From an uncultured Melioribacteraceae bacterium (GTDB taxonomy: Bacteria > Bacteroidota > Ignavibacteria > Ignavibacteriales > Melioribacteraceae): a stretch of 26,236 bases of DNA. Shown here one piece after another: positions 1 to 26,236 of the stretch. Within the stretch, counting starts at the first letter, position 1, and each line of letters begins with the position of its first letter. The notes under the pieces are model-generated. The model saw only the letters and a program-made list of their open reading frames with translations. It did no database searches and was not told the DNA's origin. Location of the stretch: assembly GCA_964601095.1 (NCBI GenBank), contig CAZRMG010000002.1:3202-29437 (forward strand), written 5' to 3'. The translations under genes were made by a program, and so were the position numbers.

Positions 1-495
1 GTTGTTTATGTTAACGGAAAAGAATTCAAACGTCCGCCGAATATTCAATATTTGAAATCAGAAAGTTATCCAGAGTATTATTCCGACCCGGAAATTTTTC
101 CGGTTGGAAGCGGTTGGAATTCCGACAACTACGGTCCACTCGTTGTTCCTTCAAAGGGTGATGTTATAAAACTTACAGCAGAAAATATTCATCAGTGGGA
201 AACATTTATAAACCGCGATTTTGAAAAAGATGTTGTCGAAGTTCGGAACGGAAAAATATTCATTAACAACGAAGAAACTACCGAATATGTTGTTACAGAT
301 GATTATTATTTTATGATTGGCGACAACCGTGATAACAGTCTCGACAGCCGCTTCTGGGGATTTGTACCGCGACGCAATGTTGTCGGATCGCCAATGTTCG
401 TTTATTTCTCATGGAACAGCGATATACCCTTTAGCGATTTCTTCAACCTTATTTCTTCAATAAGAATTGACCGTATTGGGAAAATTATTTATTAA
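1..495 (+). CDS. lepB: Signal peptidase I, C-terminal part (5' end outside the window)
   Basis: Frame is open from base 1 (VVYVNGKEFKRPPNIQYLKSE...). It carries the SPase I box E motif IGDNRDNSLDSRFWGFVP. The TTG start at 52 in the ORF track is internal. Confidence 0.93.
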   Translation, partial: VVYVNGKEFKRPPNIQYLKSESYPEYYSDPEIFPVGSGWNSDNYGPLVVPSKGDVIKLTAENIHQWETFINRDFEKDVVEVRNGKIFINNEETTEYVVTDDYYFMIGDNRDNSLDSRFWGFVPRRNVVGSPMFVYFSWNSDIPFSDFFNLISSIRIDRIGKIIY

Positions 496-500
496 ACAAC

Positions 501-540
501 GGAACGCAGATTTAAATGATTCATTAAGATTTGCGTTCCA
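501..540. terminator. Inverted repeat and probable bidirectional terminator between convergent lepB and TonB receptor genes; related to the element at 15975-16039
   Basis: GGAACGCAGAT ... ATTTGCGTTCC, an 11-bp stem with one G:U, sitting in the 63-bp gap between two convergent stops with T-rich flanks on both strands. Confidence 0.6.
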
Positions 541-558
541 TATGTTTTCTTCAACATT

Positions 559-2784
559 CTAAATTCCGACACTAAAACCAAAGACTATCATTCTTTGACC
601 AAAGTAGCTTTCTATTTCATTTCTGTTTCTGTAGTCTGCCGAATATGAATAGCCGAAAATATTATTGAAATCAAAAATATTTATTCCTTCTACGTAGCCA
701 ACAAAAGAATATTTTTCAAAGAAAGTATTGAGATATGTTAAGCGAAGATCTATTCTTTTATAGTCCGGGAAGCGTGATGAATTTGTTTGAGCATAAACGG
801 GCTCGTATAAATTTATGTCGTTTCGGTAATACGAATCAACCGCAGGTGTAAATGGTCTTCCGGTAGCATATTTTGCCGTTAATCCAATTTGAATATTTTC
901 GGTCAACCCGTACCGAGCAACGACAGATATATTGTGTGTTATATCGAAATCGCTGCTTGTTTTGTTATCATAATCCATCCACAATCTTTTAGTATTTATA
1001 TAACCGTAAGATATCCATCCGTTTATGTTGAACGGAAAATCTCCTTTGAAAATAATATCTATTCCGTTTGCAAAACCGCTGCCGGAATTGTCATAATTTA
1101 ACAAGTCGTTTTCGAGAGGAAGATTTTTGTATTCTTTAGTATAAACTTCTACACGGAATGAATTTAAATCGCTTAACAAGTATTCATACGAGGCAATTAA
1201 ATGAAGGGCTTGCATCGGTTTTAAATTCGGGTTGCCGTCAACGGGACTGTATAAACGGGGATCGGGTATTTGTTTGAAAACACCGGCACCGAAACGAAAT
1301 ATTGATTTATCATTTAATTTATATCCAAGCCCGAAACGCGGATCCACCCAATTAACATTCAAATCAACAAAATTATCATAACGGAGTCCGGCCGTAGCCG
1401 ATAAATTTTCTATTCCCAGAAAATGCGCTTGTTGAAATTCAGTGAAAGCGCCGAATCTTCTACCGTTAAATTTTGAATCAATAATTTTTGCATAGCCGTC
1501 GGGACGAATATCATAATCTTCAACCGGGATTATTCCTTCGTATTGAACAACTCGGTTCTCAATTTCGGCACCTGCAAGAAGTTTAGAGCGTGCGCTTAAA
1601 ATAAATTCAAGATCGCTTCTTAACGTATAAACGTAATCTGTTTTCTGAATGTCCAGAATACCGAGTTTCCACGAATTAGAATATTTGTTATAAGCAGCAC
1701 TGTTTTTGAAAACTATGTTGTCGAAAATAACATCTGTTGATTGAAGATTTATGAAAGTGTTTTTAGTATTCCCGTCGAATACGCCGTTATATTCAGCGCG
1801 TTCAACATTAACTCCCTGCTTATCGTCTGCAAGAATTGTAAACAACTTTAACTTACCCGTATCCGAATACTTATAGACAATCCCGCCGGAAAAATTTTTG
1901 GCTAACGGAGCAACAGTCATTCTATCTTGTCCGCCGTTTAACCAATAAATAGGTTTCACAAAACTTTGCTGGGCATCGAAATAAAGTCCCAATTTTTCGG
2001 GAATAATATTAATACCAGAAGCAATATTGACGCTTGCAAGCGATACGCCCAAGTTGAAATTAGTTTGGATAATTTGATCCCTTGTTTCAATATCCAATAC
2101 TCCCGACAAAGCATTTCCATATTTAGCAGAGAAACCTCCGCTTGTGAAATAAATTGATTTAACCGCGCTTTGATTCAAATTAGAAAACAGGCCGCCATAA
2201 GCAGACTCATATGTGAAAGGATGATAAACAACGGATTGATTTATCATTGTAATTGTTTCTATGGGGTCACCGCCGCGAACATATAGCTGCGCGCTTTCGG
2301 AAACCTGTGTTACACCCGGCATTGTTTTTAATGATTGATAAATATCAGTCGCCCCGCCGGGAGTTGTTAATACATCAATTCTGCTAATTACCAATCCCTT
2401 TTCTTTTTCCGAGCCGTAAGAACTTGCAGTTACTATTGTTTCGTTTAATTTAACAGCGCTTTCTTTTAGAACTATCTCTTCATTTATTTTTATTGAAGAA
2501 GCTAATTCAATTTCTTTAGAATGCTTTTCGTAACCAATAATACTTGCAATCAAAATAACTTTTCCTTCGAACGATGTTTTGAAGCTAAACGAGCCGTCAT
2601 CATCGCTCATTGTTCCGTCCGACGTATTCAAAAGAAATACATTTACATAAGAAATCGGTTTACCATTTTCATCTGTAATTCTTCCGCTTATTAATAATTT
2701 GTTTTGGGCAGTCAAGTTCATTACCGCTATTACAGAGACTATCATGATGTATAAAATCTGCTTCATTTTATTTGCCTGTTTCAT
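559..2784 (-). CDS. TonB-dependent outer-membrane receptor with N-terminal carboxypeptidase-regulatory-like domain and plug domain
   Basis: 741 aa. Signal peptide; ISGRITDENGKPISYVNVFL...GTMSDDDGSF (CarboxypepD_reg-like); plug motif LKTMPGV...LYVRGGDP; FSAKYGNALSGVLDI; beta-barrel-like C-terminus (YKRIDLRL...GINIFDFNN). Confidence 0.92.
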   Translation of the reverse strand: MKQANKMKQILYIMIVSVIAVMNLTAQNKLLISGRITDENGKPISYVNVFLLNTSDGTMSDDDGSFSFKTSFEGKVILIASIIGYEKHSKEIELASSIKINEEIVLKESAVKLNETIVTASSYGSEKEKGLVISRIDVLTTPGGATDIYQSLKTMPGVTQVSESAQLYVRGGDPIETITMINQSVVYHPFTYESAYGGLFSNLNQSAVKSIYFTSGGFSAKYGNALSGVLDIETRDQIIQTNFNLGVSLASVNIASGINIIPEKLGLYFDAQQSFVKPIYWLNGGQDRMTVAPLAKNFSGGIVYKYSDTGKLKLFTILADDKQGVNVERAEYNGVFDGNTKNTFINLQSTDVIFDNIVFKNSAAYNKYSNSWKLGILDIQKTDYVYTLRSDLEFILSARSKLLAGAEIENRVVQYEGIIPVEDYDIRPDGYAKIIDSKFNGRRFGAFTEFQQAHFLGIENLSATAGLRYDNFVDLNVNWVDPRFGLGYKLNDKSIFRFGAGVFKQIPDPRLYSPVDGNPNLKPMQALHLIASYEYLLSDLNSFRVEVYTKEYKNLPLENDLLNYDNSGSGFANGIDIIFKGDFPFNINGWISYGYINTKRLWMDYDNKTSSDFDITHNISVVARYGLTENIQIGLTAKYATGRPFTPAVDSYYRNDINLYEPVYAQTNSSRFPDYKRIDLRLTYLNTFFEKYSFVGYVEGINIFDFNNIFGYSYSADYRNRNEIESYFGQRMIVFGFSVGI

Positions 2785-3566
2785 TTGCTTACAATTTTCT
2801 TTTCTAATTCCGGAAGAAGAGAATATTTTACCCAGCCGTATTCCGGTTCAACGCTTAATGCTTTTTTATATGTAAACATCGCCGCTTCGTTGTTCTCTAA
2901 TTTTTCTTGTGTTCTGCCTGTCCACACAAGAGTTTCGGCGTAGCCCCAAACAGGATTTATACTTTTTACATTTTCATCATTTTCAAAAAGTCTTACAGCG
3001 TAATTGAAATTCTTCAATGCGTCTTCATAACTGCCTCCGAAGATTCCGGGCGTGTTGTATTTCATCATTCCCCTAATTACATAGCCGTAAGGTTTATTCG
3101 GCGCTATACTTTGTGCATCATCCAGTAAAGAATGAATTCGCGGCGAAAGTGTAACTGCACTCATTGGACTTGTTGCAATTTTCATCATATAAATTGCAGC
3201 AGAAAGAATTTTTCCATCTGCCGAAAATATTTTATCGCTTTCAAGTTTTTCCGCATTTTTCAAAGAGGTTTCGTAATACTTTTCAAACATACTTTCTCCA
3301 TTACTTTTCATACTCATTTCAAGTAGTTTATAATCAATGAGAGTTATATAGTATAGAGAAGTTAAGTCTGACTGGTTTTCCGACAGAACTTTTGCAAATA
3401 TCGAACGGGCTTCCAACATTTGCTCGGTGCTATAATTAAAATAAGCTGTTTTTAATTTTTCAACACCTTCATTAATTAAATTTTCCGACGAAACAGTTTG
3501 TGCCTGTATAAACATCGAAAATAAAGCAACAAGTATTATTGCTAATAATTTGACAGCGTTGTTCAT
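2781..3566 (-). CDS. Secreted tetratricopeptide-repeat (TPR)-like protein
   Basis: 261 aa. N-terminal signal peptide, helical Ala/Tyr/Leu TPR-like pattern (AMFTYKKALSVEPEYGW), AGGAG SD at 3577-3573, and a 4-bp ATGA overlap with the receptor gene. Confidence 0.8.
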   Translation of the reverse strand: MNNAVKLLAIILVALFSMFIQAQTVSSENLINEGVEKLKTAYFNYSTEQMLEARSIFAKVLSENQSDLTSLYYITLIDYKLLEMSMKSNGESMFEKYYETSLKNAEKLESDKIFSADGKILSAAIYMMKIATSPMSAVTLSPRIHSLLDDAQSIAPNKPYGYVIRGMMKYNTPGIFGGSYEDALKNFNYAVRLFENDENVKSINPVWGYAETLVWTGRTQEKLENNEAAMFTYKKALSVEPEYGWVKYSLLPELEKKIVSK

Positions 3567-3587
3567 AATTTACTCCTATAATTATAT

Positions 3588-3610
3588 AAAGTGCTTTGTT
3601 TTATAAAGTA
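3588..3610. promoter_or_regulatory. Palindromic operator-like box B upstream of the TPR-TBDR pair
   Basis: AAAGTGCTTTGTTTTATAAAGTA, 20/23 identical to the box at 4529-4551, with core CTTT-N7-AAAG dyad symmetry. Confidence 0.7.
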
Positions 3611-3624
3611 ATTCAACAAAAAAA

Positions 3625-3921
3625 TTATTTTTTAATCATCTTTTCCAATTGTTCCAGGTAAGCTTCAAATGCGTTTCTTCCTTTTTTAGATAGCGAATAA
3701 ACGGTTCTCGGTTTACGATCAACAAATTCTTTTTTAACAGAAATATATGCAGCATCTTCCAATTTTTTAAGATGTACGCTCAAGTTGCCGTCTGTCGCAT
3801 TCACTTTTTCTTTCACGAATACAAAATCCGCTTCATCAACGGCAATCAGCAAAGCCATAATAGCCAACCGAATTCTAGAGTGTATTATATCGTCTAATTG
3901 CTGATAATCAAAATCATTCAC
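3625..3921 (-). CDS. Winged-helix transcriptional regulator (HTH_34 / ArsR-MarR-like)
   Basis: 98 aa. LDDIIHSRIRLAIMALL...ATDGNLSVHLKKLEDAAYI...KPRTVYSLSKKGRNAF is typical of this family. The GTG start shares one base with the upstream TAG. Confidence 0.9.
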   Translation of the reverse strand: MNDFDYQQLDDIIHSRIRLAIMALLIAVDEADFVFVKEKVNATDGNLSVHLKKLEDAAYISVKKEFVDRKPRTVYSLSKKGRNAFEAYLEQLEKMIKK

Positions 3922-4514
3922 TATATGCCCGCTGTTTGTTTTTTGTATTTTCTATATAGTATAATTCCTGGTATTGTTTGAAGAAACAGCATTATAAAAG
4001 CCATCATTAAAAATTGATAATAAGAAGTTACAAACATCATCGCCACTCCTCCAATCCACCAACCGTAGGAAATATTTTTAAACCATTTTGAATCAATGAT
4101 TAAGCCGGAAACATAATACGCCATACCCCCTATAAGGCATGCAAAAGGACTAATCGCCCAATATGTTATAACTCCGGAAACCGGGCCTATGAAACCAACA
4201 ATAGTCATAGCAATGCCGCCGGTTGCCCAGATGGCACCAATAATTTTTCCGGCAAATGTTCCAGGGTGTTTTGCTTTTTGGTTTCTTTTATTGATGATTG
4301 AAAATACCCAGCCGATTGGAATAAGTGTGGCCCAAATCCAAACAAAGTTGAAGAAAATTTTATTAACTATAAATATGAACTGTAAAAACATACCAACAAT
4401 TACAAGAATTCCCCAAAAAATATAATCCAGACCGTCATCTATAACACTTTGTTTTGTCTCTTCAATCACCTTCCGTATAAATTGAAGCTCTTCGATTGCT
4501 TTGTTCTCGTTCAT
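3921..4514 (-). CDS. Multi-pass membrane protein of unknown function coupled to the wHTH regulator
   Basis: 197 aa. About six hydrophobic segments after an N-terminal AIEELQFIRKVIE helix; strong SD (AAGGAAGG) before the ATG; translationally coupled to the regulator. Confidence 0.85.
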   Translation of the reverse strand: MNENKAIEELQFIRKVIEETKQSVIDDGLDYIFWGILVIVGMFLQFIFIVNKIFFNFVWIWATLIPIGWVFSIINKRNQKAKHPGTFAGKIIGAIWATGGIAMTIVGFIGPVSGVITYWAISPFACLIGGMAYYVSGLIIDSKWFKNISYGWWIGGVAMMFVTSYYQFLMMAFIMLFLQTIPGIILYRKYKKQTAGI

Positions 4515-4528
4515 TACACCTTCCTTTT

Positions 4529-4551
4529 AAAGTACTTTGTTTTACAAAGCA
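4529..4551. promoter_or_regulatory. Palindromic operator-like box A between the promoter and SD of the membrane protein-wHTH operon
   Basis: AAAGTACTTTGTTTTACAAAGCA contains the perfect dyad CTTTGT-N3-ACAAAG (4535-4549), directly downstream of the predicted -10 element. Confidence 0.75.
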
Positions 4552-4580
4552 AACCTATCCAATTTATTTTTGTTTGTCAA
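4552..4580 (-). promoter_or_regulatory. Sigma70-type promoter for the membrane protein-wHTH operon
   Basis: Minus strand TTGACA (4580-4575), 17 nt, TAGGTT (4557-4552): perfect -35, ideal spacer, conserved T-A-x-x-x-T at -10. Confidence 0.65.
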
Positions 4581-4604
4581 GTTTAAAATTATTGAGAAAT
4601 AATT

Positions 4605-5545
4605 CTATTCGGATTCGAGTCCTGCAATATCAAGAATATGTTTTGGAACCCGCGGTTCGCCGGCAAAGAAATCGCCCTTTTTGCCCAGTGTTAATGCCCA
4701 CCGATCTAACCAAGAGATGCCGTTATTCTTAATAAACGTGTTTTGCGATTTGTATGCTTCGTCGGCTAAAGCTTCTTCTAAAGGAATAAATTCGTAACTC
4801 TCCCCGCGAATCATTTCGCAAAGTTTATCGAAATAATCCGAATTTATTCTGTTGGAGTGAATGAGCAATATCTGATTGATTTGCCTTCCGAACAATTTTT
4901 GAGTTTGGTTTTCGAAGTAGCGGATTTTCTGTTTCATGTATTCAACATATTCTCCGCCGATTTTCTTTTTCAAATCTTCATCGCCGGACTTTACGGCATT
5001 ATCGTATGCGGCACCGTAAACCCACTCGGCATTGTCTATTGTTACGGGTGCTACAGTATAGCCGTGTTCACTTAAAAATTTTTCTATCTCGTTTCGGTAT
5101 TCATTTGTCAACCCTGTGTGCAAAAAAGGGTGGCGGAAAAACTTCGGTTTTTTCCTACTTCTTTAAGAATTTTTTTCGTTAAACACTCACCGAGCAAAAT
5201 ATCTTTTTTATAATCCTCGATAGAAGTTTTATGCGCGCTCGGATGCGAATATGTATGATTTCCCAATTCAACGCCGGCATCTCTCCACATTTTAAAAATG
5301 TTAACTCTTTCTGAATCCAACGCTCCATTGCTTTCCAGTTTATTCTCGTTTACAAAAGCAACAACCGGAATATGTTCGGATTTAATTTTTTCAAGAAGCC
5401 GAGAAACATTCATTTTAATTTCTTCGTTTGGTACTGATGAACGGTTAAACGGAAGATCATCTATTGTTACAGCAATTTTTTTCTTTTGCGGTAATACTAT
5501 CCCGGTAAAAACAAGAAACAAAGCTTTTGCGAACAATTTATTCAT
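4605..5545 (-). pseudogene. Polysaccharide deacetylase (NodB/CE4 family) split by a single frameshift at an A6 run (5148-5153)
   Basis: ORF 5108-5545 has motifs TIDD and NHTYSH. The other frame gives KPKFFRHPFLHTG (motif 3) and continues into ORF 4605-5123 with ILLIH (motif 5). One extra A in GGAAAAAACCG joins them into one protein of about 313 aa. Confidence 0.8.
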
Positions 5546-5563
5546 TACTAATCCTTCCGGTGT

Positions 5564-7297
5564 TTATTTTGATTTATATAAAATTTTACCACCGACAATT
5601 GTATAAAGCACTTTCGCATTTAAGATTTCTTCTTCCGAACAACTTAATAGATTTTTTGAAAGCACAACAATATCGGCAAGTTTGCCTGGTTTTAAAGTAC
5701 CCTTTATGTTTTCTTCAAACGAGGCGAATGCCCCGTTAATCGTGTATGATTTTAAAGCTTCCATTCTTGTCATCTTTTGACCGGGATAAAAAGTTTCACC
5801 ACTTGAAAGTTTTCTTGTAACCGCAGCATAAAAACATTTTATTGGGTCAACATCTTCAACTGGCGCATCGGTGCCGTTGCAAACGACAACACCCGCATCA
5901 ATAAATTTTCTCCATGAATAAGATTCGTCAGCCGCGCGATCATCTCCAATTCTTTCCGGGACAAATGTTGCATCCGAAGTACAATGTATTGACTGCATTG
6001 CCGCAACAACTCCAAGTTTTGCAAATCTGCGAATGTCGGGTTCCGTTACATGTTGTGCATGCTCAATCCTCCAGCGTAAATCTTTTTTGGCCGGATTTTC
6101 GGAAAAAATTTCGGCATAAAGATTTAATACTTCAAAATTGCCCCTATCGCCTATAGCATGAATGCACATTTGATAACCATTCTCTATAGCGAGTTTTGCT
6201 ATCTCTTTTAATGTATCAACCGGCGTAACATTGGAACCATAATGACCCGGCAAATCTGAATACGGCACAATCATCCATGCGCCGCGTGAACCGAGCGCGC
6301 CGTCTATATATTGTTTTATTAAGCCGACTTTTAAATAATTATTTGCATAACCGTCAAACTTATACTTTGCCAAATTCTTTCTCATCAAATGGATTGAGTC
6401 GCCGATCATCACGTTTAACCTAACAGTTAATTTATTGGAATCCGCAAGCTGCTTTATTAAATCAATTGTTTCGAACGTTTCCCCAGCATCGGTAAAAGAT
6501 GTAATTCCTTTTTTCAAACATTCTTCGGAAGCGAGTTGTATCTTACGTAAAAAATCTTCACGCACTTGTTCGGGATTTCTTTTACTTAAAAATTCATCGT
6601 AAAATTTTCTTATCAAATTTTCAGCATTCTCTTCAAACACCCCGATTGGATTTCCAGTCGAATCTCGCACAATAGTCCCGCCGTTCGGATCTTTTGTGTT
6701 TTTATCAACCCCCGCTATTTGCATTGCTTTTGCATTTGCAAAAATTGCATGCCCGCTTGCATGCGAAAGCATTACCGGGTTATTGGGTACAGCACCACTC
6801 AAAACATTATGAACAGGGTAACCGTTAACATTTACTTCCGGTTTGGGGTCAAATTTTTCCTGGTGCCATCCCCGTCCGATTATCCATTCACCCGGGCGGC
6901 ATTGTTCCGCAGTTTTTGCAACCATTGCAATTACTTCGTCCCAGTTTCTTGCTGAACGCAAATCTATATTTATTAATGATTCGCCGAGTCCTATAAAATG
7001 TGCGTGACTTTCATTAAAACCGGGCATTACAAATTTTCCTTGAAGATCAATCACCTCGGTTGAATCACCGATATAGTTTTCAGCTTCTTCGTCCGAGCCG
7101 ACGAATAAAATCTTATCATCTTTTATTGCAACTGCTGTTGCGTTTTTAATTGAATCTTCAAGCGTGGCTATTACACCATTTATAAAAACAAGGTCGGCTG
7201 GATTATTCACTTCCCTTCCTCCGCAATTTTCTATAATAAAAAGCAACATTGCCAAAACAACTATAAAAGTTATTTTCGAATAGTATTTCGCTATCAT
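5564..7297 (-). CDS. Amidohydrolase family 3 (YtcJ-like) metallo-hydrolase, probably exported or a lipoprotein
   Basis: 577 aa. PGFNESHAHF, HAIGDRG, RIEHAQ, GTDAPVE and GTLKPGKLADIVVL motifs; N-terminal hydrophobic stretch ending in ENCGG. Confidence 0.92.
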   Translation of the reverse strand: MIAKYYSKITFIVVLAMLLFIIENCGGREVNNPADLVFINGVIATLEDSIKNATAVAIKDDKILFVGSDEEAENYIGDSTEVIDLQGKFVMPGFNESHAHFIGLGESLINIDLRSARNWDEVIAMVAKTAEQCRPGEWIIGRGWHQEKFDPKPEVNVNGYPVHNVLSGAVPNNPVMLSHASGHAIFANAKAMQIAGVDKNTKDPNGGTIVRDSTGNPIGVFEENAENLIRKFYDEFLSKRNPEQVREDFLRKIQLASEECLKKGITSFTDAGETFETIDLIKQLADSNKLTVRLNVMIGDSIHLMRKNLAKYKFDGYANNYLKVGLIKQYIDGALGSRGAWMIVPYSDLPGHYGSNVTPVDTLKEIAKLAIENGYQMCIHAIGDRGNFEVLNLYAEIFSENPAKKDLRWRIEHAQHVTEPDIRRFAKLGVVAAMQSIHCTSDATFVPERIGDDRAADESYSWRKFIDAGVVVCNGTDAPVEDVDPIKCFYAAVTRKLSSGETFYPGQKMTRMEALKSYTINGAFASFEENIKGTLKPGKLADIVVLSKNLLSCSEEEILNAKVLYTIVGGKILYKSK

Positions 7298-7444
7298 TTT
7301 TCTTCCGTGCTTTAATTAAACGCTTAACGTTATTCTTTGCAAATATATGGTTAATCAATAAATAATTGTGCTGAGGTAAAGTTAAAAAATCCAACCGGGA
7401 AAAATTTAGATTACTTACTTGTTCTTAGAATTTCATCAAAACGA

Positions 7445-7476
7445 TTTCGCATAAAAGCGAAAGCGCACAAGAGTGC
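7445..7476 (-). terminator. Two small tandem hairpins just downstream of the EamA stop; possible weak terminator
   Basis: TTTCGC-N6-GCGAAA (7445-7462) and GCAC-N4-GTGC (7465-7476). Stems are short and the U-tract is imperfect. Confidence 0.3.
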
Positions 7477-7484
7477 AAAAAGAA

Positions 7485-8363
7485 TTATTTTCTATTTACC
7501 AGAATAACTCCACCGATGATTATCAATCCACTTACAAGTGTTATAAGCGTAATTTGTTCATTCAACAAAATCCACGCACCGAAAAATGTTACAAAAGGTT
7601 CGATATAAAGAAATGCGCCGACTTTAGATGCACTCATTTCCTTCAGCGATTGAGCCCATAAAGCATATGCCGCGCCTGAACAAATTATGCCGAGAAACAA
7701 AATTGACATCCACCCGCCGGGAGTTAAATTAATAACAGACGATATGTTTTCTGCATTTAAAGTAAAAGGAAAAATTAAAACCGCCACAAAAAAGAACATG
7801 TAAAGAGTAGTCATTATCGGCGGATAGTGAAATGTAATTTTTTTATTAACCATTGAATATATTGACCACGTAATCGAACTTCCTACAACGAGTGCATCGC
7901 CTTTGTTTTTTACCAGGTCTATTGAGAATAAATCCCCTTTGCTTATAAGTAACAGTAAACCCAAGAACGCAATTACAATCCCGGTTGTTTGTTGTACTAA
8001 AATTTTTTCTTTGAAGAAAATAAAACTAAGAATTGCCATAAAAACCGGTGTAATGCCTATTATCCACCCCGTGTTCGATGCGCTCGTCCATTGCAAACCC
8101 GTAACTTGTATCCAGAGGTGGATGCATGCTATTAAAGCAAGAACAAAAACCCAGCCGTGATCTTTAAGATTAATCGAAAATTTTTTCTTCTGCTTAACTG
8201 CAATTATTGCTAAGAATGTCATTCCTAAAATTTGGCGGAGAAAAACTATCACTTCGGGACTTACTTCTTCCAAAGCATCTTTCGTGGCAATGAACGAAAA
8301 GCCCCAGACAATTACGGCAAACAGCGGCTTCCAATATATTTTAAATCTATCCATAAGTTTCAA
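7485..8363 (-). CDS. EamA/DMT-family transporter (true start may be the ATG at 8354)
   Basis: 292 aa, about 10 TM segments in two EamA repeats: VWGFSF, GLQWTSASNTGWII, YALWAQSLK, YIEPF. Confidence 0.92.
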   Translation of the reverse strand: MKLMDRFKIYWKPLFAVIVWGFSFIATKDALEEVSPEVIVFLRQILGMTFLAIIAVKQKKKFSINLKDHGWVFVLALIACIHLWIQVTGLQWTSASNTGWIIGITPVFMAILSFIFFKEKILVQQTTGIVIAFLGLLLLISKGDLFSIDLVKNKGDALVVGSSITWSIYSMVNKKITFHYPPIMTTLYMFFFVAVLIFPFTLNAENISSVINLTPGGWMSILFLGIICSGAAYALWAQSLKEMSASKVGAFLYIEPFVTFFGAWILLNEQITLITLVSGLIIIGGVILVNRK

Positions 8364-8477
8364 AATTACTTGAACGAAAATCCGAAATACGGTTCACTTA
8401 ATCCAAAAAATATTTTTATTCTGTAATATTTAAAAGATATCTTTGTATAGAAAAAATCTAACAAAGTAACTCAAACA

Positions 8478-9614
8478 TTGACCGGATATTTTATGGGGGT
8501 ATTAGTACGCGAGGTTCAAAGCAACGGCGATTTGAAGAAATTTATAAAGCTGCCTTTCGAAATTTATAAAAACAACAAATACTGGGTTCCCCCTTTATTG
8601 TTGGATGAAAAAAATAATTTAAACCGCAAAAAAAATCCTGCCTTTGATTTTTGCGAGGCAAAATACTGGCTCGCATTTAAGAACGATAGCGTTGTTGGAA
8701 GAATTGCAGGTATAATAAACCATAGATACAACGAAAAGGTTGGCAAGAAAACCGCTCGTTTCAGTTATCTCGATTTTATTGACGACACTGAAGTTGTCGA
8801 TAATCTTTTTTTTACCGCAGAAAGTTGGGCAAAAGAAAACGGCGCAACTTCAATTCATGGTCCCCTTGGTTTTACGGATATGGATCCTGAAGGAATGTTG
8901 ATTGAAGGATTTGAAGAACTCGGTACAATAGCAACTATTTACAATCATCAATATTATTCAAAACATATTGAACGACTCGGCTTCACAAAAGAGATCGATT
9001 GGATTGAATACGAAATATATCCGACAAAAGAGACACCGGAGAAGATTGAGAGAATTGCAAATATTGTTTTGGAAAGATATAAACTGAGTGTTCTTAAAGT
9101 AAAAAAAGCAAAGGAACTTTTACCGTACGCACATCAAATTTTTGAGGTTTTGAATCTTGCATACAAAGATATTCACGGATTTGTCTCTTTAACGGAAAAA
9201 CAAATCGATCTTTATGTAAAACAGTATTTCGGTTTTATTAAACCGGATTTTGTTCCGGTGATAGTAAATGAACAAAACGAAGTTGTTGCGTTTGGAATTA
9301 CAATGCCATCTCTTTCAAAGGCGTTTCAGAAAATACGCGGGCGGCTTTTACCATTTGGATTTCTATACATTTTGAAAGCTATGAAGAACAATCCCCGCGC
9401 AGATTTATATCTTACGGGCGTTAGGCCGGATTATCAAGACAAGGGTGTAAATGCCGTATTAATAAGCGAAACGAATAAGACTTATAAAAAATATAACATT
9501 CAAGTTGTCGAATCGAATCAAGAACTTGAAAACAACACAAAGGTTCAAGCCCAATGGCGTTTGTACGAAAGACGCCAACACAAGAGAAGACGCTGTTATA
9601 TAAAGCAATTATGA
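8478..9614 (+). CDS. GNAT-fold acyltransferase of the YghO / bacterial ceramide synthase (bCerS)-like family (probable start ATG 8493)
   Basis: 378 aa. FIKLPFEIYKNNKYWVPPLL, VVGRIAGIIN, HGPLGFTDMDPEGMLIEGF, YNHQYYSKHIERLGF, GVRPDYQDKGVNA and ESNQELENN are recognisable family motifs. Confidence 0.8.
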   Translation: MTGYFMGVLVREVQSNGDLKKFIKLPFEIYKNNKYWVPPLLLDEKNNLNRKKNPAFDFCEAKYWLAFKNDSVVGRIAGIINHRYNEKVGKKTARFSYLDFIDDTEVVDNLFFTAESWAKENGATSIHGPLGFTDMDPEGMLIEGFEELGTIATIYNHQYYSKHIERLGFTKEIDWIEYEIYPTKETPEKIERIANIVLERYKLSVLKVKKAKELLPYAHQIFEVLNLAYKDIHGFVSLTEKQIDLYVKQYFGFIKPDFVPVIVNEQNEVVAFGITMPSLSKAFQKIRGRLLPFGFLYILKAMKNNPRADLYLTGVRPDYQDKGVNAVLISETNKTYKKYNIQVVESNQELENNTKVQAQWRLYERRQHKRRRCYIKQL

Positions 9615-9674
9615 GTTGTGAATTTGAAACTATAAACGTTTATTAGTTTTTGCTATTAGGGGTTTATCGATTTT

Positions 9675-10466
9675 CTATTCTTTTAAAAAATCTTTCACCG
9701 TTGCTATCATATTTCTGTTCATCAAAATTTTATAATGACCGTAACCACTTGAGTAGAATGTCTTGATTCTGGAATTTGATGCGGCTATCTCAACTGCGTC
9801 TTCCACGGGTACTTCGTCGTCGTCGCTATCATGAACCAAAAGAATTTTTTTATCTAACATTTTTACGGCATTTGTAGTTAAGTAATCATCGACTGAAAAA
9901 TTAAATTCATGCTGAAGTTCGGTTTCCAATGTTTCTGCATTTTCGGCAGAAAGATTATTGTTTCTGCAAAATGATTTTATTAATCCCGAAATACTTTTCG
10001 GCGCACTTATCAGAACCAATTTTTCGATATCTACTTTGTAATCGTTAAAATTTTTTTGACCGGCAGCAATGACGGCAGAAGAAGCTGCGCCAAGTGAATA
10101 GCCTACAATTGCATAAACCGGACTTATTTTTTTCCCAACCGCCGCAATCGTCATGCAAAACTCAAACATACTTGAGTAGATTACTTCATTAGATTCTTTA
10201 ATTGATGAATGCCCCGGCGCATCGAAAGCAACTACGCGGAACCCGGATTCCGACAACTGCCGCGCTATCGGCGCCATATGGCTTGCCCGCGAACCCCATC
10301 CGTGTGCAAGTAATACTGTTTTTCCTTCTCCCCATTCGTAACATTGAATTGTCTTATCGCCGGAATAAATTTCAAATCTTTTAACAGACGAGATTGCTTT
10401 AATATCGAATGATGTAATTGGAGATTTTGGAACTGTACAAAATTTTTCTACCAACTCTGAATACAT
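9675..10466 (-). CDS. Alpha/beta-fold hydrolase
   Basis: LAHGWGS oxyanion region, GYSLG nucleophile elbow, HDSDDDEV acid, GYGH His. ATG at 10466 has a GGGGG SD, preferred over the TTG at 10487. Confidence 0.88.
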   Translation of the reverse strand: MYSELVEKFCTVPKSPITSFDIKAISSVKRFEIYSGDKTIQCYEWGEGKTVLLAHGWGSRASHMAPIARQLSESGFRVVAFDAPGHSSIKESNEVIYSSMFEFCMTIAAVGKKISPVYAIVGYSLGAASSAVIAAGQKNFNDYKVDIEKLVLISAPKSISGLIKSFCRNNNLSAENAETLETELQHEFNFSVDDYLTTNAVKMLDKKILLVHDSDDDEVPVEDAVEIAASNSRIKTFYSSGYGHYKILMNRNMIATVKDFLKE

Positions 10467-10504
10467 GCATTTCCCCCGAAAATACAAAACGTTAATAGGT
10501 ATTG

Positions 10505-11329
10505 TTAAAATACATTTATAATTTTTTTTGTATCTACCTTTATCGTGCTTATCAATTCCGGCAGTTTTTCGTTTTCTTTGTAGTAAATTCTTTCGAGAAA
10601 AAGTCCTGAAGGGGGCGCTGTAAATTTTGCCGGCGTTGGTGATTCGTGTTCTAAAAAATAAATTAAATCTTTCTCTGTTAATTTACCGCGTCCTATTTCG
10701 GCTAACACTCCGACCATTCTTCGAACCTGTTTCCACAAAAAATGCGAACCGATAATCCTTATCAAAATTAATTCGCCTTCTTCTTTCATTTGTACATCTT
10801 TAATTAAAACTTTTGTCGACTTGTCTTGGTCGTCTTTATCAGCAAATGAAATAAAATCGCGCATGCCGATGAAATGTTTTGATGCTTTTTCCATCTTATT
10901 AAAATCAAGCTGATCTTTAATCCACCAAACAAACGGTTTGCCAAAAGCAGTGCGTCTTCTTGAAATTTGATATAGATAACTTCTACTTGTTGTATCGTGC
11001 CTCGCGTGAAATTTTTGCGGAGCTTTTTCAACTTCAATAATATTTATATCCGCGGGTAATTCATCGTTAAACTTCATCCTAATGATTTCCGGTGCAAGCA
11101 TTGTTTTTACTTCGAGATGCGCAATCTGGCAAAGAGCATGAACGCCGGAATCGGTTCTGCCCGATCCGTAAATTTCCAAACGCTCATCCTTAAAACGAGA
11201 ATGTTTGTTCATAAAAATTTTTTCTGCGATTTCGTAAAGTTTACCTTGAACGCTTTTTGCGTTTTTCTGCATCTGCCAGCCGCTGTAACGCGTGCCTTCG
11301 TATTCTATGTAAAGTTTGAAACGCGACAT
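10505..11329 (-). CDS. truA: tRNA pseudouridine(38-40) synthase, TruA family
   Basis: YIEYEGTRYSGWQ, GSGRTDSGVHA (catalytic Asp), FHAR, GSHFLWKQVRRMVG and TAPPSGLFL motifs. ATG at 11329 chosen as start. Confidence 0.9.
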   Translation of the reverse strand: MSRFKLYIEYEGTRYSGWQMQKNAKSVQGKLYEIAEKIFMNKHSRFKDERLEIYGSGRTDSGVHALCQIAHLEVKTMLAPEIIRMKFNDELPADINIIEVEKAPQKFHARHDTTSRSYLYQISRRRTAFGKPFVWWIKDQLDFNKMEKASKHFIGMRDFISFADKDDQDKSTKVLIKDVQMKEEGELILIRIIGSHFLWKQVRRMVGVLAEIGRGKLTEKDLIYFLEHESPTPAKFTAPPSGLFLERIYYKENEKLPELISTIKVDTKKIINVF

Positions 11330-11527
11330 AAACAATTCCCATTAAAATCCATGCAAATGTATGAAACAAATAAGCGTGTTGCATATTTATAGTTAAAGAA
11401 TGATTTTAAAACATGCTTTATAATTAAGGATGTTATCGTGGAAAACAGTTCTCTTACCAATTATGGCAGATTCTATTTGATAAGAACTGGTAAATAAGTT
11501 TCGAAACAGGAACACAAAAAAATAATA

Positions 11528-11980
11528 GTGAGCGGGCAATTGAATAAATTATTCCCTGATCTAAAGATTATTGAAACCAATTATTTTGAAGTACACCAAG
11601 ACTGGGAAGTACCTATCCCCGGTTTTTTTATACTTGTACCTAAAAGAAAAATCAGATCTATTGATGAATTTACACATGAAGAGTCTTTGGAATACATAAA
11701 TCTTATTCGTAAAATCCGAGCTGCCATGAGAGAGAAAATAAATATTGAAAATGTTTATTTTTTCCAAAACGAGGATACAAAACACAATTATCATCTATGG
11801 ATTTTTCCGCGTTACGAATGGATGAAAGCGTTTGGAGGAGGAATTAATTCCGTAAAACCTATAATGAATTACGCGGTCGAAAATATGATTGATAAAAGCA
11901 ACATTGACGACGTACATACATGCGCGGCGAAAATGAAGAAATACATATCCGACAAATTTAAATTTAACAGCAAACATTAA
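11528..11980 (+). CDS. HIT-like nucleotide hydrolase family protein with a non-canonical triad
   Basis: 150 aa. PIPGFFILVPKRKIRSIDEFT and QNEDTKHNYHLWIFPRY match HIT-fold motifs. GTG start; convergent stop shares TTAA with the kinase gene. Confidence 0.75.
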   Translation: MSGQLNKLFPDLKIIETNYFEVHQDWEVPIPGFFILVPKRKIRSIDEFTHEESLEYINLIRKIRAAMREKINIENVYFFQNEDTKHNYHLWIFPRYEWMKAFGGGINSVKPIMNYAVENMIDKSNIDDVHTCAAKMKKYISDKFKFNSKH

Positions 11981-12897
11981 ATCATTCTTGACAGGAAATA
12001 TATTTCATCCTTTAGTATTTCCGCTTTTAAAGGAATCTTTCCTATCATCTCACCGTCGGCTTCAATTAAACACGGTTCGCCCACCGGTTCAATTGTACAA
12101 CTTTCAAATTCCTTGTAATACAATTCAGGGTGCTCAATAAATTTACCGCTGCGTATTCTAAAAATATTCTTTAAGTAGTCAAAAAGACTAACGTTTCCAG
12201 CCAAAGTTATTGAGAATTTTCCATCGTTAACTTTCGCGTGCGGTGCAATGCACAAGCCGCTTCCGAAATATTTTCCATTTGCAATACACAAAATCAATAA
12301 ACTTCCGGTCCACTTAAATTCACCGGATTCAATGTTTAATTTTTTTCTTTTATAATTTATGAATCCGAGAAGAGTGGCTTTAAAAAAATCGAAATTTGGT
12401 CCGTAAATTTTTTTGCCTTCGTTCACTCTTTTTGCAACTTCGGCACCGAGGCCAATATCTGCAATGTTATTAAAATATCTAACGCCGTCTTCGCCGTTCA
12501 TTTTTTTATATTCAAGCTTTCCGATATCTATTTTGTTAATTGAGTTTTGTTTTATCAATTCATAAAGGTCATTTAAATTTTTAGACAATTTCATAGTGCG
12601 GGAAAAATCATTACCGCTGCCAAGAGGATATAATCCAACGATCAAATTTTCTCTTTTTTCTTTTTCTACAAGCATAATTCCGTTTACAACCTCGCTCATT
12701 GTTCCGTCGCCGCCTGCTGCGATTATATAATCTGTTCCTTCAATCACTGCTTTTTTTGATAACGCGATGGCATTGCCGTTTCCGTTTGTGATGGCAACCG
12801 TTACAGAAAACTCATTGTCGAAAATTTTGTGGATTTCTTTTTTGGTGTGTCCGGCGTGTTTTAATCTGCCGTTTAAAACAAAGTATATTTTTTTCAA
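11977..12897 (-). CDS. Diacylglycerol-kinase-family lipid kinase (YegS/Rv2252/BmrU)
   Basis: 306 aa. AAGGDGTMSEVVNG, PLGSGNDF, NGKYFGSG and EADGE motifs. TTG start overlaps the upstream TGA (TTGA). Confidence 0.92.
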   Translation of the reverse strand: MKKIYFVLNGRLKHAGHTKKEIHKIFDNEFSVTVAITNGNGNAIALSKKAVIEGTDYIIAAGGDGTMSEVVNGIMLVEKEKRENLIVGLYPLGSGNDFSRTMKLSKNLNDLYELIKQNSINKIDIGKLEYKKMNGEDGVRYFNNIADIGLGAEVAKRVNEGKKIYGPNFDFFKATLLGFINYKRKKLNIESGEFKWTGSLLILCIANGKYFGSGLCIAPHAKVNDGKFSITLAGNVSLFDYLKNIFRIRSGKFIEHPELYYKEFESCTIEPVGEPCLIEADGEMIGKIPLKAEILKDEIYFLSRMI

Positions 12898-13103
12898 GAA
12901 TGATTTCTCATAATTTTATTTTCGGTTTGATTAAAATATTCAAACAAATGTCCACAAACCAAACACAATCTTGATGATTTTTCGTCGGATACTTTCTTGG
13001 GATCAAGAATAATAGTTGAGTATAATCCGCAAGCCGGGCATTTAACAGCATATGGATTCTCTATTGGGAAATTCTTTTCGTCCTTTTCTTCAGTTTTGAC
13101 CAT
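12894..13103 (-). CDS. Small stand-alone zinc-ribbon protein (CxxC-x21-CxxCGH)
   Basis: 69 aa with CPAC...CLVCGHLF. It fills the gap exactly: ATG 1 nt after the pabC stop, and its stop overlaps the kinase start. Confidence 0.65.
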   Translation of the reverse strand: MVKTEEKDEKNFPIENPYAVKCPACGLYSTIILDPKKVSDEKSSRLCLVCGHLFEYFNQTENKIMRNHS

Positions 13104-13104
13104 T

Positions 13105-13716
13105 TTAATATCCAGTTTTTATAACATCAATTGGTAAAACCGTCGCATCCTTGAATTCAACCATCGCATTTATCAATTTAATATTCTTGTAAGTATATAA
13201 ATCACTCGTTTTTATACTCCGCTCTATCACTCTTTTTTCGGACAGAAGTTTCGCACGCTGTGTGCCGGGTAAAAGACATTCTTTGGGTGTGAACCAATCT
13301 TTGCCGTCATAAAACAAAACATTTGAAAATGATGCGTCCGTAACAAAACCGTTTTTAATAATTAAAATATCTTCTTCGGCAGAGTTTGTGTTTTTCTGTT
13401 TTAATTTATCAATTGCCGATCTGTCGGTAAATTTATACTTGTAGGAAATTTCATCAGCATTAACCGAAATAAGTTTCTTAATATTTTTTCTTTCGTATTC
13501 TACAAATTCTATTCTATGAATTTCATAATCATAAAAAACACGGCATTTGTAAATTGTGTTTTTCAAATCATAAGGAATAGAAATTATGTTTTCAATATTA
13601 AGTTGTTTATTAATCTTCATAACATCGCGGCGGGTTTTGTTAAATCTTTCGTTGTGAAAGGAAATATTTGCCGGTTTCCCGTTTTCTATTTTTATCGATT
13701 CAAAAAATAGGGACAT
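13105..13716 (-). CDS. pabC: Aminotransferase class IV / 4-amino-4-deoxychorismate lyase-like
   Basis: 203 aa. FFESIKIENG, HNERFNKT, YKYKFTDR, VTDASFSNV and LLPGTQRAKLL; overlaps pabB by 17 bp. Confidence 0.82.
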   Translation of the reverse strand: MSLFFESIKIENGKPANISFHNERFNKTRRDVMKINKQLNIENIISIPYDLKNTIYKCRVFYDYEIHRIEFVEYERKNIKKLISVNADEISYKYKFTDRSAIDKLKQKNTNSAEEDILIIKNGFVTDASFSNVLFYDGKDWFTPKECLLPGTQRAKLLSEKRVIERSIKTSDLYTYKNIKLINAMVEFKDATVLPIDVIKTGY

Positions 13717-14671
13717 AAACTTTATCTATTAACTCTTGATATTCTTGTTCGGGATTACTCATAAATGTAATTCCACCTCCGCTTTTAAAATACAAACCGC
13801 CTTCTATTTTTTCTACAAAGCGAATCATAACAGCGCTGTCTAAATCCTTTCCGTCATAAATTCCAAAGATACCGGTGTAATAACCTCGATCATAATTTTC
13901 TGTTTTCTCAATTATTTCAAGAGTTTTTTTCTTCGGAGCACCGCTAATTGATCCTGCAGGCAGCAAGTTAAAAATAATATCACCCAATGATTCATTATAT
14001 TTTTCAGGCAGCATTCCTGAAATTTGAGAGCTGACCTGAAGCAAATTTTTATTGTGTGTTTCAATTATTTCCACATACCTGAATTTATCAACTTTTACAT
14101 TTCGTGCAACAATGCTAAGATCGTTGCGGATCAAATCAACAATTGTGATGTGTTCAGCTTTTTCTTTTTCATCGTTTAGAATTATCTGTTCTGCGTCCTC
14201 GATATCCGCATCAATTGTGCCCTTCATCGGGTGCGAATAAATATTTCCGTCTTTAATAGTTACAAATGTTTCGGGTGAAAACACAACGAATTGATTTTGG
14301 AAATACAGCTTGTATTTTGCTTTCGAAGCATGAAATATTTCCTGCAAAGAATAATTCGTTTCAATTTTAGTAGGAAATGTTAAATTTAATAAATACGTAT
14401 TACCCGCTTTTATATTCTCTTCAACAACATTAAATGCTGTTTTATATCTTTCGAAACTTACGGGATGTTTTTTAAACTCCAACTTTTTGTTTATAACAAA
14501 ATCATCGGGGTAGTTTTTATGATTATTCACTTTATATAAAATTAAATCCTGACTTACATCACCAAGCGGTATTACGAAGGGGAAATTCATTTTAAAATCT
14601 ATGATAAACAAGAATGGAATTCCGGCTTTACCGAGCCGGTTCATTTCCATAATTGCAACATTTGAATTCAT
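13700..14671 (-). CDS. pabB: Aminodeoxychorismate synthase component I, short form
   Basis: 323 aa. GNTYLLNLT, SPETF, PMKGT, EKAEHITIVDLIRNDL, PAGSISGAPK, RGYYTG, SAVMIRF and SGGGIT chorismate-binding motifs. Confidence 0.9.
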   Translation of the reverse strand: MNSNVAIMEMNRLGKAGIPFLFIIDFKMNFPFVIPLGDVSQDLILYKVNNHKNYPDDFVINKKLEFKKHPVSFERYKTAFNVVEENIKAGNTYLLNLTFPTKIETNYSLQEIFHASKAKYKLYFQNQFVVFSPETFVTIKDGNIYSHPMKGTIDADIEDAEQIILNDEKEKAEHITIVDLIRNDLSIVARNVKVDKFRYVEIIETHNKNLLQVSSQISGMLPEKYNESLGDIIFNLLPAGSISGAPKKKTLEIIEKTENYDRGYYTGIFGIYDGKDLDSAVMIRFVEKIEGGLYFKSGGGITFMSNPEQEYQELIDKVYVPIF

Positions 14672-14745
14672 TGTGATTTTAACTTTCTGTCTTTGACGAG
14701 CTTATTAAACATAGAAAGAAATATATTTTATCATATCATAAAATT

Positions 14746-15951
14746 TTAGATCGTATGTAATTCTTCCTTTAACGCATCGCCTATAATTTGTATTCCGCGT
14801 TGAATTTTATCTTCCGGCGTGTGCGAATACGATAGTCTGAAATGCGTATTATCTTTTCCTTCGGGGTCGAAAGTTTTGCCTACAACGAAAACCGCACCTT
14901 TTGAAATTGTTTTTTTGAGAACCGAAACAACATCAATTTGCGGTGGAAGTTTACACCAGATATAAAATCCTCCGCGCGGCTCGGTCCATGTTATTTCACC
15001 GGGAAAATATTTTTTTATGGCTTCAACCATAGAATCTTTACGGCGTTTATAAATTTTACGTAGGTCTGCGATATAATTATAAATTCCGCCGTTTTTTACA
15101 AATTCATTTGCAAGCACTTGTGTAAAATTAGGCGAGCATGCATCAATAGATTGTTTACACAATTCCGCTTTTTTATAAATGTCTTCGGGAACAAGCATCC
15201 AGCCCAATCGAAATCCCGGCCCTAATATTTTTGAAAACGCACCCGTATAACAAATCGTTAATTCTTTATCGTACATTGCTTTCATCGGGAGACATCTTTC
15301 TTTGTCCTCGTCGTCAAAATACAAATCGCCGTATGCATCGTCTTCAATTAAAGGAAGATCATATTCTTTAAGAAGTGCGAGGACTTCCTTTTTCCTTTCT
15401 TGAGTATATAATGTCCCGGCGGGATTATGAAAATTCAAAGTTAGATAAACAAATTTCGGCGGATTTTTTTTGTTCTGCTGTAAATATTTTTTTAAAATAT
15501 CTACATCTATTCCATCTTCATTTAAATCAATTCCTTTTAATTCGGCTTGATAAGATTTAAATGCCGAGATCGCCCCTATAAAACAAGGGTTTTCTGTTAC
15601 TACTTTATCGCCGGGATCTACAAAAACTTTTGCCAAAATATTAATCGCTTGGAGAGAACCTGTCGTTATCAAAAGTTTATTGTTATCAACGGGCAAACCT
15701 TTTTTCCGCAAATGTTCTTTCAATGTTTCGAGAAGCGGCGGATAGCCCGGCGTTGGTCCGTACTGAAAACCATCCTGTTTTGTTTTAAGAGGAAGTGAAT
15801 TATAAATTTCATCAATCTGTTTAACAGGAAAAAGCTCGTTGCCCGGCATTCCTCCAGCGAAGGAAATTATATCGGGACTTGTTGCAAGACTCATCAAATC
15901 ACGTATTTCAGATGTACGAAGCGAATCAACAACTTTTGAAAATTTTACCAT
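14746..15951 (-). CDS. PLP-dependent class I/II aminotransferase (LysN/aromatic aminotransferase-like, no HTH)
   Basis: 401 aa. ISFAGGMP, NFHNPAG, EDDAYGDL and FSKILGPGFRLGW (PLP lysine) motifs. Confidence 0.92.
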   Translation of the reverse strand: MVKFSKVVDSLRTSEIRDLMSLATSPDIISFAGGMPGNELFPVKQIDEIYNSLPLKTKQDGFQYGPTPGYPPLLETLKEHLRKKGLPVDNNKLLITTGSLQAINILAKVFVDPGDKVVTENPCFIGAISAFKSYQAELKGIDLNEDGIDVDILKKYLQQNKKNPPKFVYLTLNFHNPAGTLYTQERKKEVLALLKEYDLPLIEDDAYGDLYFDDEDKERCLPMKAMYDKELTICYTGAFSKILGPGFRLGWMLVPEDIYKKAELCKQSIDACSPNFTQVLANEFVKNGGIYNYIADLRKIYKRRKDSMVEAIKKYFPGEITWTEPRGGFYIWCKLPPQIDVVSVLKKTISKGAVFVVGKTFDPEGKDNTHFRLSYSHTPEDKIQRGIQIIGDALKEELHTI

Positions 15952-15974
15952 TTTTCTCTCTCAAACTTTTTTAT

Positions 15975-16039
15975 TGGTACACAGAAAATTATGATTAATC
16001 ATGATTTTTCATAAATGATCATATTAAATCTGTGTTCCA
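15975..16039. repeat. Intergenic inverted-repeat (REP/MITE-like) element sharing termini with 501-540
   Basis: TGGTACACAGA ... TCTGTGTTCCA (10/11 complementary) enclosing ATGATT/AATCAT repeats. The termini match GGAACRCAGA...TYTGYGTTCCAT of the first element. Confidence 0.55.
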
Positions 16040-16042
16040 TTT

Positions 16043-16468
16043 TTATAATTCGTAAATGTCGTTTGCTTTAACCAATTCCAATTTGTGTTTTTCAAGAATT
16101 GTAATTGTTTGTTCGACAGCTTCTGTTTTAATAATAACAGTAGCGCGGTTACTTAATGCAAAAGCATACATATATTCTACATCAATTCCTTCCGAGGAAA
16201 GAATTTTTAAAGCCCTGTGTAAACCGCCCGGTTCATTCGGAACTACAAGACCTATTACTTTTGTGATATGAACAGAAAATCCTTTTTCCTTCAAAACTTT
16301 TTCTGCTTCTTCGGGTTTATTAACTATAAGCCGCAAAATTCCATAGTCGGCAGTATCAGCAACACTAAACGCCGACATATTAATACCTGCAGAAGTTAAA
16401 ACTTCCGTAACTTCGGTAAGCCGCCCTGATTTGTTTTCAAGAAATATTGATAGTTGTTTTATAATCAT
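16043..16468 (-). CDS. Tandem ACT-domain protein of the type that accompanies phenylacetate-CoA ligase
   Basis: 141 aa. QLSIFLENKSGRL, SVADTADYGILRLIV, VPNEPGGL and VEYMYAF; 9 bp downstream of paaK. Confidence 0.92.
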   Translation of the reverse strand: MIIKQLSIFLENKSGRLTEVTEVLTSAGINMSAFSVADTADYGILRLIVNKPEEAEKVLKEKGFSVHITKVIGLVVPNEPGGLHRALKILSSEGIDVEYMYAFALSNRATVIIKTEAVEQTITILEKHKLELVKANDIYEL

Positions 16469-16477
16469 ATCAACCTT

Positions 16478-17776
16478 CTATAATTTTCTTTTGTCAATCA
16501 CGCGTTTAGCTTTTCCTTCACTGCGCTCGATTGTTTTCGGTTCAACAAGTTTTACATTTGCGTTTATCCCGAGCGCCGATTCGATATTGTGCTGAATTTT
16601 GTTTTTCAATCCTTCGAGTTTTTTAATTTCATCTGAGAAGAATTGGTCTTCAACTTCAACCCACACTTCAAGAATATCGAGATTGTTGACTCTATCAACA
16701 ATCAATAAATAGTGCGGCTTTGTTTCACTCATTTCCAAAAGTACCGTTTCAATCTGCGAAGGAAAAACATTTACTCCGCGGATAATCAACATGTCGTCAG
16801 ATCTTCCCAAACATTTTTGCATTCGAACAATGGTTCTTCCGCAAGAACATTTTTCATAATTCAAAGTTGTTAAATCGCGCGTACGGTAACGGAGAAGCGG
16901 TAAAGCTTCTTTTGTAATACACGTGAAAACGAGCTCACCGATTTGTCCTTCCGGTAAAACTTCGAGCGTTTGCGGATCAATAATTTCCGGAACGAAGTGA
17001 TCTTCAAAAATATGAAGACCTTGTTGGTGTAAACATTCTGAAGCAACGCCCGGGCCGATTATCTCGCTTAGTCCATAAATATCTATGGCTTTTATTTTTA
17101 ATTTGTCCTCAATTTCGCGGCGCATTTCTTCAGTCCACGGTTCAGCACCGAAAACACCGGCTTTTAATTTTAATGCATCGGGAGAAATTCCGTTTTCATT
17201 CATTGCTTCGGCAAGATATAAAGCATAAGAAGGTGTGCATGCAATAATTGTTGAACCAAAATCCTGCATAAGTTGTAATTGTCTCTGTGTGTTTCCTCCG
17301 GAAATTGGAATTACAGTTGCACCAATTTTTTCCGCACCGTAATGAACTCCCAATCCCCCGGTAAACAATCCATAGCCGTAAGCAATATGAAGAACATCAT
17401 TTTTACCCGCGCCGGCTGCGGTTAAAGTACGCGCCACAACTTCCGACCAAATTTCAATATCCTTTCTTGTGTAGCCGACAACGGTCGGTTTGCCTGTTGT
17501 ACCGCTTGAAGCATGAACGCGCACAACTTCTGATTTGGGAACTGCGAATAAACCGAAGGGGTAATTATCGCGTAAATCTTGTTTGGTTGTGAAAGGTAAA
17601 TTTTTTAGTTGATCGATGTTTTTAATATCGCCCGGTTCAATTCCGTTTCTTTGAAATAAGCCGCGGTAAAAAGGAACATTGTAATAAAGTCGGTGAATCA
17701 TCGCCGATAAACGCTCGCCCTGAAGTTTTACAAGTTTTTCGCGTTCCATGCATTCGATGTAATCGTTCCAGATCAT
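16478..17776 (-). CDS. paaK: Phenylacetate--CoA ligase (AMP-forming aryl-acetate CoA ligase)
   Basis: 432 aa. [11 protein letters not shown]-loop, [43 protein letters not shown] and [11 protein letters not shown]. Confidence 0.95.
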
Positions 17777-17976
17777 AAAAGAATGTGTGGTGTTTTGTGT
17801 GTTTAGATTTATAGTTTATTATTTACGCATAAAAATAGACAACGTCGTCAAGAGTTGCAATTAAAGATGATTTTTATGTTCGCGACTTAAACAATCAATT
17901 CTCTTGCGGGACTTTATCTAATGCCGTAATTTTTCAATTAGATAATTTAATCTAATTTATAAGCGAGATTTCTGTT

Positions 17977-19575
17977 ATGAATAAATTATTATTGTTGGGT
18001 GCTGAGGCAATTGCGCAGGGCGCTATCGATGGGGGCATGTCGGGAGTTTACGCCTACCCCGGAACTCCTTCGACAGAAATAACCGAGTACATTCAGAAAT
18101 CGAAATTTGCGAAAGAGAAGAAAATCCATAGCCGGTGGTCTGTAAACGAAAAGACCGCTATGGAAGCCGCGCTTGGAATGTCGTATGCAGGCAAACGCGC
18201 AATGGTTTGTATGAAACATGTCGGTTTGAATGTAGCCGCCGATCCGTTTATTAATTCAGCAATAACCGGCGTGAACGGCGGGTTGATTGTTGCTGTTGCC
18301 GACGACCCCTCTATGCATTCATCACAAAACGAACAGGACTCGCGTTTCTTCGGAAAGTTTGCTATGATACCGATACTGGAACCTTCGAATCAGCAGGAAG
18401 CTTACGATATGGCACGCGAAGGATTTGCCCTTTCAGAGAAATATAAAACACCCGTGATGATTAGAATAACAACACGACTTGCACATTCGCGCTACGGGGT
18501 TGAGACAAAAAATCAAATTGAGGAAAATTCTATTTCACTCCCCGGTGATCCGAAACAATTTGTTCTGCTTCCTGCAATTGCACGCAACCGTTATAAAATT
18601 TTACTCAATAACCAAAAAAATTTTGAAGCTGAATCCGAAACTTCACCGCACAACAAATTCATCGATGGAAAAAATAAATCACATGGCATTGTTGCATGTG
18701 GAATAGCTTATAACTATTTATTAGAAAATTTTGAAAACCATGTTTGTGATTTTCCTGTTGTAAAAATCGGGCAGTATCCTCTTCCGAAAAATTTGTTACA
18801 TAAACTTTATACTGTGTGCGATGAAATACTTGTTCTTGAAGACGGTTATCCCCTTGTAGAAGAAACTTTAAACGGGTTTTACGGTTGCGGTAAAAAAATC
18901 AGCGGCAGGTTAAACGGCTTTCTTCCGCGCGACGGGGAATTAAATCCTACGATAGTTGCAAAAGCCCTCGGATTGAAAACAAAAGAAGGTTTGCTCGTTC
19001 CTGAAATTGTTGCAAACCGTCCGCCGGAATTATGCACGGGCTGCAGCCATCGCGATATTTACGAAGCTTTAAACGAAGCGATGAAATCGTTCGGCGAGAA
19101 AAGAGTTTTCTCCGACATCGGCTGTTATACGCTTGGTGCGCTTCCGCCGTTTAATGCCATAAATTCTTGCATCGATATGGGCGCATCAATAACTATGGCA
19201 AAAGGCGCAGCCGACGCAGGACTTGTTCCTTCTGTCGCAGTAATCGGTGATTCAACTTTTACTCATTCAGGTATCACAGGATTGCTTGATGCGGTGAATG
19301 AAAAATCGAATATAACCGTTATAATTTCGGATAACTCGGCAATTGCAATGACTGGTGGACAGGATTCTTCCGCAACAGGAAAGCTTGAACAAATTTGTCT
19401 GGGAATTGGTATTGAACCCGAGCACATACGAATTTTATTCCCGGTTCCCAAAAATCATAACGAAATGATAAACATTTTAAAAGAGGAACTTGCATACTGC
19501 GGTGTTTCAGTTATTATTTCACAAAGGGAGTGTATTCAAACTTTAACAAAGAAAAAGAAGTTGGACAAAGTATAA
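17977..19575 (+). CDS. iorA: Indolepyruvate:ferredoxin oxidoreductase alpha subunit, without a C-terminal ferredoxin domain
   Basis: 532 aa. AYPGTPSTE, NEKTAME, MKHVGLNVAAD, DDPSMHSSQNEQD, RPPELCTGCSH, SDIGCY and GDSTFTHSG (ThDP-binding). Confidence 0.93.
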   Translation: MNKLLLLGAEAIAQGAIDGGMSGVYAYPGTPSTEITEYIQKSKFAKEKKIHSRWSVNEKTAMEAALGMSYAGKRAMVCMKHVGLNVAADPFINSAITGVNGGLIVAVADDPSMHSSQNEQDSRFFGKFAMIPILEPSNQQEAYDMAREGFALSEKYKTPVMIRITTRLAHSRYGVETKNQIEENSISLPGDPKQFVLLPAIARNRYKILLNNQKNFEAESETSPHNKFIDGKNKSHGIVACGIAYNYLLENFENHVCDFPVVKIGQYPLPKNLLHKLYTVCDEILVLEDGYPLVEETLNGFYGCGKKISGRLNGFLPRDGELNPTIVAKALGLKTKEGLLVPEIVANRPPELCTGCSHRDIYEALNEAMKSFGEKRVFSDIGCYTLGALPPFNAINSCIDMGASITMAKGAADAGLVPSVAVIGDSTFTHSGITGLLDAVNEKSNITVIISDNSAIAMTGGQDSSATGKLEQICLGIGIEPEHIRILFPVPKNHNEMINILKEELAYCGVSVIISQRECIQTLTKKKKLDKV

Positions 19576-19646
19576 AATGTATTAGATTGGTTGCCCAATT
19601 TAATTAAAAGTAGAAATAGTAATTTATTAAGAAATTTTGCCGGGTT

Positions 19647-20222
19647 ATGAAAAGAGACATAATTTTAGCAGGCGTTGGGGGACAGGGAATTTTATCAATC
19701 GCGGCGATAATCGGTTTTGCCGCGTTGGAAAAAAATCTTTTTGTAAAACAAGCCGAAGTTCATGGAATGAGTCAACGCGGCGGCGCAGTTCAATCCCACT
19801 TAAGAATTTCTTCAAAAGAAGTCGCTTCGGATTTAATTCCGTTTGGCGAAGCAGATATAATTTTATCTGTCGAGCCGATGGAGTGTTTGCGGTATCTGCC
19901 GTATTTATCTTCCGACGGATGGATAATTACAAACACAACACCCTTTGTTAATATTTCGAATTACCCTGATGTTAACGAATTACTTTTAAAAATAAAATCT
20001 TATAAAAATGTTGTTACAATAAACGCCGACGAAATTGCAAAAAGAATAGGTTCACAAAAATCTTCAAATGTTGTTTTACTCGGCGCTGCATCTCGCTATT
20101 TGGAAATCCCTTTCGAAAATCTTGAAAGCGGGATTAAAACATTATTCGGCCCAAAAGGCGAAAGTGTTGTTAATAAAAATATAACGGCGTTAAAAGAGGG
20201 ACACAAATCCATTCTTATTTAA
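19647..20222 (+). CDS. iorB: Indolepyruvate:ferredoxin oxidoreductase beta subunit
   Basis: 191 aa. AGVGGQG, EVHGMSQRGGAVQSHLR and NVVLLGA. Confidence 0.93.
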   Translation: MKRDIILAGVGGQGILSIAAIIGFAALEKNLFVKQAEVHGMSQRGGAVQSHLRISSKEVASDLIPFGEADIILSVEPMECLRYLPYLSSDGWIITNTTPFVNISNYPDVNELLLKIKSYKNVVTINADEIAKRIGSQKSSNVVLLGAASRYLEIPFENLESGIKTLFGPKGESVVNKNITALKEGHKSILI

Positions 20223-20263
20223 CGACCAATTTTCCTCAAAGAAAAAAGCAAAGAGGAAGACGA

Positions 20264-22333
20264 ATGGAATCACTTAAAAATTTTTTCTATCCGAAATCTA
20301 TTTGCATCGCCGGCGCAATCGCAAAAGAAAAAAGTATCGGACGCGAAATGCTCGCATCAATTAAAAATTACGGCTACACAGGTAAGGTTTTTCCCGTAAA
20401 CAATAAGCTTGATGAAACACTCGGTTATAAAGTTTATCATTACATCGAAGAGATTGAAGAACAAATTGATCTTGGAATAATCATTATCCCCAAGCAATTT
20501 GCGGAGGCAACTGTTGATGCTTTCCTCGCCAAGAATGTTAAATCTATAATCTTAATTTCCGCGGGATTCGAGGAAGTCGGTAAAGAGGGCGAGGAACTTC
20601 AAAACAAAATTGTACATAAAATAAATTCTCACGGCGCACGCCTTGTTGGTCCAAACTGCATGGGCTTAATAAACACGCTTGACGAAATAAAACTCAATGC
20701 GACTTTTGTTGCTGAAAAACCGGAGACGGGTTCAACCGGATTTTTATCGCAAAGCGGTGCACTCGGTGCGGCTGTATTAAATTCGCTGCGGGAAACTGAA
20801 ATTAAGTTCGCACATTTTATTAGTGTCGGAAACAAAGCCGATGTTTTTGAAAACGATATTTTGAATTTTTGGAACAACGACGACAATATAAAAACAATGA
20901 CTTTTTACTTAGAAAGTTTTGTTGAAGGTAAAAATTTTATAAAACCTTTTATTAAGGGAGAGATAAAAAAACCGGCTGTTGTTTTAAAATCGGGAAAAAC
21001 AAAAAGCGGAATGAAAGCGGCATCTTCACACACCGGGGCTTTAAGCGGTAAAGATAAAGTTACAGATTCTCTTCTCAGACAATTCGGAATTATACGCGCG
21101 GAAAATTTAAACGAGCTTTTTAACACGGCAAAAGGATTTGAACATTTCCCGCTTCCAAAAGGAAACAGAGTTGCTGTAATTACAAACGCCGGGGGCCCCG
21201 CAATTTTATGCGTTGATAAAATTGATAACGAAGGATTGGTTCTCGCGGATTTTTCCGAAGACACAAAATCAAAACTTCGAAGCGTTGTTCATCCCGAAGG
21301 AAGCATTAACAACCCTGTTGATTTATTGCCGGGCGGCACTGCGGAGGTTTATAGGAATTCTATTGAAATTGTTGCGGCCGATAAAAATGTTGATGCCTTG
21401 ATTTCAATTTTTGTTGAGCCGATAATGGTTCCTGCTTTTGAGGTGATTGAAGAAATTAATTCAATCAACTGCGACAAGCCGGTTTTACAAATTGTTATGC
21501 CGCTGCCGGAGTTTTGGAGCAAATACATAAATGAATCGAAGCGAAAAATTCCTCTTTTTAAAAATCCCGAAGACCCGGCGGAAGTTATTGCGAACATGCT
21601 TTTCTATGTGCAAACAAAAGATCGCTTAAACCGAAATAAGAACATTTATTCGGAATTGCTGAATATTTTTCCGGCTTCAAAAAACAATATTTCAAATAAA
21701 TTTTTATCACAAGGGCAGGTTCATAAACTTTGTGAACAATACAACCTTCCAACAATAAAAAGCAGAATTGTAAAAGTAGTTGATCCTACAAAAATCGAAA
21801 ATGACTTTTACCCGATTGTTTTAAAAGGAATAAATGAAAAAGTAATTCACAAATCCGAAATGAGTGCGGTAAAATTAAACATCAAAAATCCGGATGAATT
21901 GTTCTCTGCCGCAGCCGAAATAAAAAATAGTTTTGCCAATGCCGGTTATGAAGTTGAAGAATTTCTCGTTCAAAAATTTATTGAAACAAAACACGAATTA
22001 ATTATAGGCGGCTTCCGAGATCCGTCTTTTGGTCCGGTAATTTTATTCGGTTCGGGCGGTAAATATGTTGAAGTGTACGATGATATTGCAATAAAATCTT
22101 GTTACTTATGCGATGACGATATTGAAGATATGATTGATAGAACCAAGATTGGAAAAATATTACGCGGTGTTCGCGGCGAAGAATCTTGCAACATTCACGA
22201 ACTAAAAAGAATAATTAATTCATGCGCGAGAATGATGCTTGAAAACGAAAACATTTCCGAGTTTGATATAAACCCGCTTATTGTTGATCGGAATAATAAA
22301 TATTTTGCAGTTGACGTAAGAATTAAAAGTTAG
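20264..22333 (+). CDS. ADP-forming acyl-CoA synthetase (acetate--CoA ligase family), fused alpha-beta
   Basis: 689 aa. CoA-binding domain, GPNCMG, SQSGALG, SVGNKADV, phospho-His motif ASSHTGAL, TNAGGP, NPVDL, and a C-terminal ATP-grasp (ELIIGGFRDPSFGP, DINPL). No GNAT domain. Confidence 0.9.
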   Translation: MESLKNFFYPKSICIAGAIAKEKSIGREMLASIKNYGYTGKVFPVNNKLDETLGYKVYHYIEEIEEQIDLGIIIIPKQFAEATVDAFLAKNVKSIILISAGFEEVGKEGEELQNKIVHKINSHGARLVGPNCMGLINTLDEIKLNATFVAEKPETGSTGFLSQSGALGAAVLNSLRETEIKFAHFISVGNKADVFENDILNFWNNDDNIKTMTFYLESFVEGKNFIKPFIKGEIKKPAVVLKSGKTKSGMKAASSHTGALSGKDKVTDSLLRQFGIIRAENLNELFNTAKGFEHFPLPKGNRVAVITNAGGPAILCVDKIDNEGLVLADFSEDTKSKLRSVVHPEGSINNPVDLLPGGTAEVYRNSIEIVAADKNVDALISIFVEPIMVPAFEVIEEINSINCDKPVLQIVMPLPEFWSKYINESKRKIPLFKNPEDPAEVIANMLFYVQTKDRLNRNKNIYSELLNIFPASKNNISNKFLSQGQVHKLCEQYNLPTIKSRIVKVVDPTKIENDFYPIVLKGINEKVIHKSEMSAVKLNIKNPDELFSAAAEIKNSFANAGYEVEEFLVQKFIETKHELIIGGFRDPSFGPVILFGSGGKYVEVYDDIAIKSCYLCDDDIEDMIDRTKIGKILRGVRGEESCNIHELKRIINSCARMMLENENISEFDINPLIVDRNNKYFAVDVRIKS

Positions 22334-22352
22334 ATAATCCATATTCGGGTGT

Positions 22353-22380
22353 TTGAAAAACACAACAATTCTATTATTTT
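22353..22380 (+). promoter_or_regulatory. Possible sigma70 promoter for the ABC-F leader
   Basis: TTGAAA (22353-22358), 16 nt, TATTTT (22375-22380). The match is imperfect and the region is AT-rich. Confidence 0.3.
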
Positions 22381-22414
22381 TATTCGTATAAATAAAGAGT
22401 AAAGGAACGCGAAC

Positions 22415-22429
22415 TTGAAAAGAGCATAA
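22415..22429 (+). CDS. Putative leader peptide uORF, MKRA
   Basis: TTG AAA AGA GCA TAA, with SD AAAGGA (22401-22406) 8 nt upstream; it lies in the 5' arm of the leader hairpin. Confidence 0.55.
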   Translation: MKRA

Positions 22430-22519
22430 CGGATTAAGATAATCTGCATAAACACTTTCGATTAATTTAATGATTCGTGCAGATAATCTTTATCCATTCT
22501 TTTCGGTTCGTGGCCATCG

Positions 22520-22545
22520 GCCGCGGCAAGCGGCTTTTTTATTTT
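22520..22545 (+). terminator. Intrinsic terminator inside the ABC-F 5' leader
   Basis: GCCGC-GGCAA-GCGGC followed by TTTTTTATTTT, ending 46 nt upstream of the ABC-F ATG. Confidence 0.75.
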
Positions 22546-22591
22546 AAAACGTTAATGCCGCATTTGTCAAACACAAATCGGAAAAGTAATT

Positions 22592-24100
22592 ATGAAAAAA
22601 CATTTTTTGAAATTCGCCAACGTTTCATTCGGATACGAAGATTCTCCAACCGATATATTCCGAGATGTATCTTTTCAATTATCAACCGGTTGGACGGGAT
22701 TAATCGGTGCGAACGGTTCCGGCAAAACCACGCTGCTCAAACTTGCATGCGGATTGTTGGATTGCACAAGCGGAAAAATAGAATCACCGGATAATTTTTA
22801 TTATAATGAACAGCGGACGGATGCTGCCCCTGAACAGTTTCATAATTTTTTAAGCAGCTTCGATAAACCGGCTTTTAAATTAATTGACGAACTAAGAATC
22901 GAGCAAGATTGGGTTACTCGTTGGGACACGCTTTCTCACGGTGAGAGAAAGCGCGTTCAAATTGCATGCGCACTGTGGAATCAACCGGATTTACTGGCGA
23001 TTGACGAGCCAACAAATCATCTCGATATGATCGCAAAAAATATGATTGTAGATTCGTTGAAATCATTCAAAGGGATCGGGTTGATTGTAAGTCACGACAG
23101 AGATTTGATGGAAAATCTTTGCGAACAATTTTTATTTATCGATTTCGGAAAAGTTGAATACAGGCGCGGACGATTATCCGACACAACAGCACAGCGTCAA
23201 CTTGAAAACGAATCCGCGTTGAAGCAATTCGAAATGAAACAAATTGAAATCTCAAAACTTGAGAATGAATATAAACGACGCAGCGAGATTGTTGAGCAAT
23301 CAAAAAAGAAAATATCGAAGCGGAATATCGACCGAAAAGACAGAGATGCAAAAGGCAAAATCGATTTGGCAAGATTGACGGGAAAGGATGCAGGCGCCGG
23401 GAGACTAAAAACAATAATGTCTACAAGATTGGAAAACGCTAAAACAGAATTGCAGAGTATCGATATCAAACGCGGTTATAAAACCGGGATAATGCTTTCA
23501 TCGTCGGTCTCGCCCCGCAATTATCTTTTAAATCTCGAATCCGGTTCACTACAATTATCCGCCGCTAAAAAATTGGTTTATAACAACCTCGTTATTCTTC
23601 CGCAGGATAAAATCGCTCTCACAGGTGAAAATGGTTCCGGCAAAAGCTCTCTCATCAAACATATATTAACCCAACTAAATGCCGATTCGGAAAATATTAC
23701 TTACATACCGCAGGAAATATCCATCGACGAAACAAAAGAGCTGATGAACGAGATACACAACCTGCCGAACGAACAACTTGGGAAATTATTGATAATCGTC
23801 AGCCGACTCGGTTCCGATGCAAAACGAATTCTTGAAACAGATTTACCGAGTCCCGGCGAAACACGAAAGCTGCTGCTTGGTTTGGGCATCACCAAAAATC
23901 CGCACATAATAATAATGGATGAACCGACAAATCACATGGATATTGTTTCGATTGAATGTCTCGAATATGCGCTAAAAAATGTTTCGTGTGCCATGCTGCT
24001 AATAAGTCACGATAAACGATTTTTGTCCCAACTGACGGCTATTGAATGGAAAATTAATTCTATCTCAAATGAAAACGAATTACTTGTAAAATATCATTAG
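22592..24100 (+). CDS. ABC-F family ribosome-associated ATPase (antibiotic-resistance ABC-F-like architecture)
   Basis: 502 aa. Two NBDs (GANGSGKTT/LSHGE/DEPTNHLD/SHD and GENGSGKSS/PSPGE/DEPTNHMD/SHD), no TM domain, and a basic helical linker of about 115 aa. Confidence 0.92.
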   Translation: MKKHFLKFANVSFGYEDSPTDIFRDVSFQLSTGWTGLIGANGSGKTTLLKLACGLLDCTSGKIESPDNFYYNEQRTDAAPEQFHNFLSSFDKPAFKLIDELRIEQDWVTRWDTLSHGERKRVQIACALWNQPDLLAIDEPTNHLDMIAKNMIVDSLKSFKGIGLIVSHDRDLMENLCEQFLFIDFGKVEYRRGRLSDTTAQRQLENESALKQFEMKQIEISKLENEYKRRSEIVEQSKKKISKRNIDRKDRDAKGKIDLARLTGKDAGAGRLKTIMSTRLENAKTELQSIDIKRGYKTGIMLSSSVSPRNYLLNLESGSLQLSAAKKLVYNNLVILPQDKIALTGENGSGKSSLIKHILTQLNADSENITYIPQEISIDETKELMNEIHNLPNEQLGKLLIIVSRLGSDAKRILETDLPSPGETRKLLLGLGITKNPHIIIMDEPTNHMDIVSIECLEYALKNVSCAMLLISHDKRFLSQLTAIEWKINSISNENELLVKYH

Positions 24101-24192
24101 TCAGATTGAATGAAAGAAAAACTTTTTCCGTATGCATCAAATACAAATTTATTACGTCCTAATTTTCAATAATTTTTAGTTATGAGGATGCT

Positions 24193-24645
24193 ATGAAAAG
24201 CAGATTATTTGTTGTCAAGGAAATCGAAATAAACAGCACTGCCGATAAAGTGTTCCCGCTGCTTTGCCCGGTGCGGGAATACGAGTGGATTCCAAAATGG
24301 GAATGCGAAATTATTACTTCCAAAAGCGGGTTCAACGAAAAGGGATGTATCTTCAAAACAAAAAATTCATATGGCGCAGAATCCATGATATGGACAACAC
24401 AGGAATACGATGCATTTACTTACACCGTTCGATTCACAAATTTCACTTCATCCGGTTTTGTAGTTAATTTCAGAATCAATCTGTTTGATTTGAAAACCGA
24501 GGGTAAATGTAAAGCCGTATTTAATTACGAGTTTATTCCCGTTAGTGAAGAAGGTGTTGCTGCCGTTGCATCAATCGAAACAGAAACCGTTGAGACGGTT
24601 GTCGGCAACTTGGAAAAGTTATTAAACAAACATTTTGAGAAATGA
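24193..24645 (+). CDS. Hypothetical protein, SRPBCC/Bet v1-like fold predicted
   Basis: 150 aa. EIEINSTADKVFPLLCPVREYEWIPKW N-terminus and a C-terminal amphipathic helix typical of SRPBCC; GAGGA SD. Confidence 0.65.
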   Translation: MKSRLFVVKEIEINSTADKVFPLLCPVREYEWIPKWECEIITSKSGFNEKGCIFKTKNSYGAESMIWTTQEYDAFTYTVRFTNFTSSGFVVNFRINLFDLKTEGKCKAVFNYEFIPVSEEGVAAVASIETETVETVVGNLEKLLNKHFEK

Positions 24646-24721
24646 TAGCAAGATTTTACAATTCTTCCGTGAACCGGCCTATTAGTTTTGAAGTGTCAAA
24701 ATAATAGAAGGAAGAAAAACA

Positions 24722-25117
24722 ATGAACGAATTAAAAACAATTCGCGAAAATTTCGAAGCCGGTTCTTTGTTTATTGACGGAGAGGTTATTGATATTAAAT
24801 CATTAGAATGGAATGAGCATCCTGCTTTTAAAGGAGTATATTTGAAACATATTTTGAAAGGCGAAGACACAAATAATACTCTAAGTTGTCACCTTGTAAA
24901 AATTGATGCGTGCTGTGAGATTGGCACGCATAATCACTGTGGTAAAACAGAACTGCACGAGGTTATTTCCGGATACGGAAAATGTTTTATCGGCGAAAAG
25001 GAAGTTGATTACACAACCGGTAAAATAACCGTGTTGCCTGCCGATATTAATCATAAAGTGACAGCCGGTGACGAAGTATTATTTTTGTTTGCAAAATTTT
25101 TTCCGGCTCTTGTTTAA
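24722..25117 (+). CDS. Cupin-domain protein
   Basis: 131 aa. IGTHNHCGKTELHEVISGYG and PADINHKVTAG cupin metal motifs; AAGGAAG SD. Confidence 0.88.
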   Translation: MNELKTIRENFEAGSLFIDGEVIDIKSLEWNEHPAFKGVYLKHILKGEDTNNTLSCHLVKIDACCEIGTHNHCGKTELHEVISGYGKCFIGEKEVDYTTGKITVLPADINHKVTAGDEVLFLFAKFFPALV

Positions 25118-25119
25118 AA

Positions 25120-25944
25120 ATGAAGAACGCAGAAAAGATAATTCAATTTGTATTGCCCGGTATTGAACCGGAAATTATTTTGACTCACGGTTATGGAATT
25201 GAAAATAATTTCCCGGTTCATTTCCATAAAACTTTCAGTCTTGGAATAATTGAATCCGGCAAACGTGAATTAACCGTGCGCGGGACGAAATATATTATTA
25301 AGAAGGGGGATGTTTTTGTAATTCAACCCTTCGAACCGCATTCGATTAATGCTGTTTACGACAAGAGGCATACTTACAAAATAATTTCATTTGATTTTTG
25401 CGAAATATCATCTTCATATTTTCCCGAGCTAGTAATAAAGGATAGATCTTTGTTTGAATTGATTGAATTATTTCACGACCATTGCGAGTATAATTATTCG
25501 AATAAAACCGTACTTGATAAGTTAACCGAAATAAAAAAGTTGCTGTCTCGTTTCACTTTGCCGTTGATTGAATGTAAACCACCGTTAGCGGAAACGATAA
25601 ACAAAGCAAAATCATTTATTGAGAATAATTGTACGCGGGAAATCTCGATTGAAGAAATTGCTTCGGAAGCATGCCTCAGCACATATCATTTCACAAGACT
25701 ATTCCACAATGAAATCGGGATGTCTCCGTATGCTTTTCTAATCTACAGACGTGTAAAAGCTTCATTGAGTAAACTGGAACAGAACACTCTTAATGTTGCC
25801 GCTGCTTTGGATTCCGGTTTTTTCGATCAAAGTCATTTTATTAAAACATTTAAAAAGCACGTAGGAGTAACACCGGGAAAATTTTTGAACAAACACAACA
25901 AAACAATCGAATGCGAATCAAATAACAATGAGAAATCTTTATGA
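25120..25944 (+). CDS. AraC-family transcriptional regulator
   Basis: 274 aa. N-terminal FPVHFH cupin-like sensor; C-terminal IEEIASEACLSTYHFTRLF and SGFFDQSHFIKTFKKHVGVTPGKF. Confidence 0.93.
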   Translation: MKNAEKIIQFVLPGIEPEIILTHGYGIENNFPVHFHKTFSLGIIESGKRELTVRGTKYIIKKGDVFVIQPFEPHSINAVYDKRHTYKIISFDFCEISSSYFPELVIKDRSLFELIELFHDHCEYNYSNKTVLDKLTEIKKLLSRFTLPLIECKPPLAETINKAKSFIENNCTREISIEEIASEACLSTYHFTRLFHNEIGMSPYAFLIYRRVKASLSKLEQNTLNVAAALDSGFFDQSHFIKTFKKHVGVTPGKFLNKHNKTIECESNNNEKSL

Positions 25945-26236
25945 ACGAAACTTTAACCGCCCACGCAACACTTATCAATCAAAAAGTCAAATTCTAAGGG
26001 AATAGCGGCGACAACCCGCCGGTGATCTTGGATTACACTCCCCCTTACGGCGATAACGAAGGTTACACCTCGCTTCAATTATTCTTAGTTAGTCTTTGCT
26101 CATGCAGCGGAACGACTTTGATTTTCCTGCTGAGAAAAATGCAGAAAACAATTACCGGTTTTTCCGTAAACGCAAGCGGAAAAAGACGTGAGGAACATCC
26201 GACATATTTTAAAAGCATCAATCTTGAGTTTACTAT
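25941..26236 (+). pseudogene. OsmC-family protein with an in-frame TAA at codon 19; truncated by the window end
   Basis: ATG at 25941 overlaps the AraC TGA. Translation MNETLTAHATLINQKVKF*GNSGDNPPVILDYTPPYGDNEGYTSLQLFLVSLCSCSGTTLIFLLRKMQKTITGFSVNASGKRREEHPTYFKSINLEFT is OsmC-like on both sides of the stop (25995-25997). Confidence 0.75.

Follow-up and report, generated by a model that had tools for sequence, protein, structure and literature searches.

Two palindromic boxes as candidate operators of an HTH_34 winged-helix regulator encoded with a six-helix membrane protein in an uncultured Melioribacteraceae bacterium

Results

Two near-identical palindromic boxes were found in a 26,236-nt stretch of DNA from an uncultured Melioribacteraceae bacterium (the window). 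They are probably the operators of the small HTH_34 winged-helix-turn-helix (wHTH) protein encoded between them, which would repress its own operon and control an adjacent outer-membrane gene pair; we place the probability of this reading at about 0.72. The uniqueness of the boxes in the genome, their conservation across species, the position of one of them at a promoter and the covariation of recognition helix and operator make the reading well supported by comparison. An autoregulatory wHTH repressor also controlling the TPR and TonB-receptor genes had been proposed in an earlier, sequence-only reading of the locus, and the footprinting, promoter position and helix covariation described below all argue for it.

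Position, sequence and uniqueness of the boxes

Box A (putative operator O_A, 4529..4551) and box B (putative operator O_B, 3588..3610) are each 23 nt long, lie on the minus strand and are identical at 20/23 positions, as the sequence-only reading had correctly placed and aligned them. A repeat finder returned them as part of a 25-nt direct repeat with 22/25 identity and a spacing of 941 nt. Box A comprises the core dyad GCTTT-N7-AAAGT (4550-4534) followed by a third half-site, ACTTT (4533-4529), and ends 14 nt before the ATG of a membrane-protein gene at 4514. Box B comprises the core dyad ACTTT-N7-AAAGC (3609-3593) and a third half-site ACTTT (3592-3588); it starts 14 nt 3′ of the regulator stop codon and ends 21 nt before the ATG of a TPR-protein gene at 3566.

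In the 3.53-Mb assembly, the 23-mer (≤2 mismatches) and the 15-mer core each occurred in two copies only, boxes A and B; the assembly is 83% complete, and the missing DNA may hold further copies. A weight matrix built from 118 boxes of other species, with the genome under study excluded from training, scored the two boxes at 33.5 and 33.0 bits against 18.0 bits for the next-best genomic site. The motif does not, then, occur at random frequency in the assembly; the matrix scan that had been suggested for this and related genomes set these two sites well above every other one, and the box is kept at orthologous places elsewhere.

Conservation of the boxes in other species

Ninety-nine loci from other species were collected via the regulator alignment and searched for the core ACTTT-N7-AAAGT with ≤1 mismatch, for which the chance expectation is ~0.015 per 120 nt. 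In 76/99 loci the core was present no more than 120 nt upstream of the membrane gene, bearing out the expectation that the motif is conserved upstream of orthologs, and in 43/99 just 3′ of the regulator gene. Most of the loci that missed the core near the membrane gene had a perfect box at a greater upstream distance, leading a longer operon and often preceding a second copy of the membrane gene. Box B was present in all 34 of the 34 loci with a TPR homologue directly after the regulator, and in 2 of the 28 with a receptor homologue next or further downstream and no TPR gene between. The usual form of the box was three half-sites, ACTTT-N7-AAAGT-ACTTT, the third lying directly 3′ of the dyad in 59/77 A boxes and 40/43 B boxes. 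Of the dyad consensus first read from the two boxes, TRCTTTGT-N3-AYAAAGYA, the ACTTT-N7-AAAGT core is kept across species and the inner GT/AC pairs are not.

The loci span Ignavibacteria, Bacteroidota, Kapaibacteria, Calditrichota, Marinimicrobia, Cloacimonadota, KSB1 and Proteobacteria; the recognition-helix pattern alone was found at no fewer than 595 loci in species-representative genomes of more than eight phyla. The order membrane gene, wHTH gene, TPR gene and TonB-dependent receptor gene was found again in relatives. Flanking intergenic positions were not conserved across loci, unlike the boxes. The recurrence of the boxes at matching places in about a hundred other species makes it very probable that they are the sites bound by the regulator itself. 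This cross-species conservation refutes, for practical purposes, a reading of the boxes as chance similarity or as what is left of a small repeat element. With 36% GC the region is rich in A and T, and short matches of that composition arise often, but a motif with only two genomic copies that is kept at orthologous positions while its flanks are not leaves that reading a negligible likelihood.

Covariation of recognition helix and operator

As judged from sequence comparison, the operator changes together with the regulator's recognition helix. Regulators with the helix [TS]DGNLS[VTI]H are paired with ACTTT boxes. In a paralogue clade with the helix AAGNISIQ (4 genomes), GTTAATAWTATTAAC is found at both positions, a palindrome of 7-1-7 architecture. 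At a single further locus, with the helix TDGNLGAH, both positions carry ACTCT-N7-AGAGAACTCT, and all three half-sites are altered alike. Among 301 genomes of the class, no relative of this ACTCT variant exceeded 61% identity, so it remains a single case. The base of the covariation is small, the independent variant lineages being one clade in 4 genomes and two single loci.

These observations bear on whether the boxes might instead be sites of a different, unlinked transcription factor, such as a global regulator, with the wHTH gene a bystander. Many families of regulators have AT-rich palindromes as their sites, and the tie between the boxes and the HTH_34 protein was drawn by comparing sequences. 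The assembly nevertheless contains just two sites, both at the regulator locus; the box accompanies the membrane-wHTH gene pair across more than eight phyla; and paralogous pairs with another recognition helix carry another palindrome at the same two places. An unlinked factor is accordingly very unlikely.

Putative promoter P_A and the sequence around box B

The sequence-only reading had placed box A right after a TTGACA-17-TAGGTT promoter, a repressor position, and the sequence agrees: the -35 hexamer TTGACA of the putative promoter P_A (4575..4580, minus strand) is followed after 17 nt by the -10-like hexamer TAGGTT (4552..4557, minus strand), whose downstream side box A directly adjoins. 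The arrangement is conserved in orthologous loci. TTGACA (≤1 mismatch) was present upstream of box A in 64/77 loci, most commonly 24 nt before the box start, and TTGACA-N17-18-TAnnTT stands directly 5′ of box A in most FCB-group loci. In Proteobacteria, the half-site TACTTT lies 17 nt after TTGAC[AT], in place of the -10. An operator at box A would overlap the core promoter and inferred start of the regulator's own operon. P_A was not listed by a generic sigma-70 scan because TAGGTT matches TATAAT at only 3/6 positions; promoter-like sites in that scan were no more numerous than in shuffled sequences.

Between the regulator and TPR genes, the generic scan for promoters and terminators listed neither. 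A run of seven T (3618..3624, minus strand) ends 8 nt before the core dyad of box B, and a run of at least five T ended exactly 8 nt before box B in 37/43 loci. The run is unlikely to be a fourth, degenerate half-site displaced upstream by one period of 17 bp, since it lacks the invariant C. A Bacteroidota-type promoter (TTTG / TAnnTTTG) at box B was judged by eye and rejected for unsuitable spacing. No conserved -35 was found at box B across the loci, and the third half-site of box B is a poor fit to a -10 since the ribosome-binding site directly abuts it in two loci.

Some of these features would also suit promoter or core-transcription elements repeated at two transcription units without any specific regulator. 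TACTTT fits the local -10 pattern TAnnTT and stands 17 nt after TTGAC[AT] in some Proteobacteria, and the A/T tract that precedes box B at a constant distance of 8 nt is reminiscent of an UP element. Yet the conserved dyad symmetry and fixed 7-nt spacer are needless for a sigma factor, P_A has a -35 and a -10 of its own ahead of the box, the motif is absent from the rest of the 3.53-Mb assembly, and it changes with the recognition helix of the regulator. Core elements of this kind are very unlikely; a dual role of one half-site, as -10 and operator, is possible and forms part of the operator reading.

The boxes could alternatively act as RNA hairpins in the mRNA leaders 5′ of the membrane and TPR genes, controlling translation or stability, given that both lie 14-21 nt before the ribosome-binding region and that box A can form an 8-bp hairpin. 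Folding, however, was no better than in shuffled sequences (z -0.77 and -0.20), and the best fold of box B lacked the palindrome hairpin. The third half-site is conserved without a pairing partner and yet changes along with the dyad; the 7-1-7 palindrome of the paralogues has no room for a loop; and the proteobacterial half-site in the -10 place would lie upstream of any transcript. RNA hairpins are highly unlikely.

The HTH_34 regulator

The regulator gene (3625..3921, minus strand) encodes 98 aa and begins with a GTG codon that overlaps the stop codon of the membrane gene by one base, in keeping with the translational coupling claimed earlier. The protein belongs to Pfam HTH_34 (PF13601), with an E-value of 1.4e-32 and a score of 112.1 bits against a cut-off of 27 over profile positions 1-80 of 80; a second full member is encoded in the same genome, on contig C344. 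The model (pLDDT 94.2) predicted a wHTH with a C-terminal helix, resembling small dimeric repressors, and its closest solved structure was PH1061 (1UB9; TM 0.87). The protein fell below the cut-offs for the PadR family (PF03551, 20.7 bits against 27; NCBIfam padR_acidobact, 16.3 against 101.8) and for ArsR/SmtB metalloregulators (NCBIfam HTH_metalloreg, 25.4 against 55), and no conserved Cys was found in the regulator family. Its invariant residues are S15, R18, L19, L25, F33, G45, N46, L54, Y59, K64, F66, P71, G81, A84 and Y88.

Full-text searches of the literature returned nothing on the function of PF13601/HTH_34 or of PH1061/1UB9, nor a relevant case of a PadR protein with a membrane anti-repressor; like the sequence-only reading, they brought up no described signal for this module.

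The membrane partner

The membrane protein (197 aa; 3921..4514, minus strand) matched no Pfam or NCBIfam family, and its homologues are all named hypothetical. It had been described as having roughly six transmembrane (TM) helices. Indeed, the AlphaFold2 model (pLDDT 88.4) predicted an N-terminal helix, assigned to the cytoplasm, and six TM helices joined by short loops. No structure in the PDB matched at E up to 0.001, the best being the UreI urea channel with a TM-score of 0.44-0.48. Look-alikes in the AlphaFold DB fell into clusters that were unnamed or labelled DUF2157 and DUF2178, from which no function is derivable. The N-terminal helix is among the best-conserved parts of the protein, with A6, E9 and I13 invariant or nearly so; the invariant residues include no His, Glu, Asp, Cys or Ser.

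The suggestion that the regulator might sense through this membrane partner drew weak backing from complex prediction, and none from a search for fusions. Modelling of the two proteins together gave a score of 0.52, classed as 'weak support', against 0.00 for the best of 3 controls; the runs shared ≥80% of contacts, and pLDDT of the partner was ≥79. In the benchmark, whose counts apply here only roughly because our own alignments were used, the mark was reached by 58/80 solved complexes and 2/110 mismatched pairs; only 7 of the 80 solved complexes, but both passing mismatches, reached it with a score of ≤0.60. Unless the pairing was likely beforehand, predictions at such a score are wrong more often than they are correct, and contact between regulator and partner is weakly predicted on this basis. 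No membrane-wHTH fusion was found; the search for longer regulator-containing proteins gave a single 241-aa protein, on a 988-nt contig. Long open frames considered as fusion candidates were rejected as out-of-frame overlaps.

The TPR and receptor-like genes

The gene following box B (2781..3566, minus strand) encodes a secreted TPR-repeat protein of 261 aa with an N-terminal signal peptide. Its TPR matches lay below the Pfam thresholds, its look-alikes in the atlas were TPR clusters (scores 0.97-0.98), and the gene is syntenic in relatives. The start of the next gene (559..2784, minus strand) overlaps the TPR stop by 4 nt. Its product, a 741-aa TonB-dependent-receptor-like outer-membrane protein, had a CarbopepD_reg_2 match (E 5e-19) and a Plug score of 22.6 bits, below the 23.9 cut-off; no barrel match (PF00593) was found at E below 0.01, and the sole match in a PDB sequence search was to the N-terminal extension of a SusC homologue. 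The atlas look-alikes were CarbopepD_reg_2 and TonB_dep_Rec_b-barrel clusters (scores 0.99-1.00), with PF00593 in 70-84% of cluster members. The earlier label of TonB receptor draws on the sub-threshold Plug match and the look-alike clusters, which together make a TonB-dependent receptor likely.

The cargo that follows the membrane-regulator pair differs among lineages, so the outer-membrane pair is not obligate in the module. The public runs listed for this stretch are DNA runs from bioreactor, landfill and manure metagenomes; no RNA run is listed.

Discussion

Proposed switch

A regulator dimer, or two dimers, would recognise ACTTT-N7-AAAGT together with the adjoining third ACTTT. O_A begins right after the -10 of TTGACA-N17-TAGGTT and would cover the transcription start, so that the bound regulator would block its own operon; as the blocked operon, starting with the coupled 6-TM gene, is the regulator's own, the action would be negative autoregulation. 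O_B, within the 58 nt that separate the regulator gene from the TPR and TonB-receptor-like genes, would put the outer-membrane pair under the same regulator. It may occlude a weak internal promoter whose -10 is the third half-site TACTTT, or it may serve as a second operator, by roadblock or loop, within a single four-gene transcript. Lacking a ligand domain, the regulator would most likely receive its signal from the co-translated membrane partner, which may bind it or set it free on the cytoplasmic side of the membrane.

A broader proposal, speculative and held at well under even odds, is that the 6-TM protein and the HTH_34 regulator form a new and very widespread pair for one-step transmembrane signalling. 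The membrane protein would sense a cue in the envelope or membrane and directly hold or release a minimal repressor, whose single operator, ACTTT-N7-AAAGT, is almost the same in Ignavibacteria and in Proteobacteria. Box B and its fixed-distance A/T tract would then be a dedicated second control point before the cargo, in the form of an internal promoter with an embedded operator or of a transcription block that depends on the repressor.

Significance and comparison with known systems

Small repressors with palindromic operators are textbook biology. The difference here lies in an HTH_34 family for which no characterised member was found in the literature, in a 6-TM partner without a family, and in the presence of the pair in hundreds of species of distant phyla. 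The comparison yields a precise operator, a likely specificity-determining helix, natural altered-specificity variants and cultured carriers such as Marinimicrobium agarilyticum DSM 16975. How Ignavibacteriota, Bacteroidota and their relatives regulate outer-membrane uptake genes is understood only in part, and the switch appears to be widespread and often to control such genes. Should the repressor be under the control of its membrane partner, the pair would offer a compact path by which the membrane acts on a gene, alongside two-component systems and sigma/anti-sigma pairs.

The nearest structural counterpart is PH1061 of Pyrococcus horikoshii (1UB9), an archaeal protein of the same length (about 100 aa) and the same fold of wHTH and C-terminal helix (TM 0.87, 28% identity, profile E 9e-10). 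It is the only solved HTH_34-like protein and was deposited as a hypothetical protein or regulator homologue; no description of its target DNA or partner was found in the literature. PadR subfamily-2 proteins, such as Rv3488 of M. tuberculosis and LmrR of L. lactis, likewise consist of a small wHTH with one C-terminal dimerisation helix, and the fold of Rv3488 is similar to that of the regulator (TM 0.71-0.74). Members of that subfamily are autoregulated local repressors acting on AT-rich inverted repeats. The regulator is unlike PadR in its profile scores (Pfam PadR, 20.7 against a cut-off of 27; NCBIfam Rv3488, 20 against 140), and the PadR operator, ATGT-N8-ACAT, is unlike the present one. 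PadR proteins also sense ligands directly, whereas the present regulator is paired with a dedicated 6-TM protein.

The FecA-FecR-FecI system and the ECF sigma/anti-sigma pairs of Bacteroidota polysaccharide loci similarly place a membrane protein and a small transcription protein beside the TonB-dependent receptor gene that they control. FecI is a sigma factor, however, and the present regulator is a repressor-type wHTH; profile searches of the four proteins gave no sigma-70_r2/r4, FecR or STN domain.

BlaR1-BlaI and MecR1-MecI share the proposed logic: a membrane gene and then a small wHTH repressor gene stand in one operon, which the repressor represses via dyad operators. BlaR1 cleaves BlaI, being a zinc protease whose extracellular sensor domain binds penicillin, whereas the present partner has only 197 aa, no extracytoplasmic domain and no invariant His or Glu, and no Pfam Penicillinase_R or M56 match was found.

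The mechanism envisaged for the membrane partner is closer to the sequestration of Mlc by PtsG in E. coli, where a membrane protein holds a cytoplasmic repressor and titrates it off its operators. PtsG is a transporter with a function of its own and a gene at another locus; Mlc is large and belongs to the ROK family. In the present pair, by contrast, the genes are adjacent and often overlapping, both proteins are small, and binding of the repressor by its partner is weakly predicted by complex modelling.

Organization of the four-gene locus

Four minus-strand genes make up the locus. The first encodes a membrane protein of 197 aa (3921-4514) and the second a winged-helix regulator of 98 aa (3625-3921), whose GTG start has one base in common with the upstream stop codon. 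They are followed by genes for a secreted TPR protein of 261 aa (2781-3566) and an outer-membrane protein of 741 aa (559-2784), with an overlap of 4 nt between the stop of the former and the start of the latter. The regulator clearly belonged to Pfam HTH_34 (PF13601; E 1.4e-32). Its model (pLDDT 94.2) contained the wHTH and a C-terminal helix, nothing more, and was nearest in fold to PH1061, PadR-type Rv3488 and MarR/ArsR proteins; the protein is too small to hold a ligand domain and has no conserved cysteine. The 741-aa protein carried a CarbopepD_reg_2 domain and a Plug match slightly below threshold, and its look-alikes were clusters of TonB-dependent receptors.

The membrane protein matched no model in Pfam or NCBIfam, all 120 of the homologues listed were named "hypothetical", and structure comparison gave no solved analogue. 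In its AlphaFold2 model (pLDDT 88.4), six TM helices joined by short loops come after an N-terminal helix. The positive-inside rule predicts that the N and C termini, like the conserved TFAGK loop, lie on the cytoplasmic side.

A polysaccharide deacetylase gene (4605-5545, minus strand) was seemingly split into two overlapping ORFs, one with a truncated Polysacc_deac_1 match (5108-5545) and one with no match (4605-5123), which could be due to a frameshift or an assembly error. It ends only 25 nt upstream of the -35 of P_A, the candidate promoter of the membrane gene (TTGACA, 4575-4580; TAGGTT, 4552-4557), with no terminator predicted in between.

Conservation of the boxes

The sequence-only reading had interpreted two near-identical palindromes as operators of an autoregulatory wHTH repressor that also controls the TPR/receptor pair. 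Both were present, box A (4529-4551) before the membrane gene and box B (3588-3610) in the 58 nt that separate the regulator gene from the TPR gene, with 20 of 23 positions identical, a match extended to 22/25 by a repeat finder. Box A follows TTGACA-N17-TAGGTT on the coding strand. No further copy of the 23-mer or the 15-mer core was found in the 3.53-Mb assembly (83% complete). When the genome was scanned, as the reading had proposed, with a weight matrix derived from 118 boxes, all from other species, the two boxes scored 33.5 and 33.0 bits and the runner-up site 18.0.

The membrane protein was found in 21 of 61 relatives searched, most of which retained the order membrane-wHTH-TPR-receptor. 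The nearest loci came from Ignavibacteriaceae and Melioribacter MAGs. Scanning species-representative genomes with an alignment of the regulator gave at least 595 loci; the best 80, which were kept, came from Ignavibacteria, Melioribacteraceae, Kapaibacteria, Bacteroidota, Calditrichota, KSB1, Marinimicrobia, Fidelibacterota, Cloacimonadota, Delongbacteria and Edwardsbacteria, with a few from Proteobacteria (Marinimicrobium, Parvularculaceae). Boxes (ACTTT-N7-AAAGT, at most one mismatch) were counted in 120-nt stretches over the 99 loci having an adjacent membrane gene; in 76 of these a box lay no more than 120 nt upstream of the membrane gene, and in 43 one lay no more than 120 nt downstream of the regulator gene, against a background of 0.015 per 120 nt elsewhere in the same loci. 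The motif is conserved and does not occur at random frequency, and a chance origin of the boxes is excluded by this conservation across species. Most loci lacking a near box A had a perfect box farther upstream, heading a longer operon, often before a tandem second membrane gene. Five loci (L026, L054, L055, L059, L062) had two membrane-protein paralogues in tandem before the regulator, with the operator before the first copy, approximately 1.25-1.3 kb upstream of the regulator gene. In an independent even sample of the class, the regulator was present in 98/301 genomes, and 20 of the 30 loci retrieved from this sample had a perfect box inside their 1.5-kb flanks.

Site anatomy and promoter position

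Information content was highest on ACTTT and AAAGT, whereas the 7-nt spacer (approximately 80% A/T) and the flanks were not conserved in sequence. A third half-site (nCTTT, mostly ACTTT) followed the dyad on its 3' side in 59/77 A boxes and 40/43 B boxes, and 17 A boxes had AAAGY 5' of the dyad, instead of or besides the third half-site; the fullest site is therefore AAAGYACTTT-N7-AAAGYACTTT. This architecture suggests binding by more than one dimer.

In most FCB-group loci the box started directly after TAnnTT, itself 17-18 nt after a conserved TTGACA, so that the site covers the expected start of transcription. Proteobacterial loci had a half-site, TACTTT, occupying the -10 place 17 nt after TTGAC[AT]. 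At sigma-70 promoters both positions suit repression by a bound protein, and activators normally do not work there. The same operator was present in Gammaproteobacteria (L088, L098), including Marinimicrobium agarilyticum DSM 16975, and these loci supply cultured organisms for testing the system.

Recognition helix and box variants

Regulators with the recognition helix [TS]DGNLS[VTI]H were paired with ACTTT boxes. A paralogue clade of approximately 45% identity with the helix AAGNISIQ, found in four genomes including this one (contig C344), had GTTAATAWTATTAAC at two places, before the membrane gene and after the regulator gene. At a single locus, L014, the helix was TDGNLGAH and ACTCT-N7-AGAGAACTCT stood at both places, with all three half-sites altered alike; L022 had the helix TKGNLSVHLS and a different repeat. 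Though few, these cases are as expected if each regulator reads the boxes beside its own gene, and they argue against reading by an unlinked factor, since helix variants carry different boxes beside their own genes.

A pure promoter element would leave unaccounted for the dyad, the fact that it is unique in the genome, and its covariation with the regulator. An RNA hairpin is unlikely because the boxes folded no better than shuffles, there is nothing for the third half-site to pair with, the paralogue palindrome is too tight for a loop, and certain sites lie upstream of any transcript. Cross-genome conservation, promoter position and helix-box covariation support the proposal that the boxes are operators of a probable autorepressor.

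The C344 copy (L024, L106) is a second module, comprising a 6-TM protein, an HTH_34 protein approximately 45% identical to the regulator of the window, and a secreted transglutaminase-like protein, with a GTTAATAWTATTAAC-like palindrome before the membrane gene and after the regulator gene. Three more genomes had this layout (L019, L020, L023).

Box B and the cargo genes

Box B was present in all 34 loci with a TPR homologue directly after the regulator, and in only 2 of 28 in which a receptor homologue came next, or lay farther downstream with no intervening TPR gene. Alternative cargos were a pterin-4a-carbinolamine dehydratase followed by receptor and TPR, a nitroreductase-like protein followed by receptor and, in other lineages, an FtsX/MacB-type permease, an ABC ATPase or DUF2306. 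Since cargo differs among lineages, the conserved core consists of box A and the membrane-wHTH pair; TPR/receptor cassettes are the cargo seen most often, and box B comes with them. The dehydratase-receptor-TPR order without box B was found in one Ignavibacteria clade (L049, L050, L055, L059, L064, L067, L069-L073, L076).

Across the 43 B boxes no conserved -35 was found. A run of at least five T ended exactly 8 nt before box B in 37 of the 43 loci, irrespective of the place of the stop codon; this tract may serve an internal promoter as an UP-like element, or it may belong to a roadblock site. The run in the window is at 3618-3624 (minus strand), and such A/T tracts often had the form AnTn. 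The geometry of box B fits a weak internal promoter, in which the A/T tract would act as an UP-like element, the core dyad would take up the 17-nt spacer and TACTTT, the third half-site, would serve as the -10. In two loci the ribosome-binding site abuts the third half-site, making it a poor fit as a -10. Alternatively, all four genes would be carried on a single transcript, with box B as a second operator (O_B) that acts as a roadblock or loop anchor. A promoter and terminator scan of the regulator-TPR gap gave no terminator and no listed promoter.

The membrane protein as a candidate controller

The membrane and regulator genes were adjacent in all 99 loci, these being the loci with an adjacent membrane gene, and overlapped in the window. 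The cytoplasmic N-terminal helix of the membrane protein was strongly conserved. Complex prediction gave the pair a score of 0.52 (best control 0.00), graded "weak support", with contacts agreeing at least 80% between runs and a pLDDT of at least 79 for the partner. The mark was reached by 58/80 solved complexes and 2/110 mismatched pairs, and scores of 0.60 or lower comprised only 7 of the 80 solved complexes plus both passing mismatches; with self-built alignments used here, these calibration counts hold only roughly. A search for longer proteins holding the regulator found no membrane-wHTH fusion. Control of the repressor by its membrane partner, which the sequence-only reading had raised as a possible sensing route, is a real possibility, somewhat short of probable.

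Relation to known systems

Full-text searches found no paper on HTH_34 or the membrane-HTH_34 pair, and the comparison makes this unstudied, widespread gene pair directly testable. The regulator fell below the PadR profile cut-off but resembles PadR subfamily-2 repressors in fold and logic. As a system, the membrane-wHTH pair resembles BlaR1-BlaI, or Mlc held by PtsG, but lacks the defining features of each.

Follow-up and report, generated by a model that had tools for sequence, protein, structure and literature searches.

The locus analysed here raises the question of whether a single indolepyruvate:ferredoxin oxidoreductase (IOR), encoded between an AMP-forming aryl-acid ligase and an ADP-forming acyl-CoA synthetase (ACD), serves the synthesis of aromatic amino acids, their breakdown, or both. 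It belongs to a Melioribacteraceae-like Ignavibacteria bacterium (Bacteroidota) and lies on a 26,236-nt stretch of DNA (the window), whose numbering is used for all coordinates; the order was sampled with 41 genomes. The initial annotation had described an anabolic and a catabolic arm around a shared oxidoreductase. At the level of genes this description held: all six ORFs were confirmed in the sequence with their coordinates and strands, as was the 200-bp divergent gap (17777-17976), and the gene identities were borne out by profile and domain matches and by catalytic motifs. Regarding the arrangement as a whole, we see an evenly balanced case for a clade-specific locus in which two known modules are joined around one IOR. 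Both halves were known beforehand; their combination is unusual and is seen in one small clade.

The minus-strand arm opens with a PaaK-type AMP-forming arylacetate-CoA ligase (16478-17776, minus strand), which possesses the PF00501 and PF14535 domains (AMP-binding and AMP-binding_C_2) and the core motifs of adenylate-forming enzymes, including GRSDD. Since its scores are close to but below the equivalog cut-offs (TIGR02155, 615.7 vs 646.3 bits; NF041878, 589.3 vs 700), while the solved Burkholderia PaaK1 (2y27) matches it with 489.6 bits, we treat it as a PaaK-type family member whose equivalog status is unproven, and as a putative arylacetate ligase by family; another solved chain, 4r1l, labelled phenylacetate-CoA ligase, reached 425.3 bits. 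A stand-alone tandem ACT-domain protein (ACT_8) of ~140 aa begins 9 nt past PaaK (16043-16468, minus strand; PF19571, 120.4 bits vs a gathering score of 23.5; PDB 2f06, 149 bits) and represents a family of ~2000 clusters at 50% identity (E <= 1e-10). The third gene encodes a class I/II aminotransferase of the KAT-II/LysN/multiple-substrate type (14746-15951, minus strand; PF00155, 122.6 bits) with the PLP-lysine motif AFSK...GPGFRLGW, and its best solved relatives are PH0207 (1x0m and 3aov, ~313 bits) and the Thermococcus multiple-substrate enzyme 1wst (289.5 bits).

This trio was intact in every neighbourhood carrying these genes, often beside iorAB, with the aminotransferase nearly always directly after ACT. 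In metagenomes, each of the nine neighbourhoods around close ACT homologues contained PaaK-ACT-aminotransferase, and so did a distant locus (L147) in which ACT_8 is 36% identical. Within the order, ACT and PaaK co-occur in the identical four of 41 genomes, always adjacent and always with IOR. The predicted ACT-PaaK complex scored 0.38 (best of three controls, 0.00), with runs agreeing on at least 97% of contacts and a partner pLDDT of at least 82; of 80 solved complexes, 58 reached the mark, as did 2 of 110 mismatched pairs, but at scores of 0.60 or less it was reached by only seven of the solved complexes and by both of those mismatches. The prediction weakly suggests that ACT binds PaaK. The ACT protein is likely to be a small-molecule sensor acting on the ligase; the proposal of the initial annotation that it may prevent a futile cycle by sensing amino acids gains weak support from the predicted complex.

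On the plus strand, iorA (17977-19575) encodes the IOR alpha subunit in a short form of 532 aa, with POR_N and TPP_enzyme_C domains and conserved Cys353, Cys356, Cys383 and Cys519; it matched TIGR03336 with 537 bits (cut-off, 650.9) over profile positions 2-537 of 595. The IorA sequence contains no CxxCxxCxxxC motif and is devoid of the C-terminal 2x[4Fe-4S] ferredoxin-like part. The initial annotation did not mention this short form, which is the norm in 80 Bacteroidota loci (matches over ~518-532 residues). The beta subunit, IorB (19647-20222, plus strand; PF01558, 122.6 bits), exceeds its equivalog cut-off (NF005324, 291 vs 222 bits).

That PaaK and IorA fall just under their equivalog cut-offs, that the aminotransferase sits in a broad-specificity group (2-aminoadipate, kynurenine, multiple-substrate), and that an IorA-type enzyme is missing from two genomes with the trio (G044 and G045) would all suit a pathway for non-classical substrates (e.g., methionine-derived, branched-chain or imidazole acids), for which the term "aromatic" would be wrong in detail. 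We give this explanation little credence, given the IorB equivalog match, the 490 and 425 bits that connect PaaK to solved chains labelled phenylacetate-CoA ligase, and the report that the AMP-forming ligase colocalised with IOR in Bacteroides, when assayed, was an arylacetate-CoA ligase, for which the authors propose an anabolic role (PMC13285125).

For the trio together with IorAB, the gene content most likely points to a reductive salvage of aryl-acetic acids. PaaK would convert phenylacetate, hydroxyphenylacetate or indoleacetate to the CoA ester at the expense of ATP (yielding AMP), IOR would reductively carboxylate the ester to the arylpyruvate with reduced ferredoxin as the donor, and the aminotransferase would complete the synthesis of Phe, Tyr or Trp. 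Since genes of de novo aromatic synthesis (aroC and PDT, the prephenate dehydratase gene) are present in the genome, such a salvage would be supplementary, as in Methanococcus maripaludis, an archaeon for which aryl-acid-dependent synthesis of aromatic amino acids via IOR has been described (Porat et al., cited in PMC4162585). The likeness consists in a reductive IOR beside a complete de novo pathway; the archaeal system differs in its long IorA with a ferredoxin domain. An ACT or ACD linkage is not known from M. maripaludis.

A nearer parallel is found in Bacteroides, where the pairing of IOR with an AMP-forming ligase is, according to a 2026 paper, likely an arylacetate salvage route (PMC13285125). 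Both systems possess a short (~530-aa) IorA, an IorB and a PaaK-type ligase, and both raise the question of direction; unlike in Bacteroides, where paaK lies downstream of iorAB, here paaK is divergent and followed by ACT and the aminotransferase, and ACD follows iorB. As the B. thetaiotaomicron IOR, paired only with an AMP ligase, is nevertheless reported to make phenylacetate in vivo (Zhu et al. 2023, via PMC13285125), the type of ligase does not settle the direction. The shared IOR could in principle operate both ways; its substrates and its net direction under any condition are what we infer here.

Could the whole locus then be catabolic, with the aminotransferase, an oxidative IOR and ACD fermenting aromatic amino acids to aryl acids for a gain in ATP? 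PaaK would in that case work backwards, making ATP from AMP + PPi, or only re-capture excreted aryl acids, and ACT would tune the flux. Seven relatives have IOR and ACD but no PaaK, hence IOR often works without the AMP-forming ligase in this order; moreover, Bacteroides mutants in IOR reportedly no longer produce phenylacetate (Zhu et al. 2023, via PMC13285125), and the aminotransferase is nearest to enzymes of peptide-fermenting Thermococcales. However, AMP-forming ligases normally favour formation of the CoA ester (as argued in PMC13285125), and two genomes (G011 and G014) keep iorA-iorB-paaK-ACT-aminotransferase as one co-directional operon with no ACD. The trio is, in addition, repeatedly linked to the biosynthetic pabB and pabC genes. 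We therefore judge a wholly catabolic locus to be improbable and retain reductive salvage as the preferred role of the trio and IOR.

The pab genes form a continuation of the minus-strand arm that was absent from the initial annotation. The short form of pabB, the gene for aminodeoxychorismate synthase component I (13700-14671, minus strand; NF005486, 487.7 bits, cut-off 275), follows the aminotransferase gene at a distance of 74 nt and is overlapped by 17 nt by pabC, which encodes a class IV, ADC lyase-like aminotransferase (13105-13716, minus strand; PF01063, 58.7 bits). No minus-strand terminator was predicted in the interval between the aminotransferase gene and pabB. The arm probably reads on into pabB-pabC, and pabC is possibly the tail of the minus-strand transcription unit. 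The pabC-pabB neighbours recur in G001, L139, the P0009 contig and the distant L147.

The plus-strand arm ends with a fused alpha-beta NDP(ADP)-forming acyl-CoA synthetase (20264-22333, plus strand), composed of CoA_binding, Succ_CoA_lig, Ligase_CoA_2 and ATP-grasp_5 domains in the subdomain order 1-2-5-4-3. Both phosphohistidines, His256 (SHTGAL) and His529 (IHKS), are present and align with H256 and H535 of Nmar_0206 (PMC11494057); the best solved relative is 8wzu (352 bits), and the score against the acetate-CoA ligase alpha equivalog is below its cut-off (TIGR02717, 446.7 vs 567). It is the only ACD of the genome. Of the 41 genomes, 37 possess an ACD orthologue, and IOR is missing from at least 26 of these; IOR itself is present in 11 of the 41, two of which (G011 and G014) have no ACD. 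This enzyme is thus the ordinary, vertically inherited orthologue of the order and stands outside the salvage module; its ancestral role cannot have been aryl-specific. At the order level ACD is not a dedicated partner of IOR, and the two are adjacent within one clade.

These patterns do not sustain the idea of a purpose-built pair of arms. Mapping from PMC11494057 places the acyl-contact residues of the ACD at M133, F148, A166, P356 and P386, and these do not differ between IOR-linked and unlinked orthologues. Two close relatives (L139 and the P0009 contig) show the same divergent layout, but their iorB is followed by a glycosyltransferase or DUF6051 gene, with no ACD there. The five module genes are contiguous in the window, G001, G041, G011, G014 and L139 (in L151, four of them are visible before the contig stops within ACT), and pabC-pabB faces ACD without the inserted block in G003, G019, L159, L162 and L172. 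The linkage would most simply have arisen if the five-gene block had inserted between pabB and ACD. If IOR ran oxidatively, ACD could convert aryl-acetyl-CoA to the acid with formation of ATP; it could also handle acetyl-CoA and other acyl-CoAs from further oxidoreductases of the genome. Since ackA is present, an alternative route from acyl phosphate to acid exists.

The same observations, together with the 71 of 80 closest IorA loci that have neither ligase within 10 kb, would be expected from a neutral juxtaposition, in which the salvage module came to lie next to pabB on one side and a housekeeping, acetate-forming ACD on the other, ACD continued in the general turnover of acetyl- and short-chain acyl-CoA without a particular tie to IOR, and substitutions at ACD positions 19 and 99 reflect drift within one clade. 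What speaks against this is the IOR-linked ACD itself. The iorB-ACD junction is common to the window, G001, G041 and L151, four genomes or contigs that represent three diverged lineages, and its gap stays at 41-50 nt while the ACDs have diverged to 63-69% identity; the DNA of these lineages is 72-78% identical. The initial annotation had named a lack of conservation as grounds for rejecting its reading; the six-gene layout is kept across these three lineages, and outside this narrow clade the cluster is not conserved. Ile19 occurs in four of four linked ACDs and in none of 111 unlinked orthologues, all of which keep Ser19, as do the four solved relatives aligned; hence drift at this site would be very rare, yet the change coincides with linkage. 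Ser99 is found in four of four linked and none of 62 unlinked enzymes, with one more instance among 79 metagenomic loci. Along with Gly71, Ile74 and Met533, these residues are common only to IOR-linked ACDs; control triples yielded 0-2 such positions, compared with 4 in the linked ACDs. A tree grouping the four linked ACDs was not rejected (AU p = 0.41 and 0.88), a result that suits a coupling as well as a neutral origin; if they form one clade, linkage and signature are a single event, which reduces the comparison of 4 with 111 to an effective n of 1, and the signature may have arisen by a single historical accident. On balance, we hold a neutral origin to be rather unlikely and a coupling of ACD with IOR in this clade to be plausible on the sequence comparisons. 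[quoted passage not shown]

This pocket sets the locus apart from the archaeal fermentation route. In Pyrococcus and Thermococcus, peptides are fermented by way of an aminotransferase, IOR and an ACD (Mai & Adams 1994, cited in PMC13285125). All three kinds of enzyme have counterparts here, and the host aminotransferase is closest to the Thermococcales enzymes; however, Thermococcales possess several split-subunit ACD isoenzymes, one of them dedicated to aryl-CoA, whereas the host has one fused general ACD. The ACS II isoenzyme of Thermococcales uses aryl-CoA. Unlike that dedicated form, the ACD of this locus retains the acyl pocket of orthologues from IOR-free genomes. According to PMC13285125 (sections 2.7-2.8), Peptostreptococcales also place a 2-oxoacid:ferredoxin oxidoreductase beside an ATP-conserving PF13607 exit enzyme, in IOR/VOR clusters located next to Pta and acyl kinase or an ADP-forming ligase; the description given there includes no AMP-forming ligase, ACT protein and aminotransferase together within one locus, which distinguishes these clusters from the present one.

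The transcription signals complete the picture of the two arms. ACD starts 41 nt after iorB, preceded by a GAGGA ribosome-binding site, and no terminator was predicted before position 22519, the iorB-ACD interval included. Given the short gap and the lack of a predicted terminator, ACD is probably co-transcribed with iorAB, and iorA-iorB-ACD probably form one transcript. The first strong terminator-like hairpin past ACD (22519-22545, plus strand; stem GGCCGC...GCGGCT, then TTTTTATTTT) is the probable end of this transcript. A search of the whole window against Rfam returned zero family matches, and thus neither a T-box nor another amino-acid-responsive RNA element that would have been a regulatory sign of biosynthetic direction. 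The divergent region (17777-17976) appears to carry promoters, with two back-to-back sigma70-like candidates. The one facing paaK (minus strand) combines TTGCAA (17860-17855) and TATTTT (17837-17832), and the one facing iorA (plus strand) combines TTGCGG (17904-17909) and TAATTT (17927-17932), each with a 17-nt spacer. The window, G001 and the diverged G041 share both box pairs with the same spacing, while the flanking sequences have drifted.

Open reading frames for all six genes of the initial annotation were found exactly where it had placed them. Pfam and NCBIfam matches identify on the minus strand an aminotransferase of class I/II at 14746-15951, a tandem-ACT protein (ACT_8 family; 16043-16468) and an AMP-forming ligase of the PaaK type (16478-17776), and on the plus strand, across a 200-bp gap from the paaK arm, the indolepyruvate:ferredoxin oxidoreductase (IOR) subunits IorA (17977-19575) and IorB (19647-20222) and a fused alpha-beta NDP-forming acyl-CoA synthetase (ACD; 20264-22333). 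The catalytic motifs of the ACD (His256 in SHTGAL, His529 in IHKS), the adenylation motifs of PaaK and the PLP-lysine motif of the aminotransferase are intact. The nearest relatives of the aminotransferase are Pyrococcus PH0207 (313 bits) and the Thermococcus multiple-substrate aminotransferase (290 bits), and those of PaaK are Burkholderia PaaK1 (490 bits) and PDB 4r1l, labelled phenylacetate-CoA ligase (425 bits), while the ACT protein matches best the uncharacterised 2f06, the one solved structure of the ACT_8 family, of unknown function. IorA (532 aa) lacks the ferredoxin-like segment with which the TIGR03336 model ends at the C-terminus, and no CxxCxxCxxxC motif occurs in it (window 17977-19575); its only conserved cysteines, Cys353, 356, 383 and 519, are candidates for one cluster. 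The match spans about 518-532 residues at 80 of 80 related Bacteroidota IorA loci, so the phylum seems to have this short form as a rule. No solved IOR structure was found.

The SusC/RagA genes and the 36% G+C of the window both point to Bacteroidota, and the closest entries in public databases are MAGs (metagenome-assembled genomes) of Melioribacter and Ignavibacteria. In the source genome, a MAG of 690 contigs and 83% completeness, all six genes of the locus are single-copy. Chorismate synthase, prephenate dehydratase and acetate kinase are present in the MAG and four relatives; therefore, aromatic amino acids can be made de novo, and acetate kinase is available besides the ACD. The MAG also encodes PFOR- and VOR-type oxidoreductases, which would be a source of other acyl-CoAs.

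Within an order sample of 41 genomes, ACD occurs in 37 and IorA in 11, and PaaK and ACT_8 are found in the same four, adjacent every time. Seven genomes of the sample carry IOR and an unlinked ACD (away from iorB) without PaaK, and two others (G011, G014) a co-directional iorA-iorB-paaK-ACT-aminotransferase operon and no ACD, a family-model search included. Among the 80 closest IorA loci of species-representative genomes, 71 have iorA-iorB alone within 10 kb. Each of the nine metagenomic neighbourhoods around close ACT homologues has PaaK-ACT-aminotransferase; two of the nine share with the window its divergent iorAB and its left flank (pabB, pabC, a lipid kinase, truA), with a glycosyltransferase or a DUF6051 protein 3' of iorB. 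Even an ACT_8 protein of only 36% identity (locus L147) adjoins a PaaK-type ligase, an aminotransferase and pabB-pabC. Because of these patterns, the invariant core is the trio paaK-ACT-aminotransferase, often with iorAB, and the ACD lies outside it. Two further genomes (G044, locus L146; G045, locus L141) carry the trio with no IorA-type subunit and no ACD (E <= 1e-40); each has four other POR_N oxidoreductases, and the partner of the trio there may be a VOR- or PFOR-type enzyme.

Downstream of the aminotransferase, on the same strand, are pabB and pabC (13105-14671). These PABA-synthesis genes, pabB in a short version of about 325 aa and the other one pabC-like, also stand beside the trio of the arylacetate module in G001 (a genome of the same genus), L139, the P0009 contig and L147 (4233-5808). 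The aminotransferase-pabB interval is only a 74-nt gap in the window, whereas in the close relative L139 it holds an ORF of 63 aa (11692-11883) that weakly matches a PaaD-like zinc ribbon.

The same arrangement of six genes is present in G001, in G041 ('Melioribacter sp. fen_1284'; IorA 80% and ACD 63% identical to the window) and on the metagenomic contig L151 (ACD 68% identical; DNA 72-78% identical to the other linked loci). The iorB-ACD junction is kept within one clade, and the whole cluster is not conserved beyond it. Wherever a linked genome was open to searching, the ACD directly behind iorB (the linked ACD) is the sole one, and in trees the linked ACDs fall among the vertically inherited orthologues of the family. 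In five relatives (G003, G019, L159, L162, L172) pabC-pabB diverges from the ACD gene with no gene between; insertion of the block of five genes between pabB and ACD would be the simplest history. Our first tree placed the linked ACD of G041 apart from the window's genus, hinting at independent, convergent linkage in two lineages. This reading was not upheld: approximately unbiased (AU) tests left one clade of linked ACDs unrejected (p = 0.41, and p = 0.88 with L151, the constrained tree then being the likelier of the two), and the L151 ACD groups with the window's genus at 100% support. As the AU tests leave one clade unrejected, a single origin of the linkage is plausible. A recombination tract carrying the IOR block and the ACD 5' end was likewise rejected: over residues 1-60, G041 is 62% identical to the window, less than to its own unlinked sister (72%). 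For dating the G041 insertion, the flanking genes were uninformative, with only a repeated C-terminal domain common to other loci, and the iorB-ACD spacer was unalignable between lineages.

The linked ACDs differ from the unlinked ones at a few positions. They carry Ile19 where the unlinked orthologues (32 genomic, 79 metagenomic) and the four solved ACD relatives aligned invariably have serine; the metagenome search was alignment-based, with patterns that flank residue 19 and exclude the residue itself. Similarly, Ser99 replaces a threonine invariant in 62 aligned unlinked sequences. Gly71, Ile74 and Met533 are further signature positions, and control triples yield 0-2 positions of this type. 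One unlinked ACD, L210 (Ga0105101_10005166), was the only one with Ser99 (LISAG); it keeps Ser19 (GAST), and its 1.8 kb of upstream sequence holds no ior gene. The acyl-contact residues named in PMC11494057 map to M133, F148, A166, P356 and P386, and linked and unlinked ACDs agree at all five except for P386L in L151. A retuned acyl pocket was thus discarded, there being no sign of new acyl specificity in the five mapped contact residues; judging from the signature, some aspect of how CoA is handled may have shifted upon attachment of the ACD to IOR. Ile19/Ser99 provides a concrete marker for IOR-attached ACDs that can be put to the test. The initial annotation had proposed divergent catabolic and anabolic arms around a shared IOR, which is reasonable for the gene content and gains some support from the junction and the signature; its 'catabolic arm', however, consists of the ACD that serves this organism in general, not of an enzyme devoted to aryl-CoA.

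The 200-bp divergent region contains two sigma70-like box pairs, whose spacing the window, G001 and G041 have in common. ACD has a GAGGA ribosome-binding site in front of it, and no strong terminator is predicted before 22519. Judged only from the short iorB-ACD gap and the lack of a predicted terminator within it, iorA-iorB-ACD are likely co-transcribed. A TATTTTTG box recurs about 25-75 nt upstream of unlinked ACD starts (L014, L138, L022 and others) and fits the Bacteroidota -7 element TAnnTTTG; the upstream sequences suggest that Ignavibacteria use Bacteroidota-type promoters for the ACD gene. We considered loss of this box at the linked ACDs and set it aside, as its presence 25-75 nt upstream (0 of 4 linked versus 32 of 103 unlinked ACDs) did not differ significantly. 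No riboswitch, T-box or other RNA element was found in the window. Farther downstream are an ABC-F ribosomal-protection-like ATPase (22592-24100; NF000355, 306 bits, under its cut-off) and an AraC-family regulator (25120-25944), with no link to the cluster seen for either.

Because their adjacency is strict, ACT and PaaK are suggested to form a functional pair. The predicted ACT-PaaK complex scored 0.38 (best of three controls, 0.00), against a mark that 58 of 80 solved complexes and 2 of 110 mismatched pairs reached, and that at scores of 0.60 or less was met by only 7 of the 80 solved complexes and by both passing mismatches. At least 97% of contacts are common to the runs, with partner pLDDT of at least 82, and the model hints weakly that ACT binds PaaK. 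Should ACT turn out to regulate PaaK, a large family of about 2000 clusters, so far uncharacterised, would gain a function; no description of the pairing was found in the open literature.

Cross-feeding of phenylacetate, 4-hydroxyphenylacetate and indoleacetate is common in guts, peat and anoxic sediments. Published views differ on which way IOR runs on balance in Bacteroidota: IOR-dependent phenylacetate production was reported in B. thetaiotaomicron (Zhu et al., 2023, as cited in PMC13285125), whereas the authors of PMC13285125 (2026), who find Bacteroides IOR colocalised with an AMP-forming ligase assayed there as an arylacetate-CoA ligase, propose an anabolic role, as in methanogens. In Peptostreptococcales, IOR/VOR clusters adjoin Pta and a kinase or an ADP-forming ligase (PMC13285125). 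Given these precedents, together with the M. maripaludis aryl-acid route cited in PMC4162585, both arms of the locus are of already known kinds. We regard the locus as a variant of known modules, and found no account in the literature of an IOR locus that has the two ligases together. The clade offers a natural comparison: some relatives pair IOR solely with the ADP-forming enzyme, some solely with the AMP-forming ligase, and some have the two adjacent. We speculate, and consider it rather unlikely as a whole, that one Melioribacteraceae-like clade wired its sole ACD, altered at the otherwise invariant Ser19 (to Ile) and Thr99 (to Ser) of the CoA-head-binding fold, to IOR. This would create a switchable single-IOR node for either ATP-yielding aromatic amino acid fermentation through ACD or ATP-spending aryl-acid salvage through PaaK, the tandem-ACT protein gating PaaK by amino acid supply against futile cycling. 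A different grouping occurs in a Prolixibacteraceae locus (L089, OY782766, about 3400-20800), where an ACD-like gene (30% identical), ACT, iorA, iorB, paaK and a second ACT lie within a larger locus that also has another IOR-like pair, distant at 22% identity.

Follow-up and report, generated by a model that had tools for sequence, protein, structure and literature searches.

A predicted vmlR-type ribosome-mediated transcription attenuator upstream of an ABC-F gene in an uncultured Melioribacteraceae bacterium

The macrolide-sensing leaders ermCL and msrDL, which have comparatively long upstream open reading frames (uORFs), depend on a particular nascent peptide within the exit tunnel, and details of the Listeria lmo0919/rli53 leader were reportedly set out by Dar et al. 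in 2016. Drug-dependent stalling on the leader ORF refolds the mRNA in both msrDL-msrD and ermCL-ermC (PMC10314930, PMC10219788). The leader of Bacillus subtilis vmlR carries the uORF MIN inside an anti-antiterminator (SL-1), together with an antiterminator and a terminator (SL-3), and is induced by initiation-trapped ribosomes; a separate pause hairpin tops its antiterminator, and an extra hairpin masks the vmlR Shine-Dalgarno (SD) site (PMC9226507). Short uORFs are typical of the leaders of PLSA-type ARE ABC-F genes (e.g., MR[I/M] for CplR, MK[L/Q] for VmlR2, and MAGN for LsaA), and vgaL is among the uORF-regulated ARE-ABCFs (PMC10201436). The cplR leader of Clostridioides joins a very short uORF (MRI) to a terminator/antiterminator switch whose terminator stem holds the main SD site (PMC10201436). 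In Streptomyces, the are5scL1 uORF, MLV, comprises three codons with a TTG start, at which LSAP drugs stall the ribosome; the are5sc leader has terminator and antiterminator conformations, and its second, overlapping predicted uORF is untranslated by toeprinting (PMC12421871).

The DNA considered here, referred to below as the window, is the whole stretch of 26,236 nucleotides that was analyzed. Within it, a leader of approximately 150 nt precedes a gene encoding an ABC-F ATPase, and we assign a probability of roughly 0.8 to the reading that this leader is a vmlR-type ribosome-mediated transcription attenuator, composed of an anti-antiterminator, an antiterminator, and a terminator. The features of the locus are as follows.

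22352..22382, + strand: probable promoter of the Bacteroidota type (TTTG at 22352-55, a 19-nt spacer, and TATTTTTA at 22375-82)
22401..22406, + strand: SD site of the uORF, AAAGGA (from the sequence)
22415..22429, + strand: uORF, TTG AAA AGA GCA TAA, M-K-R-A-stop (from the sequence)
22408..22512, + strand: anti-antiterminator hairpin (in the minimum-energy fold; covariation)
22408-15 and 22417-24 with 22497-22512: outer helix P1 of the anti-antiterminator (RNAfold)
22431-49 with 22477-95: inner helix P2 of the anti-antiterminator, with two mismatches and a loop at 22450-76
22508..22526, + strand: antiterminator, 22508-15 (UCGUGGCC) paired with 22519-26 (GGCCGCGG)
22519..22545, + strand: predicted intrinsic terminator, 22519-24 paired with 22530-35, loop GGCAA, U run at 22535-40, then AUUUU
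22530..22561, + strand: post-terminator hairpin X, in which GCGGC (22530-34) can pair with GCCGC (22557-61)
22592..24100, + strand: ABC-F ATPase gene of the ribosome-protection type, 502 amino acids (family models, fold matches)

The likeness to B. subtilis vmlR lies in a very short uORF with its own SD site placed within the anti-antiterminator, an overlapping antiterminator, an intrinsic terminator, and an ARE-type ABC-F gene as cargo. Unlike vmlR, to which it has no sequence similarity, the leader has a TTG-started uORF, an antiterminator that is a small local hairpin, and the extra hairpin X, and no masking of an SD site is predicted. With Clostridioides cplR it shares the very short uORF, the terminator/antiterminator switch, and a PLSA-type ABC-F cargo, but its terminator stem does not hold the main SD site; the hosts of cplR and vgaL are Firmicutes, whereas the host of this leader belongs to the Ignavibacteriota. 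The Streptomyces are5sc leader resembles it in the short TTG-started uORF and the two alternative conformations, and differs in being a different RNA, in serving subfamily ARE5, and in its high-GC actinobacterial context. Refolding of the mRNA by drug-dependent stalling, as in the msrD and ermC leaders, is proposed likewise here; unlike ermCL and msrDL, the ORF has only 3-4 codons and its peptide varies, and no +x+ motif is kept among the uORF peptides of the leaders compared. The leader shows three marks of the attenuator class: a short uORF that has a ribosome-binding site to itself, a uORF hairpin whose 3' strand overlaps the antiterminator, and, in silico, a mutual exclusion of antiterminator and terminator that is decided by ribosome position.

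The elements named in the original prediction, made from the letters of the window, could all be located: the SD site, the uORF, the terminator GCCGC-GGCAA-GCGGC-T6 (22520-22540), and the pairings, of which CGCGAAC (22408-14) pairs with GTTCGTG (22506-12) with one G-U and GAAAAGA (22417-23) pairs with TCTTTTC (22498-504). The hairpin of about 105 nt with an inner stem was likewise found, that stem being P2, and the ORF downstream does encode an ABC-F protein. Nucleotides 22508-12 of the antiterminator are common to P1, and 22519-24 are common to the terminator. The terminator stem is short, with six pairs in the window, four of them conserved G-C pairs, and a consensus terminator scan matches 22519-22535 plus the T run.

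The minimum-energy fold of 22385-22560 (176 nt; RNAfold) consists of the 105-nt hairpin and the terminator at -51 kcal/mol, compared with -34.1 +/- 3.9 kcal/mol for 200 dinucleotide shuffles of the same segment (z = -4.35; none of the 200 as good). When 22400-22432 is forced to remain unpaired, the antiterminator 22508-15 x 22519-26 forms and the terminator is gone, which is the exchange that had been predicted for a constrained versus a free uORF region. As isolated hairpins in the window, the anti-antiterminator, the 8-bp antiterminator, and the terminator have energies of -34.6, -12.6, and -11.3 kcal/mol, respectively. In the window fold the A-rich 5' end also pairs at long range with the U run; only about 7 of 17 leaders are predicted to form this helix, and we regard it as an effect of composition.

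Orthologous ABC-F genes (50-76% protein identity) at 17 other distinct loci are preceded by the same architecture; these loci were gathered from genome searches, a metagenome pattern scan, and look-ups of homologous proteins. The metagenome scan used the 17-mer of the inner hairpin and returned 23 stretches, of which 6 were true leaders, 3 of these being new. All 18 leaders contain an SD site, a uORF of 3-4 codons, a long hairpin that buries the uORF, a CGUGG/CCGCG antiterminator core, a CCGC/GCGG terminator core, and a U run, and in all of them the segments follow one order: CGUGG, short loop, CCGCGG, loop, GCGG, U run. Isolated hairpin energies across the leaders range from -27 to -48 kcal/mol for P1 plus P2, from -6.6 to -16 kcal/mol for the antiterminator, and from -8 to -11 kcal/mol for the terminator, and the antiterminator is the more stable of the latter two in 15/17.

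Unconstrained, 16 of 17 leaders fold into the hairpin plus the terminator. As a mimic of the ribosome, a 31-nt footprint was slid along each of the 17. The terminator is retained in 4/17 minimum-energy folds when the start codon occupies the P site, and in a single leader (1/17) when the P site falls on codons 2-3. Whenever the footprint covers the uORF the terminator is lost in 13-16 of the 17 leaders, and with the footprint at least 24 nt downstream it is retained in 82-100% of them. In L003, L098, and L121 the switch requires a P site at codon 2 or later, and L129 keeps its terminator at every footprint position in the minimum-energy fold. The logic originally claimed (a uORF within an anti-antiterminator, an overlapping antiterminator, and a terminator) is in this respect borne out, in that a footprint on the uORF switches the fold and one at least 24 nt downstream does not.

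In the OFF state of the proposed mechanism, transcription would begin about 25 nt 5' of the 4-codon uORF, and any ribosome loaded there would clear the uORF within approximately a second. The newly made 3' strand (22497-22512) would then pair with the uORF region (22408-22424), and the closed 105-nt anti-antiterminator would lock away UCGUG (22508-12). GGCCGC (22519-24) would be left free to pair with GCGGCU (22530-35), and the resulting 6-bp hairpin with its U run would end transcription about 50 nt before the ABC-F start. In the ON state, a ribosome halted at the start codon or at one of those after it would cover the entire 5' strand of the outer helix with its footprint of about 30 nt; UCGUGGCC could then pair with GGCCGCGG once the latter had emerged, so that the antiterminator would be made before the terminator, the terminator would be blocked, and the ABC-F gene would be transcribed. 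Because the uORF has only 3-4 codons and its peptide is not conserved, the signal is likely to be a drug able to hold the ribosome during initiation or immediately afterwards: a peptidyl transferase center (PTC) inhibitor such as a lincosamide, a streptogramin A, or a pleuromutilin, or else a nucleoside antibiotic. Both the actual termination and the inducer are what we infer.

Transcription would start near 22387-22392. About 15 of 17 leaders have a TAnnTTT(G/A) box 35-45 nt 5' of the point where the uORF starts, with TTTG about 20 nt 5' of that box, and in the window 22353-22380 is also flagged by a scan for sigma-70-type promoters. The boxes at 22352-55 and 22375-82 resemble the consensus of the Bacteroidota -7/-33 promoter described for Bacteroides. 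Since the spacing between the promoter boxes and the uORF is constant in about 15/17 leaders, the leader and the ABC-F gene look like a self-contained transcription unit. The opposite strand carries a strong sigma-70-type match directed antisense into the leader (minus strand, 22570-22541; TTGACA, 18 nt, TAAAAT; 11/12), which is probably a chance match because its -35 part is not conserved in three relatives compared by eye (L002, L003, and similar).

GGAG or AGGA begins 11-13 nt ahead of the uORF start in 17/17 leaders. Sites of this kind are really used in the window's genome: SD-like 4-mers peak at -10 before its long ORFs (131, versus about 9 expected), and about 23% of its ORFs carry one. 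The uORF has 3-4 codons in 18/18 distinct leaders, starting with TTG in 17 and with ATG in 1, and encodes MKR in 7 leaders, MKRA in 4, MKTL in 2, and MKRT, MKS, MRK, MRN, and MKL in 1 each. In the 17 leaders analyzed, 20 of 21 stop triplets located within 18 nt past the start fall in frame 0, with the codons varying. These patterns suggest that the uORF is translated.

The same RNA could serve a signal other than antibiotics. The stress could be general to translation (slow initiation or early elongation, starvation, low energy), with the ABC-F protein as a housekeeping rescue factor under feedback; given a peptide that is not conserved, any arrest in the first codons would flip the switch. 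Impaired translation and (p)ppGpp likewise affect the induction of vmlR (PMC9226507), and ARE ABC-Fs tune their own attenuators (PMC12421871). In the same direction, the protein scores under the cut-off of an NCBIfam resistance family: its best model, NF000355 (ribosomal-protection-like ABC-F), gives 306.5 bits, and the curated cut-off is 380. NF000355 is nevertheless the best family by about 100 bits, with the Msr and Lsa models at about 200 bits and Uup, YbiT-like, and EttA at 150-160 bits.

Comparison with known structures points away from a housekeeping role. A sequence search of the PDB yields end-to-end alignment only for LsaA and VmlR; MsrE, VgaL, and VgaA align from about residue 111 on, and housekeeping ABC-Fs align over shorter parts. 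In the AlphaFold model (pLDDT 85.6), linker helices span residues 195-240 and 251-289. The lowest Foldseek E-values are those of VmlR2 (TM 0.76), LsaA (0.79/0.80), VgaL, and PoxtA, with VmlR (0.75) sixth; by TM-score LsaA, VmlR2, and VmlR lead, and ribosome-bound EttA, YbiT, and Uup reach 0.61-0.68. Pfam gives two ABC_tran matches, the first at residues 24-142, with the second P-loop region near residue 340, and no ABC_tran_Xtn match in the 502 amino acids. The protein has two ABC domains and a long helical linker and lacks a transmembrane part, as ARE ABC-Fs do. On these sequence and model comparisons it is nearer to known resistance factors than to housekeeping ABC-Fs, and its function would be in resistance.

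The distribution of the gene bears on the same point: most relatives should carry a housekeeping factor, whereas this gene is present in about 7% of the family's genomes. At E <= 1e-100 it is found in 15 of 401 genomes of the class, and it was not found in the genome of the sister species (G001), which is 99% complete. There (L151, 3570-3913, compared with window 22333-24100), the ADP-forming acetyl-CoA synthetase gene (acs) is kept at 92% identity and is followed by an HlyD-family gene, without the leader or the ABC-F gene; several other relatives have the order acs, leader, ABC-F, glycogen synthase. The region after acs is therefore a variable spot, and the presence of the ABC-F gene varies among close relatives. 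Patchy presence of this kind is treated as a mark of resistance ABC-Fs, and further ones have been predicted on that basis, including in Bacteroidetes groups (Murina et al., PMC6723617). The window's genome (G000) encodes two more ABC-F paralogues (contigs C108 and C88; 23-25% identity to the 502-amino-acid protein), which are presumably the housekeeping ABC-Fs, and neither has this leader. We hold general translation stress to be an unlikely signal.

A covariance model was built from the leader alignment and used for genome scans. In the window's genome it makes one leader match, at 139 bits; the second-best match (contig C30, 25.7 bits) is an ordinary terminator. Of the family's 151 genomes, 10 contain the leader, each in one copy and always directly before the ABC-F gene; a single copy per genome speaks against a repeat or mobile element. 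With the same model, no leader is found in other families of the class (138 genomes) or near 92 other ABC-F loci, including relatives at 41-44% identity. A protein-alignment scan of contigs with generic Walker-B patterns found only distant ABC-Fs (23-38% identity), none with the leader. The possibility that the hairpin terminates the upstream acetyl-CoA synthetase gene was also considered; elsewhere the leader follows other genes. The neighbors on its 5' side include acetyl-CoA synthetase, DUF493, an NmrA-like gene, and amidophosphoribosyltransferase genes transcribed divergently, so the hairpin does not serve as the end of the preceding gene.

A different conserved leader precedes ABC-F genes of about 43% identity in another family of the class (L093, L095, L096, and L097). 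It contains an SD site and a 5-codon uORF, ATG AAG AAG CAT AAA TAA (MKKHK; MRKHN in L093), with small hairpins 3' of the uORF and a TCCCATA/TATGGGA pairing that overlaps the ribosome-binding site. This leader may be a second-type, translational attenuator.

The pairings of the long hairpin are supported by covariation. In the MAFFT alignment (A2), which was not fitted to the structure, 84.7% of the cells of the OFF structure pair, compared with 40-53% when the partners are slid, and 18 of the 39 pairs of the long hairpin have changed on both sides, versus 8.3 +/- 2.1 in shuffled alignments (0/500 as high). In the model-fitted alignment (A4), 87.5% are paired and 23/39 pairs have changed on both sides, versus 8.8 +/- 1.9. 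The outer helix of the window carries a triple compensatory change, with AAC x GUU where most relatives have GGG x CCC. Covariation with the P1 partner is also seen at the U of CGUGG, a position common to the outer helix and the antiterminator (A-U in 12 leaders, G-C in 2, G-U in 3). The original prediction had called for conservation of the uORF and the pairings in orthologous leaders, and both are kept, with compensatory changes.

For the two smaller helices the picture is a different one. The antiterminator core is invariant, with a flanking pair that switches between UA and CG and a U-G that becomes C-G in 2 leaders, and the terminator core CCGC/GCGG is present in 18/18. Since these cores are invariant, covariation speaks neither for nor against them; overlapping alternative helices would be expected to constrain the sequence in just this way, but the constancy does not prove them.

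Ten leaders (the window, L002, L003, L086, L087, L098, L112, L113, L121, and L127), whose ABC-F proteins are 65-100% identical where identity was measured, have the same sequence, GCAGATAATCTTTATCC, in the 3' arm of the inner hairpin; the block is 17 nt long and lies in the 22477-22504 region of the window. Its sequence is more conserved than pairing alone requires. This arm is followed by a U-rich, TTCTTT-like stretch (U-rich at 22497-22504), where RNA polymerase might, speculatively, pause in the way that it does at the NusG-dependent site of vmlR.

An identical 17-nt block, and an invariant TTTTAAA farther downstream for which no reason is clear, are what one might expect if the long hairpin were stabilized or opened by a small ligand or a protein, independently of translation, the tiny ORF being incidental. 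Against this, 18/18 leaders keep the spacing of the SD site, a start codon, and an in-frame stop while the codons change, which a pure RNA element would have no need to do, and the hairpin is a simple helix, with neither a conserved multi-helix junction nor an internal loop resembling a pocket. No Rfam family matches either: in 21800-23000, Rfam 15 gives only chance-level scores (at most 18 bits, E of at least 0.37), and the leader therefore belongs to no curated RNA family. We consider a translation-independent switch very unlikely.

Given a ribosome-mediated attenuator, the regulated step is likely to be transcription and not translation, because the predicted accessibility of the ABC-F ribosome-binding site shows no systematic difference between the free and the uORF-masked folds (16 leaders). 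Control that is mainly translational, with that site masked as in ermC and the hairpin and U run not terminating, deserves next to no credence even though vmlR and cplR combine both layers (PMC9226507, PMC10201436) and the U run of L131 and L133, which have short spacing, can pair with the purine-rich site before the start, since besides this unchanged accessibility the start lies 19-52 nt past the U run, outside the switching helices.

Downstream of the terminator stem, hairpin X spans ATTTTAAA (22541-48), within which TTTTAAA (22542-48) is invariant in all leaders. In most relatives (L002, L003, L086, L087, and others) hairpin X is GCGGUUU x AAACCGC and uses the 3' arm of the terminator and the first U's; 13-15 of 17 leaders retain both of its C-G pairs, and it co-occurs with the antiterminator in folds of the full-length leader. 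We also considered TTTTTTATTTTAAA as a general terminator tail of this genome, but only 2 of 119 stringent terminators carry it; the screen that yielded these 119 required at least six perfect pairs, and the window's stem is the shortest it admits. A bolder reading, which we put forward tentatively and consider unlikely, is that of an undescribed antibiotic-inducible ribosome-protection ABC-F clade in diderm environmental Ignavibacteriota, controlled by a relay of four helices, where three are usual, in which X and TTTTAAA act as an extra checkpoint. If this were true, the checkpoint could, for example, lock the read-through state or set mRNA stability or translation.

The Melioribacteraceae and the Ignavibacteria belong to the FCB group, and the Ignavibacteria are diderm, mostly uncultured organisms of digesters, sediments, and groundwater. 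To our knowledge, resistance ABC-Fs are little documented in diderm bacteria, and a literature search for ABC-F leaders of Ignavibacteria or Bacteroidota turned up no publication. The leader is a new RNA family, seen only in one family of the Ignavibacteria. The locus had been expected to be notable for its host, and it is so with respect to the phylum, the RNA family, and the ABC-F clade, which are new; the principle is one already known from Firmicutes and Actinobacteria (PMC9226507, PMC10201436, PMC12421871).

Inducible ribosome protection by ABC-F proteins has so far been worked out in Firmicutes and Actinobacteria. The element described here, of about 150 nt and validated comparatively, could be used in reporter assays and in annotating such genes in metagenomes, and a covariance model is available for an RNA family that is absent from Rfam. 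The presence of the leader argues that an uncharacterized clade of ABC-F proteins in the Ignavibacteria is a real antibiotic-response gene, and it suggests that antibiotics that trap ribosomes at the start codon are ecologically relevant in digesters, sediments, and groundwater.
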